From Candidatus Merdinaster equi (lineage in GTDB: Bacteria; Bacillota; Clostridia; Lachnospirales; Lachnospiraceae): a DNA stretch of 64,000 bases. Position 1 is the first letter of the stretch. Each line of letters begins with the position of its first letter. Below the pieces are notes generated by a model. The model worked only from the letters and a program-made list of their open reading frames with translations. It ran no database searches and had not been told where the DNA came from. Location of the stretch: positions 21,432 to 85,431 of the forward strand of contig JAGHUF010000004.1 in the NCBI GenBank assembly GCA_018064935.1. Direction: 5' to 3'. Below are positions 1 through 64,000 of this stretch, one piece after another. Both the position numbers and the translations under genes were made by a program.

Positions 1-810
1 TGTTCCACCAACCAGATCCTCTTTCGAACATCTCGTGAATCCAAAATCATTAGGAGTTATCTCATAGCATTTATAGTTGCCATTGTTAAACTCACATACC
101 TTTGTTGTTCCAACAGCAGATATCTCATCAAGTTTCTCCATGCCGTAAACAACCATACCGTTCTTAATTCCAAGTCCATACAGAACACGAGCAAGTGGTT
201 CAACCAGTGCCTCATCGTATACTCCCAATAACTGTCTCTTAGGATGAACAGGGTTGGTGAGTGGTCCAAGAATATTGAAAACAGTTCGGAATCCAAGTTC
301 CTTGCGAATAGCGCCAACATATTTCATTGAGGAATGATACTTCTGTGCAAAAAAGAAACAGAATCCAGTCTCCTCAAGAAGTTCTACACATCTCTCAGGC
401 TCAAGCTGAATATTTGCACCAAGAGCTTCAAGGCAGTCTGCTGTTCCAGATTTAGAAGAAGCCGCACGGTTTCCGTGCTTAGCAACTTTCATTCCTGCTG
501 CCGCTGCAACAAAAGCACTTGTAGTTGATATATTGAAGCTTCCGGCTCTGTCTCCACCAGTTCCCACAATCTCGAATGTATCCATATCGCCAGCGTCTAC
601 AGCAAGAGCATGCTCACGCATTGCTGCTGCACAGCCACTAATCTCATCTATCGTCTCCATCTTGGTACTCTTAGTGGAAAGCGCTGCAAGAAATGCCGCA
701 TTCTGTGTTGGTGTAGTCTCACCATTCATAATTTCGTTCATGACGCCATACGCTTCATCGTAGGTCAAATCTTCTTTCATTACGATTTTTTCAATTGCTT
801 CTTTAATCAT
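1..810 (-). CDS. trpD: anthranilate phosphoribosyltransferase, partial (N-terminal 270 codons; gene runs off the window start)
   Basis: Absent from the ORF track because no stop codon is reached. My reverse-strand translation from the ATG at 810-808 gives [33 protein letters not shown]...[18 protein letters not shown]...[24 protein letters not shown]. These are the GTGGD and KHGNR signatures of TrpD. The frame stays open to base 1. Confidence 0.85.
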
Positions 811-904
811 TGTCTCTGTCCCTTCTATTTCTAATCTCTACATCCAATCATTTCGCTGTTACTGGTTATTTCATTTATTCCTGCGATTATTTTTTGCAGC
901 TATT

Positions 905-1702
905 CTAGAGCGCGTTCAGCTCTTTCTTAAAGTTCTGTACATACTCTTTTGCCGCTTCAGGTTTAAAAGAATTCTCTCTCATAAGATTAATAAAGTGTGA
1001 ACCCACGATAGCTCCATCAATGATATCCTTCATCGGAGCTACGTCCTCCGCAGTTCTTATACCAAATCCCATCATTACTGGAATCTGTGACTTACTCTTA
1101 ACATCCTTAAGATAATTGATTACCTCTCTGTGGAAATCAGCAGCCTGTCCAGTAACTCCCATCGCTGATACGCAATAAACAAAACCTCTTGCGCCATCTA
1201 ATATCTCCGGAATTCTTGCAGCAGATACGGGTGATACGAGCTGAATCAGAATAGTTGTATCATCTCCTTTTAATGCAGCAAGCATATCCTCCTGCTCCTC
1301 CATAGGAAGATCTGGAATAATAAGTCCATCAACTCCACACTCCTGGCACTTCTTCGCAAACGCCTGAACGCCATAATTTACCACAGTGTTGTAATACATC
1401 ATAAAGAGTATTGGCTGCTCGCAGCCTTCACTTCTAAGCTTGCTCATAAGCTCAAATGTCTTCTTAAGAGAAGCACCGCCCAAGAGAGCTTCATAAGATG
1501 CCTGCTGAATAACCGGTCCATCTGCAATCGGATCAGAAAAAGGTATTCCAAGTTCTATGACATCTGTGTATCCCTTCTGAGCCTTGATAATCTCTTCAGT
1601 TGCTTCCATATTAGGAAGTCCAGCTGTTATATATGTAATAAAAGCTTTTTCTTTTTTGCTCTGCAGCTCTGCCATTCGCTGCTCAATTCTATTTATACTC
1701 AT
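905..1702 (-). CDS. trpA: tryptophan synthase alpha subunit
   Basis: 265 aa. ELGIPFSDPIADGPVIQ and the C-terminal GFGI...GAIVGS are typical of TrpA. It lies directly downstream of trpB. Confidence 0.9.
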   Translation of the reverse strand: MSINRIEQRMAELQSKKEKAFITYITAGLPNMEATEEIIKAQKGYTDVIELGIPFSDPIADGPVIQQASYEALLGGASLKKTFELMSKLRSEGCEQPILFMMYYNTVVNYGVQAFAKKCQECGVDGLIIPDLPMEEQEDMLAALKGDDTTILIQLVSPVSAARIPEILDGARGFVYCVSAMGVTGQAADFHREVINYLKDVKSKSQIPVMMGFGIRTAEDVAPMKDIIDGAIVGSHFINLMRENSFKPEAAKEYVQNFKKELNAL

Positions 1703-1788
1703 GAATTTCCTTCTAGTATTATCACTTTATCCAAACGACCTTACTAGCATTTCCTTTCTTATAGTATTTATTTCAACTAATCAGTTCG

Positions 1789-2976
1789 TTAATTCAGGTA
1801 TCCTTTTCCCGCAAGATAATTAGAGATTGTGTTCACATCCTTATCTCCTCTTCCTGACAGGCACACAATCATGGACTGATCAGGAGTCATCTCCTTAGCT
1901 TTCTTGAAAGCATAAGCCATAGCATGTGCGCTCTCTATTGCAGGAATGATTCCTTCTACCTGTGTAAGTTCCATAAGAGCATCCATTGCCTCTGTATCAG
2001 TTATTGGAACATACTTAGCTCTTCCTGTATCGTGCAGGTATGCGTGTTCCGGACCAACCCCCGGATAATCAAGTCCTGCCGAAATTGAATGTGCAAGCTG
2101 TACGTTGCCATCCTCATCCTGAAGAAGATAGCTTCTCATCCCATGAAGAATTCCCGGATAACCCTTAGCCATTGATGCTGCATGTTCCTGGGTATCAATT
2201 CCCTTTCCGGCAGCCTCAATTCCGATGAGTTCAACACCCTTCTCATCAATGAAATCTGCAAACATTCCTATAGAATTCGATCCGCCTCCAACGCATGCCA
2301 TAACAACATCTGGAAGTCTTCCCTCTTTCTCCATATGCTGTCTCTTAGCCTCTCGACTAATTACTGCCTGGAATTCCTTAACCATCTTAGGATATGGATG
2401 AGGTCCGACAGCTGAACCTATAATATAGAATGTATCCTCGGCAGTTTTCGCCCATGTTCTAATTGCCTCATTAGTTGCGTCTTTTAATGTATTAGAGCCA
2501 GAAACAACCGGAACAACCTTAGCTCCAAGCATCTCCATTCTCATCACATTAAGCGCCTGTCTCTCGACATCTTCTTTTCCCATGTACACGGTACATTCCA
2601 TATTGAAAAGTGCTGCACCTGTAGCGGTTGCAACTCCATGCTGTCCAGCTCCTGTCTCTGCAATAACCTTGGTCTTCCCCATACGCTTTGCCAACAGAAT
2701 CTGTCCAATAACATTATTAATCTTATGAGCACCTGTATGATTCAGGTCCTCTCTCTTAAGATATATTTTGGTTCCATACTTTTCAGAAAGACGCTCAGCG
2801 AGATACAAAGGTGTCTCTCTTCCAACATACTCCTTCAAATAATAGTGATACTGCTTAATAAACTCTGGGTCACGAATTGCCTCTTCAAATGCCTTATCAA
2901 TCTCGGCCAAAGTATTCATCAGAGATTCAGACACATACTGTCCGCCGTATTCACCATAATATGCTTTACTGTTCAT
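1789..2976 (-). CDS. trpB: tryptophan synthase beta subunit
   Basis: 395 aa. Has the [19 protein letters not shown]-lysine motif, [10 protein letters not shown] and [10 protein letters not shown]. Confidence 0.95.
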
Positions 2977-3062
2977 TGTTTTTCCTCATTTCTATACTTG
3001 GTTCATTATTCTGCATTAGCTATTGCACTGGCTTCTATGATGTCATAACAATTTTTTAACCG

Positions 3063-3749
3063 TTACTCTGTTTCCGTCCTCACGGCCTTTGCAAATACCA
3101 ATATCTTATCGTGGTCCTTACCACATTCTCCTTCAACTCCAGAACTCACGTCCACTACATCCGGTGAAAAAAGTGATATTCCCTCTCGGACATTTTCACT
3201 ATTTAACCCGCCGGCAAGCACGAATTCCCTATCCGCAAGGATCTTTGACAGGATACTGTCCTCCTCTTTGGCTTCTGGTGGCGACTGCGTACCCGCCTTT
3301 AGTAGTCTCTTACTCTTATGCCAATTAAATACCTGACCGCTTCCAAAATTAGCTCCGTCAACAACAATTCCTTTTATTTTTTGGGAATTATCGCCAAGTT
3401 TTTCTATAATTGTCAGCTTATCAAGCAGCTGTGTTTCATCAGAAATATTTACTGCATACCAGATAGGAATACTGACCGCATTAACCACCGACTCAGTAAG
3501 CTCTTTATGAATCTGCAGAAGGTCAAATCCCATACTCTGAAGTCGCTCTACCTGCTCTGCATCCGGTGACACAACCACAGCAACTTTCTTCATGCCATCT
3601 GGAACAAGGCTGAGAAGTTCAGCTGCTTTTTCATATGATAGATTGCGCTTACTTTTTTCAAAGAAAACAAAGCCAGCGAAATCTGCCCCAATTTCTCTGA
3701 GATATTCAATTTCTTCCGGTCTTGTTATCCCGCATATCTTAATCTTCAT
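3063..3749 (-). CDS. trpF: phosphoribosylanthranilate isomerase
   Basis: MKIKICGITRPEEI start is typical of PRAI. The ATG at 3749-3747 overlaps the trpC TGA (ATGA coupling). The ORF-track start at 3761 is an alternative. Confidence 0.85.
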   Translation of the reverse strand: MKIKICGITRPEEIEYLREIGADFAGFVFFEKSKRNLSYEKAAELLSLVPDGMKKVAVVVSPDAEQVERLQSMGFDLLQIHKELTESVVNAVSIPIWYAVNISDETQLLDKLTIIEKLGDNSQKIKGIVVDGANFGSGQVFNWHKSKRLLKAGTQSPPEAKEEDSILSKILADREFVLAGGLNSENVREGISLFSPDVVDVSSGVEGECGKDHDKILVFAKAVRTETE

Positions 3750-4522
3750 AAACTCTTCCACTTAGCTGCAAGTTCACGTGGATTGTCAGATTCCATGAAT
3801 GCTCTTCCAATAAGGAAAGCGTCCACTCCAGTATCCTTGAGGAATCTCACATCATCATCATTCATAATACCGCTTTCAGCAACATAAACTTTATCATCGG
3901 GAATGTATTTTTTCAATTTCCTAGTATTCTCAAGACTAATTGTAAAATCTTTGAGATTCCTATTATTTACTCCAATAATTCTCGGATCTATCTTGAGTGC
4001 TCTTTCAATTTCATACTCATCATGAGTTTCCACCAAAACGCCAAGCTTAAGGTTTCTTGCAAGCTGATAGAAATCCTTCATCTGCGCATCATCTAGGATT
4101 GCTGTGATGAGAAGAACTGCATCCGCACCTATAACCTTTGCTTCATAGAACTGATACTCATCTATCATGAAATCTTTTCTGATAATAGGAAGCTCAGACC
4201 TGTTTCTGATTTCCTTTAAGTAGTCAACATTTCCTTTGAAATGGTCTTCTTCAGTAAGGCATGAAATAGCATCAACAGAAGCGTTATAATCTTCAATTCT
4301 GTCAAGAAGATTAACCTTCTCCTTAATATCGCCAAGGGAAGGAGATGCTTTCTTGAACTCACCGATAATCGATATACCAGGCTTTGCAAGATTCTTATAA
4401 AAAAGTTCTTCCGGCCTATCCTTAGCATCCTCAGCAAGTTTACGCATCTCAGTCTCAGAAATACGTGCCTTATGTTCAACTAATCTTATCTTCTTATCAT
4501 CAACAATTTTATCTAATATCAT
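3746..4522 (-). CDS. trpC: indole-3-glycerol-phosphate synthase
   Basis: 258 aa. IIGEFKKASPSLG, IIRKDFMIDEYQ and IGVNNRNLKDF are classic IGPS motifs. Confidence 0.9.
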   Translation of the reverse strand: MILDKIVDDKKIRLVEHKARISETEMRKLAEDAKDRPEELFYKNLAKPGISIIGEFKKASPSLGDIKEKVNLLDRIEDYNASVDAISCLTEEDHFKGNVDYLKEIRNRSELPIIRKDFMIDEYQFYEAKVIGADAVLLITAILDDAQMKDFYQLARNLKLGVLVETHDEYEIERALKIDPRIIGVNNRNLKDFTISLENTRKLKKYIPDDKVYVAESGIMNDDDVRFLKDTGVDAFLIGRAFMESDNPRELAAKWKSL

Positions 4523-4565
4523 GTCTGGTTATCCTTTTAATAAAAATCCTCGAGGCACATAGTCG

Positions 4566-4820
4566 TGCAAATAAAAAATCCCAGCATCAGAAACAAACTG
4601 ATGCTGGGACAGAAATCTAATCTCTGCGGTGCCACCCGGCTTGATGTATACTACATCCACTCAGTGCATACTAACATATGCCGACTTTTGTTAACGAAGT
4701 GTCTCTCTCCGTCTCCCATACTCAGATACTACATATCCTTTCCGGTCGCCCTCTGAAGTCCATTCAGCTAAACACTTTTTACTGCAATCGCACCATCTGC
4801 AGCTCTCTCATGATTTTAAA
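4566..4820 (-). promoter_or_regulatory. T-box riboswitch leader, tryptophan-specific, with intrinsic terminator
   Basis: On the reverse strand: AGAGAGCUGCAGAUGGUGCGA (stem I AG-bay/GGUGNGA-like), GAA-UGG-A specifier context (UGG = plus-strand cca at 4760-4762), and the T-box sequence GGGUGGCACCGC (plus 4626-4637). The terminator GUCCCAGCAUCAG-loop-CUGAUGCUGGGA plus a U-run (plus 4573-4610) sits just upstream of trpC. Confidence 0.8.
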
Positions 4821-4943
4821 AAGGAGGAAAAGCCTACTTACTCTTCATCAATGGTTTCGTGTTCAATTATTGAAAACATAGCACAGATTACTGCCTCTGT
4901 CAATGTACAATAACCAATCGCATTTTGCCACGAGTCAAAGAAT

Positions 4944-5786
4944 TTATTCCGGCCATACATATACAGAAAGACCACTCGCTGAAACCTTCGCCCCATCATA
5001 CCACTGACCGTCTACAAGGTATGCGGTCAGGAAGTTGTAATCAGAAATCGGAAATCCTGTATCATCACCAAAGTAGTAGCCTGCAGGAAGTTCACTGTAA
5101 ACCTTTATTCTGTTAAATACAGTTTTGTCATAATTAACAGTTACCGAACCATTGGCCTTAACTGGGAAACCAGGATACTGTTTGGGATTGCCAACTTCAT
5201 CACAGATATCTACAAGCATATATGCACCACTTAGTTTTTTGCCGTCAGGTCCATACATAATAATTGTAACGCTTCCTGTCGCGGCGTCTGCTTTTGGTGT
5301 CTTTGCCGGTGGTGGTGTTACTGCTGGTCCGCCTACAATTGGTGTAGGTGTTATTTCATCTGGAGCTTTAGTTGGTACAGGTGTTGGTTTCTTACCGCCT
5401 ACAGCCTCCTCTTCACCTGCCCCACCAGTTGCGCCTGTTGGACCACCTGCAATAATAGGAGTTGCCGCCGCTTCTGTGAGTGCCGCTTCCTCCTTCGCTA
5501 AATCTGCATCAATGCCAGCTGCATACGCTTCAAGTGCTTCCTCTGTGAGTGCTACCTGAGTGAGCTTTGCTTCATTTTCCTTTGCTTCCTCTTCAGCTTT
5601 TGCCGCATCCGTAAGCTTGGCATCATCAACATCGACACCCTCGCTCTCAGGCACCACAACGCTTGTAATTGCTGGTCCACCTTCTACACTCTGTTCACTC
5701 GGCTTATTCTCATTGCTACCACATCCGGTAAAGCAGAGAAATAGCATTGCTGCTGCCGCAATTAATGCCACGCTTTTCTTCTTCAT
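4944..5786 (-). CDS. lipoprotein, unknown function (Ala/Glu/Pro/Thr-rich linker plus C-terminal beta-rich domain)
   Basis: 280 aa. Signal peptide with lipobox MKKKSVALIAAAAMLFLCFTGC, followed by a low-complexity AEEA/PTP linker. Confidence 0.6.
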   Translation of the reverse strand: MKKKSVALIAAAAMLFLCFTGCGSNENKPSEQSVEGGPAITSVVVPESEGVDVDDAKLTDAAKAEEEAKENEAKLTQVALTEEALEAYAAGIDADLAKEEAALTEAAATPIIAGGPTGATGGAGEEEAVGGKKPTPVPTKAPDEITPTPIVGGPAVTPPPAKTPKADAATGSVTIIMYGPDGKKLSGAYMLVDICDEVGNPKQYPGFPVKANGSVTVNYDKTVFNRIKVYSELPAGYYFGDDTGFPISDYNFLTAYLVDGQWYDGAKVSASGLSVYVWPE

Positions 5787-5806
5787 GCGTCTTCCCTTTC
5801 CTTAAT

Positions 5807-7768
5807 CTATTTCTGTTCCTGAACAACTTCTTCGCGAATGGCTTTTGTTCTAATTTCCTCCAGAAGCTGAGCCTCAAAGTCAGCTAATGGCTTAACACCT
5901 TCATCGCCCGCAAAACGGCTTCTAACAGATACTGTACCATCAATCTCTTCCTGCTGACCTACTACAAGCATATATGGAAGTCTGTCGAGTCTTGCCTCAC
6001 GAATCTTAAATCCGATCTTCTCAGATCTGTTGTCAACTGTTACATCAACACCCTTGTCAAAGAGCTGCTTTCTAATCTTCTCCGCATACTCTTCATATTT
6101 CTCTGAAATAGGAAGAATACGAACCTGCTCAGGGCACATCCATGTAGGGAACTTTCCGGCATAATGCTCGATAAGCCATGCAAGAGTTCTCTCATAGCAT
6201 CCCATTGATGTTCTGTGGATAATCCAAGGTCTTGCCTTATCTCCATTTTCATCGATATAGTACATTCCAAACTTCTCAGCTGCTGCGCAGTCAAGCTGGA
6301 TAGTTACCATTGTATCCTCTTTGCCATATACATTCTTTGCCTGGATATCAATCTTAGGGCCATAGAATGCAGCTTCTCCTTCTTCCTCAAAATACTTGAT
6401 ATTATTCTTTTCAAGCACGTTGCGAAGATATCCCTGGGTATTGTCCCAATAAGCCTCGTCTCCTAAATACTTCTCCTTATTATTTGGATCCCACTTAGAC
6501 AGTCTGTATGTAACATCTCCTTCAATTCCAAGTGTCTTCATAACATAGTTACACAGCTCAACACATCTTGTCAGCTCTTCCTCTGCCTGCTCAGGTGTCA
6601 GAATGATATGTGCCTCAGTGATTGTGAACTGGCGAACACGAGTAAGACCGTGCATTTCACCCGAATCCTCATTACGGAAAAGAGTAGATGTCTCTGCCAT
6701 ACGATAAGGAAGATCTCTGTATGAATGCTGCTCATTCATATATACAAAATACTGGAAAGGACATGTCATTGGGCGAAGCGCCATAACTTCTTTATCTTCA
6801 CTCTCCTCATTGAGAACAAACATTCCATCCTTATAGTGATCCCAGTGACCAGAAATCTTATACAGGTCAGATTTGGCCATAAGTGGTGTACGTGTACGAA
6901 CATATCCCCACTCTCTATCCTCCAGATCCTCAATCCATCTCTGGAGTTTCATAATCATCTTAGTTCCCTTTGGCGTAAAAAGAGGAAGTCCCTGACCAAT
7001 TACATCAACAGTTGTAAAGAGCTTCATCTCACGTCCCAGCTTGTTATGGTCGCGCATCTTAGCTTCTTCCAGTTTCTGAAGATGCTCAGCAAGCTCATCC
7101 TTCTTGTTAAATGCTGTTCCATATATTCTCTGAAGACGAGCTTTATTTGCATCTCCTCTCCAATACGCCATAGAAGAGCTGATAAGCTTAAATGCCTTGA
7201 TGTTCTTGGTGCTCATAAGGTGAGGTCCTGCGCACAGATCTACAAATCCTCCCTGATCATAGAAAGAAATTTCCGAACCTTCTGGAAGATCCTGGATCAG
7301 TTCCACCTTAAAAGGCTCATTTCTGTCCTGCATGAACTTAATTGCTTCTTCTCTTGGAAGTGTGAATCTTGTGATTTCATGTCCTTCCTTGATAATCTTC
7401 TTCATCTCATCTTCAAGAGCATCAAGATCCTCTCTTGAAAAAGAATCAGTATCAAAATCATAATAGAAACCATCTTCAATAGCTGGTCCAATAGTAACTT
7501 TTGCATCAGGACGAAGACGCTTAACAGCTTCTGCCAGAATGTGGCTAACTGTATGACGAAGAACCTTCAGTCCCTCTGGGTCATTTGCAGTTACGATATT
7601 TAATGTACTGTCCTCTTCCACAACAGTTCTTAAATCAACAATTTCTCCATTTACCTCTCCAGCGCATGCAACTCTTGCCAGACCTTCACTTATATCAGTT
7701 GCAATCTCCAATACGCTCATCGCCTTGTCATATTCTTTTACGCTTCCATCCTTCAGTGTAATTTTCAC
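5807..7768 (-). CDS. thrS: threonine--tRNA ligase
   Basis: 653 aa. TGS-like N-terminus MKITLKDGSVKEY, then a class II core and anticodon-binding domain. GTG start preceded by AGGAGG. Confidence 0.95.
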   Translation of the reverse strand: MKITLKDGSVKEYDKAMSVLEIATDISEGLARVACAGEVNGEIVDLRTVVEEDSTLNIVTANDPEGLKVLRHTVSHILAEAVKRLRPDAKVTIGPAIEDGFYYDFDTDSFSREDLDALEDEMKKIIKEGHEITRFTLPREEAIKFMQDRNEPFKVELIQDLPEGSEISFYDQGGFVDLCAGPHLMSTKNIKAFKLISSSMAYWRGDANKARLQRIYGTAFNKKDELAEHLQKLEEAKMRDHNKLGREMKLFTTVDVIGQGLPLFTPKGTKMIMKLQRWIEDLEDREWGYVRTRTPLMAKSDLYKISGHWDHYKDGMFVLNEESEDKEVMALRPMTCPFQYFVYMNEQHSYRDLPYRMAETSTLFRNEDSGEMHGLTRVRQFTITEAHIILTPEQAEEELTRCVELCNYVMKTLGIEGDVTYRLSKWDPNNKEKYLGDEAYWDNTQGYLRNVLEKNNIKYFEEEGEAAFYGPKIDIQAKNVYGKEDTMVTIQLDCAAAEKFGMYYIDENGDKARPWIIHRTSMGCYERTLAWLIEHYAGKFPTWMCPEQVRILPISEKYEEYAEKIRKQLFDKGVDVTVDNRSEKIGFKIREARLDRLPYMLVVGQQEEIDGTVSVRSRFAGDEGVKPLADFEAQLLEEIRTKAIREEVVQEQK

Positions 7769-7796
7769 TTTTTTCTTTCCTCCTGTTTTTTACTCG

Positions 7797-8060
7797 AATA
7801 AAAAATCCCATGCCAACAACAAGTTAGCATGGGACGTAAATTCTAATTACGCGGTTCCACCCACGTTGCAAACAGTCATATCTACTATCTGCCACTCAAT
7901 TATCCTTTAACGCAGGTTCACGTGCCTGATTGGGGCCTCTCAGAGGTCGGTCTCAGAAATTCTCCAGTCTGGCTACTCTCAGCTCGCCCAACTTACAACC
8001 TATATTCTGTCGGGTGGCAGCCTTCTCTTTGGCCTTCTAAAAATCTTCGTTCCTCTTCAA
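7797..8060 (-). promoter_or_regulatory. T-box riboswitch leader upstream of thrS with intrinsic terminator
   Basis: Reverse strand carries GGGUGGAACCGCG (plus 7851-7862). A terminator follows: GUCCCAUGC...GCAUGGGA plus a U-run (plus 7799-7835). I could not confidently locate the specifier codon by eye. Confidence 0.75.
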
Positions 8061-8134
8061 CGATTTGTGTTATTCAATTAATTCAGTATTTTATTCTTTT
8101 TTTCAAACACTGTCAAATAGGCTCCGGTTTTCCT

Positions 8135-9349
8135 CTACTTTTTCAGCGCAATTACACAATCGTAATACTCTTTGCCGCCCATGCCCCAGAAATGGCATAT
8201 CCCACCTTCGGGATTGCTGCTCCAGGTATAGTTCCCAAAGTCACCAATACCAATTTTTGCATACCCATATTTCTCAACTGCATATCGATACACCTCTTTT
8301 TGCATACTGATAAACTGCTCCTTGGTGACCTCAGCCGCATTTACAGATAAACCATAGGCTGTTGCATTTGGGTTCATTTCGTATCCTTCATCAAGCACAG
8401 CCTTAAGCCTATTCACATTTTCCTCATAGCTTCTTCCGTCAAATACAAGATAAACATAATCATTTATAGGTGACTTTGTTTCAGGAATCGCATTAAGGTC
8501 ATTTTTGTAATCTATTTCTGCAAAGTATTTTTTTCCCCAGCCTGGAATGTAACTATTCATTCCATATCGGATGAGATACTCCCTATAACAATCGCGAGGA
8601 AGAAGGCTAAGCTGCATCGTGTTCTTCCTGTAATTATATTCACCTGTATCTGGATCTCTGGAAGGTTTTGTTTTTGAAGTTACCATTTTTCCCAAATCAT
8701 ACAATTGCGCAGGAGCCTGCTCTGTCAGCACGGACATTGGAATAAAACTATAAAAACTATAACTAGTGCCCTTCCAATTGGGCGAGCAGATGTAATATCC
8801 ATCCTTTGTGTATCCCCACACTCTAACAGGAAGACCCTTTCCAATAATACAGTTCTGTTCTCCAATAATTGTCACTTTAGACTCTTCTTTTGCATAAAAA
8901 GTAATTGCAACATAGGCAACTGCACCTCTATATAAAGTTGTAAAGATGTTGCATTTCTTTCCATCTATAACCACAGGCGTTGTAGCTACATTTGCCATAC
9001 TGTATGGTGTTTTATAACTGCCACCAGTTACCGGAACACTAACGGTAGATGCACCATCTACACACCTACATAGAATATATGCCCCTTTGATTGTCTTATA
9101 AAAAGTTTTTCCATCTCCTTTTGTAGACGGAACTACATCGGTATATACTGTTACCTGATGCCCCGCCGGTATCTTCTTCTGACGATACTGTTCTGATGTA
9201 TTTGGCTGTGTCCAAATGGAGCATTCCTGGGTCGTTGTAATTGTTTTCGTCTTTCCTGCCGCTTCAGTCTTTACTGCACCAAGATTAATAGAGGTAATCA
9301 CAACCGCAGCAAGGAGAAGAATTGTCAAAAGTTTCTTGATTGCTTTCAT
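8135..9349 (-). CDS. secreted protein, unknown function
   Basis: 404 aa. N-terminal signal peptide MKAIKKLLTILLLAAVVITSINLGAVKTEAAG. Beta-rich N-terminal half, possibly SH3-like. No catalytic motif recognised. Confidence 0.55.
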   Translation of the reverse strand: MKAIKKLLTILLLAAVVITSINLGAVKTEAAGKTKTITTTQECSIWTQPNTSEQYRQKKIPAGHQVTVYTDVVPSTKGDGKTFYKTIKGAYILCRCVDGASTVSVPVTGGSYKTPYSMANVATTPVVIDGKKCNIFTTLYRGAVAYVAITFYAKEESKVTIIGEQNCIIGKGLPVRVWGYTKDGYYICSPNWKGTSYSFYSFIPMSVLTEQAPAQLYDLGKMVTSKTKPSRDPDTGEYNYRKNTMQLSLLPRDCYREYLIRYGMNSYIPGWGKKYFAEIDYKNDLNAIPETKSPINDYVYLVFDGRSYEENVNRLKAVLDEGYEMNPNATAYGLSVNAAEVTKEQFISMQKEVYRYAVEKYGYAKIGIGDFGNYTWSSNPEGGICHFWGMGGKEYYDCVIALKK

Positions 9350-9443
9350 TTACATTGTCCTTTCGCTCAATTTTTACATGAGACTGCACAGAGTATGATA
9401 ATTGATTGCCCCTCCCCAGTCAAGATATCGGGTATATCATATT

Positions 9444-9472
9444 TTCAATGACTATAGGTTATGTGCTATACT
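9444..9472 (+). promoter_or_regulatory. candidate sigma-A promoter (-35 TTCAAT, 17-nt spacer, -10 TATACT) ending 8 nt before the ATG
   Basis: TTCAAT at 9444-9449 and TATACT at 9467-9472. There is no Shine-Dalgarno sequence between the -10 and the ATG at 9481. Confidence 0.35.
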
Positions 9473-9480
9473 AATTCATT

Positions 9481-12384
9481 ATGAAAAACAGCGTAAAAAA
9501 CTTCATTAGAAATATATCAAAAAAGCAAATAATATGTATCATTGCAAGCATAATACTAATATGCCTGATCCTTCTTATCACCATATGTTCCAATAACAAT
9601 TCTCAAACGCCAGAACCTGAAAGTGACAGCTCGTCTGCTGTTACAGAAGAGAACATCTGGAATGACAAAACGCTTCCATATAAAGATCAGTACCGCGAAA
9701 ATGATGGGCAGATTGTCTTTGTCATGAACGCATCTCCCCTCCTTGATGGCAATTACAATGAAACTCTGTTTAGCGGTGTCCAGCAGTATGCTTTTGCAGC
9801 TGAAAACACATATTCTTACTACAAATCTCCAACCAATTCCATCGCCGATACAACAGACACTCTTAATCAAGCGATTGAAGGAGAAAACTGCCGACTTGTT
9901 GTTGTAACAGGAAGCAATTTCAATGTTGCCCTTGGTTCAGCCATGAGCGAGCATCCCGAGATTTCTTTCCTGCTAATCGGAGGTCATCCCCAGAATGAAA
10001 AAGGTGAAAATATACCACTCGCATCGAATGTGCACTGCATCACCTTCCACGAGGAGGAAGCAGGTTATCTTGCAGGGTATCTTAGCGTACTGGATGGATA
10101 TCGTTCATTCGGTTTTATAGGTGGCGAGGATTCAAAAGCGGTTGTATCCTATGGAAGTGGTTTTCTTCAGGGAATTGACGATGCCGCCTATGATGCTGGC
10201 TGCATCTCGGATATTCAGGTTCGATACTGGTACAGTGGCGTCTATAAGCCAGCCGATGAGATATATGACAAGGCATCTTCCTGGTATGCTGATGGCTGCC
10301 AGATAATATTCGCCTGTGGTGGCTCTCTATACGAGTCTGTTCTGTTGGCCGCTGAAGAATCAGGTCAGAAAATGATAGGTGTTGACGTTAATCAGAACAC
10401 CCTTTCAGAAAATGTACTCACAAGTGCAATGATTGGCTTAGACCATGCCGTTGTTATTGCCCTTGACGATTTCTTTGCACACAGAACCTGGTCAGATTCA
10501 TTTGCTGGAGCAACCTCTGCCTATGGAGTTTCTGAATTCTGTGCAACACTCCCTATGGACCCCTGGCGTTTTCAGAACGTCACATTGGATGACTACGCAA
10601 CTCTCATAAACCAGCTTCGAAATGGTGATGCCACAGTTTCTACCGCACCACCTGCAGAGCTTCAATTAAAAGTAAACGTCAATTTCTATGAAAGTGGACT
10701 TGCTGGCAATTCAGATTCTGAGGATCCTGTCTGGAGTCATTCCTGGACTGAGTCAGCGCAGCAAACCAGCTCAGACTCCTCTTCTCAGGAACACCTTAGT
10801 GCTACCAAGCGCAAAGATGGTGACTTCCAATATGAGCAGGCAGAATCCCTGTCATACGGAAGCGATGCCAGCGCACTAATTGTCACTGAACCAAACACGC
10901 AGAAATCAGAAGTCGTATTCACACTTAAATTTGCAGAAATACCATCGAGCGATGACACCAATATATATCTTTTTGCCAGGGAATCTCATGAGGATATGGA
11001 TCTATTGAGCGGCACGCCTGTTGCCACCGAGAAAAAAGGACATACCATGGAATTTCATCTGCCTTATGATGATAACGCCCTTAACCTTCAGTATATTCCT
11101 GCTCTTCTCGTAGACGGAATATATGAGCCAGTATCACATGGTAAGCACATAACTAATCCTGAGGTTTTAGCCACCAATACAACACCATACCCCAGCATTC
11201 CAACCAAAAAAGGCCTGTTAATTGACCCTGACATGTTTGGAACAGAGAAAACAACCGGACTCAATCTGTCAAGAGCCATATATAACATTCCTCTATCACT
11301 CATACTAGGAGAGAGTTCTATTCCGGACATTCCGACAATAGAATATGAATACAAAGGAAAAGTTTATAAATTTAATTCTGCCTATGTGAATATGTACGAC
11401 ACTATTTTCACGTTAACAACTAATGCCGGTTTGTACATGACAGCCATCGTATTAAATGACTGGAACGATTCATATCCTGAGCTGATACATCCTCTTTCGA
11501 GAAAACGTACAGATTCATCATTGTACTATGCCTTTAACACCACGGACATTGACGGAATCACTGCTCAGGAAGCAGTATTCAATTTTTTGGCTGAGCGATA
11601 TACCAGTGGAGAGCACGGTATGGTTTACGATTGGGTTCTCGCCAATGAAATCAACCAGAATCGCGTATGGAATTACATGGACACCTCAGATATAGATTAC
11701 TATGCAGAAAGCTTTGAAGACTCACTTCGAATCTTCTACAATGCTGTGAAGTCGCATTATTCAGGCGCAAAGATATATTTTTCACTCGACCATGACTGGA
11801 ACGACAATAATGACGATGCTACTAGTTTCTTCAATGGTCGTGATCTTCTATATAAGATTAATGAATATGCCAGCCAGGGCGGCAATTATGATTGGGGAAT
11901 ATCCATTCATCCTTACCCGGACCCATTGACTAAAGTCAATTATTGGAAAGCAGAATATGATATGTCTGAAAATGCTCCTGTTCTCACAATCATGAACCTC
12001 ACAGCATTAACAGACATCTTGGATAAAGAAGAATTTCGTCAAAGAGATGGTTCTGTCAGAAGTGCAGCAATCACTGAACTCGGCTTCAGCTCCTTCTACG
12101 GAGAGAACCTTCAGGCTGCTGCCTTTGCCTACTGCTATCTTATTGTAGATAACAATCCTTATATCGAATCATTTCAAATGAACAGACAAACAGATTCCAT
12201 TCTGGAAATGAAGAGCAAGCTTGCTCTCGGAATATATAATGCAGACGGTACGCCAAAACTTTTGCGGGATATTTATGCAAATATCGACTCAGCTGGTGAA
12301 AACTACAAGCCCGATCTCACCTTCATGCTAAACATTCTAGGTGCTGATTCAATCGAAGAGGCGCTGAGCTGGGCCAGACCATAA
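9481..12384 (+). CDS. membrane-anchored fusion protein: BMP/PnrA-like substrate-binding domain plus C-terminal glycoside-hydrolase-like (TIM-barrel-like) domain
   Basis: 967 aa. N-terminal TM anchor IICIIASIILICLILLITI. The BMP-family pattern is present (VVVTGSNFNVALGS...HPEISFLLIGG, FHEEEAGYLAGYL...FGFIGGEDSKAVVSYGSGFLQGI). The C-terminal roughly 400 aa contains WVLANEINQ, reminiscent of the clan GH-A NE acid/base motif. Confidence 0.55.
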   Translation: MKNSVKNFIRNISKKQIICIIASIILICLILLITICSNNNSQTPEPESDSSSAVTEENIWNDKTLPYKDQYRENDGQIVFVMNASPLLDGNYNETLFSGVQQYAFAAENTYSYYKSPTNSIADTTDTLNQAIEGENCRLVVVTGSNFNVALGSAMSEHPEISFLLIGGHPQNEKGENIPLASNVHCITFHEEEAGYLAGYLSVLDGYRSFGFIGGEDSKAVVSYGSGFLQGIDDAAYDAGCISDIQVRYWYSGVYKPADEIYDKASSWYADGCQIIFACGGSLYESVLLAAEESGQKMIGVDVNQNTLSENVLTSAMIGLDHAVVIALDDFFAHRTWSDSFAGATSAYGVSEFCATLPMDPWRFQNVTLDDYATLINQLRNGDATVSTAPPAELQLKVNVNFYESGLAGNSDSEDPVWSHSWTESAQQTSSDSSSQEHLSATKRKDGDFQYEQAESLSYGSDASALIVTEPNTQKSEVVFTLKFAEIPSSDDTNIYLFARESHEDMDLLSGTPVATEKKGHTMEFHLPYDDNALNLQYIPALLVDGIYEPVSHGKHITNPEVLATNTTPYPSIPTKKGLLIDPDMFGTEKTTGLNLSRAIYNIPLSLILGESSIPDIPTIEYEYKGKVYKFNSAYVNMYDTIFTLTTNAGLYMTAIVLNDWNDSYPELIHPLSRKRTDSSLYYAFNTTDIDGITAQEAVFNFLAERYTSGEHGMVYDWVLANEINQNRVWNYMDTSDIDYYAESFEDSLRIFYNAVKSHYSGAKIYFSLDHDWNDNNDDATSFFNGRDLLYKINEYASQGGNYDWGISIHPYPDPLTKVNYWKAEYDMSENAPVLTIMNLTALTDILDKEEFRQRDGSVRSAAITELGFSSFYGENLQAAAFAYCYLIVDNNPYIESFQMNRQTDSILEMKSKLALGIYNADGTPKLLRDIYANIDSAGENYKPDLTFMLNILGADSIEEALSWARP

Positions 12385-12467
12385 TCTAGTATCCAATGTT
12401 TTCTTCGCGTCCATTCTTGTAGTCCTACCATCTATGATGCTTTTTCTGTTTATGACCGCCTTACTTC

Positions 12468-14288
12468 TTACAATAAATCTACTGCCCTTATTGCCCTTAT
12501 TGCCTCGGGAAGAAACTCAATCGTATCACTTGCAATCATGGATATATCCCCATATTTTTCCTCTGCAAGTTCACCTGCAAGACCATTTATATATGCACCC
12601 GCTGCCACAGTTCTGGTCATATACTCTTTCTCAAACATTCCGTATCTCTTTGCAATCTGACCATTCTGCTCTGCAGTCAGTTCTTTTCTCTCTACAGACA
12701 GACCATTTCCCTCTGTAGTCAGTTCTTTTCTCTCTGCAGACAGACCATTTTCCTCTGTAGTCAGCCCTTTTCTCTCTGCCACAGTTGCTACTCCGCATAT
12801 CGCACTCAGAACTCCCGATAGCACATCGCCGCTGCCCGCAGTAGCCATCCCCGGGCACCCACGATCGACAAGATATGTATTATCACCATCCGTAATTATT
12901 GTAGTCTCACCCTTTAATAACAGAATAATTCCATGCTCCCTCGCAAAAGAAACAGCCTCCATAATTGGTTTATCCAATAAATCCCTGATGCTCTTGCCCG
13001 TAAGTCTTGAAAACTCCTTAATATGTGGTGTCAGTATTATATGCTGAGGTTTAGCTCTTCCCAGTATATCTACACCCACCTCATCTCTCTCCTGCAATAG
13101 CTTCGACAAACAATTCAAACCATCAGCATCGATAATAAGTGTCCCATCATAATTATTCAGAAGATATTCAACCAGTCTAGTGGAATTATCGCTTTGGCCA
13201 ATCCCCATTCCCACACACAGAAGTTTCGTTCTGCTCATGAGTTCATCAATTTCCTCAGCAACAAATCTAAAATCACCATTTTCCTCCGAAAGTGGATACA
13301 ACGTACTCTCCAGAATTCTTGGGCGAATGCTGTCACACAGCTTATGAGGTGCCGCAATCATCACCACTCCTGCCCCTGAGCGCATGGCAGCATTGGCATT
13401 ACCTGCAAGAGTAATTGCCCCTCCATATCTGTATGAACCACCGATAAGGCCAATATAACCATATGTTCCTTTGTTAGTATGGTTCTTCCTTGGCTTTACA
13501 GACTCTGCCACATCCATAGCTTCAAAAAGATAGTACGGCTTCTCAAGTGGATCGATTCCTATTGGAACATTTACAATTTCACCAATTACATCCTTAGCCA
13601 TTCCCAGATACAATCCTGGTTTTCTATCTCCTATTGAAACAGTTATATCTGATTCAATGCAGGTTTCTGCAAGACCGTTATCGCCATTTAATCCACTATT
13701 GATATCAGCGCTTATCACATATATCTTTTGACCTGTTTGATTACATATTTTTCCTGAATGGAGCGCATTCACATGTTCAATCAGCGACTTATACGGTTCC
13801 CTTGGCGTACCCGAAAAACCTGTCCCTAGAAGACAGTCGACAACTACTTTGCATTTCTTCAAGCTCTCTAATACAACTTCACTTTTTCCATCTGACAATT
13901 GTAGATTAACAACCTGAATCAGCTCAGTGTCCATCTCCTCAGCATCCACAAAGAGCTTGTCATAATAGTATTTGCCATCATCAGAGAATTTCTCAGAACA
14001 CAGAAACAGAGTTACACGCACGCCTCTCTGTTTAAGAAGACCAGCAACAACATATCCGTCGCCAGCATTATTGCCACTTCCACATAGAATTCCAACATGT
14101 ATAGACGCAGCTTCTGATATTTCATCCGCTTTTAGTGTTCCTTTTGCTTTGGTTTCAAATACCCTTTCGCAAATGACATCATATATGCCCTTCCCAGCCA
14201 TATACATCAGTTCTTTAGAAGGCGTCTTAGTCGCAATGCAATTCGCATCGCTCTTTCGCATATTGTCTACCGATAATACTCTCTGCAT
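12468..14288 (-). CDS. nnr: bifunctional NAD(P)H-hydrate repair enzyme (epimerase plus ADP-dependent dehydratase)
   Basis: 606 aa. N-terminal YjeF_N pattern (CGSGNNAGDGYVVAG) and C-terminal carbohydrate-kinase-like domain (GPGMATAGSGDVLSG). It carries an internal tandem-repeat insertion, listed separately. Confidence 0.85.
   Translation of the reverse strand: MQRVLSVDNMRKSDANCIATKTPSKELMYMAGKGIYDVICERVFETKAKGTLKADEISEAASIHVGILCGSGNNAGDGYVVAGLLKQRGVRVTLFLCSEKFSDDGKYYYDKLFVDAEEMDTELIQVVNLQLSDGKSEVVLESLKKCKVVVDCLLGTGFSGTPREPYKSLIEHVNALHSGKICNQTGQKIYVISADINSGLNGDNGLAETCIESDITVSIGDRKPGLYLGMAKDVIGEIVNVPIGIDPLEKPYYLFEAMDVAESVKPRKNHTNKGTYGYIGLIGGSYRYGGAITLAGNANAAMRSGAGVVMIAAPHKLCDSIRPRILESTLYPLSEENGDFRFVAEEIDELMSRTKLLCVGMGIGQSDNSTRLVEYLLNNYDGTLIIDADGLNCLSKLLQERDEVGVDILGRAKPQHIILTPHIKEFSRLTGKSIRDLLDKPIMEAVSFAREHGIILLLKGETTIITDGDNTYLVDRGCPGMATAGSGDVLSGVLSAICGVATVAERKGLTTEENGLSAERKELTTEGNGLSVERKELTAEQNGQIAKRYGMFEKEYMTRTVAAGAYINGLAGELAEEKYGDISMIASDTIEFLPEAIRAIRAVDLL
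12660..12776 (-). repeat. 3 x 39-nt in-frame tandem repeat inside nnr (encodes ERKGLTTEENGLS / AERKELTTEGNGLS / VERKELTAEQNG)
   Basis: Three consecutive near-identical 39-nt units are visible in the DNA at 12660-12698, 12699-12737 and 12738-12776. Confidence 0.85.
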
Positions 14289-14297
14289 TCGCTTTTA

Positions 14298-14331
14298 CTA
14301 ATCCTCATTTCTGAGCAACTTGTTGTGAAGA
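14298..14331 (-). promoter_or_regulatory. recurrent leader motif, copy 1 of 3 (upstream of nnr)
   Basis: Plus strand reads ctaatcctcatttctgagcaacttgttgtgaaga. On the coding strand this is ...CAACAAGTTGCTCAGAAATGAGGATTAG, 13 nt before the nnr ATG. Confidence 0.5.
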
Positions 14332-14339
14332 TATGCCAT

Positions 14340-14376
14340 CAGGGCTATTTGTTCTGCTCAGAAACAAATAGCCCTG
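14340..14376 (-). terminator. perfect 14-bp hairpin downstream of pepT (no clear U-tract)
   Basis: cagggctatttgtt (14340-14353), a 9-nt loop, then aacaaatagccctg (14363-14376). It lies between the pepT stop and the nnr start. Confidence 0.4.
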
Positions 14377-14388
14377 TGAAATCTTAAG

Positions 14389-15606
14389 TTAAATCAAGTT
14401 GATCAGCACCTCAACCATCTTCTCCATATCCTGAACACAGCTATATTCAAAACGTCCATGATAGTTTCTTCCACCCGTCGACAGATTGGGACATGGAAGC
14501 CCCATGAACGACAGTCTTGCGCCGTCAGTTCCGCCTCTTATTGGAACAATCTTCGGTGTAACTCCAGCCTCTTCCATTGAATGAACTGCATCATCAATCA
14601 GGTGCATGTGTGGCTCTATCTTTTCCTTCATGTTATAGTAGGAATCCTCTATCTCAACAGTCACATAGTCAGAACCATATTTCTCATTTACCGCTTTTGC
14701 AACATCCTGCATTTTGCTTTTTCGAGTTTCAAATATCTCTCTGTTATGATCTCTGATTATATAGGACAGCTCCGTCTTTTCTATACTTCCCTTCATATCA
14801 GTCAAGTGATAGAATCCCTGATAGTTACTTGTCTTTGCTGGTATTTCATCAGCTGGAAGCATGGCATTATACTCCATAGCAACCAGCATCGAATTGACCA
14901 TCTTATCCTTGGCATCTCCAGGGTGAACACTGATTCCTCGCACGCTAACTTTTGCAGAGGCAGCATTGAAATTCTCATACTCAATTTCTCCAAGCGCCCC
15001 ACCGTCAACCGTATATGCATAATCCGCATCAAAAGCGTCCAGATCAAAATAATCTGTTCCGCACCCTATTTCTTCATCAGGAGTGAACGCTATTCGAATC
15101 TCACCATGCTTAATCTCGGGATGTTCTATCACATATTTGGCCATGCTCATAATCTCTGAAACACCCGCTTTATCATCTGCACCAAGAAGAGTTGTTCCAT
15201 CTGTTACAATGAGACTCTTTCCTACATAGTCCAGTAGTTCCGGATAATCAGCTACCGACATCACAATATGCTCACTTTCATTAAGACATATGTCCTTCCC
15301 ATCATAGTTTTCAATAATAGATGGCTTGACTCCCTCATCAGAGCATTCAGGTGAAGTATCCATATGTGCTATGAATCCAAGCTTTGCTGTTTCCTTCATG
15401 CTATCGCAATTTGCTGGAATCTTCGCATACACATAACAGTGTTCCTCATCCAGTTTCACATCAGCGACACCAATCTCTTTCAGCTCTTTCACAAGAAGTC
15501 TTGCAAGATTAAACTGCTTTGCCGTAGAAGGGCTAGCGCCAGTTTCCTCTGACGACTGTGTGTCTATCTGAACATATCTTATAAATCTCTCAATTACATC
15601 TGTCAT
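14389..15606 (-). CDS. pepT: peptidase T (tripeptide aminopeptidase, M20B)
   Basis: 405 aa. MTDVIERFIRYVQIDTQS start, plus HMDT, GADDKAG and the TPDEEIG metal-ligand motifs. Confidence 0.9.
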   Translation of the reverse strand: MTDVIERFIRYVQIDTQSSEETGASPSTAKQFNLARLLVKELKEIGVADVKLDEEHCYVYAKIPANCDSMKETAKLGFIAHMDTSPECSDEGVKPSIIENYDGKDICLNESEHIVMSVADYPELLDYVGKSLIVTDGTTLLGADDKAGVSEIMSMAKYVIEHPEIKHGEIRIAFTPDEEIGCGTDYFDLDAFDADYAYTVDGGALGEIEYENFNAASAKVSVRGISVHPGDAKDKMVNSMLVAMEYNAMLPADEIPAKTSNYQGFYHLTDMKGSIEKTELSYIIRDHNREIFETRKSKMQDVAKAVNEKYGSDYVTVEIEDSYYNMKEKIEPHMHLIDDAVHSMEEAGVTPKIVPIRGGTDGARLSFMGLPCPNLSTGGRNYHGRFEYSCVQDMEKMVEVLINLI

Positions 15607-15625
15607 ATTCGTTTTCCTCTTTGAT

Positions 15626-15657
15626 GAAAAAGGCTGCAGATATTCACTCTGCAGCCT
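15626..15657 (-). terminator. intrinsic terminator after the SEC-C gene
   Basis: Reverse strand reads AGGCUGCAG-loop-CUGCAGCCU followed by UUUUU. Confidence 0.6.
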
Positions 15658-15680
15658 ATAATTTTCATTTACTTAATGTC

Positions 15681-16199
15681 TTAAGCATTCTTACCACAAC
15701 ACTTTTTGTATTTCTTGCCTGAACCACATGGACATGGATCATTAGGATATACCTTTGCTTCTTTACGAATTGTCATGGATGCCTTCTGCTCATGGTAAAG
15801 AGCTTTTCTCGTCTCTTCATCAAAAATAGCCTCCCACTCAGGCAGATTGTACAGCCAGTCAGCTCCAGCAGCCACCATATTCTTATACAAAAGAGGCTTA
15901 TCATAAATAAGATTAACTTCTGTATCTTCTGTCATCTCCTCAATAGGATTAGCATTTACAAGCGAATCATTTATTCCATCAAGGAATCCTGTCATCGTCA
16001 TAATATCAATGCCATACTTGTCTGCAAGTCCCTTAACAGTTCCTTTAACTTCTACATCTGGCTCAGCAAGAAGAAGTTTATAAATATCTGTTTCCTTTGC
16101 AAAATAGTCTCTCCAAAGGTTCTGAAGCATATTCTTATCTGCTTTTTCGTCGTAAGCTTTTGATCTCCACTCATCTAATAAAGCCATTTTTATTTCCAT
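15681..16199 (-). CDS. SEC-C metal-binding motif protein
   Basis: 172 aa. The C-terminal [14 protein letters not shown] is the SEC-C zinc motif. The internal ATG at 16187 has a better-spaced AAGGA and may be the true start. Confidence 0.7.
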
Positions 16200-16290
16200 C
16201 CTTTTCCAAAAATATATATCAAATTATTGCACTATAAACGCAAGGCTTATTCTATCACTTTGTATAAGGCAAGGTCAACTGAATACCCTA

Positions 16291-18078
16291 CTAATTCCTA
16301 ACCTGAACCTTATCATCAGGAAGATACGTCATAAGTGCCTCTTCCAGTTTCGACGATTCAACCGGTTTTGTAAGATACTCAACAAACCCATGTGCAAGAT
16401 ATTCTTCTTTTGCACCAGCTATTGCATTTGCTGTAAGAATAATCTTTGGTGCATTATGATTAATCTCATATGCCTCTTCTTTGAGATGTTCTACAAGTTC
16501 AATTCCATCCATTTCCGGCATCATATGGTCAATCAGGAACAGGTCATAGTTCTTCTCTTTTGCAAGCTTCAGGCACTCCTCACCTGAAAGAACAGTTTCC
16601 ACCTGAACCTCAGTTCTCTTAAGTAATCCTGCAACGACCTTAAGATTAAGCTTCATATCATCAACCACCATGATACGAGCCTTCGGTGCAACAAATTTTT
16701 CCTTGTAAACAGCCTTCTTTTTCTTTGCCTCCATGCTGTTCTTATAATGATCTCCAACCGGCTGTCTGTCCCTAATATCCTGGAGCACCTCAAACGAGAA
16801 TGTCGATCCCTTTCCGAGTTCAGATTCAACTGATAATTCTGAATCCATAAGAGCCAAAAGCTTTTTGGTTATTGTCATTCCAAGACCCGTACCTTCAATC
16901 TTACGATTCTGTGTCTCATCAAATCGCTCGAATGCTTTGAATAGTCTAGCAACATCATCCTTGCTCATGCCCCTTCCAGTATCCTTTACAGATACCATAA
17001 GGTATATTTTGTCTTCAGAAGTTTCCCTATAATCCACATCCAGGGTAACAGTGCCCTGTTCAGTATATTTAATAGCATTTGACAGAATATTAAGGATAAT
17101 CTGTCTTATACGTATCTCATCTCCATACAGTCCCCTTGGGATATTCTTATTAACCGAAAAAGAAAACTCCAATCCTTTGTCATATGCACTCTTGGTAACA
17201 GAGTTGACAAGATCCTCAATAAGCAATGAAATATCATATTCCGCTGGAATCAAGCTCATCTTGCCAGCTTCTATCTTCGAAAAATCAAGCACATCATTGA
17301 CTAATCCAAGAAGAACCTTACCCGAATTATGAATATCTACTGCATAATTGCGAATATCCTCTTCCGTACTCTCACGGATAATCATCTCGTCAAGTCCCAG
17401 CATCGCATTAATAGGCGTCCTGATTTCATGTGACATATTAGACAAAAACTCAGATTTACTTCTGTTTGCCGCATCTGCTTCCGCTATCGCCTGTAGCAAT
17501 AGTTTTCGCTTATGAATCAGCAGATTAATTGACTGTTTCGCAATGACACAGCAGGCAAACAACAGAACCACAGTAAAACCAGTGGACATTGTATAATATT
17601 CGTATTTGTAGGCTCCTTTTTGTACAATCATACAATATACACATGTCCCAATTACACACAGTTCACTTATTCCTGTGACCACATACAGCAGTTTTTTATC
17701 TGATAGCACAACAGTCAGATAAATCGGAATACAGAAAATAAAGAACATACAGAAGTAGACATTATGAACGTTTACAATATTAGAAAACATAAATGTCATC
17801 GATATAATATATGCTCTCATTTTATTATCAGGATTCTTCAGAAATCTCGCTATTACCAGTCCTACAACCAGAAACAGAGCACTTATTCCTATTGGTCTTA
17901 TGACATACAACTTAACATATTCCCATATTTCCTCATAAATAAGTCCCGCAAAATACATTGCTATAGACATACCCAGCTCTATCGCAACTGTTGCATAGAA
18001 TATTCCCAGCGAGATTTTCCTAAATCTTCTTACATATTTAATCTGTTCTTCTGGATCAAGAAATCCGTTTTCACCCAT
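16291..18078 (-). CDS. hybrid sensor histidine kinase/response regulator
   Basis: 595 aa. About 6 N-terminal TM helices, H-box SHEIRTPINAMLG, N/G boxes NAIKYT, DTGRGM and GTGLGM, and a C-terminal REC domain (MVVDD...LIDHMMPEMDG). Confidence 0.85.
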   Translation of the reverse strand: MGENGFLDPEEQIKYVRRFRKISLGIFYATVAIELGMSIAMYFAGLIYEEIWEYVKLYVIRPIGISALFLVVGLVIARFLKNPDNKMRAYIISMTFMFSNIVNVHNVYFCMFFIFCIPIYLTVVLSDKKLLYVVTGISELCVIGTCVYCMIVQKGAYKYEYYTMSTGFTVVLLFACCVIAKQSINLLIHKRKLLLQAIAEADAANRSKSEFLSNMSHEIRTPINAMLGLDEMIIRESTEEDIRNYAVDIHNSGKVLLGLVNDVLDFSKIEAGKMSLIPAEYDISLLIEDLVNSVTKSAYDKGLEFSFSVNKNIPRGLYGDEIRIRQIILNILSNAIKYTEQGTVTLDVDYRETSEDKIYLMVSVKDTGRGMSKDDVARLFKAFERFDETQNRKIEGTGLGMTITKKLLALMDSELSVESELGKGSTFSFEVLQDIRDRQPVGDHYKNSMEAKKKKAVYKEKFVAPKARIMVVDDMKLNLKVVAGLLKRTEVQVETVLSGEECLKLAKEKNYDLFLIDHMMPEMDGIELVEHLKEEAYEINHNAPKIILTANAIAGAKEEYLAHGFVEYLTKPVESSKLEEALMTYLPDDKVQVRN

Positions 18079-18201
18079 TTTATCTTCTTAATTCCTTATA
18101 TAAATGATACAATGTTACTAGTTAATTATATTTACTTACCAATGGAGATTAGTGTGAAAAATAACGCTTATGCACTTATTTTTCGCACGAATTGCCCAGA
18201 A

Positions 18202-18573
18202 ATGAGGATTAATATGTCAATCGAATCCAATAACCAGACAACTGTTTCACAGAAAAACTCTACCGCTCCAGTAAAGAGCAAGGCAAAACAGGTTGCTGCA
18301 ATCATATGTCTTGTATTACTAGCCGCTCTATATCTGATGACACTTGTATTTGCCATCTTCAAATTCCCTGGAAGCGATAAACTGTTAATCGCCTGCATAG
18401 CAGGGACAATCATTCTCCCCGTCCTTGCGTGGGCCTTTATATGGCTATACGGAAAAATGACACACAAGAAAACTATTGCGACTGTTTTTCCTGACGCTCC
18501 ATCTGATGAGGAAGTACTTGAAGCACGAATTTATCAGGCAGAAGCGGATGCAGCTGCAAAAAATGAAAAATAG
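18202..18573 (+). CDS. small two-TM membrane protein, unknown function
   Basis: I trimmed track ORF 17764-18573, because its first 146 codons are antisense to the kinase gene. In-frame ATGs lie at 18202 and 18214. Two hydrophobic helices (AAIICLVLLAALYLMTLVFAI and IAGTIILPVLAWAFIWLY). Confidence 0.5.
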   Translation: MRINMSIESNNQTTVSQKNSTAPVKSKAKQVAAIICLVLLAALYLMTLVFAIFKFPGSDKLLIACIAGTIILPVLAWAFIWLYGKMTHKKTIATVFPDAPSDEEVLEARIYQAEADAAAKNEK

Positions 18574-18600
18574 CAAAATAGTATAGTTCTTCGATACGTT

Positions 18601-18642
18601 ATAATGAGGAAAAGGTTTACCCTTTTCCTCATTATATTTTTA
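18601..18642 (+). terminator. intrinsic terminator
   Basis: ataatgaggaaaagg, a tttac loop, then ccttttcctcattat, followed by a T-rich run. Confidence 0.6.
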
Positions 18643-18648
18643 TATATC

Positions 18649-19266
18649 TTATTCGTACGTCGGTTCAAAATGAACTCCCAGTCTGAGAAGTTCTTTTTTC
18701 ATCTGATCATAATTCTCATAGTGGATTGTATTCCACCCCAGCTCATCGGCTGGATCGAGATTCTTATTCTTATCATCTATGAACACGCACTCTGATGATT
18801 TAAATCCAAACCTCGATTGAAGCAACTTGTATATTTCAGGTTCTGGCTTAATGACCTTTTCCTTATATGACAAAATGTGACCATCCATCATTTCAAGGAA
18901 ATTGAGCACCTGCCTGTCATCCTCATGAATGCGTTTAGGATAATTGGACAAAGCATACACCTTGTAGCCAGCTTTTTTCAGTCCCAGTATCATCGGAACT
19001 GTTTCCTGGCGAAGACGAATCAAACCTCTTGTATCCATGCTCTTCTTAATTATGTCTTCAATTTCAGGGTCAAGAGCTATAAACTGCTTAATAACTTCTT
19101 CCTCCGACTCTGCGCCTTTATCAAGCTTATCCCAAACATCACTCATGGCCGTTGCTTTAAGTAATCTCATCTGAAGATCAGGGGCGTCAGTACATTTAGC
19201 CGCATGCTCTTTAAAAAGAACATCTACAAGTACATTTCCAATGTCAAAAATAATAGTATTAACCAT
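18649..19266 (-). CDS. HAD-superfamily hydrolase (subfamily IA-like)
   Basis: 205 aa. N-terminal IIFDIGNVLVD (DxG/DxD-type motif I) and C-terminal FIDDKNKN (motif IV-like). Confidence 0.7.
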   Translation of the reverse strand: MVNTIIFDIGNVLVDVLFKEHAAKCTDAPDLQMRLLKATAMSDVWDKLDKGAESEEEVIKQFIALDPEIEDIIKKSMDTRGLIRLRQETVPMILGLKKAGYKVYALSNYPKRIHEDDRQVLNFLEMMDGHILSYKEKVIKPEPEIYKLLQSRFGFKSSECVFIDDKNKNLDPADELGWNTIHYENYDQMKKELLRLGVHFEPTYE

Positions 19267-19294
19267 TTATCAGGGTTCCTTTTAGTGCTCGTGT

Positions 19295-20587
19295 TTATTT
19301 GCTAAGGGGACTCTTACGATAGATGATATCCTCTCTTCCGGGTCCATTAGATACCATTGTAATTGGGTATCCAATTTCATTCTCTATAAACTCTACATAC
19401 TTCCTACAATTCTCAGGTAAATCTTCATACTTCTTAATACCACGAATGTCACATTTCCAGCCAGGAAGTGTCTTGAGAACTGGTTTAGCCTTCTCAAGCT
19501 TGCATGTAACTGGGAAGTCTGTAGTCACTTCTCCATCAATCTCATATCCAACACATACTGGAATCTCATCCAGATATCCCAATGGATCAAGGACAGTAAA
19601 TGCAACATCAGTTGTTCCCTGAAGACGGCATCCATATTTAGATGCAACACAGTCGAACCAACCTACTCTTCTTGGACGTCCTGTAGTTGCTCCATATTCT
19701 CCCTTATCGCCTCCACGCTTTCTAAGTTCCTCAGCCTCATCTCCGAAAATCTCAGATACAAACGCTCCAGCACCAACAGCTGAAGAATATGCCTTACATA
19801 CAGTAACAATCTGCTTAATCTCATATGGAGGAATACCAGCGCCAATCGCACCATAAGCAGCAAGTGTTGATGATGATGTAACCATAGGATAGATACCATG
19901 ATCTGGATCCTTCATAGTTCCAAGCTGACCCTCTAACAGAATTGTCTTTCCTTCTTTAATAGCCTTATCAAGGAAGGCAGATACATCACAAACATATGGT
20001 GCAACCATATCTCTATAGCTATGAAGTGTTTCCAGCAGCTCATCTGGATTAATCTGTGGCTTGTGATAAAGATGCTCAAGCATAATATTCTTAAGCTCAC
20101 ATACTCTTGCAACCTTTTCTTTAAGAGTATCCTCATCAAACAACTCGCTTACCTGGAAACCAATTTTCGCATATTTATCTGAATAGAAAGGCGCAATTCC
20201 TGACTTTGTTGATCCAAATGATTTACCAGCCAATCTCTCCTCTTCATATGCATCAAACAATACATGATATGGCATAACAATCTGACATCTGTCTGACACC
20301 AAAATCTTAGGCATTGGAACATTACCATCAACGATTGCCTTTATTTCATTGAAAAGTTTTGGAATATCAAGCGCAACACCATTACCAATAATACTAGTTG
20401 TATGTGAATAGAACACACCAGATGGAAGTGTATGAAGTGCAAATCTACCATAATTGTTTACGATAGTATGTCCTGCATTAGCTCCACCCTGAAAACGAAT
20501 GATGATGTCAGCATTTTCTGCAAGCATATCTGTAATCTTGCCTTTTCCTTCATCACCCCAGTTTGCTCCAACAACTGCCTTAACCAT
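19295..20587 (-). CDS. purA: adenylosuccinate synthase
   Basis: 430 aa. GANWGDEGKGK P-loop, GGANAGHT and GTTGRPRR(V)GW. Confidence 0.95.
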   Translation of the reverse strand: MVKAVVGANWGDEGKGKITDMLAENADIIIRFQGGANAGHTIVNNYGRFALHTLPSGVFYSHTTSIIGNGVALDIPKLFNEIKAIVDGNVPMPKILVSDRCQIVMPYHVLFDAYEEERLAGKSFGSTKSGIAPFYSDKYAKIGFQVSELFDEDTLKEKVARVCELKNIMLEHLYHKPQINPDELLETLHSYRDMVAPYVCDVSAFLDKAIKEGKTILLEGQLGTMKDPDHGIYPMVTSSSTLAAYGAIGAGIPPYEIKQIVTVCKAYSSAVGAGAFVSEIFGDEAEELRKRGGDKGEYGATTGRPRRVGWFDCVASKYGCRLQGTTDVAFTVLDPLGYLDEIPVCVGYEIDGEVTTDFPVTCKLEKAKPVLKTLPGWKCDIRGIKKYEDLPENCRKYVEFIENEIGYPITMVSNGPGREDIIYRKSPLSK

Positions 20588-20740
20588 ATCAAATTCCTGC
20601 CTTTCACATTGACATTTGATTTGTGCACACGCACTCCTATAGTATATCGCGAATTACCGTGGATTTCCACCCTTTATCGTGAACATATATGAATACATAT
20701 ATGAATATATAAAAGCAACTCTTTGCAGGCTCGTGTGATT

Positions 20741-20769
20741 AAAAAAGGAGCGCCACATTGTGACGCCCC
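20741..20769 (-). terminator. intrinsic terminator after fba
   Basis: Reverse strand reads GGGGCGUCAC...GUGGCGCUCC (includes G-U pairs) followed by UUUUUU. Confidence 0.55.
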
Positions 20770-20787
20770 TTACATAATTCATTATAA

Positions 20788-21756
20788 TCAGATCTTGTTG
20801 TCAGAACCAAGAACGTTCTTAATCTTGTGAGCAACCATATCCTTAACAGCCTGACGAGCTGGTTTAAGGTACTGACGAGGATCGAAGTGATCAGGATGCT
20901 CTGCATAGTACTTTCTGATGTTACCTGTCATAGCAAGACGAATATCAGAGTCGATGTTAATCTTACATACAGCAAGCTTAGCTGCCTGACGAAGCTGCTC
21001 TTCAGGAATACCTACAGCATCTGGCATATTTCCGCCATACTGGTTAACCATCTTAACGAATTCCTGAGGAACTGAAGATGAACCATGAAGTACGATAGGG
21101 AATCCAGGAAGTCTCTTCATGCACTCCTCAAGTACATCAAAACGAAGTGGAGGTGGAACAAGAATTCCATCAGCATTTCTTGTACACTGAGCTGCAGTGA
21201 ACTTGTATGCACCATGAGAAGTACCGATTGCGATTGCAAGTGAATCACATCTTGTCTTATCAACGCACTCTTCTACTTCTTCAGGACGAGTATAGCTCTC
21301 TTTTCCTGCTTCAACTACTACTTCATCTTCGATACCAGCAAGTGTTCCAAGTTCAGCCTCTACTACTACGCCATGAGCGTGAGCATACTCTACTACCTGC
21401 TTGGTAAGAGCGATGTTATCCTCGAAGCTCTTAGAAGAAGCATCGATCATTACAGAAGTAAATCCGCCATCGATACAGCTCTTGCAAAGCTCGAATGAAT
21501 CACCATGATCAAGGTGAAGAGCGATAGGAATCTGAGGATTCTCTGCTACAGCTGCCTCAACTAACTTTACAAGATAGGTGTGGTTAGCGTATGCACGTGC
21601 GCCCTTTGAAACCTGAAGGATAACAGGGCTGTTAAGCTCGCCTGCTGCCTCGGTGATACCCTGAACGATTTCCATGTTGTTAACGTTGAATGCGCCAACT
21701 GCATAGCCACCGTCATAAGCCTTTTTAAACATTTCGGTTGTTGTAACTAATGCCAT
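20788..21756 (-). CDS. fba: class II fructose-1,6-bisphosphate aldolase
   Basis: 322 aa. FNVNNME, LHLDHG and HGSS motifs. Confidence 0.9.
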   Translation of the reverse strand: MALVTTTEMFKKAYDGGYAVGAFNVNNMEIVQGITEAAGELNSPVILQVSKGARAYANHTYLVKLVEAAVAENPQIPIALHLDHGDSFELCKSCIDGGFTSVMIDASSKSFEDNIALTKQVVEYAHAHGVVVEAELGTLAGIEDEVVVEAGKESYTRPEEVEECVDKTRCDSLAIAIGTSHGAYKFTAAQCTRNADGILVPPPLRFDVLEECMKRLPGFPIVLHGSSSVPQEFVKMVNQYGGNMPDAVGIPEEQLRQAAKLAVCKINIDSDIRLAMTGNIRKYYAEHPDHFDPRQYLKPARQAVKDMVAHKIKNVLGSDNKI

Positions 21757-21866
21757 TTTTATATCTTCCTTTCTTTAAGGTTTTTTAACTACGCCTAATT
21801 ATACACAGATTTTTGGTAAATGGGAAGAAGTTATCCTAAATTTGGATTTAATATAATTCCTTTGCC

Positions 21867-23303
21867 CTACACATTTATCTGAGCCTTAACTCCAAGCACT
21901 TCCTTGTTCGCTTCAAGAATCGGATTCACTTCCTCACGAAGGAATACCTCAACCTGATAAGGTGCTCGTCCAACATATTTAGATGGATCCATTGTTTTCT
22001 TAAGTTCATCAAGAGAGAGTCCAAATGCAGGATCTGCCGCAATGAGCTCAAGAAGATTATTATCAAGACCTTTCTCCTTAACATTTGCTCCGGCTTCCAT
22101 AGACTTAGTCCTTATCATCTCGTGAAGTTCCTGTCTGTCACCGCCCGCCTTTACAGCGTCCATCATTATATTCTCAGTTGCCATGAACGGAAGCTCACTC
22201 ATGAGTCTCTTGGTGATTACCTTATCATGAACAACAAGTCCATCAACAACATTCAGGCACAGATCCAGAACACCATCGATTGCCAGAAATCCTTCAGGAA
22301 TTGACAGTCTCTTATTAGCTGAATCATCCAATGTTCTCTCAAACCACTGAGTTGCAGAGGTAATAGCTGGATTAAGTGCATCAATCATTACATATCTTGA
22401 AAGAGATGCTATTCTCTCTGAACGCATTGGATTTCTCTTATAAGCCATCGCAGATGAGCCAATCTGATTTTTTTCAAATGGCTCTTCCACTTCTTTGAGG
22501 TGCTGCAGAAGTCTGATGTCATTGCTCATTTTGTGAGCAGATGCTGCAATTCCTGCAACAACATTAAGCACTCTTGTATCCTGCTTGCGCGAATAAGTCT
22601 GTCCAGATACTGGGAAGCATTTCTCGAATCCCATCTTGTTCGCAATCATTGTATCAATTTTATCAATAACTTCGTTGTTGCCATCAAACAACTCAAGGAA
22701 GGATGCCTGTGTACCTGTTGTTCCCTTTGAACCAAGCATCTTCATTCCTGACAGCACATGGTCAAGATCTTCTAAATCCATCAGGAATTCCTGCATCCAG
22801 AGGGTTGCTCTTTTTCCTACAGTTGTAGGCTGTGCCGGCTGGAAGTGTGTAAATGCAAGAGTGGGAAGTGACTTATACTCGTCAGCAAATTTTGCAAGCT
22901 CTGCAATAACATTAATCAGCTTCTTTCTTACAAGCTCAAGAGCTCTTGTCATAACGATGATATCTGTATTATCACCTACATAGCAGCTTGTTGCTCCAAG
23001 GTGGATAATACCCTTTGCTTTTGGACACTGAACACCATAGGCATAAACATGGCTCATAACGTCATGTCTAACTTCTTTTTCACGTGCCTTCGCAACATCA
23101 TAATTAATGTCATCCTGGTGCGCCTTTAGTTCCTCAATCTGCTCATCAGTAATATCCAGTCCAAGTTCTTTTTCCGTTTCAGCAAGTGCAATCCACAGCT
23201 TTCTCCAGGTTCTGAATTTCATATCAGGTGAGAAGATATACTGCATTTCCTTACTTGCATATCTCTCTGATAATGGGCTTACATATCTGTCTGTATCTGA
23301 CAT
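21867..23303 (-). CDS. purB: adenylosuccinate lyase
   Basis: 478 aa. YVSPLSERYASKEM N-terminus and the GSSAMAYKRNP signature loop. Confidence 0.95.
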   Translation of the reverse strand: MSDTDRYVSPLSERYASKEMQYIFSPDMKFRTWRKLWIALAETEKELGLDITDEQIEELKAHQDDINYDVAKAREKEVRHDVMSHVYAYGVQCPKAKGIIHLGATSCYVGDNTDIIVMTRALELVRKKLINVIAELAKFADEYKSLPTLAFTHFQPAQPTTVGKRATLWMQEFLMDLEDLDHVLSGMKMLGSKGTTGTQASFLELFDGNNEVIDKIDTMIANKMGFEKCFPVSGQTYSRKQDTRVLNVVAGIAASAHKMSNDIRLLQHLKEVEEPFEKNQIGSSAMAYKRNPMRSERIASLSRYVMIDALNPAITSATQWFERTLDDSANKRLSIPEGFLAIDGVLDLCLNVVDGLVVHDKVITKRLMSELPFMATENIMMDAVKAGGDRQELHEMIRTKSMEAGANVKEKGLDNNLLELIAADPAFGLSLDELKKTMDPSKYVGRAPYQVEVFLREEVNPILEANKEVLGVKAQINV

Positions 23304-23356
23304 TTTTATCCTCCTTTTATGCCCAGGCGGGCAATCATTTTCTTATGTACCTTAAA

Positions 23357-24559
23357 TCAAAGTGCAGAATTCTTCTCCTCATACTCATCTAACAATGAGA
23401 GAATCTTGGCTGAGTCTTCCTTGTACTCAAGCACCATCCTTCTGATTTCTTCCATGCTGGTATCCGACAGCCTCTCACCGTTCTCAATCTGCTTACGAAG
23501 CGTCTGTCTTCTAACATTGTACTTATGCCTAATCTCGACCATTTCCTTCGGATTGAGTATCGCTTCATATTGATATATCCAGATAGTCGGGTCAAACAGA
23601 TTATATTTACGAAGCAGCCTTAACATATCTTTCTGATAATAATCAAGGTCCTCCATAACGCGGGCATACTCTGCTCTCAATTCTTTTTCTCTTCGATAAT
23701 CCTCAAGAAGCTTCTCTATCTTCCTCGAGGAATCATATCCATACTTGAGGTAATAATAATCGAGAAGATTTGTATTATTCACATAGCGAATCTTCACACG
23801 GTTCTGAAGCAAAATCAATTTGTCCATATTGCGGTTGATTCTATCGAGTTCCTGATCCGCATCCTTAAATCTTACAAATACAATAGTGAGCACCGTTGCA
23901 GTTATAAGAATTGCCATGATATATCCCAGCCTTACATCCATCTTGAGATATATCTGAAACAGCACCAATGCAAAAATAAGTATTCCCATTGCACCCAGGC
24001 ATACTTTGGCAACAGTCTTCAGATTCATCATAAGACCTGCCAGCTCACGTCTTCTCACATGGAAAGCCTGATGCTCGGCATCAAGTCTTTTTAAGTCGTG
24101 ATGAATTAAACTCTGGTAATCTTCTGTCTCACGAAGCTTGACAATACCTTCCTCAAGTTCAAGCTCATTAGCTTCTATCTCATGGAACTGTTCATCTGAC
24201 ATCGCCCCCTTATGAATTGGGTTTGAATTTCTTGATGTTTCAAGATTCTGCAGATTCTTACAACACGCAATAAGCTGCGAACGCTCGTCCTTAGGAAGTG
24301 CATCCAACTCCTCAATATCGCACAGATACGACGTCACTGACTGGTACTCACTCGACAGAGATTTGACATTGGACTTCGCATCCTGAAGCTGATCGAGTAA
24401 GCTTCTTACATAGGTCTCACGTCCCTCAGAGCTTGATAAATCAAAGTCTTCTCTTCTAACCTGATAGGCCTCGCTTTCCTTAAGTTCTTCTGACTCGGCC
24501 TCTACTTCTTCATATTCTTTTTTTCCACGGAAACCAAATAGTTTCTTAAATAGTCCCAT
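23357..24559 (-). CDS. uncharacterised coiled-coil / 2-TM / coiled-coil membrane protein (module gene 4)
   Basis: 400 aa. Charged heptad-like N-terminal half, two central TM helices (VCLGAMGILIFALVLFQIYL and LGYIMAILITATVLTIVFV), and a charged helical C-terminal half. It starts 3 nt after the upstream stop. Confidence 0.6.
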   Translation of the reverse strand: MGLFKKLFGFRGKKEYEEVEAESEELKESEAYQVRREDFDLSSSEGRETYVRSLLDQLQDAKSNVKSLSSEYQSVTSYLCDIEELDALPKDERSQLIACCKNLQNLETSRNSNPIHKGAMSDEQFHEIEANELELEEGIVKLRETEDYQSLIHHDLKRLDAEHQAFHVRRRELAGLMMNLKTVAKVCLGAMGILIFALVLFQIYLKMDVRLGYIMAILITATVLTIVFVRFKDADQELDRINRNMDKLILLQNRVKIRYVNNTNLLDYYYLKYGYDSSRKIEKLLEDYRREKELRAEYARVMEDLDYYQKDMLRLLRKYNLFDPTIWIYQYEAILNPKEMVEIRHKYNVRRQTLRKQIENGERLSDTSMEEIRRMVLEYKEDSAKILSLLDEYEEKNSAL

Positions 24560-24562
24560 CCG

Positions 24563-25390
24563 TTATTCTCCGCGTTTTCTGTACTCGTTTTTAAGATTCT
24601 CTGACAGCGTCAAAACCTGCTGCTTATATTCAGGTGTCTTCCCTGAATTAATCAGCTCATCAACACACTTCTTCTCATCTGATTGTATGTAAGCAGCTTT
24701 GGCATCTGCTATTCTGGAATCCGCCTCAAACTCCAGCGCTTCAATATCAACATTCGCAATCCCAGACAGTTTCCTCTTTATTGTCGCAGGATCATCATGG
24801 AGCTTAACTGCCATAATATAATTGACCAGGGCCTCTTTGGTAAAAGTCAGATGATACGACTTCTCAAACAGCTCCTGTGCATACTCAAACAAGAATAGTG
24901 AGCAGGCTGATTTTCCCATTGAATTGTATATATCACCAACAAGCAGAAGGTCCTTGTTTCCGACCTGACTGATAAGGAGCTGATAATCATATAGTGCACT
25001 GGCAGCATCGCCCATTGACGCTCTGTGGTCGATTCTTTTTTTCTGCCTCTCATATGGATTCAGTCTACCCGTCTCATTCAGCACTTCCCTGATTCTGACA
25101 AGTTCTTCTCTGGTCACATAATGTGCATACTCAAGTATCGTTGAGACAAAAAGAGCAAACGTGTTAATGCCTCTAAGCACCTGCATCAGATCCCTTGCCA
25201 GATCCCTAAGTCCAAGCTGCATATCAATCCACTCAACCAAGTTCTGTTTAAAGTCATCCTGATCAAGAAGCTCAGCATTTTCAACCAGATAGTAGCACAG
25301 CTCCTCAATGCAGTATATTCCCACACCGCTCTCGCCTATTCTATATGGAGTTGTAGCATAATTACCTATACAGGTTCTAAGCTTACTCAA
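24563..25390 (-). CDS. uncharacterised helical protein (module gene 3)
   Basis: 275 aa. TTG start preceded by AGGAGAAG. No recognised motif. 22-nt gap to the upstream gene. Confidence 0.55.
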   Translation of the reverse strand: MSKLRTCIGNYATTPYRIGESGVGIYCIEELCYYLVENAELLDQDDFKQNLVEWIDMQLGLRDLARDLMQVLRGINTFALFVSTILEYAHYVTREELVRIREVLNETGRLNPYERQKKRIDHRASMGDAASALYDYQLLISQVGNKDLLLVGDIYNSMGKSACSLFLFEYAQELFEKSYHLTFTKEALVNYIMAVKLHDDPATIKRKLSGIANVDIEALEFEADSRIADAKAAYIQSDEKKCVDELINSGKTPEYKQQVLTLSENLKNEYRKRGE

Positions 25391-25412
25391 TGTCTTCTCC
25401 TAATTATCGCTT

Positions 25413-26705
25413 CTATATCTCTATAACATCTTCAACAAGATAGTCCGTCTTCTTAAACAATTCGCCAAATCCCATATCTCTCACCGCAAGCTTCATATGT
25501 TCTTCATCTTCAAAGCTAAGATTAAGCGAGATACGTGACGCCTTCGGCGGTCTTGGCGGAAAGCCCTCCAGAACCATTTGAAGTTGCCTTTTTTCGCGTC
25601 CATTCATTGGCGTAATCACGATTTTTATTGCGGCATCTTCTTCCAATATAAATTCCTTGTATACCTCAATATCAAACCAGTTCGCACCAGCTTCAAACAG
25701 CGGAAGATATTTCTCTTCACCATCTGTCACAGCAAGGATTCCCACGTTAGCCCGAATCTTATCGCGTCCCAGGAAAACATTTTTGAGAGTCACTTCACTA
25801 GGATAAACTTTCTCAGCGGCCCCATAGCATGCACCCTTACTGTATAGATTATTCCCTTGGAATACTCTCTTATTACCGCACATGAACCTGAGCGACTCTT
25901 TCATCCAACCGCCGCCAAATCCATCTCCAATCAGAAAAACAGCATTTACAATCCGTCCATCACACAGCCCCTTTAGCACTTCAAGGAATTTCTCATCCTT
26001 GCGAGCTGATACGACTTCTTTTCTATCTTCATCATCTTCAGGAATTGCTTCCATAATGGACTTATCATGCGTCTGCTGCTCCATGAACGATACAGCCGGG
26101 GACTGTGCCACATTCATTTCCATTCTCATACTCGACAGACCATTTCTTGAATCCAGCAGGAGCAAATCATGTCCACGAAGTTCCTTACCCTGATGCATTA
26201 CATACTGATAAAAGCTTTCTGCATGGCTCTGGAAGAAAAAATGACTCCTGTCCATACTCATTTCTTCCATAACCTGTTCAAGAACACCAATCAGATGAAC
26301 ATCCATATCGTCAGAAGTTATCATAAGATAATCGCTGGCTTCCCCACCAAACACAAAACCGATTTGCGCTAGGGTTCTTTTAATAAATAAGGCAAGAAGC
26401 GATATTGGGCTAAAAGCCTCATCGGCAACTGGTACACTCACTCCTTCGAGCGCTTTACTTACCAGCTCTTTGACCAGGACAACATCCTCATCTGTTTCCT
26501 TTGCAAGCGCCTCCGGTCCCCAATACCACTGATTGACATCCTCTCGTTTGGCAAGCAGTGTAGGGATTGCAAACTGTTCCTTACCTGTAATGGTAGAAAA
26601 AGTTTCTGGTTCCAGCCTGTCGGAATAACAGTAGCTAAGCTGCGATATTGAATTACCAAGTTCAAGTCCGGCTATAAGCCTTCCCTTTTTATCTCGAAAC
26701 AGCAT
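25413..26705 (-). CDS. divergent Hsp70/actin-fold protein with degenerate nucleotide-binding motifs and an Hsp70-like beta substrate-binding domain, no lid (module gene 2)
   Basis: 430 aa. IAGLELGNSISQLSY matches DnaK IGIDLGTTNS. DLLLLDSRNGLSS sits where DLGGGT occurs. AVFLIGDGFGGGWMKESL...SKGACYGAAEKV matches LVGG.tRmP...DeaVA.GAA. LEGFPPRPPKASRISLNLSFEDEEHMKLAVRDMGFG matches L.GIPPAPRG.PQIEVTFDIDANGIL.VSAKD. GAGGTG RBS. Confidence 0.6.
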   Translation of the reverse strand: MLFRDKKGRLIAGLELGNSISQLSYCYSDRLEPETFSTITGKEQFAIPTLLAKREDVNQWYWGPEALAKETDEDVVLVKELVSKALEGVSVPVADEAFSPISLLALFIKRTLAQIGFVFGGEASDYLMITSDDMDVHLIGVLEQVMEEMSMDRSHFFFQSHAESFYQYVMHQGKELRGHDLLLLDSRNGLSSMRMEMNVAQSPAVSFMEQQTHDKSIMEAIPEDDEDRKEVVSARKDEKFLEVLKGLCDGRIVNAVFLIGDGFGGGWMKESLRFMCGNKRVFQGNNLYSKGACYGAAEKVYPSEVTLKNVFLGRDKIRANVGILAVTDGEEKYLPLFEAGANWFDIEVYKEFILEEDAAIKIVITPMNGREKRQLQMVLEGFPPRPPKASRISLNLSFEDEEHMKLAVRDMGFGELFKKTDYLVEDVIEI

Positions 26706-26711
26706 TTGTTG

Positions 26712-29700
26712 CTACACCTCACTGCGGAACAACTGTCCAACAACATATTTCTTCTCTGAATAATTCTCATATACAGAATTGAATGTCATATATTCACCAA
26801 GATTTCCTGCAACCATCATATCATTCAGTAGCGCATATCTTGAGTCTGGTGATACTTCGTTAGTATCATTCTTGCTAATAGTGTCACTCTGTGTAAGCTG
26901 CTCTTCCCCATCTCTATTCTCAGTAATGTAATACTGAAGCGTCTCCCCGAAAAAGAGAACAAACGAGTACACATATATATCTCTGTACATTCTCTTCATC
27001 GGAATTGTAAGATATTCAGCCTCGCCGGTTCCTCGCTCAATGCAGTAGTGGATAGTAACATCCGTTCCACCTTCCGCATGATATTCAATCATTGTCTGGT
27101 CAAGTATGAGCGACAATGACGGGAGCACCTTGCCATAATTTCTGAAGAACGGGAACACAATGCTCTTTCCCATGAATTCCTCCAGGAAACGGACGCATAA
27201 CTGCAGTGTCTCCTCACTTCTGTCCGCGCAATCTGCATAGTATTTGAGATATGCAAGTTTACAAACATCCTGAAGTTCCTCACCACGATAAAACAATCTC
27301 GTGTAGTAAGTCCACATTTCACTGTCCATCACCTGCTCATCTTCAAAATAACCCTGTGCTTCGCTAGTGAGGAATGCAATCTCCACAACCTTCTTTGCAC
27401 CATTTTTCACATATGAGTAGAACAGCTGATTCTTCTCGCCAACATAGCAGCCTGTAAACAAATATTGGACGATTATCCTCTCGCACAGCTCATTCACATC
27501 TAAGTCAAACTCACTTCCGGCTTTCCACAAATCACGCAGATTCCTTATAGTGCCCTGATAATATGCTATAAGATAACGAAGCAGATTCTCATCATATCTT
27601 TTTTTGCGGAAAATAGAGAATGCCAGTGTCAGCAAAGTGTCATCCTCTTTGTATTCCATTCGCACTATGAGCCTGCTGACAAGTCTTATCAGAATATTTC
27701 CATCCGCAAGACCTTCCCCATACTGTGCCAGCCAGCTGTATGCCACATCATACATTCCTCGGTTTACAAGAAGCTGAAGGAATTCGGCCCTTTCCTTCTC
27801 ACCCATTGTTGCCGGACTAACATCAGCAAGTATTTCATCGACTTCAGAAATCAAATCATTCTCATAATAGAATTTTGCCAGGCGAAGCCTGATTTCCTTG
27901 CGGAACGCTTCAGTTATTCTGTCTGACTTCCACAATCTTCTAAACGAAACCGCATTCTTTACAGTGATTGTAATTCCATTTTCTGTATTGCCACATAGAT
28001 GAAGATCAAGACCTAAATGAGTTGATACTCTTTCACCAATAATTTTTATAAACCTGCCCGGAATCATTAGTTTTTCAATATCATACAATTCCTCGCTGGC
28101 AATACGATTTCCACCTGCATCCTGGAGAACAATACTGTAATCCGAACTGTACACCGGAACTATAGCTTTGCCACCCACAACAGGATATGTCATCTCTCCT
28201 TTTAGCTTGTCATAAATAATTACAAGCTGACGGATACTCTCATCATTAACAGTTATCAAATGCGAAAACAAAATTGGAACAAAGGCTTCTACTAACTGCT
28301 CATCTCTGAGCACTGCCTCATTGACAAGTTCCTTGTATAAATATGCCAAATCCCGCGTTATATGGCTTTGACGAATCTGGTCAATAACAAATTCTTCAAT
28401 AAGAGTCCTGTATGTATCATATATTTCTGGGAACTTATCCCTATACCTGTAAACGTTTGCATAAAGGAATGCTTTTTTGTCATATGACAATTCTGAATGA
28501 TATGCAAAGTACATCATAATCATCTTAGGGAGCTCTCTTGTGTAACTCTCCGGAATCGCCATCATATAGTATTCAAACAATCTGGTTACCCTGAGTTCAC
28601 GCTCTACTCCAAGGCTATACCAGGCAAATTCCTTCTCCGAAGTTTTATTGCCTCTTATCAGCATGGTACATATCAGTTCAAGCGTATCATCATCCTCGGC
28701 CACCTGATAACACTTCTCCAGAATAAACAGAAGTCTTGATGAATATGTTCTGGTTCTCTGAACCAGTGCATGAATCTGCAGAATCAGATCTCTTTTGAGC
28801 AGCTCTTTTTTAGCCGCAAAGTTGAGTATCTGAAGTTCATATTCCGTAAGCTTCATGAGAAGGGTGGGGTTTGCATTGAGAAGCGTCAGAGCCTCCACAT
28901 AGAGAACCGGGCTTATGCAGCCACCATAAAACTGCTGTTCTAAGAACATCCACTTCTTATAAGGACTTTTCGCAAATTCCTCACGAAGATACAAAAGCAG
29001 CCATGCTATTCTCCAATTATCTGAATACCTTGCATATATATCTTCCACCTTGGAAGTAACCTGATTTACGTACTCCTCGTCTCTATTAACCAAGCTGGTC
29101 AAATAAAGATAATAGCAGTATTCCTCAGGCTTAGAATCTGTTTTCTCCAATTCAGCTTCTACTCGACCAAGAATCCACTTTGCTTCATTCACTCTGTCCT
29201 GCGTAATAAGAATCTGCGCCTGAAACATACGTGCAGATAGATTTTTCTCATCAATGGCATTCATTCTGTCGACTATATCCGCAGTATTTTTAAGCCACAT
29301 GTCTGAGGATATCTTTTTTAATCTGAATGCAGTGTAATACTCCATGAGACTAAGAGTAAGTTCCTGCATTTGCTTCTTAACAGACCTGCGGAGTGCACGA
29401 CTGTATGGACGCGTAACCAAAACTGGAATCTCAATAGATGTGTAAGGACTATAAATATGAATCTTACCGTAGTTATTACCTGCATGAAGCTTGGATGAAT
29501 CCACATAATAACTAAATGTACAGATATTTCCCAGAAAATTATCATCAGTCAGATAGTTCTTCTCTGTAGACAGAAAATCGCCATCAGTTTCTATTGCAAG
29601 TGCTGTTAATCCCCAGCCATTCCTTGTAATAGTCACCTTACCTTCTTCAACATCGTACGGATCTTCTATTCTGATATGTTCCTCCATCGGGAGGTATTCA

Positions 29701-30272
29701 ATCTTCTGTTTTTTATTAATCGCATTGAGAAAAGAATCGACATTCTGCTCATTGCCACGAATTCTTGATAATCCACGATATATTCCGAGATATTTTAGAT
29801 CATTTCCATGAAATACAGATGTAAACTCAGAGCTATAGAATAAAGACACTGCCTCAGACCAGTTACTCTTAGCCAGATTGGCAAAATGGAACAGATTCTT
29901 GACTGGTCCCATTGATGAACTTATTACGCCATGCATGGCTGACACAGAATATGGAATCACGCACTCGCCCGCGCTGCTTATGATAGATATTTCACCCTTC
30001 TCAATATCACCCTCTTCAAGCCCATCAGCTTTGAATGAATAATATATTTCCGCATTTTTCCCCTCGAAGGTGCTGGTGAGAATTTGCATCCGCATAGACG
30101 AAGAAAAAACCATCCCCTTGACGCTCTGTCCATCATCTGTGGACACACTAAAAGAACCCTGCTGGGTACTCTGATCGCTTAGGGATAGTTCAATCCGATT
30201 AACAGAAACAACAAGGGTGCTTCTGTCGTAATTAAATTTTCCTTCCGTTATATTGCGGACTGTCTGCTGCAA
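26712..30272 (-). CDS. uncharacterised 1186-aa protein: two N-terminal beta-sandwich-like segments, long alpha-helical-repeat body, C-terminal beta domain (module gene 1)
   Basis: TTG start with AGAGGA 8 nt upstream. I found no Walker A, nuclease, protease or TM motifs. Composition alternates beta-rich stretches (ISIISSAGECVIPYSVSA, KIHIYSPYTSIEIPVLVTRP) and Y/L/E-rich helical stretches. Confidence 0.6.
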   Translation of the reverse strand: MQQTVRNITEGKFNYDRSTLVVSVNRIELSLSDQSTQQGSFSVSTDDGQSVKGMVFSSSMRMQILTSTFEGKNAEIYYSFKADGLEEGDIEKGEISIISSAGECVIPYSVSAMHGVISSSMGPVKNLFHFANLAKSNWSEAVSLFYSSEFTSVFHGNDLKYLGIYRGLSRIRGNEQNVDSFLNAINKKQKIEYLPMEEHIRIEDPYDVEEGKVTITRNGWGLTALAIETDGDFLSTEKNYLTDDNFLGNICTFSYYVDSSKLHAGNNYGKIHIYSPYTSIEIPVLVTRPYSRALRRSVKKQMQELTLSLMEYYTAFRLKKISSDMWLKNTADIVDRMNAIDEKNLSARMFQAQILITQDRVNEAKWILGRVEAELEKTDSKPEEYCYYLYLTSLVNRDEEYVNQVTSKVEDIYARYSDNWRIAWLLLYLREEFAKSPYKKWMFLEQQFYGGCISPVLYVEALTLLNANPTLLMKLTEYELQILNFAAKKELLKRDLILQIHALVQRTRTYSSRLLFILEKCYQVAEDDDTLELICTMLIRGNKTSEKEFAWYSLGVERELRVTRLFEYYMMAIPESYTRELPKMIMMYFAYHSELSYDKKAFLYANVYRYRDKFPEIYDTYRTLIEEFVIDQIRQSHITRDLAYLYKELVNEAVLRDEQLVEAFVPILFSHLITVNDESIRQLVIIYDKLKGEMTYPVVGGKAIVPVYSSDYSIVLQDAGGNRIASEELYDIEKLMIPGRFIKIIGERVSTHLGLDLHLCGNTENGITITVKNAVSFRRLWKSDRITEAFRKEIRLRLAKFYYENDLISEVDEILADVSPATMGEKERAEFLQLLVNRGMYDVAYSWLAQYGEGLADGNILIRLVSRLIVRMEYKEDDTLLTLAFSIFRKKRYDENLLRYLIAYYQGTIRNLRDLWKAGSEFDLDVNELCERIIVQYLFTGCYVGEKNQLFYSYVKNGAKKVVEIAFLTSEAQGYFEDEQVMDSEMWTYYTRLFYRGEELQDVCKLAYLKYYADCADRSEETLQLCVRFLEEFMGKSIVFPFFRNYGKVLPSLSLILDQTMIEYHAEGGTDVTIHYCIERGTGEAEYLTIPMKRMYRDIYVYSFVLFFGETLQYYITENRDGEEQLTQSDTISKNDTNEVSPDSRYALLNDMMVAGNLGEYMTFNSVYENYSEKKYVVGQLFRSEV

Positions 30273-30312
30273 GTTATTTTCCTCTTATCCTCATAGTCCT
30301 TTTTATTATAAT

Positions 30313-31365
30313 TTAAGGGGTGTTCAAACGCAATATTTTTACCCTCTGAATGAACTCTCTGATAGTGTTCATCCCAGCTGGTGAGGTTCCCCCAGTTGTG
30401 ACCGCTCCGGCAGAGGCAGCTATGCTTATTTTAAGCTTCTGCTCCATATCCTCGCCCCGCTCACTTGAATAAGAATAAGCAGCTACGAGAGCATCTCCTG
30501 CACCTACGGTAGATATCGCATCAACCTCGAGTGCCGGACAGTAATAATGGGTATCCTGAATCAGAAAAAGAGCACCCAATTCACCAAGAGACACAATAAC
30601 CTCTCTAACCCCCTGCTCGCGCACCAGATTCCCCATCAGGTAGGCCGATGTAATTAATGAAATCTCAGAATCCGAAAGGCCATCACCTGCCTTTTCCCCT
30701 ATGCCTGCTTTCTTCAATTTTGCTTCCACACGGCTAAGGAGTTCCTGTTTTTCAGTCCTTTTCTCATCCAGATGAAAGCCCGAATTCTCTATGTATTTCT
30801 CAAGTTCTTCATAATTAGGCTTTACTATATCCGGAACACATGAAAGGGCTTTGATAAGGCCTTCTCCATCTGCGTCTACAAACGCAAAAGCACCCTTGTC
30901 ATGAACGAGGGTGATCAGTTTATCATATATGTCTGTATTTATTCCTTTGGGAAGGGAACCGCTTATTATTACATAATCGCCAATTCTGATAGCATTTGTA
31001 AGCTTATCAAATAATCCTGCCAGCTCATCCTCAGTTATCTCAGGACCAGGTTCATTAATCTCAGTAACAAAGCCATCATCACCTGTGACCTTCAGATTAG
31101 TCCTTGTGGCCTCACGAATTCTGACGAAGTCATGCTCAATATGCATCTTGTCAAGGGTGTTGGCTATCTGCCACCCTGCCATTCCTCCCAGAAAACCTAC
31201 TGCGAGAGATTTGCCACCAAGACTTTGTATCGTCTTGGAAACATTTATCCCCTTGCCACCGGCGTCTTCTCTGACGCCGGTAACACGGTTTAATTTTCCT
31301 ACTTTAAGTGCCGGCACACTAACAGTTTTATCAATTGCCGGATTCATTGTAATTGTAATAATCAT
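30313..31365 (-). CDS. PfkB-family sugar(-phosphate) kinase (1-phosphofructokinase / tagatose-6-P kinase-like)
   Basis: MIITITMNPAIDKT, DAGGKGINVS and TVGAGDALVAAY are PfkB signatures. The ATG at 31365 is 1 nt past the htpG TAA (31367-31369). The track start (TTG at 31377) would overlap htpG by 11 nt. Confidence 0.8.
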   Translation of the reverse strand: MIITITMNPAIDKTVSVPALKVGKLNRVTGVREDAGGKGINVSKTIQSLGGKSLAVGFLGGMAGWQIANTLDKMHIEHDFVRIREATRTNLKVTGDDGFVTEINEPGPEITEDELAGLFDKLTNAIRIGDYVIISGSLPKGINTDIYDKLITLVHDKGAFAFVDADGEGLIKALSCVPDIVKPNYEELEKYIENSGFHLDEKRTEKQELLSRVEAKLKKAGIGEKAGDGLSDSEISLITSAYLMGNLVREQGVREVIVSLGELGALFLIQDTHYYCPALEVDAISTVGAGDALVAAYSYSSERGEDMEQKLKISIAASAGAVTTGGTSPAGMNTIREFIQRVKILRLNTP

Positions 31366-31366
31366 C

Positions 31367-33430
31367 TTATTCTGCAAGAAGGAGCATTATCTTGTTAGTA
31401 CGTGCAACAAACTTAGTCATAGCTTCAGGATCAAGTGGTGCCTGCTGAAGAAGTGCCATATCATAGAGCTGTTCGCAGATAACACTTACATTATCACCTG
31501 ACTGATTATCCAGAATATACTGTACAAGCTTGTTATTGGCATTCAGAGTAAGAGTCATTCCCTCTTTGCCCATTCCGCCAGGCATACCCATTCCAGCCAT
31601 TCCGTACATCTTCATCATATCCTGCATACGGCGTGTTTCCTCAGAAAGAGTAATCATTGATGAAATGTCTTTATTCTTAAGATTCTCAAGCTTAACAGAA
31701 ATATTGTCCTTCTTAATTATCTTCTTGAAGAGCTTTTCTAAATCCTTGCTCTTTGCCTCTAATTCTTCAGCCTGCTTCTTGCTGGTTTTACCCTTCAGTT
31801 CATCATTGATGTCAGCATCGATTCTCATGAAGTGAATTCCTTCATTCTTAGATTCAAGCTGGCTGATGAATGGTTGGTCAATATTATCCTTAAGAATAAT
31901 TGCATCCTTCTTAGCCTTGCGGAACATATTGATGTACTGGCTCTGCTGAACTTCATCAGTTACGTAGTAGATGACCTTATTCTTCTCTTCTTTTTCATCT
32001 GCATCAGCATCCTCACCAGGCTTGATTTCCTCAGCTTCAACCTTCTCTCCGCTCTCTGCATCAACCGCATCAGCTGCATTCTCATCGCTATCAGGATCTG
32101 TAGCTTTAACTTCAAGGCATTCTGGAAGCGTCTCATATTTGCCGTCAAGATTCTTAAAGAGAATGTAATCTGTCATCTTCTCACAGAACTTATCATCCTT
32201 AAGACATCCATATTTGATAAATGGATTGATATCATCCCAGTACTTCTCATACTCCTCTTTCTCAGTCTTGCACATTCCTGAGAGCTTATCTGCAACCTTC
32301 TTAATGATGTAATCTGAAATCTTCTTAACAAATCCATCATTCTGAAGGGCTGAACGTGATACGTTCAATGGAAGATCAGGACAGTCAATTACTCCCTTTA
32401 AGAGCATAAGGAATTCAGGAATAACCTCCTTGATATTATCAGCGATAAATACCTGATTATTGTACAGTTTGATAGTTCCTTCGATAGACTCATACTCCAT
32501 GTTAATCTTAGGGAAGTACAGGATACCCTTTAAATTGAATGGATAGTCCATATTCAAATGAATCCAGAACAGAGGCTCCTTGTAATCATGGAATACCTTT
32601 CTGTAGAATTCAACGTAATCTTCCTTGGTACATTCAGTTGGATTCTTGGTCCAAAGAGGCTGTGTATCATTCAGAAGTTCTGGGCGCTTTGCAATCTTCA
32701 GTTTCTTAGCATCGCCCTCCTTCTCAGGAGCTATTTCCTCAATCACCTTATCCGAATCAAGCTTCTCGCTCTCTTCGATAGTCTGAGTATCAGTTGTGTT
32801 CTCCTTTGACAGATAAATCTCATAAGGCATGAAAGAACAATACTTCTTAATAACCTCGCGCGCTTCATATTCATTACAGAACTTGAGTACATCCTCATTG
32901 AGGAAAAGAGTAATCTTTGTTCCTACTTCCGCCTTGTCTCCTTCTTCCATATCGAACTCTGTTCCACCATCACATTCCCAGTGAACAGGCTTTGCTCCCT
33001 CTTTATAAGAAAGCGTATCAATATGAACCTCGTCAGCAACCATAAATGCCGAATAGAATCCCAGACCAAAATGACCAATAATCTGATCATCTCCAGCCTT
33101 ATCTTTATACTTCTCAATAAAATCTGTAGCTCCTGAGAATGCAATCTGGTTAATGTACTCCTCAACCTCATCAGCTGTCATTCCAAGACCATTATCTATA
33201 AAAGTAAGAGTCTTTTTCTCAGGTGAACATATTACCGAAATCTGTCCCTTGAAGCCCTCTGGAAGCTCATATTCTCCCATCATGTCCAGCTTCTTCAGCT
33301 TGGTAATTGCATCACAGCCATTTGATATTAACTCTCTGTAAAAAATATCATGGTCAGAATATAACCACTTCTTAATTATTGGAAAAATGTTATCAGAATT
33401 AATTGATAAGCTACCATGTTTTGATGCCAT
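31367..33430 (-). CDS. htpG: molecular chaperone Hsp90
   Basis: FYRELISNGCDA, DNGLGMT and GHFGLGFYSAF are the GHKL Hsp90 motifs. Start is set at MASKHG (33430), 9 nt downstream of AAGGGAG. The track start at 33469 lacks an RBS. Confidence 0.95.
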   Translation of the reverse strand: MASKHGSLSINSDNIFPIIKKWLYSDHDIFYRELISNGCDAITKLKKLDMMGEYELPEGFKGQISVICSPEKKTLTFIDNGLGMTADEVEEYINQIAFSGATDFIEKYKDKAGDDQIIGHFGLGFYSAFMVADEVHIDTLSYKEGAKPVHWECDGGTEFDMEEGDKAEVGTKITLFLNEDVLKFCNEYEAREVIKKYCSFMPYEIYLSKENTTDTQTIEESEKLDSDKVIEEIAPEKEGDAKKLKIAKRPELLNDTQPLWTKNPTECTKEDYVEFYRKVFHDYKEPLFWIHLNMDYPFNLKGILYFPKINMEYESIEGTIKLYNNQVFIADNIKEVIPEFLMLLKGVIDCPDLPLNVSRSALQNDGFVKKISDYIIKKVADKLSGMCKTEKEEYEKYWDDINPFIKYGCLKDDKFCEKMTDYILFKNLDGKYETLPECLEVKATDPDSDENAADAVDAESGEKVEAEEIKPGEDADADEKEEKNKVIYYVTDEVQQSQYINMFRKAKKDAIILKDNIDQPFISQLESKNEGIHFMRIDADINDELKGKTSKKQAEELEAKSKDLEKLFKKIIKKDNISVKLENLKNKDISSMITLSEETRRMQDMMKMYGMAGMGMPGGMGKEGMTLTLNANNKLVQYILDNQSGDNVSVICEQLYDMALLQQAPLDPEAMTKFVARTNKIMLLLAE

Positions 33431-33491
33431 ATAATTCATCTCCCTTTCTATATACATGCCATTTATCACGGCAAATTATTACGATATTTTC

Positions 33492-33520
33492 AGTTTATGA
33501 CCTTAAAAGGCATAAGTCAA
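33492..33520 (-). promoter_or_regulatory. candidate sigma-A promoter of htpG (-35 TTGACT, 17 nt, -10 TAAACT)
   Basis: Reverse strand reads ctcTTGACTtatgccttttaaggtcaTAAACTg, immediately downstream of CIRCE and about 60 nt upstream of the htpG ATG. Confidence 0.45.
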
Positions 33521-33527
33521 GAGAAAA

Positions 33528-33554
33528 TTAGCACTCACTAAACATGAGTGCTAA
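33528..33554. promoter_or_regulatory. CIRCE operator (HrcA binding site), perfect consensus TTAGCACTC-N9-GAGTGCTAA
   Basis: TTAGCACTC at 33528-33536, a 9-nt spacer, and GAGTGCTAA at 33546-33554. It overlaps the stop codon of the PrsA-like gene and abuts the htpG -35. Confidence 0.85.
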
Positions 33555-34677
33555 TAGTCATGAAAAAATCTGTTGTTTTTACATCTTCATCAGAGATTAT
33601 TGTTATCTCTTTCCACAGCTCATCATTGATATTCTTTGTGAGCTTTGCAACAAATTGTTCATATATCTCGTCAAATACAGCTTTCTTTCTCTCATCGACA
33701 ATTTTTATTTTATTATTATCTGTCTCATCTTTGTCAAAAGAAGAAATACATCTGATAATCTCATATCCATCCGGCGTCTCTACAATGTCCGATATTTCTC
33801 CATTGCCCAGAAGAAATGCAGCCTTTTCAAATTCAGGTTCCATATCGCCATGCATAAACGAATAGAAATTATCTGCAGCCTCATTGTACTCAAGCATAAT
33901 AGATTCGAATTCTCCAGGCCTTACAGCTTCCTCCACGACATTGCCTTCGTCATCTAAAACTGCTTCTTTTCCCTTCACCAGCTCAAGGACTGCCAGTGCT
34001 CTTTCATAGGCTTCCTGCTTCATTCTGCTCGTGAATTCAATCTTCTCCCCTTTTCCATTAAGCGAATAGGTCTTAATCAGGATATGCTCAACAGTTATGG
34101 TTCGCGCTTCATCATCGGATATTTCAGGATTAATGTCCTTTACTATGTAGTCATATGTCTTTTCAGCAAGCACATATTCTGCATACATTTTCTGGATATC
34201 TTCCAAAGAGACATCTAGTACTTCCAGTTCCTTATCACTTAGCGACATAAAGTAATCTTTTGCCGCCTGCGTTACCGCATCATTCTCTTCCTGCGTCAGC
34301 TCAACACCCTGTTCTCTGGCCAGAAGAACCATCGCCTTCACTCGGGATATTCTGGCCAGAACTGTGTCCTTTAATTTATCCTCAAGTGTAAGTCCTTCCT
34401 CACCAGAGGATTTCTCCCATATCTGTGAATCAAGTATGTTCTCATACTGATTCTGTGTATTTATTAGATACACCATGAACTCTTTTTGAGAGCAGGACAG
34501 ATTCTCAATACGAAACAGCTCTCCGGCACCGAAACCATCTGTAAGAACGATCTTGGTCTGCGGTACATTTTCACCGTCTCCCCCTGCCGCACAGCCTGTT
34601 AGTGCAATGATAAAAACAGCACCTAGCATCGCTGCAAGAGCGCTTCCCTTTTTTATGTTTTTTGGCTTAAATTTCAT
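33538..34677 (-). CDS. PrsA-like peptidyl-prolyl isomerase lipoprotein (parvulin type)
   Basis: 379 aa. Lipobox IIALTGC. Rotamase domain ITVEHILIKT...EFEKAAFLLGNGEISDIVETPDGYEIIRC. Confidence 0.75.
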   Translation of the reverse strand: MKFKPKNIKKGSALAAMLGAVFIIALTGCAAGGDGENVPQTKIVLTDGFGAGELFRIENLSCSQKEFMVYLINTQNQYENILDSQIWEKSSGEEGLTLEDKLKDTVLARISRVKAMVLLAREQGVELTQEENDAVTQAAKDYFMSLSDKELEVLDVSLEDIQKMYAEYVLAEKTYDYIVKDINPEISDDEARTITVEHILIKTYSLNGKGEKIEFTSRMKQEAYERALAVLELVKGKEAVLDDEGNVVEEAVRPGEFESIMLEYNEAADNFYSFMHGDMEPEFEKAAFLLGNGEISDIVETPDGYEIIRCISSFDKDETDNNKIKIVDERKKAVFDEIYEQFVAKLTKNINDELWKEITIISDEDVKTTDFFMTISTHV

Positions 34678-35421
34678 CTAATCTACCGATTCATTCCCCG
34701 TCAGCAAAATGCATTTTTCTCTACCCTGCACTGCCTTAATGTAATCTTTTATATCCGTAAGTCTGCGCCCAAATGCCATCCCGCCATACAGAAGATTTAC
34801 TGAATGGATATCCGAACCTGCAGTCTGCGGCATATTATGCTTCTTCGCATACTCCAATGCCCTTACATCAAATTCCGGATTGTTGTGCGCCTTTGACCTG
34901 ATGCTTTCATGCGTGGCATTTACCGTCTCGACGCCATCGCAGTATTCCGGATACAGAACAATTTCCGGGATATACCATTCCTCACGAAATGGATGTGGAT
35001 GAATCACCATTCCTCCACCTTCATGGACCATTCTGTACTGCTCTGCTATCGTACAATTTCTGATTTCAGGGTGTGCTATAAGCCATTCCTTATCCAGACC
35101 ATACACCAGACTTTCCGTTCCATTAAAACCTGCCTCCCAGCCAAAAAACACCTGAAGACCAATTCTGTCTCCTTCCTCTTTGGCATTCTCGTAACCCAGG
35201 CAGAATTCCTCAACCCAATCACGCCAGGGAAGTGATACATCAACAGCTGTATTACCGCCAATAAAATGATTGGTCACAATAATCCCTGTATATCCAGCTT
35301 CCTTACAACTGTATGCCATTTCACGTCCATCATTGGCCGCACACTTAGACCCTTCACTTGTATGAAGATGTGTTTCGTACGCATATGGATAATCTGGCGG
35401 AAGTTTTAGTCTATCTCTCAT
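34678..35421 (-). CDS. PHP-domain metal-dependent phosphoesterase
   Basis: 247 aa. YETHLHT, VTNH, HPHP and GSDIH metal-ligand motifs. Its start overlaps the folA stop (ATGA). Its stop abuts the PrsA-like ATG. Confidence 0.7.
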   Translation of the reverse strand: MRDRLKLPPDYPYAYETHLHTSEGSKCAANDGREMAYSCKEAGYTGIIVTNHFIGGNTAVDVSLPWRDWVEEFCLGYENAKEEGDRIGLQVFFGWEAGFNGTESLVYGLDKEWLIAHPEIRNCTIAEQYRMVHEGGGMVIHPHPFREEWYIPEIVLYPEYCDGVETVNATHESIRSKAHNNPEFDVRALEYAKKHNMPQTAGSDIHSVNLLYGGMAFGRRLTDIKDYIKAVQGREKCILLTGNESVD

Positions 35422-35912
35422 TTCTTTTTTCTTTCATATTTGATAAAAGAATATGCAATATCAAAGTAAGTCTGTTCATCAGAATCAGCTGTAATCTCCC
35501 ACTCCGGATCCTCATCAAGGTTAGGGAAATAGGCATCAGCCTCGTAGGCATGGTCTATCTTGGTGACATGCACGGTGTCAACATATGGCAGCATCTCTCT
35601 ATAAACGCTGGCTCCTCCAATGATAAATATATCCTCATCGGGATAATTCTTAAGTTCCTCCAGCAATGCCTCTGTACTTCCCACTACAATTGCATCCTTT
35701 ACCGAGAAATTCTTATCACGCGACAGGATTATATTCTGACGCTTTGGAAGAGGGAGGCCCTGTGGAAAAGTCGCCAGTGTCTTGCGTCCAAGAACTACCA
35801 CCTTGCCTGTTGTTGTCTGCCTAAACATTTTCATATCATTTGGAATAGATACAAGGAGATTGCCTTTATTGCCAATCGCCCAGTTTGCATCTACCGCTAC
35901 TATCATGTTCAT
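35418..35912 (-). CDS. folA: dihydrofolate reductase
   Basis: 164 aa. MIVAVDANWAIGNKGNLL...MFRQTTTGKVVVLGRKT. Confidence 0.9.
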   Translation of the reverse strand: MNMIVAVDANWAIGNKGNLLVSIPNDMKMFRQTTTGKVVVLGRKTLATFPQGLPLPKRQNIILSRDKNFSVKDAIVVGSTEALLEELKNYPDEDIFIIGGASVYREMLPYVDTVHVTKIDHAYEADAYFPNLDEDPEWEITADSDEQTYFDIAYSFIKYERKKK

Positions 35913-35913
35913 A

Positions 35914-35941
35914 TTAATCCTCGTTTCTGAGCAACTTGCTG
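35914..35941 (-). promoter_or_regulatory. recurrent leader motif, copy 2 of 3 (between thyA and folA)
   Basis: Plus strand reads ttaatcctcgtttctgagcaacttgctg. On the coding strand this is CAGCAAGTTGCTCAGAAACGAGGATTAAT-ATG. Confidence 0.5.
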
Positions 35942-35950
35942 CTACTTCAT

Positions 35951-36799
35951 TTATATTGCTATAGGAATATTCTCAATCTGAGGCCCTGTGATATAATTCT
36001 CAACCTTTACATCATCTCTCGTGAACTGGTAAAAATCGTGAACATCGGGGTTGAGTGTAAACTTAGGTGCATCATACTGTGGTCTTTCAATAAGTTCCTT
36101 AACCAGCGGAATGTGTCTGTCATAGATATGTGCATCAGCAATGACATGTACCAGTTCTCCCACTTTCATGTCACACACCTGTGCAAGCATGTGAACAAGA
36201 ACCGAATACTGCACAACATTCCAGTTGTTCGCTGCCAGAACATCCTGTGATCTCTGATTCAGCACAGCATTAAGTGTCAGTCTTCCATCCTGCTTATCCT
36301 GAGTTACGTTGAAAGTCATACTGTATGCACATGGATACAGATTCATCTCGCTGAGATCCTGATGAACATAAATATTAGTCATAATTCTTCTTGAAAAAGG
36401 ATTATTCTTAAGGTCGTAAATAACACGATCCACCTGGTCCATCATTCCTTCTTTGTACTTATGCTTAACACCAAGCTGGTATCCGTACGCTTTTCCAATT
36501 GAGCCATTTTCATCAGCCCACTCATCCCAGATATGGCTATGCAGGTCATGAATATTATTTGATTTCTGCTGCCAGATCCACAGAATCTCATCCGTTGCCG
36601 ATTTGAGCGCTGTCTTTCTGAGCGTTATCAGAGGGAATTCTTTTGACAAATCATATCTGTTAACAACACCAAACTTCTTAATTGTATATGCCGGAGTTCC
36701 ATCCTCCCAGTGAGGTCTGACTTTCTCACCCTCTGTGCTTGTACCATTTTCGATAATATCACGGCACATATTGATAAATATCTGATCTGCGTAACTCAT
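35951..36799 (-). CDS. thyA: thymidylate synthase
   Basis: 282 aa. LRKTALKSATDEILWIW, NLYPCAYSMTFNV (catalytic Cys) and LNQRSQDV. Confidence 0.95.
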   Translation of the reverse strand: MSYADQIFINMCRDIIENGTSTEGEKVRPHWEDGTPAYTIKKFGVVNRYDLSKEFPLITLRKTALKSATDEILWIWQQKSNNIHDLHSHIWDEWADENGSIGKAYGYQLGVKHKYKEGMMDQVDRVIYDLKNNPFSRRIMTNIYVHQDLSEMNLYPCAYSMTFNVTQDKQDGRLTLNAVLNQRSQDVLAANNWNVVQYSVLVHMLAQVCDMKVGELVHVIADAHIYDRHIPLVKELIERPQYDAPKFTLNPDVHDFYQFTRDDVKVENYITGPQIENIPIAI

Positions 36800-36863
36800 T
36801 TATTCTTTCTCCAAACTACAATATTACCTGATTCATATAAATACTATGTTTTGTTGCCGGAGC

Positions 36864-38477
36864 TTAATCGTCGCCCCTATCCCACTTGTCCGCAAGTGAA
36901 GTAATCTGATCTGCAAACCTTGCAAGGTCTTTGTTTGCTCCACCTTCGTTCCTTCGTATAACAGCCAGGAGGTGCTGACCAGCGGCGAGAAGTCTTGCAA
37001 AGACATCTGATGCCTTCTGCGCTTTCTTCTTTGGCGCGATAGGCACTGGAACTGCGTCATAATCAATACAGTTATTGGCAAGATCATAAACAGAACCACT
37101 GTAAGGTGCGTAGGTATCATAATCATATTCATCACGCAGGCAGGCCGCAAAGCTCTCTGTTACAGAATCTTCTCCGTGGACAATAAATACTTTATCCGGT
37201 TTTCTTTCGAACTTAGAAAGCCATTCAATCAATCCGTTTTTGTCAGCATGTCCTGAAAGTCCGGCAAGAGTCTTAATTGTCGCACGAACATTGATTGTCT
37301 CACCGAACAGCTTTACTTCTTCTGCGCCATCGACAAGCATTCTTCCAAGTGTTCCAACCGCCTGATAACCTACAAACAGGATAGTACATTCCTCTCTCCA
37401 GAGATTATGCTTAAGATGATGTCTGATACGCCCTGCCTCACACATTCCTGACGCAGAAATGATAACCTTGGGTGTGTCATCAAAGTTAATCATCTTAGAT
37501 TCATCAGAGGTAATTGCGAGATTTAACCCCCTGAACGTGATTGGATTAATTCCTCTTCTGACGATTTCCATCGCCTCTTCATCAAAACAGTCTGCTATAT
37601 TCTTCTGGAATATTCCCGTCGCCTCCACAGCCAGCGGGCTGTCGACGTACACTGGGAAATCAGGATAATTGCGTACAAGCTTGTCCTCTTTTATCTGTCT
37701 GATAAAATACAGAATCTCCTGTGTTCTTCCAACCGCAAAAGAAGGAATAACCACATTTCCCTTTTTCTCAAAGGTCGTCTCGAGGACGCTCGCAAGCTCC
37801 TTCACGTAATCAACACGCTCCTTGCTGTGAAGCCTGTCGCCATACGTGGATTCCATTACAACATAATCAGCTTCAGCAGTCGCGATTGGATCCTTTATCA
37901 GCGGCTGGTTCTTATTACCAATATCCCCCGAAAATACGATTTTCTTATCGATTCCCTCTTCTGAAACCCAGATTTCAATACTTGCAGAGCCAAGCAAATG
38001 TCCTATGTCAGTAAATCTGATCTTTATTCCATCACACAGCTCTATTGTATCTCCGTAGCGAACCGGAACCAGAAGTTTAATGGTACCATCTGCATCTTCC
38101 ATTGTATATGCAGGTTCAACGAGTTCTGTGTTTGAACTTCTCTTATTCTTACGATTCTTCCACTCACACTCAGCCTGCTGAATGTGCGCACAGTCACGGA
38201 GCATGATGCTACATAAATCTACGGTTGCAGTAGTTGCAAATATTTGCCCCCTGAATCCGTTAGCATACAATAGCGGAAGCATTCCAGAATGGTCAACATG
38301 TGCATGCGTAAGGAGCACATAATCAATCATTGATGCCGAGACAGGCAAATCCACATTTTCAAAAACATCAACGCCCTGCTGCATTCCGTAATCAACAAGG
38401 ATATTTTTACCACAGGCTTCCAGATAATGACAGCTTCCAGTAACCTCATGGTCTGCACCGATAAAATTCAGTTTCAT
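36864..38477 (-). CDS. MBL-fold beta-CASP RNA-metabolising hydrolase
   Basis: MKLNFIGADHEVTGSC...LLTHAHVDHSG (HxHxDH), followed by beta-CASP and RNA-specificity-like regions. Start is set at 38477 behind AGGTGGGGAAGGT. The track start at 38543 has no RBS. Confidence 0.8.
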   Translation of the reverse strand: MKLNFIGADHEVTGSCHYLEACGKNILVDYGMQQGVDVFENVDLPVSASMIDYVLLTHAHVDHSGMLPLLYANGFRGQIFATTATVDLCSIMLRDCAHIQQAECEWKNRKNKRSSNTELVEPAYTMEDADGTIKLLVPVRYGDTIELCDGIKIRFTDIGHLLGSASIEIWVSEEGIDKKIVFSGDIGNKNQPLIKDPIATAEADYVVMESTYGDRLHSKERVDYVKELASVLETTFEKKGNVVIPSFAVGRTQEILYFIRQIKEDKLVRNYPDFPVYVDSPLAVEATGIFQKNIADCFDEEAMEIVRRGINPITFRGLNLAITSDESKMINFDDTPKVIISASGMCEAGRIRHHLKHNLWREECTILFVGYQAVGTLGRMLVDGAEEVKLFGETINVRATIKTLAGLSGHADKNGLIEWLSKFERKPDKVFIVHGEDSVTESFAACLRDEYDYDTYAPYSGSVYDLANNCIDYDAVPVPIAPKKKAQKASDVFARLLAAGQHLLAVIRRNEGGANKDLARFADQITSLADKWDRGDD

Positions 38478-38570
38478 ACCTTCCCCACCTTTCCTGTTTT
38501 CAATTGCATAAAACCCCAAAAATACATAAATATTGTACCACATAAGTGCCTATTTGTGCATATATATGCT

Positions 38571-41300
38571 ATGATAGAAAGCATGACAGAGCAGAAAAAT
38601 AGCAGAATCACTATCGGCATAGTCGCCCATGTAGATGCTGGAAAAACAACATTATCAGAGAGCCTTTTATTTGGTTCAGGTGTTATTTCGTCTTCAGGCA
38701 GAGTGGATTCGGGAAACACGTTCCTGGATACTGATGTCGTCGAAAAAGAACGTGGCATCACCATATATACCAAAAATGCTCGAATTCCTATTTCGGGGGA
38801 CAGACAAGCCGGCGAATTCATCCTTATTGATACCCCCGGTCATGTTGATTTTGGTCCCGAGATGGAGCGCGCTCTGTCCGTGATGGATTATGCAATTCTG
38901 CTGATCAGCGCACCCGAAGGAATCCAGTCGCATACTCGCACTCTGTGGAGTCTTCTCAAATCCTATCGCATCCCAACACTCATATACGTGAATAAAACAG
39001 ACATAAAGGGCGTGGACTGCGATAGCCTGATGTCACAGATTAAAAACAAACTGTCGGACTGCGCCATTTCTTTCAAGGGTCTTCAGGAGACGCACGAAAT
39101 CGGCTTTGAGCTCACGTCCGAAATGTGCGAAGAAATTGCTGCTACTGACGAAGTTCTTATATCTGAGTTTCTTGAATCGAATGAACTCTCAATGTCATCA
39201 GTACAGAGCGCTTTTAGCAATCGTTCTTTTTTTCCAGTATTATTCGGCAGTGCATTAACACATGAGGGTACTGCTTCTCTTTTATCTGTAATAAACCGCT
39301 TATTTATGACCTCCGAAGCAGGTGCGACTGATAATCAGTGCGAACCTGGCGGAATAATATACAAAATCACCTACGATAAGCAGGGAAAGCGATTGGCCTT
39401 CCTAAGAGTCACAAGCGGAACCCTGAGGGTGAGAAGTGTACTCGGGGATGAGAAGATTACTGAGATAAGAATCTATTCCGGAGAGAAATATTCACAGGTA
39501 GGGGAGGTATCGGCCGGTGAAATATGTGCCATTCCCGGACTCACTTCTTATCAGGCAGGTGACACATTTGGCAAATCGCAGACGATAAAAAGTAGGCTCC
39601 TTACACCAGCAATATCTTATGCCGTTCATTTTCCTATTGAACTAAACCAGAATGTCAACACTGACACGCGTGAAATGCTGCGAGTTATGGAACAGCTCAC
39701 GGAAGAAGATCCTTCTCTTGCCACCGAATATAATGAGCAGATGAGAGAGATTCAGGTTCGGCTTATGGGTGATATCCAGACTCAGATACTGAAGCGAACT
39801 TTGCTTGACCGATTTGGACTCAATGCTGAATTTGGAGAAGGAAAAATCTGTTACAAAGAGACGGTTGACGCTTCTACCATTGGTGTTGGGCACTTCGAGC
39901 CCCTTCGCCATTATGCTGAGGTTCAGCTGAGAATTGAGCCACTGCCACTGGGAAGTGGTCTGGAATTTGCATCAGAAGTATCCGAGGATTTGCTTGATAA
40001 GAACTGGCAAAGATTAATAATGACACATCTCCAGGAGCGCGAACATCGCGGTGTTTTAACTGGCGCCCCTATTACTGATATCAGATTCACAATTGTCGCT
40101 GGAAGAGCGCACAACAAACACACTGAGGGCGGCGATTTCAGGCAGGCCACCTACAGGGCTATACGACAGGGACTTATGAAGCTATTCGCCACAGACAATT
40201 GCAGACTTTTGGAGCCTTACTACGACTACACCTTAAGACTTCCTGAGTCCAATGTCGGACGTGCAATGACCGATATTTCTGCCATGCCGGGAACCTGTAA
40301 TATTTCAGAGAATGATTATGATAACGGAATCACTGTTCTGACAGGAACTGCCCCTGTCAGTGCGATGAACCACTATACCTCAGATGTAATCGCCTATACA
40401 AAAGGTCTTGGTCAGCTGTCCTTCAGCGTATCTGGCTACGGACCATGTCACAACGAGGCAGAGGTTCTGAGTTCTACACGCTATAACCCTGATGCAGATT
40501 TGCGAAACCCTTCCTCATCAGTATTCTGTTCTCACGGAGCAGGAACAGTTATCCCCTGGAACGAAGTTGATTTGTATAAGCATCTCGATTATTCGGACGG
40601 CTATTTCACAGACAGAAGTTTGCAGGACTCGGAAGAAGAAAGTGCCGCCGCCAACAAGCAGAGGCGTTTATTCGAAAATATGAATAACGCAATCAGCACC
40701 GAAGAAATTGATTCCATTCTTCAAAAGAGTTCCCATGCTAACGCAGAGGGAAGAAAAGGTTCCTATAAAGGTATCTCCGAATCTCTGAGAAGGACAAGGC
40801 TTGAAAAATCAAAGTCTGATTCTAGTTCAGAAGCAAAGTATAAAGGTTCTCCGAGAAAAGAGCCTTATCTTCTCGTGGATGGCTATAACGTAATCCATGC
40901 CTGGGCGGAGCTGAGCAGCTTAATGGAAGCCTCTATCGATGCCGCTGCCGGAAGACTCAATGATATCCTCAGTAGCTATCAGGCCATTACAGGCGTTCAT
41001 CTGATTGTCGTTTATGATGCATATAAAGTAAAAGGACATTCCACAGAGGAAATGTCCTATCACAATATCACAGTTGTATATACTCGTGAAGCCCAGACTG
41101 CAGATCAGTATATAGAGAGATTTGCTCATGAGAATGCATCGAAATACGAAATTACCGTCGTTACATCCGATGGGCTAGAACAGATAATAATAAGAGGTGC
41201 CGGTGCACTTCTCATCTCCTCAAGAGAATTCGAAGATATTGTCAATCAGAGGAGAACTGATTTCAACGCCACACACAACATTACGAGCGATGAGGAGTAG
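38571..41300 (+). CDS. TetM/EF-G-family translational GTPase fused to a C-terminal Rae1/YacP-type NYN ribonuclease domain
   Basis: G1 AHVDAGKTT, G2 RGITI, G3 DTPGH and G4 NKTD, then EF-G-like domains II-V. A Ser/Lys/Glu-rich linker follows. Residues encoded by 40860-41297 read PYLLVDGYNVIHAW...LIVVYDAYKVKG...ITVVYTREAQTADQYIE...VVTSDGLEQ, which aligns motif for motif with B. subtilis YacP/Rae1. The start could be 38571 or 38583, and the RBS is weak. Confidence 0.8.
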   Translation: MIESMTEQKNSRITIGIVAHVDAGKTTLSESLLFGSGVISSSGRVDSGNTFLDTDVVEKERGITIYTKNARIPISGDRQAGEFILIDTPGHVDFGPEMERALSVMDYAILLISAPEGIQSHTRTLWSLLKSYRIPTLIYVNKTDIKGVDCDSLMSQIKNKLSDCAISFKGLQETHEIGFELTSEMCEEIAATDEVLISEFLESNELSMSSVQSAFSNRSFFPVLFGSALTHEGTASLLSVINRLFMTSEAGATDNQCEPGGIIYKITYDKQGKRLAFLRVTSGTLRVRSVLGDEKITEIRIYSGEKYSQVGEVSAGEICAIPGLTSYQAGDTFGKSQTIKSRLLTPAISYAVHFPIELNQNVNTDTREMLRVMEQLTEEDPSLATEYNEQMREIQVRLMGDIQTQILKRTLLDRFGLNAEFGEGKICYKETVDASTIGVGHFEPLRHYAEVQLRIEPLPLGSGLEFASEVSEDLLDKNWQRLIMTHLQEREHRGVLTGAPITDIRFTIVAGRAHNKHTEGGDFRQATYRAIRQGLMKLFATDNCRLLEPYYDYTLRLPESNVGRAMTDISAMPGTCNISENDYDNGITVLTGTAPVSAMNHYTSDVIAYTKGLGQLSFSVSGYGPCHNEAEVLSSTRYNPDADLRNPSSSVFCSHGAGTVIPWNEVDLYKHLDYSDGYFTDRSLQDSEEESAAANKQRRLFENMNNAISTEEIDSILQKSSHANAEGRKGSYKGISESLRRTRLEKSKSDSSSEAKYKGSPRKEPYLLVDGYNVIHAWAELSSLMEASIDAAAGRLNDILSSYQAITGVHLIVVYDAYKVKGHSTEEMSYHNITVVYTREAQTADQYIERFAHENASKYEITVVTSDGLEQIIIRGAGALLISSREFEDIVNQRRTDFNATHNITSDEE

Positions 41301-42696
41301 TAGCTGTCTCATACTCTCTCATAAGTCTAAGCATCGCCCCGGTGCAGACTGCAGTAATCAGGGTTCCCTCTGGCGCATACTCTTCACTGAGAACTTGCGC
41401 ATTTTTATGAAGACGGTTTAATACATCTCCTGCGCTATACGGAACTAGTGCAGTGATTTCCTCTGCATCTCCGTAAAGCTGTTCTGATATCATAGATAAA
41501 AGCTCATCTATTCCATCACCTGTTTTAGTTGAAACATAGACAATATTGTCGTTCACTCTTACTGGTGCACTTATTTTTTTCTCAATGAGATCTGACTTGT
41601 TGAGAATATATATTCTTGGAATGTCTCCAGCTTCCAGCTCATCCAGTGTCTTTTCTGTTATGTCTCGATGCTGCTTATGATATGGGTCCGATGCATCCAG
41701 AACGATAAGAAGCAAGTCAGCATATTTCACTTCCTCAAGCGTTGACCGAAACGCCTTTACCAAACCATGCGGAAGATTCTCAATAAACCCAACTGTATCT
41801 GACAAAAGAAAATCCTGCCTGTTTGCCCTATATATATGCCTAATTGACGTATCGAGTGTCGCAAAGAGCATGTTCTTCTCAAACACCTGCTTTTCCTCTC
41901 TCGCATCCGGCACATACTTGGACAAGGTCAACAGTCTGTTCATCAGAGAGGACTTGCCTGCATTCGTGTAACCAACCAGCGCCGCATGGGGAATATCACT
42001 CGATTTTCTCCCCTGTCTCTGAACCTGACGTGTCCTGCTGATAGTAGCCAGTTCTCTCTCAAGTTCAGCAATTCTGTGGCCTATTTGTCTTCTATCAAGT
42101 TCAAGCTGTTTCTCACCCACACCTTTGTTTGACCTAGAACCACTACCTCCACCCTGTCTTCCAAGGTGCTGCCACATTCCAGTAAGCCTTGGAAGCATAT
42201 ACTGCAGATAAGCCGACTCTACCTGCAATCTCGACTCCCTCGTCTTAGCTCTTCTGGAGAAGATTTCCAATATAAGTCCTGTTCTGTCCCAGACCGGAAT
42301 TCCTATCATCTTCTGTATATTCTTCATCTGAGCGGGGCTTAGATTGTCCTCGAATACACAATATTCAGCTTCAAGCACTCTCGCTGTTTCAGCTAATTCT
42401 TCGATTTTTCCACGGCCTAAATATGTCCCACTATCTGGATGGGGCAGTGTCTGCGATAAAAAAGCAACCACATCCATATCGCAGGCATCTATAAGACTCT
42501 TCATTTCATCCATCGAATGCTCAAAATCATCTGCCCTCTCATCTGTACGAAGCCCTGCCAAAATCGCGCGCGGTCTGCACTCTTCTTCCGGAATATCTAT
42601 TTCTATCATTTCTCTTGGCATACTATCCTCATTTCCAAGCAATTTGTTGCGGAAAACAAACGCATCAGCGCTATTCTTCGCACTATGTTCTTTCAT
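41281..42696 (-). CDS. hflX: GTPase HflX
   Basis: HflX N-domain, then GYTNAGKSSL, DTVGF and NKSD. Start is set at MKEHS (42696). The 12 extra codons of the track ORF lie inside the palindrome. Its 3' end overlaps the convergent GTPase-NYN gene by 20 nt. Confidence 0.85.
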   Translation of the reverse strand: MKEHSAKNSADAFVFRNKLLGNEDSMPREMIEIDIPEEECRPRAILAGLRTDERADDFEHSMDEMKSLIDACDMDVVAFLSQTLPHPDSGTYLGRGKIEELAETARVLEAEYCVFEDNLSPAQMKNIQKMIGIPVWDRTGLILEIFSRRAKTRESRLQVESAYLQYMLPRLTGMWQHLGRQGGGSGSRSNKGVGEKQLELDRRQIGHRIAELERELATISRTRQVQRQGRKSSDIPHAALVGYTNAGKSSLMNRLLTLSKYVPDAREEKQVFEKNMLFATLDTSIRHIYRANRQDFLLSDTVGFIENLPHGLVKAFRSTLEEVKYADLLLIVLDASDPYHKQHRDITEKTLDELEAGDIPRIYILNKSDLIEKKISAPVRVNDNIVYVSTKTGDGIDELLSMISEQLYGDAEEITALVPYSAGDVLNRLHKNAQVLSEEYAPEGTLITAVCTGAMLRLMREYETATTPHRS

Positions 42697-42860
42697 GTCG
42701 TAGTCTCTATCGTGAGTATAATCGCAAACCATAAGAAGGTGCTTAGGAGCCGCCGGTACTTAGACGCTGTATTTTGGCGTCTTATGTACCGCTGCGTGCG
42801 ACTAGCAGCGAGAGCGTGCCTTCGTTGGTTGCGATTATACTCACGATTTCTTTTTCGCAT
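42693..42860 (-). CDS. candidate 55-codon upstream ORF (MRKRNREYNRNQRRHALAASRTQRYIRRQNTASKYRRLLSTFLWFAIILTIETTT), stop overlapping the hflX ATG (ATGA)
   Basis: My own translation; it falls below the ORF-track length cutoff. There is no convincing RBS, and the reading frame could be a by-product of the palindrome. Confidence 0.2.
   Translation of the reverse strand: MRKRNREYNRNQRRHALAASRTQRYIRRQNTASKYRRLLSTFLWFAIILTIETTT
42709..42848. repeat. 140-nt imperfect palindrome (outer arms atcgtgagtataatcgcaa / ttgcgattatactcacgat) in the hflX - purF-like intergenic region
   Basis: The outer 19-22 bp pair perfectly. Inner segments gaagg(t/c) and ggtac.t.agacgc also pair. The apex is near 42770-42776. 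On the plus strand the structure is followed by tttcttttt. Confidence 0.7.
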
Positions 42861-42957
42861 CTTACGAATAATCAGATTTCATAAATATGATAACAGTTTT
42901 GTGCGATATTTGCGAATAAATCCATGAAAATCGCACAAAAATCGTCACATTCTTTTG

Positions 42958-42986
42958 TTGTATCTGAATAAAAGATTTGCTAAAAT
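42958..42986 (+). promoter_or_regulatory. candidate extended -10 promoter for the purF-like/purC operon (-35 TTGTAT, TGc-TAAAAT)
   Basis: TTGTAT at 42958-42963, a 17-nt spacer ending in TGC, and TAAAAT at 42981-42986. Confidence 0.4.
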
Positions 42987-43067
42987 GAATCTTGGGTTTT
43001 TTTCTTATTTGATATTGTCTGATATAGGAAAAATACCCCTATTATATTTGGAAAAGGGAGAAATGAA

Positions 43068-44474
43068 ATGGGCGGCTTTTTTGGCGTTGCAGCAAAGGAA
43101 GACTGTGTCTTCGATCTATTCTTCGGCATCGACTATCATTCTCATTTAGGTACCAGACGTGCCGGAATGACAGTATATGGCAAAGATGGTTTTAACAGAG
43201 CAATTCATAATATTGAAAATGCTCCTTTCCGTACAAAATTTGATAAAGATATCCAATCAATGCATGGTCATTATGGTATTGGATGCATTTCTGACTACGA
43301 ACCCCAGCCCCTTTTGGTTCGTTCTCATCATGGAACCTACTCTCTTACCACTGTCAGCAAGATTAATAACACAGAGGAACTTGTTGGTAAGCTTTTAGAA
43401 ACAAATCACTCACACTTCCTTGAAATGAGTGGTGGTGATATCAACGCTACAGAATTGGTAGCATCTCTCATTAATCAAAAAGAAAATCTGATCGAAGGAA
43501 TCAAATATGCACTTGAAAGTGTTGATGGCTCCCTCTCTCTTCTCCTGATGAATGAGCACGGAATCTATGCAGCAAGAGACTGCAAGGGACGTACACCAGT
43601 TGTAATCGGCCATAAAGACGATGGTTTCTGCGCATCATTTGAAAGCTTTGCCTACAAGAACTTAGGCTACAAGGATTATAAAGAATTAGGTCCTGGCGAA
43701 ATTGTTGTAATCAATGCCAACAAGTGCCAGACTCTTTCAAACCCGGGAACAAAGATGAAAATCTGTACTTTCCTGTGGATTTACTATGGCTATCCTTCAA
43801 GCTCATATGAAGGAATATCTGTTGAGGCAATGCGCTATAGATGTGGTGCAATGATGGCCAAGAGAGACAGTGTTAAACCAGACATCGTTGCAGGAGTACC
43901 GGATTCTGGAACTGCACATGCAGTTGGATATGCCAACGAATCAGGCGTTCCATTCTCAAGACCATTCATCAAATATACACCTACATGGCCTCGTTCATTC
44001 ATGCCAACCATTCAGAGCCAGCGTAATCTGATTGCCAAGATGAAGCTGCTTGCAGTAGAAGAACTCATTCGCGACAAGAGTCTCCTTCTCATTGACGATT
44101 CAATTGTAAGAGGTACTCAGCTTAGAGAGACAACCGAATATTTATTTGAGAGCGGTGCCAAGGAAGTTCATATTCGTCCTGCTTGTCCACCACTTCTATA
44201 TGGTTGTAAGTACCTAAACTTCTCAAGATCATCTTCTGAGATGGATCTTATTACAAGAAGAGTAATCGACAGACTTGAGAACGGAAATGTCACTGATGAA
44301 ATTCTTGAGGAATATGCAAACCCAGATTCTGAGAAGTATAAGATAATGATTGAAGAGATTCGCAAGGAACTCAAGTTCACATCTCTTGCTTTCAACCGTC
44401 TTGATGATATGCTTGAAGCAGTTGGACTTGATCCAGACAATTGCTGTACTTACTGTTGGAACGGAAAAGAATAA
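43068..44474 (+). CDS. amidophosphoribosyltransferase-like protein lacking the N-terminal Cys nucleophile
   Basis: 468 aa. PRTase domain (LLLIDDSIVRGTQ) and Ntn-amidotransferase-like N-domain. The N-terminus is MGGFFGV instead of MCGI(V/L)G. Cys-rich C-terminus CCTYCWNG. RBS AAGGGAG. Confidence 0.8.
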   Translation: MGGFFGVAAKEDCVFDLFFGIDYHSHLGTRRAGMTVYGKDGFNRAIHNIENAPFRTKFDKDIQSMHGHYGIGCISDYEPQPLLVRSHHGTYSLTTVSKINNTEELVGKLLETNHSHFLEMSGGDINATELVASLINQKENLIEGIKYALESVDGSLSLLLMNEHGIYAARDCKGRTPVVIGHKDDGFCASFESFAYKNLGYKDYKELGPGEIVVINANKCQTLSNPGTKMKICTFLWIYYGYPSSSYEGISVEAMRYRCGAMMAKRDSVKPDIVAGVPDSGTAHAVGYANESGVPFSRPFIKYTPTWPRSFMPTIQSQRNLIAKMKLLAVEELIRDKSLLLIDDSIVRGTQLRETTEYLFESGAKEVHIRPACPPLLYGCKYLNFSRSSSEMDLITRRVIDRLENGNVTDEILEEYANPDSEKYKIMIEEIRKELKFTSLAFNRLDDMLEAVGLDPDNCCTYCWNGKE

Positions 44475-44527
44475 ATTAAACCTGCCACCACAAATCTGCA
44501 GGTTATAGAAAGGGCATAGGTATATAT

Positions 44528-45391
44528 ATGAAACCAATTAAAGAAGGAAAAGTTCGTGAGATTTATGATAATGGCGATAGCCTCATTATGGTAGCTACAG
44601 ACAGAATCAGCTGCTTCGATGTTATTCTTAACAATGTTGTTACTAAGAAGGGAACCGTTCTCACACAGATGAGTAAATTCTGGTTCGATATGACAAAGGA
44701 TATCCTTCCAAACCACATGATATCTGTTGATGTTAAGGATATGCCTGAGTTCTTCCAGCAGAAGCAGTTTGATGGTAATTCCATGATGTGTAAGAAACTC
44801 ACAATGCTCCCTGTTGAATGTATTGTAAGAGGATATATCACAGGTTCAGGATGGGCTAGCTACCAGAAAACTGGAAAGGTATGTGGAATCACTCTTCCAG
44901 AAGGTCTCAAGGAATCAGATAAGCTTCCTGAGCCAATCTATACTCCATCAACAAAGGCTGAAATTGGTGATCACGATGAGAACATAAGCTTTGAAGAAAG
45001 CGTTGCATACCTTGAGAAGCGTTTCCCTGGCAAGGGACAGGAATATGCTGAGAAGCTCCGTGATTACACAATAGCTCTCTACAAGAAATGTGCAGACTAT
45101 GCACTTACAAAGGGAATTATTATTGCTGATACCAAATTCGAATTTGGTCTTGATGAGGATGGCAATATTGTAATTGGTGATGAAATGTTAACTCCCGACT
45201 CATCACGTTTCTGGCCTTTAGAGGGTTATGAGCCTGGTCATTCACAGCCTTCATTTGATAAGCAGTTTGCAAGAGACTGGCTCAAGGCAAACAATGGTCA
45301 CAACTGGACTCTTCCTCAGGAAATTGTTGATAAGACAATTGCTATTTATCTTGAGGGATATGAGAAGCTTACAGGCAAGCCACTTGCATAA
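44528..45391 (+). CDS. purC: phosphoribosylaminoimidazole-succinocarboxamide synthase
   Basis: 287 aa. EGKVREIYDNGDSLIMVATDRISCFD and the DTKFEFG motif. Confidence 0.95.
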   Translation: MKPIKEGKVREIYDNGDSLIMVATDRISCFDVILNNVVTKKGTVLTQMSKFWFDMTKDILPNHMISVDVKDMPEFFQQKQFDGNSMMCKKLTMLPVECIVRGYITGSGWASYQKTGKVCGITLPEGLKESDKLPEPIYTPSTKAEIGDHDENISFEESVAYLEKRFPGKGQEYAEKLRDYTIALYKKCADYALTKGIIIADTKFEFGLDEDGNIVIGDEMLTPDSSRFWPLEGYEPGHSQPSFDKQFARDWLKANNGHNWTLPQEIVDKTIAIYLEGYEKLTGKPLA

Positions 45392-45395
45392 GTTC

Positions 45396-45472
45396 AAATG
45401 CCCACAACTCTTTCTGCGGCCTTGATCCCCTATGGGCGGTCACGCGTAAATGAGTTGTGGGCATTTATTTTT
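45396..45472 (+). terminator. terminator-like long hairpin after purC
   Basis: aaatgcccacaactc (45396-45410) pairs with gagttgtgggcattt (45452-45466), followed by atttttc. The interior loop is 41 nt. Confidence 0.5.
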
Positions 45473-46573
45473 CTACTTATTCTTCTTTCGTCCCAAAATC
45501 ATCTCAATCAGAACACCTATGACAAATGATACAATCGTACTAATAAGAAGTTCCAGCCCCATGTTAGACCACAAATTTTGAATCTGACTTACATACTCAC
45601 TCCTGGTAATTCCATTTATTGCAGTTACGATTCTCTCATAGAAGAAGAATACAAGTGGATGAACCAGATATACCCAATAGGTTGCAGATGCAAGTCGGTT
45701 AAAATGAATCCTTCCTCTGATAAGCGTAGATGCCACAACTAATGAACATGCAGCAACAACAAAGAATGGATTAAGTGCTGAAAAATCCTGGACTATTGTA
45801 ATCTGAACATTGATTGTCAGAATGAATTTTATAAACGCCAGCGCAACCGCGATTGCAATAAATCCGACAACCTTGGCCGCCCTTCCTGCTTTTTCTTTTA
45901 TCCCTTTAGCCCACTCATGAAGTGTGTAACCAAACATAAACAGGCCCAGATAATTAATCACATTATCAAGTGTCCAATAAGCTCTTATACCAAAATTTGC
46001 ATTATCTGAATTCACAGAAACATATATAAGATTTCCTACAATGCCCCATATGAGAAGCACAATAGACACTTTTTTGAAGCCCTTTTCACCATAAAAATCT
46101 TTTATGCGGATAATAAATGGTGCCATTAGGTACAAAGCAATCAGCACAAACATGTACCACAGATGCGACATTGCTTCACCGCGAAGTGTATCCGGAATAA
46201 GATGAGACAGCTCATTCCACACTAATCCAACAGTTATCGGTACTCCAGCTGTAGTCACTCCTATTACCACTCTTTCCAGCAAAAATATGAGTGAGAATAC
46301 AATGGTAGGGATAACCAGTCTTCTAAATGTTTTTTTATAAAAACTCTTCCTGTCCTTCGTACTGTCAGCAGCAAATACAAATGCACCTGACAGAAGAATA
46401 AAAGCAGGAACTGCAAAGCTAAAAAGATTTCTGAAAAACACCAGCACCGATAATCCAAGCATATCTCCTGTCGCCATAACACTATTAATAAATACAGTCA
46501 CAACGTGAATATAGATTACACCTATGGCTGCAAAAATTCTAAGATTGTCCAGTCCGTATTCTCTTTCCTTCAT
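45473..46573 (-). CDS. acyltransferase family 3 membrane O-acyltransferase
   Basis: LDNLRIFAAIGVIYIHV N-terminal motif and about 10 TM helices. Start is set at MKEREYG (46573). Confidence 0.75.
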   Translation of the reverse strand: MKEREYGLDNLRIFAAIGVIYIHVVTVFINSVMATGDMLGLSVLVFFRNLFSFAVPAFILLSGAFVFAADSTKDRKSFYKKTFRRLVIPTIVFSLIFLLERVVIGVTTAGVPITVGLVWNELSHLIPDTLRGEAMSHLWYMFVLIALYLMAPFIIRIKDFYGEKGFKKVSIVLLIWGIVGNLIYVSVNSDNANFGIRAYWTLDNVINYLGLFMFGYTLHEWAKGIKEKAGRAAKVVGFIAIAVALAFIKFILTINVQITIVQDFSALNPFFVVAACSLVVASTLIRGRIHFNRLASATYWVYLVHPLVFFFYERIVTAINGITRSEYVSQIQNLWSNMGLELLISTIVSFVIGVLIEMILGRKKNK

Positions 46574-46652
46574 TTTATATCCGTGCCCTTTCATTGCTCT
46601 CAGACTTGGAACCACTTACACAAATCTGCAAAAACAAATTACTTAATTCACT

Positions 46653-48122
46653 CTATCTTCTAAAACATTTCTCATACAATGCAAACAGCTTCTCATCAAA
46701 TGTCTGCTCCACGAAGCCTTCTCCAGTTATTTCCAGATAATTTGTTTCCTTCGTCGGATTCCAGCCATGCTTCTCAAGCGCCTCACCCTTAGCATAGTCT
46801 ACCATCAACTGGTTCAGCTTCTCTCCAAGTGCTGTATCATCAGCTTTCCAGAAGTCCTTCCTCTTATCAGTAAAATAATTAAAGAAGTATGGAAGCTCAG
46901 ATGAATGGAACACCCCGTATGCACCATTCTCCGGTCCAGGCATCACATGCTTAAAATAATACACATATGTATTCTTGGCACCAGCCTGATTTCTGGCTTT
47001 TACATATAGTAGCATACAGGAAATGATATAGTCATTATTGATTCTGGGAATTAGTACTGCCTTATCTGTATTCTCTATGTCATATATATTCTCCGCCTCG
47101 TCATAATACTCCCCGAAGAAGTCTTTCAGATACTGAATTACATCCTCCTTCTTCTCTGTATTCTTATGATAAAAAGGCGAACAAATCAGCCAGTCTCCAG
47201 GAACTGCTCCAAATACAACCTCAGTGTCTTTATTTAGTCCTGCGTCCACCAGTTTATTAAACTGATTAGTTAGCAGATTCCCATCCACACGCATGGTATC
47301 AATCGGTGCTTTCTCAAGGAAATATTCTGAGGGTGCCTCAAGTATTTCATCCAGAGCCTTACCATCTGTCACATCCGCCCCCTGTACAAAAGCGTCCTCA
47401 AGCTCTTTCCAGCCATTCTCAGCAATTGTCCCTGCATAACTGTTATAGCTTAATGCGATTGCTCTCTTATATAATCCCTTAGCCTTTTCACAAACAGTCA
47501 GTGCATTTACTTCTCCTGCACCGGATGATTGTCCCATCAAGGTCACATTCGATGCATCGCCTCCAAACTTGGCGATATTATCCCTGATCCATTCCATCAC
47601 TGTCAGCGCATCAAACAGATTGTAATTACCGGAATTCGTATTGCCAGATACTTCATATATCTCTCTGGTTGAGAGCTGTGCAAGCGTTCCTACTCTGTGA
47701 TTAAAGCTTACAAATACAACACCCTTCCTAGCAAAAGAGGTTCCGTCATAAACCTCACAAGAAGAACTTCCGGATACAAATCTTCCGCCATGGAAATATA
47801 GAATAACCGGCTTATTGGTTTCTCCATCTTCCTTCACCCACACATTCAGTGTCAGACAATCCTCACTGTACGCATCCGATGAAGCAATGAATTCTTCTGT
47901 CCAGAACATGAACGGAGCCTGCTTTTCCTGAATCGCATTAGGACCAAACTCAGTGCAATCCTTCACACCATCCCAGTGCTTAACCTTTACTGTAGGCTTG
48001 AGACGAAGTTTACCAACGGGAGCTTCTCCATATGGAATACCCTTATAGACACTCACTCCGTTTTTCTCATCAGTGCATCCACGAATCTGTCCACTTGTTA
48101 ACTGTTTAATCTCTGAATACAT
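46653..48122 (-). CDS. type-B carboxylesterase family protein
   Basis: 489 aa. YKGIPYGEAPVGKLRLKP, LNVWV, ILYFHGGRFVSGS and the nucleophile elbow GQSSGAG. No signal peptide. Confidence 0.8.
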   Translation of the reverse strand: MYSEIKQLTSGQIRGCTDEKNGVSVYKGIPYGEAPVGKLRLKPTVKVKHWDGVKDCTEFGPNAIQEKQAPFMFWTEEFIASSDAYSEDCLTLNVWVKEDGETNKPVILYFHGGRFVSGSSSCEVYDGTSFARKGVVFVSFNHRVGTLAQLSTREIYEVSGNTNSGNYNLFDALTVMEWIRDNIAKFGGDASNVTLMGQSSGAGEVNALTVCEKAKGLYKRAIALSYNSYAGTIAENGWKELEDAFVQGADVTDGKALDEILEAPSEYFLEKAPIDTMRVDGNLLTNQFNKLVDAGLNKDTEVVFGAVPGDWLICSPFYHKNTEKKEDVIQYLKDFFGEYYDEAENIYDIENTDKAVLIPRINNDYIISCMLLYVKARNQAGAKNTYVYYFKHVMPGPENGAYGVFHSSELPYFFNYFTDKRKDFWKADDTALGEKLNQLMVDYAKGEALEKHGWNPTKETNYLEITGEGFVEQTFDEKLFALYEKCFRR

Positions 48123-48136
48123 TTCTATCCCTCTGA

Positions 48137-50200
48137 CTATTGCATCATCTTCTTCATCTGCGCTTCCTGATAATCTTTCATAGATGGAAGATGCTTGTCC
48201 TCTAAGAGTTTTCTTAAGAATGACGCAGAATTGTATTTCTCCATCTGCACCTCATCCCCCGGAGTTCTGAATTCGTGTGCATCATTGAACATTTCAAAAA
48301 CATATGCAGCCCTGTCTCCAAAACGTTCTTCAAAGAGCTGATATATTTCCTCACTTGCACGTACATTTTCTGCCCCCACTGCCCAATATGCAGCGCGCAG
48401 ATATCCGAATTCAATACCATCCTCCGCATACTGAATTGCCTTGCGACTTCTCGCTTTATCCTCTGCAAAAAAAGGAATGCGCGAAGTAATCTTCTTCATC
48501 TCCAGATCACATTCGAATTCTGCCACCAGAAGCTTGATTAGGAAATTAATATCCTTCTTACCCCTCGATACTGAAGAATCAACTATTCTGTAAACATATC
48601 CTGAGTTCGGAATCATGACATATTTTGCTCCACTGAACAGACAGCTGAATACAAAATGATGATCCTCAGCCATACGCATCATACCGAATTCAATCTTATT
48701 CTGAAGCAGGAATTCTCTGTTATACAGTTTATTCCACACAGCCCAGTGAATATGGTGCGCTGTCCAGGCCTCGAAACGCTTCTGCGGATCCTCATCTACA
48801 ACCATAATATCCTGCAATTTCTCATCCATATGATCCAGCGTTATATGTGCTATATGATCTGCAGGCACCTCAAGAAGGTTATCCGGCATATTCTCAGACA
48901 CAGCCATGAAGCAGCCTGTAGAATGTACAACATCCGCACCATACTGCTCTGCACATTCATATAATTCTCTCAGATAATCAGGAACATACTGGTCATCTGC
49001 ATCAAGGAAAGCAACATACTTGCCCCTTGCCAGAGCGATTCCAGAATTTCTTGCCTTACCAGGACCGCCATTCTGTTTCTGCCTGATTACTCTAACCCTC
49101 GGATCATTTGCATACTGCTTCTGGCACATTTCAAAGCAGCCATCCGTAGAGCAGTCATCTATAACCAAAACCTCAATTTCTTTCTTCGTCTGTCCAAGAA
49201 CACTTTCTATAGTATAGAGGATATATTCCTTTGCATTGTACATAGGAATGATGACTGAAACATCCGGTGCCGGATTCTTAACTCCTCGCAGTTCAAATAC
49301 CTTGCTCACCAGGTGGTTATTGCACAAGGCCTCAAAGATAGCATGCTGACCAACCTCATCAACAGCACCAAGAAGTCTCACATAATTAGCAATGTCCGTC
49401 TCACCAAGGAGAGACTGTGATGCGACAAATACCTTCATCATCAAGACTGCCTGTCTTGCATCACTCAGATAATCCGGCTTTACTTTTCCTATAACTTCCA
49501 GAATATGCTCACCAGATGCAACCACACTCTCCATTCCCTTTTTAATCTTATCAGTGGAAACAGACTTCTTCTGCGCTGACATTCCAATCCCGATATTATA
49601 GTGATAAATATACTCATTCAGCACGCCAACCTTATCACAATGTGAAAACAGAAGTGCAGCCATGAAGCTGTCTTCACCCATATTGCAATAGAAGCTCTCT
49701 GCGTCAGCTATAGCTCTTTTTACAACAGCTGTCTGGAAACAGTTCTTCCAGATAGCAGGTGGAATTTCCGTCTTTAGAATTGCGGTCAGAGTATTCTCAC
49801 AGGGCTGAGGCAGAACCTTCTCCCCCTGAGGCTCAATTACATATCCGAATCTGACTGCCTCAACATCATTCTCTGTCAGATAAGTGTGGAGCTTCTCAAG
49901 GCCGTCATTTTCAATATAATCATCGCTGTCCAGGAAAAAGGTATACTCACCTTCAGCCTTGTCCATTGCAGTAAATCTTGCAGCAAGAAGTGACTTATTA
50001 ACCCCATGCTCAATTACTTTTACTCTTTTATCTTTTTCAGCGAATTCTTTTAGAATTTTGAGAGAATCATCTGTTGACCCATCATCCACGATAATCACTT
50101 CAAAGTCGGAATATGTCTGCTCACTCAGGCAGCGTATGCATTCATCCATCAACCCTACCTGGTTATATACCGGTACAAGTACACTAAAAAAAGGTTTCAT
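48137..50200 (-). CDS. two-domain family 2 glycosyltransferase (GT2-GT2)
   Basis: 687 aa. FSVLVPVYNQ...IIVDDGSTDDS and VSVIIPMYNA...LVIDDCSTDG, each followed by DSDD / DADD (DxD). Confidence 0.8.
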   Translation of the reverse strand: MKPFFSVLVPVYNQVGLMDECIRCLSEQTYSDFEVIIVDDGSTDDSLKILKEFAEKDKRVKVIEHGVNKSLLAARFTAMDKAEGEYTFFLDSDDYIENDGLEKLHTYLTENDVEAVRFGYVIEPQGEKVLPQPCENTLTAILKTEIPPAIWKNCFQTAVVKRAIADAESFYCNMGEDSFMAALLFSHCDKVGVLNEYIYHYNIGIGMSAQKKSVSTDKIKKGMESVVASGEHILEVIGKVKPDYLSDARQAVLMMKVFVASQSLLGETDIANYVRLLGAVDEVGQHAIFEALCNNHLVSKVFELRGVKNPAPDVSVIIPMYNAKEYILYTIESVLGQTKKEIEVLVIDDCSTDGCFEMCQKQYANDPRVRVIRQKQNGGPGKARNSGIALARGKYVAFLDADDQYVPDYLRELYECAEQYGADVVHSTGCFMAVSENMPDNLLEVPADHIAHITLDHMDEKLQDIMVVDEDPQKRFEAWTAHHIHWAVWNKLYNREFLLQNKIEFGMMRMAEDHHFVFSCLFSGAKYVMIPNSGYVYRIVDSSVSRGKKDINFLIKLLVAEFECDLEMKKITSRIPFFAEDKARSRKAIQYAEDGIEFGYLRAAYWAVGAENVRASEEIYQLFEERFGDRAAYVFEMFNDAHEFRTPGDEVQMEKYNSASFLRKLLEDKHLPSMKDYQEAQMKKMMQ

Positions 50201-50214
50201 ATATCCTCCCTCAG

Positions 50215-51198
50215 TTAAGAAAAAATATTTTTATCAAAATGAATTCCTAATTGATCCATCATCTCATCCGTAATGCCATAAGCCATTCTTACAACATAAG
50301 GAATGAGCTTATAGCAGCCATATTGGTACACGGCCGGATTAACTCCATTATCAAATAATGAAATCAAAGTAACCACATCGCACATTGACTGTTTGCCAAC
50401 AACAGCCTGAAGCAGGATATATTTCTGCATGGTATCAATCTTGGTCTGAACCTTATCAAGGTTTTCAGGATCGTATTTAGAAATATATTTCACAAGCTGT
50501 CTTCCGCACTCAGTGGTGCTAGCGAGATTCCTCTTAAACTTCTCAATTGTCTGGTTTGTAACATTAGTACTCATTCCCTCACCCATGAGATAATTATGGA
50601 GTTTCTCATCCAGAGTTCCGAAGCTCTCTGCTATGCTGTAGAGTACTGTTCCCCAGAATACATCTTCACCCATGTTGCAGTAGAATGATTCTGTTCTATC
50701 AAGAGTTTTCTCTATTACACTCTTTGAATAGCAGTTCTTCCAAACAGTGGGTGTAATCTCTCCATTCAGGAGTGCACCATAAGGGTCCTCAGTCTTAACA
50801 GGCGGGAATTCCTCTGTCATATCTGTCCTTATTCCATAGTATCCAAATCTCACTATATCAACAGGATTTTCCATCAGATAATTATGGATTTTCTCACAGG
50901 TATAATCAAAATAATAATCATCACTGTCAAGAAATAGTATGTATTGCCCTTTAGCTTCCTTCATCGCTGTATATCTTGCTGCAGCAAGTGACTTGTTCTT
51001 CTCATGGCGAAGTATTCTAATTCTGCTATCTTCCTTGGCAAATCCCTCAAGCATCTTAAGCGATTCATCAGTTGACCCATCATCAACAATAATAATCTCC
51101 AAATCTCCGAAAGTCTGCTTTTTCAGCGATTCGATACACTGATCCATAAGTCCTACCTGGTTAAATACCGGAATTAACACGCTAAAATATGGTTGCAT
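50215..51198 (-). CDS. family 2 glycosyltransferase (paralogue of the first domain of the preceding gene)
   Basis: 327 aa. MQPYFSVLIPVFNQVGLMDQCIESL...IIVDDGSTDES...LDSDD. The N-terminus is nearly colinear with the 48137-50200 product. Confidence 0.85.
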   Translation of the reverse strand: MQPYFSVLIPVFNQVGLMDQCIESLKKQTFGDLEIIIVDDGSTDESLKMLEGFAKEDSRIRILRHEKNKSLAAARYTAMKEAKGQYILFLDSDDYYFDYTCEKIHNYLMENPVDIVRFGYYGIRTDMTEEFPPVKTEDPYGALLNGEITPTVWKNCYSKSVIEKTLDRTESFYCNMGEDVFWGTVLYSIAESFGTLDEKLHNYLMGEGMSTNVTNQTIEKFKRNLASTTECGRQLVKYISKYDPENLDKVQTKIDTMQKYILLQAVVGKQSMCDVVTLISLFDNGVNPAVYQYGCYKLIPYVVRMAYGITDEMMDQLGIHFDKNIFS

Positions 51199-51336
51199 AC
51201 ATATCTCCTATCTTTTGTCTTATATCTTATCTTTTATCTTATCTTTTATCCTATATTGTCTGGTGTTTCTGCTGTTATCCTCTATACAGCAATTTCCACC
51301 GCCGACATCCTCATACATTCAAATATATTTCTTCTC

Positions 51337-53103
51337 TCAGTTCTCAAACTGAGCATTATGAAGCTCACTATAGAAGCCCTTTTTCGCAAGCAGTTCACTA
51401 TGAGTTCCCTGTTCAACAATATCGCCATCCTTAAGCACAAGAATAACATCCGCATTTCTTATCGTGCTAAGTCTGTGTGCGATAACAAAACTGGTTCTTC
51501 CCTCCATGAGATTATCCATAGCCCTTTGTATCCTGTGCTCAGTCTGCGTATCCACAGAAGATGTTGCCTCGTCGAGAATCAAAATCGGTCTATTAGACAG
51601 AATAGCTCTTGCTATGGTTATCAGCTGCCTTTGTCCGGAAGAAATATTCTGTCCATCTTCGGAAAGCTCATAATCATAACCGCCCGGAAGTGTTGAGATA
51701 AAATAGTCAACCTCCGCAAGCTTTGCCGCTTCAATAACCTCTTCTCTAGTCGCATCAAGTCTTCCAAATCGGATATTTTCCAGTATGCTTCCCTTAAACA
51801 GCCAAGTTTCCTGAAGAACCATACCTATGCCTGAACGAAGAAGCCCCCTGTCAAGCTCTCGAATGTCCATACCATCAACCATAATTCTTCCAGAATCAAC
51901 ATCATAGAATCGCATCAGCAGTTTGATAATCGTACTCTTTCCTGCACCTGTCGGTCCAACAATCGCAACCTGCTTGCCCTCACATACTTCAAGACTGAAA
52001 TCATTTATGATTGTCTTCTCCGGGTTATAACCAAAAGAAATATCCTCAAAGGAAACCTTTCCATTTATCTCATGCTCGCGCACCAGATTATCTTTGACAA
52101 CTTCTTCCTCCTCATCAAGGAAAGAGAATACTCTCTTTGTAGCGGCAACAACCATCTGAATCTGCGTACTCATCTTTGCTGCATTCTGAACTGGCTGATT
52201 GAAATTGTTCACGTAATTAATGAACGCCTGTATACTACCAACAGAAAGATGTCCCTGAATAGCAAGCAACGCACCAACAATAACTACCGCAATATAGCCT
52301 ATGTTTCCTATCAGCATTGCAATTGGGTCAATCATTGAACCCATAAACTGAGATTTGCTATTTTCCTTGCATAGATGCTCATTACTCTTATCGAATTCAG
52401 CAATAACATCTTCCTCTCGGACATATGCCTTAAGCACCTGAAATCCAGAAATATCTTCCTCTATCTTGCCGTTTATTTCTCCTGTAAGAACCTGCTGCTC
52501 ATAGAATGCACGACCAGTTCTTTTTACAATTCCCTTCATTGAAAATATGCTTATCGGAAGAGTAAGAAGAACCACTCCTGCCATAATCAGATTGAGAGAC
52601 AGCATGATTGCAAGAATCGTCACAATAAGAACGACTGAATATATCAATCCAGACACAATAGTCTGGAGACCTGTTGCAATAACATCCACATCATTTGTTA
52701 CAGTGGACATGATATCGCCCAGTGCTCTTTTTTCATAATAGCCAACTGGAAGCCTTCCCATTTTGTTTGCGATTCTTATCCTCATGTTGCAGACAACATT
52801 GGCGGTAAAATCGCTCATCATATATTCCTGCACTATCTTGGCCAAGTAACCCACAATGTATAAAACGCACAGAATGATGATGACTCTGATGAGTGCAGGG
52901 GTATCTACACCGCCACGGGCAGCTTCTATATTAAGGGCACCCTCTACAATGATATTGAGGGCATCACCCAGAATAGCAGGGCCAATCGCAATGGAAAGCG
53001 CCTGTACTATAACCAGCAAAACCATGAATGCAAGCTTAATCACTCCGCCTTTTCCAGACAGCCTAAATATTCTTCTAAAAACACCTTTATTGTTACTATT
53101 CAT
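51337..53103 (-). CDS. ABC exporter, fused permease/ATPase
   Basis: 588 aa. Six-TM domain, Walker A GPTGAGKST, signature SSGQRQ and Walker B ILILDEATS. Confidence 0.9.
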   Translation of the reverse strand: MNSNNKGVFRRIFRLSGKGGVIKLAFMVLLVIVQALSIAIGPAILGDALNIIVEGALNIEAARGGVDTPALIRVIIILCVLYIVGYLAKIVQEYMMSDFTANVVCNMRIRIANKMGRLPVGYYEKRALGDIMSTVTNDVDVIATGLQTIVSGLIYSVVLIVTILAIMLSLNLIMAGVVLLTLPISIFSMKGIVKRTGRAFYEQQVLTGEINGKIEEDISGFQVLKAYVREEDVIAEFDKSNEHLCKENSKSQFMGSMIDPIAMLIGNIGYIAVVIVGALLAIQGHLSVGSIQAFINYVNNFNQPVQNAAKMSTQIQMVVAATKRVFSFLDEEEEVVKDNLVREHEINGKVSFEDISFGYNPEKTIINDFSLEVCEGKQVAIVGPTGAGKSTIIKLLMRFYDVDSGRIMVDGMDIRELDRGLLRSGIGMVLQETWLFKGSILENIRFGRLDATREEVIEAAKLAEVDYFISTLPGGYDYELSEDGQNISSGQRQLITIARAILSNRPILILDEATSSVDTQTEHRIQRAMDNLMEGRTSFVIAHRLSTIRNADVILVLKDGDIVEQGTHSELLAKKGFYSELHNAQFEN

Positions 53104-53179
53104 CGCTTACTCTAATCAACCTGCGTATAACTAACTTTCGTTCAATTAACTTTCATCCAATCAATTAACCTTCGTTCAA

Positions 53180-54949
53180 TTAACTTTCGTTATTGATCAT
53201 TTTCTCATATTCGTCTTCAGAAACCTGTGATTTAAGAATCTCTCGATAATACTCACAGCTTTTAAGAAGCTCACTACTTGTTCCCTGACCCACTATGATT
53301 CCGTTATGCATAACAATAATTCTGTCCGCATCTAATATACTGGTCACACGCTGTGCAACTATAAGTACTGTTGCATCTTTTGTCTTCTCCTTGAGTGCCT
53401 TTCTAAGCTTGGCATCAGTCTTGTAATCAAGCGCAGAGAAGCTGTCATCAAACAGATATATCTTGGGATTTTTCGCAATTGCTCTGGCTATAGACAATCG
53501 CTGCCTCTGACCTCCTGAAACATTCGTTCCTCCTCTGGCAATCGCGTAGCCATAGCCTTCTTCATTATCGTCAACAAACTCTTTTATCTGGGCAATTTCG
53601 GCAGCCTCACTAATGGCCTCATCAGAACAGTCCGTTCCAAAATCGATATTTGACTTTATATCCCCCGTAAATAAAACTGCTTTCTGCGTCACATAACCAA
53701 TCTGATTTCTCAGTTCATTTACCGGATATCTTCTGGCATCTATCCCACCAATGAGAATCTCTCCTTCATCCGGATCATATAATCTGGAAACAAGGTTCAT
53801 TATTGTTGACTTACCACATCCCGTATTACCTATGATAGCCGTTGTTTTACCACATTCCGCCGTAAAATCAATATTTTTAATGACATATCCGCCTTCTTCG
53901 TCATATTTGAATGATACGTTTTTAAATTCAATGCTCTGTCTCTCAGGTATACTCTCCTTAGGCAAATCTCCATCTGATACTGCTGGCTCGATATCCATTA
54001 TCTTCCTAATTCTTTTAAGCGATACAATCATTCTAATCATAGAAAACGCAGAGAGTCCAAACATGAGAACGCCCATGACTATCATAAACAGATATGAGGT
54101 GTAGGAAGAAATTACACCTACGTTAATCAGTCCTTCCTCAAGTCTCTTGGCACCCAGCCAGGTAGCTAGAAGGTTTACCAGATTGAGAACCAGATAAACC
54201 GAAGGTTCCATGACAATCATTTTTCTAGTAAATGAGATATTTATATCGCGGAACTCTTTACTAGCTTTGATGATACGCTCTTCATTCCATGTATCACGAT
54301 TGAAAGCTCTGATAACCTGTGTTCCAGTTAAGCCCTCTCTTGTCACGCTGTTTATTGCATCAATCTTGCCTTGATAACTGCCTGCAATCTTGAGAGTTCT
54401 CAGAACACAGACAAGAAGAATCACTATAACTAGTCCAGAGGCAAGGGCTACAGTCCATGACAATCCCGAACGGTTCGCCACCATGCTCGTGATTCCTCCG
54501 ATGACCAGAAATGGCACCTGGAGCGCCGTTGTACAGATGATAAAAACCACATTCTGAATCTGAACAATATCATTGGTACAAAGCGTAATAAGCGACGAAA
54601 CGGAGAGCGAATCTATCTCTTTCATTGAAAAGCTCATAATCTTTGTAAAGAGCTTTTTCCTAAGATCTCTTCCTGTTACAGCCGAAAGCTTTGATGCGAA
54701 GAAAATGGACATAATTCCCATTACGGAAATCATTGCACATATACCAAACATCTCCAAACCGATAACGCTGAGCACGGATCCTGCCGTTTCTGACGCATTG
54801 GGATCGGACGTGAATGCCATTACCTGATTTACAACTGTTCCAATAAAGCTTGTATTAATCAGGCGGAATACAATTCCCACAATCGTAAACAGGATAAGTG
54901 GAATGACATATTTTATATTTTTCTTGAAAACTTCCAATAACAATTTCAT
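53180..54949 (-). CDS. ABC exporter, fused permease/ATPase (probable heterodimer partner)
   Basis: 589 aa. Walker A GNTGCGKST, signature SGGQRQ and Walker B IYLFDDSFS. Confidence 0.9.
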   Translation of the reverse strand: MKLLLEVFKKNIKYVIPLILFTIVGIVFRLINTSFIGTVVNQVMAFTSDPNASETAGSVLSVIGLEMFGICAMISVMGIMSIFFASKLSAVTGRDLRKKLFTKIMSFSMKEIDSLSVSSLITLCTNDIVQIQNVVFIICTTALQVPFLVIGGITSMVANRSGLSWTVALASGLVIVILLVCVLRTLKIAGSYQGKIDAINSVTREGLTGTQVIRAFNRDTWNEERIIKASKEFRDINISFTRKMIVMEPSVYLVLNLVNLLATWLGAKRLEEGLINVGVISSYTSYLFMIVMGVLMFGLSAFSMIRMIVSLKRIRKIMDIEPAVSDGDLPKESIPERQSIEFKNVSFKYDEEGGYVIKNIDFTAECGKTTAIIGNTGCGKSTIMNLVSRLYDPDEGEILIGGIDARRYPVNELRNQIGYVTQKAVLFTGDIKSNIDFGTDCSDEAISEAAEIAQIKEFVDDNEEGYGYAIARGGTNVSGGQRQRLSIARAIAKNPKIYLFDDSFSALDYKTDAKLRKALKEKTKDATVLIVAQRVTSILDADRIIVMHNGIIVGQGTSSELLKSCEYYREILKSQVSEDEYEKMINNES

Positions 54950-54983
54950 TTTCTACTAATTTTATCGTAGCCCTTTACTACAA

Positions 54984-56201
54984 TTAATTCTGCTGTATTC
55001 CCTGTTGCTTCATCTTCTTCTTTTTTGCGCTTCTCTTCATAAGATAATTGCATAGCATACCCGTTGCAATTGAGAGAATGAATTCAATAGCAGTAGATAC
55101 CCACAAAACCACTCCGGTGTTCTCAATACGAAGAATTTCTGTCAAATCAGACCAGCCGAGAGTAAAAATGTAATGTGTCAGATATGTATATGCACTGATG
55201 TCTCCAAGATACACGAACAGCTTATTTCCTAAAATTTTGGTAACATATCCCCTGTTCATTATGAATACAAAAACAAACCAGAGTGAAACCAGTGCAAAGC
55301 CAAAAGTTCCGAAGAATGCGAGCGACTCAAATCCGGGAACATTAACCGGATTAAGAAGACCTATAGTAATTCCAACAAATGCAAGGAAAGGACCGATTTC
55401 AAACAGTGTCCACAGAAGCTTTTTACTTGTGGTCAATTCTGCATTACCCGCTCCATCAGGCTGCTTATTTCTCCAATCAAGATAAAGCTTTCCGAAGATA
55501 CAGCCAATAAGGAATACCGGAATCTGCAAAAGAGGACAATGCAGCATTACATAATGGCTTATCTGTGCGGTTTCAGTTGGATCATATACATTAGCAAAAT
55601 AGGAAGCTATATACAGGATGATGAGCGAAACTGCACCAATAGTAATGAGAATCTTCTTACTGTTTATCTTCTTTACCAGTTTGCATATCCATGGGAAGAC
55701 AAAATACAAAAATACTGTCACAGACAGATACCACGAAGGACCATTAAACATGAAGTTAACTGTCTCATCAGGAACCCATGCATGCAGCAGTCCCATGTGG
55801 AGGAAGAAATATGGAAGCCTCTGTAAAATGATTGAACCTGTCAGTCCAAATGCAGGTCCATCGAAAATATCAGGCATCCACTGCTGTGCCATATAAATAA
55901 AATAAAAAACCAGAATAACATACTGAATTACTGTTGTAATCGCATGGAGTGGGTACATTTTCTTCATCTTGCCCACTGCAAACTTAAAATTCTTAATTGG
56001 TCCGGCCTGCAATTCTCTGTTTGAATATGCATAGGTCAGCATAAATCCACTCAGGATAATAAATACCTGTAGGATAATTGCTGCAGAAGGCAAATCAAGG
56101 CATCCTGCATGCACACCAAAAACGATTAGAAAACACAAAAAACGTAGTGACTGAACCGCATCAAAGCGACTGGCCTTTGAAGCCGCATTAGTTGTTCCCA
56201 T
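54984..56201 (-). CDS. acyltransferase family 3 membrane O-acyltransferase
   Basis: 405 aa. FDAVQSLRFLCFLIVFGVHAG motif; polytopic membrane protein. Confidence 0.75.
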   Translation of the reverse strand: MGTTNAASKASRFDAVQSLRFLCFLIVFGVHAGCLDLPSAAIILQVFIILSGFMLTYAYSNRELQAGPIKNFKFAVGKMKKMYPLHAITTVIQYVILVFYFIYMAQQWMPDIFDGPAFGLTGSIILQRLPYFFLHMGLLHAWVPDETVNFMFNGPSWYLSVTVFLYFVFPWICKLVKKINSKKILITIGAVSLIILYIASYFANVYDPTETAQISHYVMLHCPLLQIPVFLIGCIFGKLYLDWRNKQPDGAGNAELTTSKKLLWTLFEIGPFLAFVGITIGLLNPVNVPGFESLAFFGTFGFALVSLWFVFVFIMNRGYVTKILGNKLFVYLGDISAYTYLTHYIFTLGWSDLTEILRIENTGVVLWVSTAIEFILSIATGMLCNYLMKRSAKKKKMKQQGIQQN

Positions 56202-56216
56202 TAGATTATCTCCTTA

Positions 56217-56519
56217 TTACTTCTCGACTATATTTAAGAAATCGTCAAAACCAGTTATTGATAATATTTCTCTAATCTCATTGTTCGGATTTAAAGCACA
56301 CACTTCCCCGTACTCATCCATAAGCTGATTGGCAATAAGTAATACTCTGAGTCCAGCTGATGAAATGTAGGCAAGCCCCGTCATGTCAATAGTCAGTTTC
56401 TTAGTTCCGGCAGGGATTTCCTTTACCGCAGTCTCGAACTCTTTCGCAGTATTAGTATCCACTCTACCTTCGACTTCAATTATTACTTCATCATTGTTAA
56501 CGCTCTTCTTGATTGTCAT
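56217..56519 (-). CDS. STAS-domain protein (SpoIIAA / anti-sigma-antagonist-like)
   Basis: 100 aa. Typical beta-alpha pattern with LTIDMTGLAYISSAGLRVLL, including the conserved Ser position. Confidence 0.8.
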   Translation of the reverse strand: MTIKKSVNNDEVIIEVEGRVDTNTAKEFETAVKEIPAGTKKLTIDMTGLAYISSAGLRVLLIANQLMDEYGEVCALNPNNEIREILSITGFDDFLNIVEK

Positions 56520-56611
56520 TCTAGTTTCTTCCCTTCTATACTATGACAACATTTGTCATATTTACCACTTACAGCTAAACGTACTGCAGGTTGTGATTTT
56601 GAGTACGAATA

Positions 56612-59200
56612 TCATATAATTGCCATTTCAAGGAATTTAATATCCTTTGGATTATATACAAAATGAGGAGCCGGAATTGAATCCACCGTTACATCCAGTT
56701 TTTTAGCTCTGCTCTCCTGATATAACAGAGTTGTCTCTGGCTCAATTAAATGTACATCAGGCAAATCTATCTCGCCTGCTTCCCTTGCGCTCTTATAACC
56801 AGCGACCACCTCGCAAAGTATCTCATCAAGCTTATGCTTAACTGCATCAAGGTCTGAATTCATATCGGAATTATCTGCAAGTTCTAGAAGAACACACAAG
56901 CTATCATTCTTCTGATATGAAGCATAATCAAATATACTCAACTCACATGCATCACCAAGCTGTAATACAGCTCCATTTATATCATCCCTGCCAATTGAGA
57001 TATTCCCTATCATAGTACAGGTTCCATAGTCGCTAAGTGGTTCAAATACCGGTATTGAGCCATTGAAACCTACTATCTTAATGTGACGACCTGTGTCATA
57101 TCGATACAGTCCGGACTTATTGGTAACAAATACCCTGTATATCTCGCCTGCTTTCAGCTTCTTATAGAATATGAGTTCAGAGTCCCCCACCTTCTTGAAT
57201 TCGAAGAATGCGCTCTCGAGATTCAGCTCATAATTGCCATTTTCATCAGACGCCGTCCCAAGAAGCATCTCTGGGTACATAAGTGGTCCGTCCAATAATT
57301 CAACATCTCCACTAACCCTCTCAACAAGCTTTGTCCCCAAAGCAAAATCTCCCATTCTGGGTGCAACAATCTTCTTAAGGCCAGGCCATATAGCTTTTAA
57401 CGTAACCTCTCCTTCAAATACCTTCTTTAAATACTCTGCTCGCTCATTATTCTTACTAAACGCCTTGAGCAGTGCTTTGGCATTGTCTTCCTTCAATCTA
57501 TCAAGGTTCTTAATCGTTCCAGCTGCAATGTCTGAGGTGAAATCGTCTATATTCTTTTTTATGAAATCAAGTGTTCCCATGACTGCATTCATTGAAGGAG
57601 CACAGATCTGAGTTACATTCTCATCACAAAGAGCAAACAGACACTTTATATATCTGTTTGTGAACTGTTCACTCGAGTATCCCAGACTATCCGGTGTAGT
57701 AAATCGTGAAGTTGCACTCACATCACCGCTTACACGTGCTTTGTAATACTCTGTATTAATTGCCCCATACAGAGAACCAATATCTGAATTATCATTAAAA
57801 TGGAATGGCTTTGAGACATTCTCATACAGAACAAAAGTGTTATTATCCTTAAACACCTCGTCCATCGCTTTTACATAATCCTTAAGGTGCGACTGTGTCA
57901 CCGGGAGAAGCTTCCTGTTACCATACTGACCTGTGTAATATACATAGTGCGTTATTGGTTCACTTACAAATATTCCCGATTCACCAATTCTCGTATTTAA
58001 TGCAATAAGCGGTTCATAGGTATCATACTGCATGACTGGTACCTTAGACTGAAAACCATTAAGAGTATTAATACTCTTAAAATCATATCTTTTGCCCATG
58101 TCTGTTCCAGCATTATTCTCAAGTATTGAATTGAGAACTGTCTGGTCAACAGGTGGCTTGACCTCCCTGTAATGTCTGGACATAAAGGTTTCACCCTCTC
58201 CTGCCCACTTTTCAGGGTTCAGTATATAATCTTTCAGAAAAGTACTTCTGTCGTAAGCTGCCTTCTCTGAATATATTTTGTTTGGCTTAAGGTCCTTTAT
58301 CATCTCAACATATGGACCTACTATTTTCTTGATTTTCTGTCTTCCTTCAAGGGACAGTTTGCTACTTCCCATCATGAATCTTGCAAGAACGAAAGTAACA
58401 CCTCCGATTGTTGCATCCATTCGGAATCCAAATTTAAGACCGCAGTCATATATCTTCTTGAGACCTTTGGCCATATCAATAATATCTTCCTCAGTCTTCT
58501 CACTCTTTTGAAGTATTGATCCACCATTTATGTAATAGTGATAGCCTATGGTCTGAGGCAGATAACAGAATTTCTGGGCCCTTCCATATACTTCGAAGTT
58601 AAATAGATAATCCTCTCCAAGCTTCACGCTTTCATCATAAACAATCTCATTCTCACGAAGAAAATCGAGATCATATAGTCTTGATGTAACAAGACCCCAA
58701 ACAGCACTGAACATTTTTTCGTCGTCCCAGTATCCGCCCTTTTCCAGAATAATTTCTTCTCTTGTCTGATCCCACAGAACTATTTCTGTTACGGGAACTG
58801 ATTTCTCACTCTCAAGCTCATATTCTCTTCTAAACCAAGTTACCTGCGCACCTGATTTTTTCATATGAAGCAGAACTGTTTTAAGGCATCCAGGCGTATA
58901 GCTGTCATCACCGTCAAGGAATCCGATATACTTAGCGCTCGCCATCTTCATTCCATAGTTTCTCGGACTCGATGCAGAATGGACGTTATTATTGAGCACA
59001 AATGTCTTAATATTCTCGTACTCTTTGGTCATCTCCTGAACGCCCTGGATATATTTATCCTCACAGTTGTGAAGTACAATAATCCACTCAATCTTAGAAA
59101 AGCCAAGTGTCTGATTCTTGATTGATTCCAGACCACTCTTAAAAATATCCAAATCAATATTATGGTAGGGGGTAACAATTGAAACTTCGTAATTATTCAT
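56612..59200 (-). CDS. fusion protein: N-terminal GT2 glycosyltransferase plus C-terminal GH3-family (acyl-acid amido synthetase-like) domain
   Basis: GT2: VSIVTPYHN...FLDGDD. GH3: FQSKVPVMQYDTYEPLI, YYTGQYGNRKLLPVT (position of the SSGTT..K.IP.T motif) and GLYRYDTGRHIKIVGFNGSIPVFE (equivalent to the GH3 motif LYRYRLGDVV.V.GF.N..P). Start is set at the ATG at 59200, 5 nt after GAGGA. The track start at 59212 lies inside the leader motif. Confidence 0.7.
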   Translation of the reverse strand: MNNYEVSIVTPYHNIDLDIFKSGLESIKNQTLGFSKIEWIIVLHNCEDKYIQGVQEMTKEYENIKTFVLNNNVHSASSPRNYGMKMASAKYIGFLDGDDSYTPGCLKTVLLHMKKSGAQVTWFRREYELESEKSVPVTEIVLWDQTREEIILEKGGYWDDEKMFSAVWGLVTSRLYDLDFLRENEIVYDESVKLGEDYLFNFEVYGRAQKFCYLPQTIGYHYYINGGSILQKSEKTEEDIIDMAKGLKKIYDCGLKFGFRMDATIGGVTFVLARFMMGSSKLSLEGRQKIKKIVGPYVEMIKDLKPNKIYSEKAAYDRSTFLKDYILNPEKWAGEGETFMSRHYREVKPPVDQTVLNSILENNAGTDMGKRYDFKSINTLNGFQSKVPVMQYDTYEPLIALNTRIGESGIFVSEPITHYVYYTGQYGNRKLLPVTQSHLKDYVKAMDEVFKDNNTFVLYENVSKPFHFNDNSDIGSLYGAINTEYYKARVSGDVSATSRFTTPDSLGYSSEQFTNRYIKCLFALCDENVTQICAPSMNAVMGTLDFIKKNIDDFTSDIAAGTIKNLDRLKEDNAKALLKAFSKNNERAEYLKKVFEGEVTLKAIWPGLKKIVAPRMGDFALGTKLVERVSGDVELLDGPLMYPEMLLGTASDENGNYELNLESAFFEFKKVGDSELIFYKKLKAGEIYRVFVTNKSGLYRYDTGRHIKIVGFNGSIPVFEPLSDYGTCTMIGNISIGRDDINGAVLQLGDACELSIFDYASYQKNDSLCVLLELADNSDMNSDLDAVKHKLDEILCEVVAGYKSAREAGEIDLPDVHLIEPETTLLYQESRAKKLDVTVDSIPAPHFVYNPKDIKFLEMAII

Positions 59201-59201
59201 A

Positions 59202-59235
59202 CTAATCCTCATTTCTGAGCTGCTTGTTGTAAAGA
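59202..59235 (-). promoter_or_regulatory. recurrent leader motif, copy 3 of 3 (upstream of the GT2-GH3 gene)
   Basis: Plus strand reads ctaatcctcatttctgagctgcttgttgtaaaga. On the coding strand this is ACAACAAGCAGCTCAGAAATGAGGATTAGT-ATG. Confidence 0.5.
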
Positions 59236-59304
59236 GGCGAAGAGTGAAGCGCGAAGGCGATTTCAGCCTGTCTTCAGATTTGAAATCTGTAACTCCGTCT
59301 GCAA

Positions 59305-60627
59305 CTAGTTTTCAAGCCTCTCCAGTTCCTTAACTAGTACCAAATCTGGATAAACTCTCTTATTATCCACCATACTAGCCTCAAGTCCTCTATCTCTAAA
59401 TTCATTCAGTATGCAGTTCGCCAGTCTGTTATCATCTGTTCTGCATAATACCATGAAATGTAATTCGTCTCTAAAGCTGTATCCAACTACTGCATTTGCC
59501 CTTGCCCAGCCCTTGAGCTCGTAATTCACAAGGAATCTGTCAAGCCCGGACAGTAAAGTCATTTTACCCGGATAAGTCATTGCATATGAGAGCGGTCTTT
59601 TTGCATCCTTGGGAAGTACCTTCGTCATAAGACCAACTCTGTCCAGTATTGGCATTTCATCTTTCTCAAACATCTCAACATTGCCTGCTTTTCCAGCCAT
59701 CTGTTTCGTAAGATTTCCCAGATTCACCTGCTTAGTTATATATTCCTTCCATTTTGCACATCTCTCCTCAACATTCAATTCCTCGTCCTCGCTATGATAT
59801 GGAATGAATACTGAATCAGAACAGTTGACAACTGTTTTTGAACCCACATAAGGTCTGAAATTGACAGGCAACATCGCGGTTACAGGCAAATCCCCGGCGG
59901 CATATTCTTTTCTGATAGCACCAGATGTGATGTCTAAAATAAGTGGTGCAGCCGAAACTCCAAGTTTCTTGGACATTGCAAGGAATTCCGATGTCTTGAG
60001 CGTTATTTCACATTCATGATAGTAATAAACATCATCTTCATATGTTGTTGCAGGAATAGAAAAAGCAGTTCTGCCATCATACTCATAATCTGGCACAGCT
60101 GCTTCATTTTTATGCGCATTATAAGGGTCGAGAAGATCCTGACTCATGTTCTTCTCATAATATTTTTCATCCTCTCTGATAGAAGCAAGAAGCTCCTTAA
60201 GCTCATCCTCATTGAACTCAAAACCGGTGCGTGTCGCATACAAATACATGGCACATCTCACATACTCAACCATTCCAACAACGTCAGTGAGTCCATGATA
60301 ATAACTGACAGTAAAACTGTCCGCCTCATAGCTTAAATAAAACATATAACCATTGGTATCCTTGGTTCCAAAGTGCAGCGCTTTCTGCCCCTTGGGAGCA
60401 ACAACCAGCGGTTCACTAATTAAAACCGACGACAATGCATTTCCTTTTATTACAGGCTTAACAGACAATTCGGGATACCTCTTAAGCGCATCTTCAAACG
60501 ACTGTTTTAGAACATCCACCTGAAGATTGTTTACCGTAAATGTCAGCCTTATATTGAAGGTAGCTCCTCCTGACATAACATAATAGAAAAACTTATTTGA
60601 TGCTCCTAACAATTGCTCTTTAACCAT
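59305..60627 (-). CDS. uncharacterised protein, possible HxxxD-type (condensation/CAT-superfamily-like) acyltransferase
   Basis: 440 aa. SYYHGLTDVVGMVEYVRCAMYLY sits about 110 residues in, where condensation-type enzymes carry HHxxxDG. This is a weak, motif-only call. Confidence 0.35.
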   Translation of the reverse strand: MVKEQLLGASNKFFYYVMSGGATFNIRLTFTVNNLQVDVLKQSFEDALKRYPELSVKPVIKGNALSSVLISEPLVVAPKGQKALHFGTKDTNGYMFYLSYEADSFTVSYYHGLTDVVGMVEYVRCAMYLYATRTGFEFNEDELKELLASIREDEKYYEKNMSQDLLDPYNAHKNEAAVPDYEYDGRTAFSIPATTYEDDVYYYHECEITLKTSEFLAMSKKLGVSAAPLILDITSGAIRKEYAAGDLPVTAMLPVNFRPYVGSKTVVNCSDSVFIPYHSEDEELNVEERCAKWKEYITKQVNLGNLTKQMAGKAGNVEMFEKDEMPILDRVGLMTKVLPKDAKRPLSYAMTYPGKMTLLSGLDRFLVNYELKGWARANAVVGYSFRDELHFMVLCRTDDNRLANCILNEFRDRGLEASMVDNKRVYPDLVLVKELERLEN

Positions 60628-60693
60628 AATTTAACTCTCTATTCTTCCTTAATTTTCTGTACAAATAAACTCATCCATATAAGGCTTATGGGC

Positions 60694-61209
60694 TTAAAAC
60701 AGTTTTCCGATTAAATACTGGTATATCTCCTCGTTTTGTGTCTTCCAGTTATTGCACACACGCTCTGCCAATTCTTTTGACGGCACCGTAACTGACATAT
60801 TCATAAGCTGCGACTCCCTTTCCAGAAGAGTCAGCTCTGCTATATACTCTCCCTTGGAATTGCGGTCGTAATTGGTCTTTACAGACAGCTCATCAATAAT
60901 CTGAACCTCATTCTGCTTCAGATATACCTTAATATCATCCCTTATATCTTCAGACAGACGTCCTCCGAAGAATTCAAGCGTCTCCGCACCTTCCGGAGTT
61001 ATTTCATAGATAGTCCTGTTTTCGGTCTCTTCCGCTGTGATGAAACCATCTTCTGTGAGATCGCTAAAGACGGTCTGTAGCGTCATATAATCTGTATATT
61101 CCTTATCCAGAATAAAATCTGAAATCTGCGCCCGAGTAAGCGGACTTGACGCTTTTTCCAGCATATACAGAACTATCATCTTATATAAAGTCAGAAGATC
61201 CTTACTCAT
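60694..61209 (-). CDS. PadR-like winged-helix protein (DUF4364-like), putative transcriptional regulator
   Basis: 171 aa. The N-terminal YKMIVLYMLEKASSPLTRAQISDFIL...LTEDGFI is a wHTH pattern. Confidence 0.5.
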   Translation of the reverse strand: MSKDLLTLYKMIVLYMLEKASSPLTRAQISDFILDKEYTDYMTLQTVFSDLTEDGFITAEETENRTIYEITPEGAETLEFFGGRLSEDIRDDIKVYLKQNEVQIIDELSVKTNYDRNSKGEYIAELTLLERESQLMNMSVTVPSKELAERVCNNWKTQNEEIYQYLIGKLF

Positions 61210-61310
61210 ATATTCTCCAAACCTGCATTCTTACTATATCACGATGTCATCCGCCCTGACTACACCATACCAGTATCATAATGCCAGCAAATTAACTTGA
61301 CATCAGTCTG

Positions 61311-62519
61311 TCAGAATATCGCCCTTATTCCAGTATCCGTATCGATTGTACTCATATTGTACAGTACGAGAACATCCGTAACTTCAGCATGCTCCATAAT
61401 AAAATCGGAGATACTACCCTTATAATATCTTGGATCGAACACATATATTATATCAAAATGTGCTGTCAAAAAAGGAATAAGGCTGTTCGCATAGCTGTCC
61501 TTAACAAGCACAAGGTTCTTTCCAGTATTATTATTCTCTATTTCCACAACTACCAATGGATGAAGATTATTCAAAAACAGAGAGTATTTATCTTTCTTCT
61601 CAAGGTATTCGAGATTGTACAGACTATCCGTTATCTCGCCGGAATCCTCATACAGAACCTTAAGCTTTTCCTGTTTTCTGTTAAAGAGACATATAGCATC
61701 CCCTTTTTCACCAGGTAAATTAACTCTCGCAGAATACGTGCCATGGAAGTCATAGGTTACATACTGCCTGTCATATTCATCAATCGACAGCGGTACTATT
61801 CCCATCCTCTCGCACAGCGCCTGATAGCCATAATATGCCCCGATTGTAGTCCAATGATGATCTGTTTTATAAAACAGCTGTTTATCGGCAGTCTGGCTTT
61901 GAATATCACTTCTCATCAGATACCCATACACATCGACTGTGGCTACATCTTCTGATGCTGATTCTGATTCTAATTCCGAAACATAATCATATATCTCATT
62001 TATTGTATCTACCTGTGACGCATTTCCAGCATATTCAGGCAGCTTATCCGCATATATCGTAATTGCAGACGGCACCAGCATTAGGTATTTCGAAACATCT
62101 TCTCTCTTTTCACTAACTGCCTTAGCAAATTTCTGGAAAGTGTTTTTTATTCTGTCAGTATTCTGCGGACTATCATACTGCGCAATCAAATAATTATCTG
62201 CTGCCAGATAAACACCATTTATCTGCTTCTTCCCAAGAGCCTGCTGCATTCCAGACTGAAGACTAATCCAGGCGTCTCTGAACGGGAACTGGTCTGTCAG
62301 ATACTCATTAACATCATCCATGTAGCTTCCGTCGAACAGATTTGAGAACGTAACCTGAGGTTTCCCCTTCAGATATCTGTTTTCTGCCTCTGAATACTCT
62401 CTGTCAGGAAGGGCGAACAACAGAACACCACATAAAATGAAAATAAAGGCTGCGGCAAATGCTGCAGCCTTTGCAAATGCATCAGGCCTATTCTGTTTCT
62501 CATCCTTAATTTCATTCAT
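61311..62519 (-). CDS. DHHW-family protein (AlgX/AlgJ/DltD-like O-acyltransferase partner)
   Basis: 402 aa. N-terminal TM anchor and the diagnostic FYKTDHHWTTIGAYYGY. Confidence 0.8.
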   Translation of the reverse strand: MNEIKDEKQNRPDAFAKAAAFAAAFIFILCGVLLFALPDREYSEAENRYLKGKPQVTFSNLFDGSYMDDVNEYLTDQFPFRDAWISLQSGMQQALGKKQINGVYLAADNYLIAQYDSPQNTDRIKNTFQKFAKAVSEKREDVSKYLMLVPSAITIYADKLPEYAGNASQVDTINEIYDYVSELESESASEDVATVDVYGYLMRSDIQSQTADKQLFYKTDHHWTTIGAYYGYQALCERMGIVPLSIDEYDRQYVTYDFHGTYSARVNLPGEKGDAICLFNRKQEKLKVLYEDSGEITDSLYNLEYLEKKDKYSLFLNNLHPLVVVEIENNNTGKNLVLVKDSYANSLIPFLTAHFDIIYVFDPRYYKGSISDFIMEHAEVTDVLVLYNMSTIDTDTGIRAIF

Positions 62520-62537
62520 GAAAAAACCAGTTTTTGA

Positions 62538-63764
62538 TTATTTACCCTTTTTCAGACAATTTACAACATGATTAAAGAATACTGGCTCCCAGCCATTTTC
62601 GTATGCTACCGGGAGAAGATGCACAAACTTGTCACTACAGTATTCTTTTCTCAAATCACCATTCGCATCGAGCATATATTTATGCAGTTCTACGTAGGAG
62701 TATCCTTTTTTTACACAATCCGCATACAGTCTCGAATTATAGATAGGAATACTCGTATTATTCAGCGCACCCTTCTGCTGCGCTCCGCCAGCAATTGGCG
62801 TCATGCTGATGATATGTATATCAACATCTGGATTAACTTCCAGGATCTTGTCCACAAGTTTAAACATCTGTTCCTCAACTACATATGCATTCTTGCTGAT
62901 GAGGTCATTCGTTCCAAACATAAGAAATACATGCTTCGCTCCCATGAGAGATATACTCTCCCAGACATTGCGCTTCTTGCCCTGATATACCGGCTGAAGC
63001 GAATCCTTGGACGCTGGATTAAGAGCATGTGTAATAGAAAAACTTGTCGCGGCAAGGAATTGCGCTTTTGACACTGGGGACTCCGGAGTTTTTGCAACAA
63101 AGTTTCGGTAACCTACCATAATTGAGTCGCCGACAAAAACGCTCTTAGTGAAGTAGTCCTCCACTTGCTTCTGAACAGTTGCATTAACCTTGGTCTTCAC
63201 CGGATTAACTACTTTGGAATTATTAGAATCCTGAGATGTGTCATTTTTATTATCCTGGACACCCGGAGTTGGAGTTATCTGGGTAGGAACAGGCGTCACC
63301 TTCGGTGTATCACCCGTATTATTCTGTTCACCGGTCGTTTCCGGAATTAGCAGCGAAATATCAGGAATCAATGCCGGGTCAGTTATTACTTCCCTCCCTT
63401 CATCCTTGCCGAAAACAACATAATGCATATAATATGCTTTCAGATTGTTGCCATACAGAAGGACCAGATCCGGATTAGCCGCCATATATCCATATACATT
63501 AAATGACTCACATCCCTGCCTGCCCTCTGCCATTCCGTAATTAATGAAGTGCGCCTGAAGAAGTTCGTAGCTACTTCCAATTATCAGAGCCACATCCGGG
63601 TTGGCTGAATAGTAGTAATTAGCATTGAATACACAGCTGTAATCATTTGCTGCCTGAGTTTTAATCTCAGTCTGTGGCAAAGCAACAGTTGCTCCGACGA
63701 TTAGTGCAATCGCCATCAGTGCCGCGATTATTCTCTTAGCGATAAAGCTATTCTTCTTATTCAT
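62538..63764 (-). CDS. secreted SGNH/GDSL-type hydrolase or acyltransferase with N-terminal duplicated NPD...EGR repeat
   Basis: 408 aa. Signal peptide, two ANPD(V/L)...(H/Y)...G..EGR repeats, a P/T-rich linker, VFVGDSIMVGY (block I) and FGTNDL (block III). Confidence 0.7.
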   Translation of the reverse strand: MNKKNSFIAKRIIAALMAIALIVGATVALPQTEIKTQAANDYSCVFNANYYYSANPDVALIIGSSYELLQAHFINYGMAEGRQGCESFNVYGYMAANPDLVLLYGNNLKAYYMHYVVFGKDEGREVITDPALIPDISLLIPETTGEQNNTGDTPKVTPVPTQITPTPGVQDNKNDTSQDSNNSKVVNPVKTKVNATVQKQVEDYFTKSVFVGDSIMVGYRNFVAKTPESPVSKAQFLAATSFSITHALNPASKDSLQPVYQGKKRNVWESISLMGAKHVFLMFGTNDLISKNAYVVEEQMFKLVDKILEVNPDVDIHIISMTPIAGGAQQKGALNNTSIPIYNSRLYADCVKKGYSYVELHKYMLDANGDLRKEYCSDKFVHLLPVAYENGWEPVFFNHVVNCLKKGK

Positions 63765-63838
63765 CCTAATCCAAACTCTCTTTTCCCCTGCTCGCCAAGG
63801 AAAATCAGACGCTTCGCGCCGATTTTCTCAGCCCGCAC

Positions 63839-64000
63839 TTAAAATCTAAAATATAAGAAAGGGTTGTAGCTGTTGTTCACAAGGCATGCTATTGATAAGA
63901 GAACGCCTCCGGCAACAATAACCGGCTGAAGCACCTTGTATACCCTATTTTTCTCCCATTGACTACGTAGGTCATCTGGCATAAGTCCCATTCCAAAGAA
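63839..64000 (-). CDS. MBOAT-family membrane O-acyltransferase (AlgI/DltB-like), C-terminal 53 codons only
   Basis: My translation gives FFGMGLMPDDLRSQWEKNRVYKVLQPVIVAGGVLLSIACLVNNSYNPFLYFRF-stop. The NPF(I/L)YF(Q/R)F ending is characteristic of AlgI/DltB-type MBOATs. Confidence 0.65.
   Translation of the reverse strand, partial: FFGMGLMPDDLRSQWEKNRVYKVLQPVIVAGGVLLSIACLVNNSYNPFLYFRF

Follow-up and report, generated by a model that had tools for sequence, protein, structure and literature searches.

A conserved four-gene operon of Lachnospiraceae encodes a lidless Hsp70-fold protein, a TPR protein, a very large scaffold and a predicted membrane anchor

We analysed a group of four adjacent genes, here called A, B, C and D, in a stretch of 64,000 nucleotides (the window) of contig JAGHUF010000004.1 of Candidatus Merdinaster equi. 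On balance, and with a slightly better than even chance of being right, our reading is that they form an operon that is autonomous and inherited vertically within Lachnospiraceae, has a promoter of its own and would encode a single membrane-anchored complex containing an ATPase-dead Hsp70 clamp.

As can be seen from Table 1, the window contains the four co-directional reading frames described in the original prediction, which was made from the sequence alone; they are separated by 6, 22 and 3 nt, and each starts behind an RBS-like GAGG or AGGAG box. The two TTG starts with good RBSs that had been proposed for A and C also fit the N-termini and lengths of the homologues. Upstream of A lie genes for a PfkB kinase (TIGR03168 hexose kinase) and for HtpG (NF003555, 657 bits), which probably start at the ATG at 31365, 1 nt past the htpG stop, and at the ATG at 33430, respectively. 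On the other side, purB follows directly 3′ of D at a spacing of 53 nt. An Rfam scan of the whole window returned no RNA family.

Table 1. Features of the A-B-C-D operon and its surroundings. Nucleotide positions are those of the window; residue numbers (aa) are those of each protein.
Feature	Position	Strand	Description
Gene A	26712-30272	minus	1186 aa, TTG start
Gene B	25413-26705	minus	430 aa, ATG start
Gene C	24563-25390	minus	275 aa, TTG start
Gene D	23357-24559	minus	400 aa, ATG start
Predicted sigma-A-type promoter before A	30305-30333	minus	TTGCGT-17-TATAAT, consensus match
-35 box of this promoter, TTGCGT	30333-30328	minus	within the last pfkB codons
-10 box of this promoter, TATAAT	30310-30305	minus	2 nt past the pfkB stop
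CIRCE	33528-33554		TTAGCACTC-N9-GAGTGCTAA, 0 mismatches
A, four beta-sandwiches	~aa 20-112, 192-288, 670-735, 1060-1133		AF2 model
A, helical insert	aa 127-184		AF2 model
A, TPR-like alpha-solenoids	aa 293-668, 739-1055		AF2 model
B, NBD	~aa 9-308		two-lobed, actin-like; AF2 model
B, hydrophobic linker	~aa 309-312		AF2 model
B, SBD-beta	~aa 313-430		strands at aa 319-429; AF2 model
C, N-terminal domain			conserved motif PY...Y..EELCY
C, TPR pair or triplet	~aa 110-190		profile matches
C, C-terminal helix			in a 275-aa helical protein
D, N-terminal coiled-coil			conserved motif EY..VT.YL.D.EE...LP; predicted cytoplasmic
D, TM hairpin	aa 183-201 and 211-229; window ~23873-24013	minus	loop of ~7 aa; hydropathy
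D, C-terminal helical region			conserved motifs LILLQN.VKIRYVNN.NLLDY and KEMVEIRH..RRQ.LR; predicted cytoplasmic

We compared the window with 80 Lachnospiraceae loci fetched for the purpose. A, B and C were present in all of them and D in 79, the single absence falling at a contig end. Gene order and strand were constant throughout, the median distances between the genes being 18, 14 and 11 nt, and the same order is kept at ~30% identity in Eshraghiella crossota and in other distant contigs, so that the four genes do co-occur outside this genome, as a neighbourhood check proposed with the original prediction had asked. B of E. crossota alone is present on at least 1000 contigs. The distance matrices of the four proteins correlate with one another (r = 0.87-0.94; partial r controlling for purB 0.82-0.91) and, to a smaller degree, with those of htpG (0.70-0.85) and purB (0.55-0.65), mirror-tree values that may mirror a shared fast rate and not contact; the evolutionary rate of A to D is ~3-4 times that of purB or htpG. 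These observations support A-B-C-D as a real, co-inherited module. The family to which B belongs has so far been encountered in Lachnospiraceae only. Relatives are named 'DUF5716/DUF5717 family protein' in NCBI and UniRef, and the Pfam entries DUF5716 and DUF5717 carry no function. A literature search (DUF5716/DUF5717, Pfam and InterPro accessions, Hsp70/TPR/Lachnospiraceae) returned nothing relevant, and we found no paper on the four-gene operon, on an Hsp70 fold of DUF5716, on the TPR partner and its fusion, or on the membrane anchor. The view that no characterised system matches the module thus holds in NCBIfam and PADLOC, where none of A to D had a match, and in literature searches.

A is a full-length member of its Pfam families, DUF5717_N and DUF5717 (E = 0 and 2e-99, respectively), aligning to positions 1-874 of 875 of the former model with 1011 bits and to positions 1-306 of 306 of the latter with 333 bits, above the gathering threshold. 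Its AF2 model (pLDDT 86.6) and Foldseek agree with the beta-sandwich segments and helical-repeat body foreseen from the sequence. The N-terminal part matched ASH/Ig-like domains of ciliary central-pair proteins and of CEP192 SPD-2, and the body matched TPR scaffolds (Ski3, Ctr9, Naa15, IFT-A and UNC-45). A hydropathy scan found no TM segment in A. Model and matches support the earlier notion of a huge scaffold, in that A would be a large, non-enzymatic cytoplasmic one.

B is likewise a full-length family member, of DUF5716_C (E 2e-90; 303 bits, model positions 2-295 of 296, above the gathering threshold). The best 50 Foldseek matches of its AF2 model (pLDDT 92.2, pTM 0.89) are all Hsp70s with both NBD and SBD aligned, at E values from ~1e-19 (lowest 1.8e-19) to 1e-14. 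DnaK, Hsc70 and BiP align over ~505-560 columns, the best TMq values (0.59-0.61) are those against the domain-docked DnaK structures 7krv and 7kru, and the SBD-beta region aligns with full-length as well as lid-less DnaK structures. Judged by the model, B is a true Hsp70 fold composed of NBD and SBD-beta. The assignment rests on structure, since an hhalign comparison of the B family with a hand-entered sequence of E. coli DnaK gave a weak match in SBD-beta (E 0.09), in which the motif LEGLPERP...TRL..I.M...ED.GFG parallels a DnaK stretch. HSP70/DnaK profiles of Pfam and NCBIfam did not match B at E ≤ 0.01, and a PDB sequence search with the single sequence and with a profile found nothing relevant, its sole match being a TEV-tag artefact. 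When 1.84 billion representatives were searched with a profile, just 1839 proteins came back, so that the canonical Hsp70s were not reached. Thus B shares with canonical Hsp70/DnaK (PF00012) the actin-like NBD, the hydrophobic linker and the SBD-beta sandwich, but at ~12% identity.

In contrast to DnaK, B lacks the alpha-helical lid (SBD-alpha): it ends at residue 430, right after the last SBD-beta strand, and its homologues are 410-445 aa long. In the model the C-terminus is itself a buried SBD strand and provides no EEVD-type free tail. We also followed the ATP site through 91 homologues, in a register against DnaK that was set by eye from the secondary structure of the model, not by superposition. 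The position equivalent to the catalytic K70 of DnaK is occupied by E (59), D (14), T (12) or K (3), that is, by E, D or T in 85 of the 91 sequences; the E171 equivalent is S (71) or G (15); the GGGT phosphate-2 loop is replaced by Y/F-x-x-x; the phosphate-1 loop (GTTNS in DnaK) is without its TT; and the T199 equivalent is not conserved. The catalytic Lys and Glu and the phosphate loops therefore appear to be lost, and the site degenerate. The model, the Foldseek matches and these column frequencies together agree with the original proposal of an Hsp70-fold protein whose ATP motifs are degraded. B may still bind nucleotide, because an acidic residue (D or E) is kept at the equivalents of D8 and D194 in 90 of 91 sequences. 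Also conserved are the interdomain linker Y/V-F-L-G and the adenosine-side motifs G260 / NxxxSKGA, and the SBD motifs LLDAGxNW, ITPLNG and GFGE are near-invariant.

C, described earlier as simply helical, is by its profile matches a TPR protein. A profile of 28 homologues matched consensus TPR (CTPR; 1.6e-6) and Tah1 (1.7e-4) in the PDB over the segment given in Table 1, and 18 and 14 of the 28 homologues match TPR_12 and TPR_2 of Pfam, respectively; the C of the window, taken alone, falls below the Pfam threshold for TPR. The best natural PDB matches are Tah1, Sti1, CHIP and SGTA. Six mutually divergent proteins (P0287, P0312, P0320, P0322, P0328 and P0410) carry C as a fusion at the C-terminal end of B, and the loci L086-L089 encode A, a B::C fusion and D. 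A 936-aa protein of the C cluster, P0268, was left out; here the N-terminal portion of C is followed by unrelated sequence, which looks, by eye, like a chimera of assembly or gene call. As the obligate TPR partner of an Hsp70-fold protein, joined to it by fusion in some lineages and part of a seemingly membrane-tethered complex, C would resemble Hop/Sti1, Tah1, CHIP and SGTA, and the membrane-associated Tom70/Sec72. The likeness to the carboxylate-clamp co-chaperones (Hop, CHIP and Tah1, with a K/N/N/K/R clamp and an EEVD ligand) is a resemblance only: unlike their partners, B is ATPase-degenerate and has no free tail of that type, and the TPR matches of C are generic.

Hydropathy supports D as the only membrane protein among the four, A, B and C being soluble. 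Its two peaks (2.5 and 2.45) recur at the same position in 27 scanned sequences, overlapping or merged in some homologues, in agreement with the coiled-coil/two-TM/coiled-coil membrane protein of the original prediction. Searches of the PDB and Pfam with a D profile gave nothing significant (coiled-coil noise, DUF2207_C in 7 of 27 homologues and a faint SLATT_4 match in 2 of 27, at E of at least 0.013), and neither C nor D has a Pfam family. Two short motifs of D bear resemblances and no more than that, YLTDMEE to an FFAT-like ligand of the MSP/ASH-like domains of A, and LILLQN to an Hsp70-type peptide.

The predicted promoter of A spans the 3′ end of pfkB and the 40-nt gap before A (30273-30312) and ends 32 nt 5′ of the TTG start. 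A box of the form TTGCNN-N17/18-(TGn)TATAAT/TATACT lies within ~60 nt of the A start in 46 of 73 related loci, as against 1.1 expected in shuffles and 7 of 157 intergenic regions used as controls. In L001, the closest relative, the box likewise reads TTGCGT-17-TATAAT. The original prediction had overlooked this site. It was right that the gap is free of terminators: we found no minus-strand terminator-like site in it. Heat-inducible read-through from htpG-pfkB may, because of this, add to the promoter of A in this genome. Our best reading is that A-B-C-D is an operon of its own and not an extension of htpG.

That conclusion departs from the original prediction, in which HrcA and CIRCE control one heat-shock operon, and HtpG and a private Hsp70-like protein team up with a scaffold and an anchor in a dedicated stress or proteostasis machine. 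The window does hold the perfect CIRCE on which this was built (0.04 matches are expected by chance even with 3 mismatches allowed), and htpG, pfkB and A to D run co-directionally, the first two almost touching. In addition, htpG lies within ~6.4 kb upstream of A in 45 of 80 loci, adjoining it in 5, the distance matrices of A to D fit htpG better than purB, and the natural matches of C are Hsp90/Hsp70 co-chaperones. However, the sole CIRCE of the window is 3.2 kb upstream of A; it stands before htpG, upstream of a -35 box, and runs across the stop codon of the PrsA-like gene before it. CIRCE precedes htpG in 28 of 28 relatives, whereas none (≤3 mismatches) was found within 400 nt upstream of A in any of 73 loci, 46 of which carry the predicted promoter of A. 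In 37 of the 73 the 5′ neighbour of A is divergent, and a terminator-like hairpin occurs in 15 of the 36 co-directional gaps, including 4 of the 5 in which htpG is the direct neighbour. The distance from htpG to A is mostly 1.5-4 kb (median 2.75 kb) with variable genes between, htpG is absent from the vicinity of the E. crossota copy and of the fusion-lineage copy L088, and purB is linked to the module more often (61 of 80 loci). Co-chaperones dominate the short TPR domains of the PDB, so the matches of C are not specific, and the HtpG of the window ends in LLLAE, with no EEVD-like tail. The comparison of htpG/CIRCE linkage across relatives, which had been proposed as a check, thus lends no support to heat-shock control as a general property of the module; co-directional adjacency to CIRCE-htpG is not evidence of heat-shock control, and we consider such an operon quite unlikely. 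A tie to purine biosynthesis, for example as a purinosome-like scaffold for Pur enzymes co-transcribed with purC, purF or purB, strikes us as very unlikely. One of these three genes follows D in 38 of 74 loci, and in 21 more after an inserted amino-acid ABC transporter; the 3′ gene is co-directional in 68 of 74, with a terminator-like hairpin in just 7 of the 68; and purB directly follows D not only in the window but also in the fusion lineages L087-L089. Yet the gaps between D and the pur genes hold promoter-like boxes of their own, the gene after D varies, with insertions of ABC transporters, valS comes after the E. crossota copy, which has no pur gene within 10 kb, and it is with purB that the matrices of A to D correlate least. 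Moreover, purB, purA, htpG, prsA, thyA and dfrA look like one conserved chromosomal segment. The position of A-B-C-D beside CIRCE-htpG, and likewise beside the purine genes, would then be inherited chromosomal synteny and not co-regulation.

It is also conceivable that B is a working, nucleotide-regulated minimal Hsp70 for membrane clients, with A, C or D replacing the J-protein and GrpE in driving its cycle. The acidic pair, the linker and the adenosine-side motifs described above would suit such a protein, and the model resembles the domain-docked, allosterically active state of DnaK. Nevertheless, throughout the family other residues stand in the places of K70 and E171 and of the two phosphate-binding loops, the lid is gone, sequence similarity to Hsp70 profiles is lacking, and a domain scan found no DnaJ or GrpE domain in A, C or D, although such partners may be encoded elsewhere in the genome; an active chaperone is, in our estimate, unlikely. 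That the four genes serve in phage defence or conflict, or travel as mobile-element cargo, is extremely improbable and largely refuted. B matches records named 'Bacteriophage sp.' and two IMG/VR contigs, and the fast evolution of A to D and the SLATT_4 match of D might be taken to point the same way. But the phage matches are mislabelled bacterial contigs (the 'phage' record L083 is E. crossota chromosome with rarA, valS and glycosyltransferases), A to D have no PADLOC match at E ≤ 1, no plasmid match and no nuclease, NTPase or toxin domain, and the module keeps a fixed chromosomal position among housekeeping genes in 80 species. We set aside a role in sporulation, given a promoter of sigma-A type and the occurrence of the module in Butyrivibrio and Eshraghiella, which are not known to sporulate.

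Returning to an autonomous operon for a membrane-anchored complex, we propose that A to D are transcribed from the housekeeping-type (sigma-A, extended -10) promoter. D would insert as a two-TM hairpin that leaves its two coiled-coil arms on the cytoplasmic side, and so serve as the anchor; A would be the giant TPR/beta-sandwich platform; and C, as a small TPR adaptor, would bind B. The latter would itself be an Hsp70 paralogue devoid of the lid and of the ATP-hydrolysis machinery, whose strongly conserved SBD-beta is permanently docked on the NBD. Because it has lost lid and ATPase and keeps a docked SBD-beta, we suggest that B is a static peptide clamp or holdase that works independently of ATP, and not a cycling chaperone. 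Unlike canonical Hsp70/DnaK, B has no J-protein or GrpE partner encoded beside it and is not under CIRCE, the HrcA-CIRCE regulon reaching the neighbouring htpG but not the module. Close parallels are Ssz1 of the ribosome-associated complex and the ciliary central-pair HSP70, structures of which are among the Foldseek matches of B (6sr6, 7x3k and 5mb9 for Ssz1/RAC; 7sqc_Z0 for the central pair). In both, an Hsp70 fold is a stable subunit of a larger assembly, as proposed for B, and Ssz1 likewise has a truncated SBD. The function of Ssz1 is not known to require ATP hydrolysis. These Hsp70s are, however, eukaryotic and recognisable as such by sequence, and Ssz1 has a J-protein partner (Zuo1), whereas B is bacterial and its partners would be TPR proteins and a membrane anchor. 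A more specific picture, which we hold as doubtful, is that of an ATP-dead Hsp70 obligately paired with, or fused to, a TPR protein on a ~1200-residue TPR/Ig scaffold, which the coiled-coil hairpin protein would tether to the membrane; together they would form an ATP-independent station that captures or docks specific clients on the cytoplasmic membrane face, a kind of chaperone-derived bacterial machine not recognised before. If true, the Hsp70-TPR pairing in A-B-C-D would be a bacterial counterpart of a partnership usually regarded as eukaryotic.

These results supply folds for two Pfam DUFs and add C and D as two partner families not yet covered by Pfam. B would illustrate how an Hsp70 fold can be put to new use in nature with neither ATPase nor lid, and B and C together make up a bacterial Hsp70-TPR pairing that is backed by gene fusion. 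In the mammalian gut, Lachnospiraceae rank among the most abundant bacteria. Since the operon is kept family-wide at 30-50% identity of its proteins, it likely has a basic role in the cell, specific to this lineage, which work on model organisms does not reveal.

We recomputed the open reading frames of the window, which derives from a MAG of the Lachnospiraceae, Candidatus Merdinaster equi, and recovered four packed genes, A, B, C and D, with the coordinates, strand and spacing (6, 22 and 3 nt) of the original prediction. A GAGG/AGGAG box precedes each of the four starts, and the N-termini and lengths of homologues are consistent with the two TTG starts, those of A and C. Lying 5′ of A are a PfkB-type hexose kinase gene (pfkB) and htpG; a coding-strand scan of the 40-nt gap before A revealed no terminator-like site, again in agreement with the earlier reading.

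Positions of the four genes and of the elements upstream of them
Feature	Position	Strand	Remark
D	23357-24559	minus	400 aa
C	24563-25390	minus	275 aa, TTG start
B	25413-26705	minus	430 aa
A	26712-30272	minus	1186 aa, TTG start
Module promoter box	30333-30305	minus	TTGCGT-17-TATAAT, consensus match
pfkB	30313-31365
htpG -10 box	33497-33492		predicted
htpG -35 box	33520-33515		predicted
htpG CIRCE	33528-33554		perfect
PrsA-like gene	33538-34677		precedes htpG

We scanned one genome per GTDB species and found relatives of B in at least 565 species; the best 80 loci (L001-L080) were studied. Their labels are those of Lachnospiraceae or of Clostridia MAGs, either related or unclassified, except for L058, a contig labelled 'uncultured Bacteroides sp.'. 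The four genes had been expected to co-occur outside this genome, and gene-neighbourhood comparison bore this out: 80/80 loci carry A, B and C, and 79/80 also carry D, which is missing once, at a contig end. Order and strand do not vary, and the median intergenic gaps are 18, 14 and 11 nt. The flanking genes are variable, and none is conserved as a fifth member. Thus, A-B-C-D is a module. Pairwise-distance matrices of the four proteins correlate strongly with one another (r = 0.87-0.94; partial r controlling for purB, 0.82-0.91), as compared with r = 0.55-0.65 against purB and 0.70-0.85 against htpG. The evolution of A-D is ~3-4 times faster than that of purB or htpG (mean pairwise p-distance 0.50-0.62, versus 0.14 and 0.20 in the same genomes); despite this, protein lengths are nearly constant. 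Copies of ~30% identity still have the order A-B-C-D and are found in GenBank records titled 'Bacteriophage sp.'. Three such records, marked 'UNVERIFIED', are L083 (MT835486.1), L084 (MT835719.1) and L085 (MT835988.1). L083 is a piece of the Eshraghiella crossota chromosome and carries rarA, valS (split in two ORFs), glycosyltransferases and moxR; two module-bearing 'viral' contigs of IMG/VR (L081 and L082) may be misclassified likewise.

Protein A belongs over its full length to Pfam DUF5717_N plus DUF5717, and is 1155-1214 aa long among the 120 relatives listed. In its AlphaFold2 model (pLDDT 86.6) there are four beta-sandwiches (~aa 20-112, 192-288, 670-735 and 1060-1133), together with a pair of long alpha-solenoids. 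Neither an enzymatic domain nor a TM segment was found. In Foldseek, the N-terminal part resembles ASH/Ig-like domains of ciliary central-pair proteins and CEP192, and the body resembles the TPR scaffolds Ski3, Ctr9, Naa15, IFT-A and UNC-45.

Protein B belongs to Pfam DUF5716_C, and neither the single sequence nor the family profile matched any PDB sequence. Its model (pLDDT 92, pTM 0.89), however, has the Hsp70 fold. The best 50 Foldseek matches are all Hsp70s, DnaK, Hsc70, BiP, Ssz1 and Hsp110 among them; the alignments cover the NBD and SBD-beta (E 1e-19 to 1e-14), and the top TM-scores, 0.59-0.61, were obtained with DnaK in its domain-docked states (7krv and 7kru). B ends right after SBD-beta and so has no lid. 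We placed the ATP-site residues of DnaK on B by eye, from the secondary structure of the model, across 91 sequences. In this by-eye register, two acidic residues are kept (D/E in 90/91 sequences), E/D/T stands at the equivalent of DnaK K70 and S/G at that of E171; the GGGT loop is missing, as is the TT in the GTTNS phosphate loop. The SBD motifs LLDAGxNW, ITPLNG and GFGE are nearly invariant, and so is NLYSKGAC. The model, the Foldseek matches and the degenerate ATP-site columns show that B was correctly described as a compact Hsp70 fold with degraded ATP motifs. Since B lacks three features that define the Hsp70 family, namely the lid, the catalytic residues and a profile match, we call it an Hsp70-derived paralogue rather than a member of the DnaK family. 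A profile search of 1.84 billion representatives gave 1839 clusters at E <= 1e-3, of which 686 passed E <= 1e-30; this is a family of moderate size, set apart in sequence from canonical Hsp70s.

Protein C is a TPR protein with, besides the TPR, a conserved N-terminal domain; its family profile matched consensus TPR (1.6e-6) and Tah1 (1.7e-4), and 18/28 members matched Pfam TPR_12. Of the four, D alone is a membrane protein; no significant Pfam or PDB match was found for it. Its two hydrophobic segments, at aa 183-201 and 211-229, are separated by a loop of ~7 residues and have conserved, cytoplasmic helical regions on either side. A scan of 27 sequences placed them at the same site throughout; in some homologues the two overlap or have merged. 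B and C are fused in six proteins of 717-765 aa (cluster representatives P0287, P0312, P0320, P0322, P0328 and P0410) that diverge from each other by >50%; residues 446-715 of P0312 match the C profile with E = 1.6e-54. At the fusion loci L086-L089 the operon has three genes, A / B::C / D.

The original prediction placed the module in a heat-shock operon under CIRCE. The CIRCE before htpG is indeed perfect in the window (0.04 matches expected by chance even with three mismatches allowed), and 28/28 loci that include sequence upstream of htpG have CIRCE before this gene. None of 73 loci has CIRCE within 400 nt of A; in 37/73 (Kineothrix alysoides, L018, for example) the nearest upstream gene runs opposite to A, and in 46/73 a TTGCNN-N17/18-(TGn)TATAAT/TATACT box lies <= ~60 nt from the A start (controls: 1.1 in shuffles, 7/157 control intergenic regions). 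In the window, the -35 of this box lies within the last pfkB codons and the -10 begins 2 nt past the pfkB stop; an identical TTGCGT-17-TATAAT box occurs in L001, the closest relative. Terminator-like hairpins occur in 15/36 co-directional gaps upstream of A, among them 4 of the 5 in which htpG is the direct neighbour of A. Within the ~6.4 kb examined upstream of A, htpG is found in 45/80 loci, at a median distance of 2.75 kb and with variable genes between; pfkB occupies its position upstream of A in only 5/80 relatives. On the evidence of these loci, a CIRCE/htpG operon including the module is not a conserved feature, and the claim does not stand. Read-through from htpG-pfkB is possible in this genome, because no terminator is present. 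The most frequent upstream neighbour (43/80 loci) encodes a ~423-aa protein with a C-terminal peptidoglycan-binding domain (PF01471) and an N-terminal part without a Pfam match; it lies mostly between htpG and A, on either strand (for example, L029 2584-3855).

The htpG CIRCE overlaps the end of the PrsA-like gene before it, stop codon included. It is situated 5′ of the predicted htpG -35 box rather than downstream of the promoter, and was also scored in our scan as a terminator-like hairpin with a T-run. The mechanical call starts htpG at a GTG (33469; region 33428-33469). The NCBIfam HtpG model matches from residue 18 of this long ORF and agrees with an ATG at 33430 behind AAAGGGAG; the called N-terminus would therefore be ~13 residues too long. 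The pfkB ATG is 1 nt past the htpG stop (31367-31369), so that in this genome the CIRCE-htpG transcript probably includes the sugar kinase gene. Its product matches TIGR03168 hexose kinase, scores 283 bits, slightly under the 1-phosphofructokinase equivalog cut-off of 292, and has its Pfam match interrupted by an insert at ~aa 215-235.

The comparisons show A-D to be co-inherited, co-evolving proteins of a tight operon with its own predicted housekeeping-type promoter. D is a membrane hairpin whose coiled coils lie in the cytoplasm, A a giant TPR/Ig platform, C a TPR adaptor, and B a lidless Hsp70 fold without hydrolytic residues, joined to C in some lineages. We suggest that the four would assemble into a single complex on the cytoplasmic side of the membrane, with D as the anchor, A as the platform and C binding B, whose conserved SBD-beta could hold peptides statically and independently of ATP, as a clamp or holdase. 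As a whole, this picture has in our view somewhat better than even chances, and the genomic and structural statements are much firmer than the functional ones.

That B is instead a minimal chaperone that still cycles, with its two acidic residues kept and its catalytic residues gone, seems unlikely. Of the original prediction, the module and the Hsp70-like B stood, and the heat-shock operon and the HtpG partnership did not: purB is linked to the module more often than htpG (61/80 versus 45/80 loci), and htpG was not found near the E. crossota copy or at fusion-lineage locus L088. The order thyA-dfrA-PHP-prsA-htpG ... ABCD ... purC/purF/purB/purA looks like conserved family-level synteny, and we consider an HrcA/HtpG machine quite improbable. 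A scaffold for the purine pathway would fit the genes that often follow D, mostly without a terminator: purC (19), purF (12) or purB (7) directly in 74 loci, and these genes behind an inserted amino-acid ABC transporter in 21 more of the 74, and only 7/68 loci show a terminator-like hairpin behind D. At 19295-23303 of the window, purB starts 53 nt past D. We nevertheless regard such a scaffold as very unlikely, and a defence system or mobile element, for a module with these chromosomal neighbours, as scarcely credible. Across L001-L080, purine genes recur 3′ of the module with unusual regularity.

Among known systems, B is like Hsp70 in fold and unlike it in missing the lid, the catalytic residues and a profile match. 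Its nearest functional analogues may be non-cycling Hsp70s that act as stable subunits, for example Ssz1 in RAC. The proposed B-C pairing resembles the eukaryotic partnership of Hsp70 with TPR co-chaperones, with the reservation that the TPR matches are generic and point to neither a clamp nor an EEVD-type ligand. A and B belong to DUF5717 and DUF5716, respectively, families for which we found no paper in a relevant context, and C and D have no family. The module, widespread and of unusual architecture, would represent a previously uncharacterised system that is Hsp70-derived, TPR-partnered and membrane-anchored.

Follow-up and report, generated by a model that had tools for sequence, protein, structure and literature searches.

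Few protein machines are as conserved or as thoroughly studied as the Hsp70 proteins, and those of bacteria (DnaK, HscA and HscC) are, to our knowledge, known almost solely as ATP-driven chaperones. Other members of the superfamily, i.e. Hsp110/Sse1 and Grp170, are nucleotide-exchange factors for Hsp70. A further departure from the classical scheme is the eukaryotic pseudo-Hsp70 Ssz1, which has no lid and binds ATP without hydrolysing it, and whose β substrate-binding domain (SBDβ) is complemented by the N-terminus of Zuo1, with residues 1–7 of the latter serving as an in-built pseudo-substrate (PMC7083937). Here, we describe a bacterial protein family, DUF5716, whose predicted structure presents an Hsp70 minus its engine: it retains fold, linker and peptide-binding sandwich but has lost the lid, subdomain IIB and most catalytic residues.

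The family was met in a window of 64,000 nucleotides from the Lachnospiraceae species Candidatus Merdinaster equi (contig JAGHUF010000004.1), this being the whole stretch of DNA that was analysed. Translation of the window establishes the open reading frame in question as real, with an ATG start and a product of 430 aa. A Shine–Dalgarno sequence (GAGGTG) lies 9 nt 5′ of the ATG and overlaps the 3′ end of the preceding gene; a scan for promoters and terminators returned no more sites than shuffled sequence did. The gene is

25413..26705, minus strand: DUF5716-family gene, encoding a lidless, IIB-less protein of predicted Hsp70 fold (Pfam DUF5716_C, AlphaFold2, Foldseek)

Family membership follows from a match of residues 127–429 to the Pfam model DUF5716_C (PF18980; E=2.2e-90, 303 bits, with a gathering threshold of 34.7). 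The model spans only these residues, and its name conveys neither function nor fold; the database names of the relatives are likewise ‘DUF5716 family protein’ (NCBI). In the library searched, queries on DUF5716/DUF5717 and on Hsp70-like proteins in Lachnospiraceae found no relevant or family-characterising paper. An original prediction, made by eye from the sequence, had described a compact Hsp70-like protein, and all of the motif strings that it quoted occur in the translation, namely the phosphate-1 string IAGLELGNS (residues 11–19), the phosphate-2 string DSRNGL (185–190), FLIGDGFGGGW (257–267), GACYGAAEKV (291–300) and the SBDβ string LEGFPPRPPKASRISLNLSFEDEEHMKLAVRDMGFG (379–414). It did not touch on the IIB deletion, the DUF5716 membership, the four-gene module or the natural TPR fusion described below.

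The strongest indication of kinship with Hsp70 comes from structure prediction. An AlphaFold2 model built from 54 DUF5716 sequences only, without templates, reached a pLDDT of 90.6 and a pTM of 0.87. When this model was compared with the PDB via Foldseek, the best 50 matches were all Hsp70 proteins (DnaK, BiP, Hsc70, Ssz1 and Sse1; E from 1.9e-18 to ~1e-13), with alignments of ~494–561 columns that cover the NBD, linker and SBDβ. The highest TM scores, 0.58–0.60, were obtained against DnaK in the domain-docked ‘stimulating’ state. At the sequence level, the likeness is marginal. A global hhalign comparison with a reference profile of 10 DnaK/HscC sequences gave E=1.2e-5 and a colinear alignment of residues 8–430 with DnaK 1–514, in agreement with the by-eye pairing of landmarks in the original prediction; taken by part, the NBD scored E=3e-5 and the SBD E=4e-5, against 0.44 and 0.086, respectively, for the reversed-sequence controls. 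This signal appeared only with the 10-sequence Hsp70 profile. Aligned with YegD, FtsA and MreB as single sequences, the family profile gave no signal, and since a single DnaK used as control also gave nothing of note (E=0.12), single-sequence hhalign is powerless here and silent on YegD. Pfam HSP70 (PF00012) did not match the DUF5716 protein even at E<=1, and a PDB sequence search with both the single protein (phmmer) and the family profile yielded no Hsp70 match at E<=10. The sole PDB sequence match, 3cyn, was dismissed as an artefact caused by the likeness of its TEV-site tag (ENLYFQS) to a motif of the family, FFQSH.ESFY.

The modelled structure shows the fold to be that of an Hsp70, with an NBD, a hydrophobic linker and an eight-stranded SBDβ. 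The best explanation is that DUF5716 constitutes an ancient, highly diverged Hsp70 paralogue, made up of an IIB-less NBD, a hydrophobic linker and a lidless but complete SBDβ. Its parts can be assigned as follows, all of them on the minus strand:

25791..26705, minus strand: NBD-like region, residues 1–305 (secondary-structure order of the model, colinear hhalign)
26631..26675, minus strand: phosphate-1 hairpin, residues 11–25, IAGLELGNSISQLSY (hhalign, column counts)
26112..26168, minus strand: degenerate phosphate-2 hairpin, residues 180–198, DLLLLDSRNGLSSMRMEMN (hhalign, column counts)
25905..25940, minus strand: remnant of the adenosine motif, residues 256–267, VFLIGDGFGGGW (column counts, model strand 253–259)
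25821..25880, minus strand: block of highest conservation in the family, residues 276–295, C-RNRRVFQGNNLYSKGAC-YG (invariant residues)
25758..25781, minus strand: hydrophobic interdomain linker, residues 309–316, NVFLGRDK (column counts, hhalign)
25416..25757, minus strand: SBDβ-like eight-stranded sandwich, residues 317–430 (model strands, hhalign SBD E=4e-5)

Two large elements of a canonical Hsp70 are missing from this arrangement. In the model, helix 226–248 leads to strand 253–259 via 4 residues, where DnaK has ~85; subdomain IIB is thus absent, which accounts for an NBD that is ~80 aa shorter than that of DnaK. Subdomain IIB forms the adenine/ribose pocket and carries the contact site for GrpE, the nucleotide-exchange factor. 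At the other end, the chain stops right after β8 (residue 430) and therefore has neither an α-helical lid nor a C-terminal tail, just as the original prediction had it; with orthologues of 415–445 aa, the family as a whole is similarly short. The block at residues 276–295 is the counterpart of the final IIA strand and helix of Hsp70 and includes the invariant C276, R280, F282, G284, N286, G291 and A292. The linker aligns without gaps to DnaK 388–394 (D-VLLLD-V), such that L312 equals L390 and D315 equals D393, the register having been set by hand from G322=G400; L312 is found in 83/83 orthologues, position 315 is D in 69 and E in 13, and the overall pattern is V/I-F/Y-L-G-x-D/E. The eight strands of the SBDβ (319–327, 330–337, 348–354, 359–366, 373–378, 390–398, 403–413 and 423–429 in the model) come with invariant residues N320, A339, G340, W343, D410, G412, F413 and G414; positions 323–326, 350–354 and 360–364 are assigned to the SBD cleft.

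The nucleotide site presents a different picture. Residues were counted over 83 DUF5716 orthologues, with the phosphate-1 equivalences to DnaK taken from hhalign (E15=D8, G17=G10, N18/S19=T11/T12), as was that of D185 to D194, after which SRNGL stands where DnaK has GGGTF. The D8 equivalent (position 15) is D in 75 sequences and E in 8. The exchange of Asp for Glu in phosphate-1 that the original prediction pointed out is hence genuine in the protein of the window, yet it is peculiar to its own lineage and does not characterise the family. The replacement of DLGGGT by DSRNGL in phosphate-2 (residues 185–190), by contrast, reflects a loop that is degenerate family-wide: loop positions 186–189 vary and contain gaps, the GGG-T199 loop varies with indels, and the T199 equivalent is L, M or I. 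At the D194 equivalent (position 185), 49 sequences have D and 32 have E, i.e. an acidic residue in 81/83. Around positions 18–20, the T11/T12 equivalents vary and are often acidic (D/N/E/K/R), and the E171 equivalent is S in 71 and G in 8. For K70, the counts are E33, D21, T16 and K8, with a Lys (K79) in the protein of the window; the register in this part (subdomain IB) was set with moderate certainty by hand alignment to predicted secondary structure, hhalign having given another one. As for the adenosine motif, G260 (83/83), G262 (79/83) and W267 (81/83) stand out. Aligned in this way, the catalytic set is not conserved, and only the D8/D194 equivalents and the adenosine glycines persist. 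These alignments show that the Hsp70 phosphate-binding and catalytic signature has been lost across the family. On both points open to such a check, an Hsp70 fold and a catalytic set that is not conserved, the original prediction is borne out. Loss of the ATPase and a role as ‘client-binding subunit’, the functional part of the original prediction, are what we infer from sequence and fold.

A site that has lost its signature may still bind something. DUF5716 could be a ligand-regulated ASKHA switch, in which ATP, some other nucleotide or a phosphorylated metabolite, bound by non-Hsp70 residues, controls either SBDβ docking or the contacts with TPR protein and scaffold. An acidic residue of the metal-ligand type (D/E) occupies position 15 in 83/83 sequences and position 185 in 81/83, G260 and G262 are nearly invariant, and Q22 and S24 are invariant, as are the further polar residues R54, E163, S164, N198, R280 and N286; of these, Q22, S24, R54, E163, S164 and N198 lie next to what used to be the phosphate loops. 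Together, the retained acidic residues, the adenosine glycines and possibly the invariant polar residues, if these line the cleft, leave some room for ligand binding of a non-Hsp70 type, and Ssz1 offers a precedent for ATP binding uncoupled from hydrolysis (PMC7083937). However, both phosphate loops vary in sequence and are often acidic, the second varies in length as well, the adenine pocket lacks its IIB wall, and in P0003, the closest relative, Gln takes the place of the D8 equivalent. We regard such a switch as possible, albeit rather unlikely.

More can be learned from the genes that accompany DUF5716, which in the window form a compact four-gene module:

26712..30272, minus strand: DUF5717 protein of 1186 aa, upstream gene of the module (Pfam DUF5717_N and DUF5717; in 82/82 loci)
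24563..25390, minus strand: p275, a TPR-containing partner of 275 aa, downstream gene (82/82 loci; TPR profile matches)
25343..25390, minus strand: conserved N-terminus of p275, residues 1–16 (family column counts)
24791..25063, minus strand: TPR region of p275, ~residues 110–200 (hmmsearch against PDB, Pfam TPR)
23357..24559, minus strand: p400, a membrane-hairpin protein of 400 aa, last gene of the module (81/82 loci; hydropathy)
23864..24004, minus strand: two predicted TM helices of p400, ~186–206 and 212–232, with the loop KMDVR (hydropathy)

The order DUF5717, DUF5716, TPR protein and membrane-hairpin protein, all on the same strand, recurs in 82/82 loci, with p400 absent from one of them that lies at a contig end. 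Intergenic gaps are short (median 18, 14 and 11 nt; 6, 22 and 3 nt in the window). Such a strict four-gene module is shown for at least 82 Lachnospiraceae species, is probably present in more than 565 and appears to be universal in the family. Cultured carriers of the module include Kineothrix alysoides, Butyrivibrio sp. VCD2006 and Shuttleworthia satelles. None of the four proteins has a match in NCBIfam.

The DUF5717 protein is modelled as four β-sandwich domains and two long α-solenoids (AlphaFold2, pLDDT 86). In Foldseek, its N-terminal ~290 aa resemble ASH/MSP-like Ig domains, the solenoids resemble the TPR scaffolds Ski3, Ctr9 and Naa15, and no enzyme domain was found in the model; a sequence-profile search of the PDB returned nothing meaningful. 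The profile of the p275 family, when run against the PDB with hmmsearch, matched CTPR (5.5e-6) as well as Tah1, PilF, STI1 and TOM70, and Pfam TPR models matched 13/25 p275 orthologues, the best being TPR_2 with E=1e-9. Its N-terminus follows the consensus M-[GS]-[RK]-[VI]-[IL]-L-[CG]-[TV]-G-x-Y-A-x-x-P-Y. For p400, no meaningful Pfam or PDB sequence match was obtained; the two predicted TM helices exceed 2.4 in 19-residue Kyte–Doolittle windows, and the arms on either side of this membrane hairpin are probably long, cytoplasmic and coiled-coil.

A membrane-anchored coiled-coil partner recalls the logic of PilM–PilN and FtsA, and DUF5716 might accordingly be an actin-like ASKHA protein, cytoskeletal or membrane-associated, that polymerises in the manner of FtsA, MreB or PilM and is tethered to the membrane by the hairpin protein. 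The ASKHA core fold would suit this role, and PilF is a weak match of p275 among many other TPR proteins. Against it, the best 50 structural matches are all Hsp70, the Hsp70-specific SBDβ and linker are absent from actin-like filament formers, and such polymers depend on a nucleotide site, which is degenerate here, making this a very improbable identity for DUF5716.

Some genomes go further than placing the genes side by side. Several proteins of 717–765 aa, drawn from separate clusters of <=50% identity, stood out by their length, and the five inspected (P0135, P0157, P0169, P0175 and P0265) are DUF5716–p275 fusions, in which the end of the SBDβ is joined to the N-terminus of p275 via 11–19 residues. 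Two of them were checked on their contigs and have the expected gene neighbours. These natural fusions support a physical coupling of DUF5716 to its TPR partner, as far as gene architecture can tell. They come from metagenome assemblies and could, taken singly, be frameshift or read-through artefacts, though there are several independent ones.

In an exploratory covariation analysis between the two proteins (Neff 60), no pairing emerged of the SBD cleft with the N-terminus of p275. One cluster of covarying pairs, of exploratory value, connects DUF5716 380–392/409 with p275 38–40.

The gene neighbourhood also bears on whether DUF5716 may be a working Hsp70-type chaperone that acts on free clients via the canonical ATP cycle, like HscC or HscA. 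Its SBDβ is complete, its linker is hydrophobic in the manner of VLLLD, and genes for HtpG (Hsp90) and a PpiC-type isomerase are located upstream in many loci. Yet, the protein is without lid and subdomain IIB, lacks conserved K70, E171 and T199 and has no Pfam HSP70 match, and the module provides no J-domain or GrpE-like partner: Pfam searches of the three co-operonic proteins and their orthologues found neither domain. The HtpG linkage (47/82 loci) is not tighter than that of purB (63/82) and thus looks like plain synteny. It would be very surprising if DUF5716 proved to be a chaperone of this kind.

A functional link to HtpG, in the form of a triad of Hsp90, Hsp70-like and TPR proteins reminiscent of the eukaryotic Hop system, was considered and set aside as unsupported, as HtpG occurs in the flank of those 47/82 loci only and the intervening genes vary. 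The HtpG of the window has ...MLLLAE as its last residues and no EEVD-type tail.

A multi-gene module that includes large, repeat-rich proteins of unknown function may also bring to mind a mobile anti-phage or conflict system with an Hsp70-like component. However, all four proteins went unmatched in PADLOC at E<=1, the module has no effector domain of the nuclease, protease or NTPase kind, and in every locus examined the module is single-copy and core-like with fixed synteny (htpG ... module ... pur genes). A defence function is therefore hardly credible.

The reading that we prefer, and hold with moderate confidence, is that DUF5716 represents a non-catalytic, Ssz1-like Hsp70 derivative that serves as a clamp or scaffold subunit. 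Because it has no catalytic set, adenine pocket, exchange-factor site or, in its module, J-domain partner, it would no longer run the ATP-driven Hsp70 cycle. Instead, it may act as a constitutively ‘docked’ structural subunit that is bound to p275 through its SBDβ. The likeliest contact would be the conserved N-terminal [RK]-hydrophobic-hydrophobic-L-C-T-G segment of p275, a candidate for a built-in pseudo-substrate or for an added β strand (β-augmentation) on the SBDβ. DUF5716 and p275 could then join the very large ASH/TPR scaffold and the membrane-anchoring p400 in an assembly without enzymatic activity, which would sit on the cytoplasmic side of the membrane and serve as a holdase or scaffold.

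Taken to its end, this leads to a bolder and doubtful picture, which we offer tentatively: the module might be an unrecognised, Lachnospiraceae-specific membrane-anchored machine, in which a lidless, IIB-less and ATP-independent Hsp70 clamp never lets go of the pseudo-substrate at the N-terminus of its TPR adaptor and, by way of the DUF5717 scaffold, organises or holds clients at the cytoplasmic membrane. If true, it would be a convergent prokaryotic counterpart of the eukaryotic Ssz1–Zuo1 ribosome-associated complex and the first case in bacteria of an Hsp70 fold turned into a structural subunit without enzymatic function. Lachnospiraceae are a dominant family in the gut of humans and animals, and the four module proteins are at present without functional annotation, the DUF5716 family being catalogued in Pfam but uncharacterised. 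Were the module indeed a membrane-proximal assembly or holdase, it would add a new cellular system to organisms of major health interest, provide a natural experiment on Hsp70 allostery (a permanently docked state) and constitute a bacterial parallel of eukaryotic pseudo-Hsp70s such as Ssz1.

How does DUF5716 compare with the known members of the superfamily? DnaK (PDB 2v7y, 7kru/7krv, 4b9q) provides its best structural matches and shares with it the two-lobed ASKHA NBD, a comparable linker (V-F-L-G-x-D in DUF5716, V-L-L-L-D in DnaK) and the eight-stranded SBDβ, whose loops are colinear (LLDAGxNW against LIxRNTxIP, and D-x-G-F-G against D-x-x-S/T-G). Unlike DnaK, DUF5716, which is 10–14% identical to it, has no lid, C-terminal tail or subdomain IIB, does not conserve the equivalents of K70, E171, T11/T12 and GGG-T199, and is encoded together with a TPR protein, an 1186-aa scaffold and a membrane protein, with no dnaJ/grpE partner. 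HscC and YegD are, like DUF5716, non-DnaK Hsp70 paralogues with reduced C-terminal regions; the HscC sequences of the reference profile have kept GIDLGTTNS and adjoin the gene of a J-domain protein, whereas DUF5716 is without both. Hsp110/Sse1 and Grp170 (PDB 2qxl, 3d2e), which are among the Foldseek matches, are similarly diverged members of the superfamily that act as cofactors rather than classical foldases, but they are larger than Hsp70 and keep lid, IIB and ATP binding.

The parallel behind the preferred reading is Ssz1 (PDB 6sr6, 5mb9, 7x3k), likewise among the best structural matches and lidless with a complete SBDβ. Absence of ATP hydrolysis has been shown for Ssz1 and is presumed for DUF5716, which would also share with it the life of a permanent complex subunit rather than a free chaperone; the seating of a partner's extreme N-terminus on the SBDβ, shown for Zuo1, is hypothesised for p275. 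There are clear differences as well: the NBD of Ssz1 is complete, IIB included, and binds ATP-Mg; the Ssz1 linker is not attached to the NBD, whereas the DUF5716 model resembles the docked state; and Zuo1 is a ribosome-binding J-domain protein, whereas p275 has TPRs but no J domain. Moreover, Ssz1 acts in the eukaryotic ribosome-associated complex, whereas nothing found here ties DUF5716 to the ribosome. The likeness between the two is thus one of analogy, not of orthology.

The gene at 25413..26705 on the minus strand (ATG start, 430 residues) has a GAGGTG Shine-Dalgarno sequence 9 nt 5′ of its start codon, within the final codons of the preceding gene. The window, with a GC content of about 41%, has a strongly minus-strand gene bias, and two plus-strand ORFs, 9481..12384 (967 aa) and 38427..41300 (957 aa), stand out in this otherwise almost wholly minus-strand stretch, both coinciding with local GC skew reversals. 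A Lachnospiraceae metagenome-assembled genome encodes a hypothetical protein of exactly the same sequence (100% identity), and residues 127-429 of the product constitute a DUF5716_C domain (Pfam, E=2.2e-90; score 303 bits, threshold 34.7). Pfam detected no HSP70 domain at any E up to 1, no NCBIfam model covers the protein, and sequence searches matched no Hsp70 chain in the PDB, whether the query was the protein alone or a family profile of 54 sequences. A match to 3cyn (glutathione peroxidase 8) was dismissed as spurious, as the family motif FFQSH.ESFY (residues 156-166) is similar to ENLYFQS, a TEV-protease-site tag that many PDB constructs retain. The family was already catalogued as DUF5716 and DUF5717, and a full-text literature search found no study of either or of Hsp70-like proteins in Lachnospiraceae. 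What is new is that DUF5716 belongs to the Hsp70 superfamily, has undergone losses in a combination not described before, and sits in a conserved module that is itself new.

This assignment is carried by the structural signal, the sequence signal being weak. An AlphaFold2 model built from DUF5716 homologues only, without templates, reached a mean pLDDT of 90.6 and a pTM of 0.87, and its best 50 Foldseek matches in the PDB were all Hsp70s (E from 1.9e-18 to about 1e-13), among them DnaK, mycoplasma and mycobacterial DnaK, BiP, Hsc70, mortalin, Ssb, Ssz1 and Sse1, in alignments of about 500-550 columns spanning the NBD and SBDbeta. The predicted fold is thus unambiguously that of Hsp70, and an actin-like polymer is an unlikely reading of it. 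The top TM scores (0.58-0.60, rmsd 7-8 Å) fell on DnaK in the domain-docked 'stimulating' state (7kru, 7krv, 7krw), compared with 0.43-0.50 for undocked ADP-state structures, and, judging from the high pTM, the model fixes the two domains in a docked arrangement. The original prediction had aligned the protein to DnaK by eye; every peptide it quoted occurs in the translation where it was placed, and the alignment itself proved real. Against a reference profile of E. coli DnaK and nine plasmid-borne DnaK/HscC genes, global hhalign found residues 8-430 colinear with DnaK 1-514 (E=1.2e-5); by domain, the E values were 3e-5 (NBD) and 4e-5 (SBD), against 0.44 and 0.086, respectively, for reversed-sequence controls.

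In the model, the secondary structure keeps the Hsp70 order of elements:

Predicted anatomy of the DUF5716 protein
Residues 10-27: phosphate-1 hairpin
From there up to residue 119: subdomain IB and long IA helix
Residues 126-170: IA strand and helix pair
Residues 180-198: phosphate-2 hairpin
Residues 205-221 (window 26043..26093, minus strand): acidic, variable, gap-rich insertion IPEDDEDRKEVVSARKD
Residues 226-248: long helix, corresponding to the DFD helix of Hsp70 and carrying the invariant D237
Residues 253-259: adenosine-motif strand
Residues 309-316: linker, consensus V-F-L-G-x-D, gap-free against DnaK V389-L-L-L-D393
Residues 319-429: SBDbeta, eight beta strands

The insertion, which separates the third IIA strand from the long helix, varies widely in length and sequence among orthologues. 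Only four residues connect that helix to the adenosine-motif strand, where DnaK has about 85 that make up subdomain IIB; this subdomain is therefore deleted, which explains why the NBD is some 80 residues shorter. In SBDbeta, the loops LLDAGxNW, ITPLNG and D-L-G-F-G correspond to LIxRNTxIP, HVLQGE and D-K-N-S-G of DnaK, and the chain terminates right after beta8, so that the lid is absent, as had been proposed.

Mapping the catalytic residues across the family gave the following picture:

Hsp70 positions in the DUF5716 family, counted as alignment columns over 83 orthologues (the window protein and 82 genomes)
DnaK D8, position 15: D in 75, E in 8
DnaK G10, position 17: G in 65
DnaK T11/T12, positions 18/19: variable and often charged (D27, N24, E15; D12, K10, R10)
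DnaK K70, position 79 (moderately certain, since hhalign picked another register here than our alignment of predicted secondary-structure elements): E33, D21, T16, K8
DnaK E171, position 160: S71, G8
DnaK D194, position 185: D49, E32
DnaK G196-G198, positions 186-189: variable, with gaps
DnaK T199, position 190: L52, M19, I7
Adenosine glycines, positions 260 and 262: G in 83/83 and 79/83

For E171, D194 and the phosphate loops, hhalign and secondary structure agree. The catalytic lysine, the glutamate and both phosphate-binding loops are lost family-wide, bearing out the degenerate phosphate-2 motif, and all that remains of the Hsp70 set is a pair of acidic residues and the adenosine glycines. 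The window protein itself does have Lys79, but the family does not share it. Likewise, the Asp-to-Glu change reported in phosphate-1 holds for the window protein and is specific to its clade, the family at large keeping Asp; one close relative has Gln here. Conservation is strongest in C276-RNRRVFQGNNLYSKGAC-293, and also strong in DAGxNW (338-343), DLGFGE (410-415), Q22-I-S24, R54 and Q59-W60, blocks outside the catalytic set that are candidate partner interfaces. The main rival explanation is a switch: residues other than those of Hsp70 would let the cleft keep binding a nucleotide or some other ligand. The acidic pair, the adenosine glycines and several invariant polar residues allow for this; we consider it possible, if rather doubtful. 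As far as computation goes, the interpretation as a pseudo-ATPase or altered-nucleotide Hsp70 is supported.

DUF5716 is the second gene in a tight cluster of four (gaps of 6, 22 and 3 nt):

The module in the window
26712..30272, minus strand: DUF5717, 1186 aa
25413..26705, minus strand: DUF5716, 430 aa
24563..25390, minus strand: p275, TPR protein, 275 aa
23357..24559, minus strand: p400, membrane-hairpin protein, 400 aa

Order and strand are identical in 82/82 loci analysed (median gaps 18, 14 and 11 nt), the single locus without p400 ending at a contig edge. When each species was represented by one genome, at least 565 genomes contained a relative. Among the genomes listed, almost all titles name Lachnospiraceae or Kineothrix, Butyrivibrio, Acetatifactor and Suilimivivens, which we take to be genera of this family; the exceptions bear only broad names (Clostridium, Clostridiales, Bacillota), apart from one MAG labelled Bacteroides. 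An exhaustive profile search of 1.84 billion representative proteins yielded 1845 clusters at E<=1e-3. One divergent cluster is from Shuttleworthia. As Butyrivibrio and Shuttleworthia are non-spore-forming and the latter is also non-motile, a sporulation or flagellar device is unlikely. A mobile defence system is also unlikely, given that PADLOC returned no match for the module proteins and that the locus is single-copy and fixed in position. Upstream, htpG is present in 47/82 loci; downstream, purB is present in 63/82. This fits conserved synteny instead of a specific Hsp90 linkage.

In the window, htpG (31367..33469, minus strand) shares 11 nt with the beginning of a gene for a pfkB-family kinase (30313..31377, minus strand), and 40 nt separate the end of the latter from DUF5717. 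The minus strand shows no terminator-like site from 33527 to the module end, so htpG, pfkB and the four module genes might share one transcript in this genome; pfkB takes this place in only 5/82 related loci. Immediately upstream of htpG in the window is a gene for a PpiC-type peptidyl-prolyl isomerase (33538..34677, minus strand), which lies somewhere upstream of htpG in 23/82 related loci as well; the two form a conserved folding-factor pair near the module. In the related loci L001-L003 (10178..12528), the TPR gene is followed by a tandem pair of p400-like genes (393 and 390 aa) in place of a single one, and the Butyrivibrio MAG NALB_7823_4 has two module copies on two scaffolds (loci L079 and L080), which may mean that the module is truly duplicated or that the bin mixes strains.

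The p275 orthologue profile matches PDB TPR proteins over positions ~110-200 (consensus TPR, 5.5e-6; Tah1, PilF, STI1, TOM70 and UNC-45, 1e-3 to 0.3), Pfam TPR models match 13/25 orthologues (best E 1e-9), and the N-terminal end is conserved as M-[GS]-[RK]-[VI]-[IL]-L-[CG]-[TV]-G-x-Y-A-x-x-P-Y. The DUF5717 AlphaFold2 model (pLDDT 86) comprises four beta-sandwich domains and two long alpha-solenoids; by Foldseek, its N-terminal ~290 residues resemble ASH/MSP-like immunoglobulin domains (ciliary central-pair proteins, CEP192 SPD-2), the solenoids resemble TPR-type scaffolds (Ski3, Ctr9, Naa15, IFT-A, SYF1), and no enzyme domain was found. In p400, hydrophobic helices at ~186-206 and 212-232 are separated by a five-residue loop, so the long charged arms flanking them, probably coiled coil, should share one side of the membrane, presumably the cytoplasmic one. 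No J domain or GrpE-like domain was found in p275, DUF5717 or p400.

Representative matches of the DUF5716 profile include several 717-765-aa proteins from separate <=50%-identity clusters, and all five inspected consist of a complete DUF5716, an 11-19-residue spacer and a complete p275. Two of them, on their own contigs, replace the two expected genes between a DUF5717-sized gene (Pfam-confirmed for one, assigned by size for the other) and a p400-sized gene. Such fusions are Rosetta-stone evidence that the Hsp70-like and TPR proteins act as one unit, and they put the p275 N-terminus beside the SBDbeta end.

With no lid, no IIB, no catalytic residues and neither a J partner nor an exchange-factor site, DUF5716 would, we infer, be unable to run the Hsp70 cycle, and a canonical chaperone is unlikely. 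We propose instead a fixed, docked structural subunit whose SBDbeta would hold p275, the likeliest ligand being the conserved basic-hydrophobic p275 N-terminus, as a pseudo-substrate or an added beta strand. DUF5716-p275 covariation (effective 60 sequences) was uninformative on this contact. The whole module would form a non-enzymatic assembly tethered to the inner membrane face, scaffolding or holding other proteins.

The p275 N-terminus resembles NRLLLTG, the classic DnaK peptide, and the engineered DnaK-linker-peptide constructs 7kru and 7krv, best matches of the model, share the topology of the natural fusions. A precedent for an SBDbeta holding a partner's N-terminus, from which the DUF5716-p275 contact is proposed by analogy, is Ssz1-Zuo1: Ssz1 has no lid and binds ATP without hydrolysing it, and its SBDbeta is complemented by the Zuo1 N-terminus, residues 1-7 of which act as an in-built pseudo-substrate (PMC7083937).

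Follow-up and report, generated by a model that had tools for sequence, protein, structure and literature searches.

The window analysed here, a stretch of 64 kb (64,000 nucleotides), contains a gene in which an EF-G/Tet-like translational GTPase is joined to a Rae1/YacP-type NYN nuclease on a single polypeptide (38571..41300, + strand, stop codon included). The gene is real and intact: one uninterrupted open reading frame (38427..41300, + strand) encodes both parts, Pfam recognizes all five EF-G/Tet-type domains followed by a C-terminal NYN_YacP domain, and the encoded protein is 100% identical to an NCBI model (P0001). Two start codons are likely, an ATG at 38571 yielding 909 aa and an ATG at 38583 yielding 905 aa, the latter being the start of the 905-aa NCBI model. 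A preliminary description of this DNA had proposed the fusion, and its details were largely recovered, including the position of the nuclease domain (40860-41297), the Rae1/YacP motifs (LLVDGYN, VVYDAYKVKG, TADQYIE, VVTSDG), the intact GTPase motifs G1-G4 (AHVDAGKTT, RGITI, DTPGH, NKTD), and domains II-V as delimited by Pfam; G5 (GSA) is intact as well. The architecture is already known and is not a discovery. TetM-like–NYN_YacP fusions in Clostridia have been in the literature since 2015 (Atkinson 2015, PMC4342817; Matelska 2017, PMC5499597), and the present protein belongs to this family, being a single polypeptide from a member of the Lachnospiraceae with a Tet-like trGTPase at its N-terminus and NYN_YacP at its C-terminus. 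Literature searches found no experimental study of the GTPase–NYN_YacP architecture, in agreement with the preliminary description. As to function, there is almost an even chance that the protein is a chromosomal housekeeping translation-surveillance factor, in which the GTPase would dock on stalled or collided ribosomes and the tethered NYN domain would cut mRNA at the ribosome boundary. RNA cutting on stalled ribosomes is more likely than tetracycline resistance.

The NYN endoribonuclease domain (aa 764-901; 40860..41273, + strand) was assigned by Pfam, by its match to the crystal sequences of B. subtilis Rae1/YacP (5MQ8/5MQ9), and by Foldseek. Pfam NYN_YacP (PF05991) matches aa 767-901 with 152.3 bits (cut-off 24.6; E = 1.6e-44), covering model positions 1-137 of 166; the last ~30 positions (138-166), which correspond to the C-terminal tail of Rae1, are missing. 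Identity to the crystallized protein amounts to 43% over 122 aa (E = 1.4e-21), and when an AF2 model of aa 616-909 was submitted to Foldseek, 5MQ9 and 5MQ8 were the sole matches at E < 1e-3 (TM 0.66-0.75; TM 0.74-0.75 with an rmsd of 2.7 Å), the NYN part of the model having a pLDDT of 91-97. Rae1 and the fusion have the same NYN fold and four acidic residues in common: D770 (40878-40880), D816 (41016-41018), D845 (41103-41105), and D867 (41169-41171) align to Rae1 D7, D53, D81, and D104, respectively. D7 and D81 are the pair mutated in the catalytically dead enzyme, in which activity is abolished (PMC10351889). Among 259 relatives, which reach down to ~39% identity, each of the four aspartates is kept in 256-258, so that all equivalents of the Rae1 residues, whose fate the preliminary description had singled out as decisive, persist in ~99% of the family. 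Judged from these alignments, the predicted catalytic residues are retained under strong constraint. Apart from the missing tail, the two proteins differ in their setting. Rae1 is a free protein of ~170 aa encoded in the cysS-mrnC-rlmB-rae1-sigH cluster, whereas the NYN domain of the fusion follows a 760-aa N-terminal region, forms the C-terminus of a 909-aa GTPase, and is encoded at a different chromosomal place. A dependence on the ribosome is presumed to be common to both.

The N-terminal region displays the hallmarks of the translational GTPase superfamily (EF2 family), namely the G1-G5 motifs, the histidine of DxxGH, domain II, and EF-G-type domains III-V. It comprises a G domain with intact G1-G5 and the catalytic His91 of DTPGH (aa 12-244; 38604..39302, + strand; Pfam GTP_EFTU, E = 6e-48), domains II and III (aa 261-334 and aa 361-422; 39351..39836, + strand; Pfam EF-G_D2 and EFG_III, AF2 pLDDT mostly >85), domain IV (aa 426-537; 39846..40181, + strand; Pfam EFG_IV, E = 1e-19), and domain V (aa 545-629; 40203..40457, + strand; Pfam EFG_C, E = 1e-15). 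D22, K25, T64, D87, G90, K142, and D144 each occur in 259/259 relatives and H91 in 258/259; taken together, the G1-G4 residues and His91 are kept in 254-259 of the 259, and the GTPase is apparently active. Foldseek matches the GTPase body to EF-G, EF-2, and TetM with a probability of 1.0, the top matches being ribosome-bound EF-G structures. That the NYN fold matches Rae1 alone in the PDB and the body matches ribosome-bound EF-G, EF-2, and TetM is in keeping with a role in surveillance. No other EF-G-like gene is present within the 64-kb window, so the fusion gene counts as a paralogue rather than as fusA, the housekeeping gene.

The GTPase was called "ribosomal-protection-type" in the preliminary description. 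One alternative reading makes the protein a tetracycline ribosomal protection protein extended by a nuclease. Its GTPase would dislodge the drug in the manner of Tet(M)/Tet(O), and its NYN domain would contribute an RNase step; such a role in tetracycline resistance was suggested by Atkinson 2015, who placed the fusion proteins in the Tet subfamily (PMC4342817). Tet(M) and Tet(O) (PDB 3J9Y, 4V6V) share the five-domain trGTPase body and match the full-length protein better than any other characterised protein does (~260 bits, ~29% identity; 261 bits for Tet(O) and 259 bits for Tet(M) versus ~209 bits for EF-G), the best NCBIfam model is tet_protect, and the PGAP product name agrees. However, all curated Tet cut-offs are missed by far: 420 versus 775 for NF012153 (tet_protect), 305 versus 1100 for NF033148 (TetM/W/O/S), 291 versus 900 for NF000120, 263 versus 1425 for NF012154, and 252 versus 1420 for NF012155. 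The EF-G cut-offs are missed as well (317 versus 583 for NF009381; 261 versus 659 for TIGR00484).

In EF-G and Tet proteins, domain IV is what reaches into the 30S A site. Taken alone, this domain of the fusion is closer to EF-G than to Tet, scoring 40 bits against T. thermophilus EF-G and 29 bits against TetO/TetM, and its tip carries two family-specific motifs. The first, recognized by its conservation, reads G438-V-G-H-F-E-P-L-R-H-Y-A-E450 (39882..39920, + strand); H441, E443, P444, L445, and H447 are each found in 258/259 relatives, and alignment to EF-G shows a loop shortened by 4 residues. The second, G511-R-A-H514-N-K-H-T-E-G-G-D-F-R-Q-A526 (40101..40148, + strand), occupies the position of Tet loop III in alignments to TetO and EF-G, with H517 conserved in 258/259 relatives, D522 in 259/259, and H514 in 244/259. 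Loop III is the functionally most important element of Tet(M) (PMC4750697). In the fusion this loop has the same length, but Tet L505-Y-Y-S-P-V-S gives way to the family-invariant R512-A-H-N-K-H-T, so that Y506-Y507-S508-P509-V510 are all replaced in the TetO alignment, and the motif YSP[VI]S occurs in 0/268 family members. H514 instead aligns with EF-G His573. That both tip motifs are invariant within the family implies that they make a specific contact at the decoding site. The order of the domains and the GTPase motifs likewise agree with EF-G, from which the fusion differs by its shorter and distinct tip loop I and by the extra C-terminal modules. Furthermore, the short C-terminal helix of Tet proteins (~640 aa) is replaced by a 60-aa extension, tether, and nuclease, adding 280 residues, and Tet proteins typically reside on mobile elements, whereas the fusion gene is chromosomal, has variable housekeeping neighbours, is matched at 600 or more places in species-representative genomes, and does not behave as a mobile determinant. 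A function in tetracycline protection is therefore improbable, and the term "ribosomal-protection-type" overstates the case, given the missed Tet cut-offs and the absence of YSPVS. The preliminary idea of a GTP-dependent delivery of the nuclease to stalled or drug-bound ribosomes is supported in part, with the fusion real, the active-site residues intact, and the GTPase apparently active. Many family members are nevertheless named as tetracycline resistance proteins by the NCBI pipeline, although the Tet cut-offs are failed and the Tet loop is missing, and counts of the gut resistome may be inflated as a consequence.

Domain V is followed by a conserved extension of the GTPase that is absent from EF-G and Tet proteins (aa ~620-681; 40428..40613, + strand; GYxPC626H627NEEEV..YNPEADxRNPSSSVFC653SH655GAGTVIPW663..H671), delimited by conservation and AF2. 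It may constitute a Zn site. Its pLDDT is 84-95 in the full-length AF2 model but drops to 38-60 once the GTPase body is left out of the model. The subsequent tether (aa 682-763; 40614..40859, + strand), defined by AF2 secondary structure and pLDDT together with conservation, consists of a long helix (682-704), a second helix (710-721) bearing the motif I-S-T-E-E-I-D-x-I-L, and a basic, disordered segment that contains the motifs HAN..GR..SYKGIS and YKG. It measures ~80 aa and is largely flexible. A tether is found throughout the family and is basic, the linker having a median pI of 9.6; between the extension motif and NYN lie 84 to 216 aa (median 118). The charged linker of ~110 aa in the preliminary description corresponds to ~134 aa between domain V and NYN; it includes ~40 disordered basic residues but is no plain linker, since it accommodates the conserved 60-aa extension and motifs. 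The invariant domain-IV tip, the constant presence of the tether, and the chromosomal housekeeping contexts are compatible with a surveillance factor.

Relatives devoid of the NYN domain (P0177 and P0255) keep the GTPase, the domain-IV motifs, and the extension. This counts against the surveillance reading, as the GTPase then has a function of its own in which cleavage is not necessarily involved. EF-G2, LepA, and BipA are EF-G paralogues that act without nucleases. Along these lines, the GTPase could be the functional unit, a specialised EF-G paralogue acting in translocation, recycling, or stress, with the NYN domain as an accessory RNA-binding or regulatory part of little or no catalytic activity. 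NYN-less forms are rare among the best 150 representatives, however, and the near-complete conservation of the four acidic residues in the 259 fused relatives is hard to explain without catalysis, which makes this an improbable explanation. Purifying selection acts strongly on the two halves at once, an observation that speaks for surveillance.

The notion that Rae1 cleaves mRNA in the A site, adopted in the preliminary description, is out of date: the model was withdrawn by the group that had proposed it and was revised in 2025–26, cleavage now being placed at the stalled ribosome's tail, 12 nt upstream of the codon in the A site (PMC12407103). Rae1 acts on collided ribosomes and feeds tmRNA (PMC13622287), and this activity of the free enzyme on stalled or collided ribosomes, with its link to trans-translation (PMC12407103, PMC13622287), supports an analogous function of the fusion. 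In the surveillance mechanism favoured here, the target is a ribosome unable to move on, and the GTP-bound GTPase would dock in its factor-binding site. This ribosome would be either a collided, translocation-blocked one, if the GTPase behaves like EF-G, or a stalled one whose A site is empty, if it behaves like Tet. Domain IV would then occupy the 30S A site, from which we infer that the tethered NYN domain could not cut there at the same time. Cleavage of the mRNA would take place at the ribosome edge while the factor is held, most likely between the stalled ribosome and the collided one behind, where free Rae1 cuts. GTP hydrolysis would then free the factor, and the cut mRNA would hand upstream ribosomes to tmRNA/SmpB, like the B. 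subtilis Rae1 "CART" pathway. The GTPase would in this way stand in for the ribosome-targeting determinant of free Rae1.

Similar logic is known from SmrB of E. coli and from Cue2 and NONU-1 of eukaryotes, where stalled or collided ribosomes receive a nuclease that cuts mRNA at their boundary and feeds rescue (PMC12407103, PMC13622287). This likeness is one of analogy without homology, since these proteins employ an SMR fold in place of NYN and are recruited by protein hooks or ubiquitin-binding domains and not by a GTPase. A second parallel concerns delivery. In the Pelota/Dom34–Hbs1 system (aPelota–aEF1α), a translational GTPase brings an effector to the stalled ribosome in no-go decay, as is proposed for the fusion; yet that system consists of two proteins, an EF1A-family GTPase and an A-site tRNA mimic without nuclease, whereas here an EF-G-family GTPase is covalently joined to a nuclease domain. 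A more far-reaching and rather tentative possibility is that the family represents a single-polypeptide GTP-gated no-go-decay machine, in which an EF-G-derived sensor binds ribosomes unable to translocate or decode, reads this stalled or collided state through its tip and extension, and only then licenses the Rae1 nuclease to cut at the ribosome boundary, constituting the main or a main route from collision to trans-translation in Lachnospiraceae and related Clostridia. If so, the fusion would be a "Rosetta stone" from which one could read that nucleases of the Rae1 type act from the side of the ribosome where factors bind, and a core gene of gut commensals would routinely be miscalled as tetracycline resistance in resistome surveys. 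The natural joining of Rae1 to an EF-G/Tet-type GTPase offers an evolutionary hint as to where on the ribosome Rae1-type nucleases work, and as a stably ribosome-anchored version of Rae1 the fusion should lend itself more readily to trapping for cryo-EM.

The distribution search suggested in the preliminary description revealed that the fusion is common in gut Clostridia. In-frame fusions occur at 600 or more places in species-representative genomes, mostly Lachnospiraceae with relatives in other Clostridia, and clustering at 50% identity leaves at least 150 clusters with the architecture. The family is very large and a core gene of abundant gut Clostridia, and its function is relevant to translation quality control in the microbiome. 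Although the source of the window is a MAG, an assembly or frameshift artefact is largely refuted, because GTPase and NYN lie in one reading frame in 74/80 fetched loci, among them one complete chromosome and isolate genomes (Mediterraneibacter glycyrrhizinilyticus, Enterocloster aldenensis), and not as two separate genes. In the remaining 6/80 the match is interrupted, in most cases by insertions or by another GTPase gene close by, with a frame change in 2. The fusion is also present in an Agathobacter rectalis isolate, where it adjoins a BrnT/CopG toxin-antitoxin pair, as might be expected of a toxin-type or anti-phage abortive-infection nuclease. Against this, no antitoxin-like neighbour is conserved in related loci, PADLOC anti-phage models returned 0 families at E <= 1e-3, and no match of the fusion was obtained in phage or mobilisable-plasmid backgrounds, the sole full-length "plasmid" matches being large non-mobilisable replicons. 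Artefact and toxin alike are highly improbable. The fusion gene lies on the chromosome among housekeeping genes in contexts that vary between genomes, and no mobile-element signature was seen around it in the loci examined, which, together with its wide occurrence, fits a core cellular role.

In the window, the neighbours are thyA, a beta-CASP/RMMBL metallo-RNase-type gene divergent from the fusion (36864..38477, - strand; Pfam Beta-Casp, RMMBL, Lactamase_B), a gene for an hflX-like ribosome-associated GTPase (41281..42732, - strand; Pfam GTP-bdg_N, GTP-bdg_M, MMR_HSR1, HflX_C), and purF. The hflX-like gene is convergent with the fusion gene and overlaps its last 20 nt. In factors of the EF-G/Tet type the C-terminus comes out near 16S h44 and 23S H69. 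This position and the adjoining beta-CASP RNase and hflX genes would suit a factor in ribosome biogenesis or rRNA/tRNA processing, whose GTPase probes immature or damaged subunits and whose NYN domain trims or cleaves rRNA in maturation, quality control, or decommissioning. YacP itself was first predicted to process rRNA or tRNA from its operon with mrnC and rlmB (PMC5499597), an arrangement that we confirmed in B. subtilis. Linkage of the fusion to mrnC or rlmB was found in 0/80 loci, however, and Rae1, the sole characterised family member, shows translation-dependent mRNA cleavage; such a processing function is unlikely. The hflX and beta-CASP genes are not conserved partners, the latter being near the fusion in 3/80 related loci, and this too counts against a processing function. 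No conserved operon partner linking the fusion to tmRNA, SmpB, or rescue factors was found in related loci, which counts against surveillance. hflX lies within 8 kb of the fusion in 4/80 related loci, some of them closely related, versus roughly 0.4 expected by chance, and it is also near the fusion in L002 and L006/L007; its adjacency in the window and in a few relatives is in line with surveillance.

The fusion gene is one long open reading frame that spans 38427..41300 on the + strand and offers two candidate starts, ATG 38571 and ATG 38583, of which the first yields a protein of 909 aa—whose numbering is used here—and the second one of 905 aa that is 100% identical to P0001, an NCBI entry from a Lachnospiraceae MAG. 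Pfam recovers a complete EF-G-type body, made up of GTP_EFTU (aa 12-244, E = 6e-48), domain II (aa 261-334), domain III (aa 361-422), domain IV (aa 426-537) and domain V (aa 545-629), followed at the C-terminus by NYN_YacP (aa 767-901, E = 1.6e-44). This last domain matches the crystal sequences of B. subtilis Rae1/YacP at E = 1.4e-21 and 43% identity and lacks a counterpart of Rae1's C-terminal tail, equivalent to the final ~30 positions of the Pfam model. Since Pfam, crystal-sequence matches and motifs agree, at levels far beyond chance, the GTPase-NYN fusion read from the sequence in the preliminary description is correct, as are its coordinates and exactly the NYN motifs that it had listed. 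The same description had considered an assembly or frameshift artefact. In 74 of the 80 best loci, drawn from at least 600 matching stretches, GTPase and NYN domain form a single tblastn match in one reading frame; the matches are split in the other six, with a frame change in two of these. Together with full-length relatives, these in-frame matches rule out an artefact or a split gene. No separate, adjoining pair of GTPase and NYN genes was seen among the relatives, only rare forms devoid of the NYN domain.

The fusion gene is well conserved and belongs, as an ordinary representative, to a very large family; it is not a discovery. At least 120 full-length relatives (48-62% identity, 856-1040 aa), all with PF05991, emerged from a search of 5.8 billion proteins, and among 50%-identity representatives an exhaustive search found ~150, nearly all of 800-1000 aa, with rank 150 still at 575 bits. 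In a scan of one genome per species, at least 600 stretches matched. The best 80 lie mostly in Lachnospiraceae (Roseburia, Butyrivibrio, Pseudobutyrivibrio, Blautia, Enterocloster, Hungatella, Mediterraneibacter) and also cover Desulfitobacterium, Desulfosporosinus, Clostridium punense, C. fessum, Anaerovorax and Acetivibrio ethanolgignens; they include isolates, one of them represented by a complete chromosome, and an Agathobacter rectalis isolate has the fusion as well. The architecture has already been described, including by Matelska et al. (PMC5499597), and goes unmentioned in recent Rae1 papers. No experimental work on it was found in the literature searched, a scope outside which Leroy 2017 and Anantharaman & Aravind 2006 fall. 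According to a 2026 survey, Rae1 occurs in >87% of Firmicutes (PMC13622287). Because its hmmsearch (Methods, 'Gene detection'; E < 1e-10) was run for Rae1 without a length filter, GTPase-NYN fusions were probably counted as Rae1.

The GTPase is closest at full length to Tet(O)/Tet(M) (~260 bits), followed by EF-G (~209 bits), whereas domain IV alone is nearer to EF-G of T. thermophilus than to Tet (40 vs 29 bits). Among NCBIfam models tet_protect scores highest, at 420 bits where its curated cut-off demands 775, and the protein falls far short of the cut-offs of all specific Tet models and all EF-G models. Tet(M) function depends most on loop III of domain IV (L505, S508, P509, V510; PMC4750697). 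The counterpart of this loop in the fusion protein reads R-A-H-N-K-H-T instead, and the signature YSP[VI]S occurs in none of 268 family sequences; H514 aligns with EF-G His573. The tip of domain IV carries near-invariant motifs of the family's own, GxGHFEPLRHYAE (438-450) and GxxHxKHTEGGDFRQ (511-525). The missed Tet and EF-G cut-offs, the replaced loop III and these tip motifs point to a distinct clade of translational GTPases that would contact the decoding site in a specific way. Judged by its sequence, the GTPase is Tet-like yet not a Tet protein, and calling it a ribosomal-protection type was over-confident in view of the tet_protect score and the absent loop III signature. Genuine tetracycline protection with an added RNase, to which the overall proximity to Tet(O)/Tet(M) would be congenial and the exchanged loop III would not, is accordingly given a slim chance. 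A homologue of 933 aa in Agathobacter rectalis (NZ_CP143948.1; locus L091, 6138-8939) is nevertheless named 'TetM/TetW/TetO/TetS family tetracycline resistance ribosomal protection protein' by PGAP, which calls other members 'NYN domain-containing protein' or 'translation factor GTPase family protein'. The resistance label is likely wrong, and the family flags a mis-annotation that is likely systematic.

Conservation was assessed in an alignment of 259 family members reaching down to ~39% identity. Practically no variation occurs at the G1-G4 residues or at the catalytic His of DTPGH. All four acidic residues of the NYN domain—D770, D816, D845 and D867, whose possible loss had been raised earlier—are present in 256-258 of the 259 members, and D770 and D845 are the equivalents of Rae1 D7 and D81, the mutation of which renders the enzyme catalytically dead (PMC10351889). 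Both halves of the protein look functional from these residues, and it seems improbable that the GTPase does all the work beside a non-catalytic NYN domain. An AlphaFold2 model built with 114 sequences is confident (mean pLDDT 86.5, pTM 0.67). Its body matches ribosome-bound EF-G, EF-2 and TetM, and for the modelled residues 616-909 the Rae1 crystal structures are the sole Foldseek match (TM 0.74-0.75, rmsd 2.7 Å).

The segment between the two halves had been taken for a plain charged linker, which it is not: it comprises a conserved extension, two helices and recurrent motifs. The extension follows domain V (aa 620-681; 40428-40613, + strand), is absent from EF-G and Tet, and bears the motif ..PCHNEEEV..YNPEADxRNPSSSVFCSHGAGTVIPW..H... 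It probably packs against the GTPase body, since it is modelled confidently only in the full-length context (pLDDT 84-95, vs 38-60 without the GTPase body); the Foldseek search with residues 616-909 matched nothing for its fold. C626 and C653 are conserved in 91-93% of the 259 members and H627 and H655 in 78-84%, and the extension also holds W663 and H671. A Zn site formed by C626, H627, C653 and H655 stays a guess because the cysteines are absent in 7-9% of members. Beyond the extension, the tether consists of a long first helix (aa 682-704), a second helix with the motif I-S-T-E-E-I-D-x-I-L, and a basic, disordered segment that contains the motifs SYKGIS and YKG. Across the family, 84-216 aa (median 118) separate the extension motif from the NYN domain, with a median linker pI of 9.6. 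Two contig-internal relatives, P0177 (651 aa; L088 5001-6956) and P0255 (706 aa; L089 3832-5952), combine GTPase and extension without tether or NYN domain: they retain the domain-IV motifs and SVFCSHGAG, end shortly past the extension, and have no separate NYN gene annotated in their loci. In another relative, P0187 (746 aa), most of domain V and the extension are missing, and the linker motifs (EEVDxIL..HKGIS) and the NYN domain are retained. In P0249 (873 aa), GTPase and extension are joined to class-IV aminotransferase-like sequence; this may be a read-through or assembly artefact, since an Aminotran_4 gene follows the fusion gene in locus L005.

The preliminary description started from Rae1 cleavage in the A site, a premise that is out of date. 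The group behind the A-site model itself now maps cleavage to the tail of the stalled ribosome, 12 nt upstream of the A-site codon (PMC12407103), and Rae1 has been shown to act on collided ribosomes, yielding tmRNA substrates in the 'CART' pathway (2026 preprint, PMC13622287). GTP-dependent delivery of a nuclease to ribosomes is a reasonable idea in outline that had been rested on a superseded Rae1 model and an over-confident Tet label. Tentatively, and with a probability put slightly below even, we propose a surveillance mechanism: the GTPase would dock on a stalled or collided ribosome and the tethered NYN domain would cut mRNA at its edge. Docking would occupy the factor-binding site and put domain IV into the 30S A site, so that the tethered nuclease could not cut in the A site simultaneously. 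The ~80-aa tether, partly helical and partly a disordered, basic chain, would give the NYN domain access to mRNA at the ribosome edge. The arrangement best fitting the new Rae1 data would place the EF-G-like module on the collided, translocation-blocked ribosome, whose mRNA entry would face the exit of the stalled ribosome ahead, that is, the Rae1 cut site. A Tet-like mode would also be possible, in which the factor would occupy a stalled ribosome whose A site is empty and the cut would fall at that ribosome's own mRNA entry. In the surveillance mechanism, the factor would leave upon GTP hydrolysis, and the cleaved mRNA would be passed on to trans-translation. A role in rRNA or tRNA processing or in ribosome decommissioning is considered unlikely. 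How Rae1-type nucleases engage ribosomes could be approached experimentally through the fusion.

The genomic context was surveyed in six contexts found by the exact protein and in the best 80 of at least 600 genome loci carrying relatives (L001 and so forth). A look-up by the exact sequence of the window's own protein gave no record. In the window, the fusion gene is flanked by a convergent hflX-like GTPase gene (41281-42732, - strand), which overlaps its final 20 nt (41281-41300), and, across ~93-105 nt, by a divergent beta-CASP/RMMBL metallo-RNase-type gene (36864-38477, - strand; 537 aa from an MKLNFIG start); thyA and a purF-like gene lie beyond these neighbours. Suggestive as this setting is, relatives do not conserve it. 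An hflX gene lies within 8 kb in four of the best 80 loci and in two contexts found by the exact protein (near the fusion in L006/L007, L008, L009, L017 and L043; directly upstream on the same strand in L002), at most a weak enrichment, and hflX was rejected as a functional partner. A beta-CASP homologue is near in three of the 80 (L038, L040, L046). A CxxCxxCC gene (PF03692, YkgJ-like) occurs in four, plus L001 and L006; it is directly upstream and divergent on the - strand in L001 (9198-9848), L006 (6301-6945) and L008 (5528-6181), in the latter two between hflX and the fusion gene. With each of the three genes in just 3-4 of the best 80 loci, a conserved operon or synteny was rejected. Clustering of all neighbours in these loci found no recurrent partner, the largest clusters being paralogue-rich (membrane proteins of GGDEF/EAL type, judged by sequence, and ABC ATPases), and the neighbourhoods are ordinary chromosomal housekeeping genes that vary between genomes. 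By tblastn, the window holds no second NYN or EF-G-like gene. PADLOC returned no match to a defence system, which speaks against a defence nuclease; that the fusion is such a nuclease, a toxin or an artefact deserves hardly any credence. Among 72,556 plasmids searched by tblastn with the C-terminal 294 aa, only two yielded near-full-length matches, both of them large non-mobilisable replicons, and carriage by mobile elements was rejected. The fusion gene is a core chromosomal gene and not a mobile resistance cassette.

A leader RNA or riboswitch was likewise rejected, no Rfam family reaching its gathering score across the whole 64 kb. No good Shine-Dalgarno sequence precedes ATG 38571 or ATG 38583, and the mRNA may lack a leader or carry only a very short one. 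At 38567-38585, TGCTATGAT presents an extended -10-like box that ends 7 nt before ATG 38583, NCBI's start; the site went unreported in a consensus promoter scan. In the A. rectalis record, a 252-kb non-mobilisable 'plasmid' according to PLSDB that bears housekeeping genes, a BrnT/CopG toxin-antitoxin pair lies just upstream of the homologue. Over most of the window GC skew is ~ -0.2; it lies near 0 in two stretches, 10-12 kb and 38-46 kb, the second of which holds the fusion gene and the purF-like gene on the + strand.
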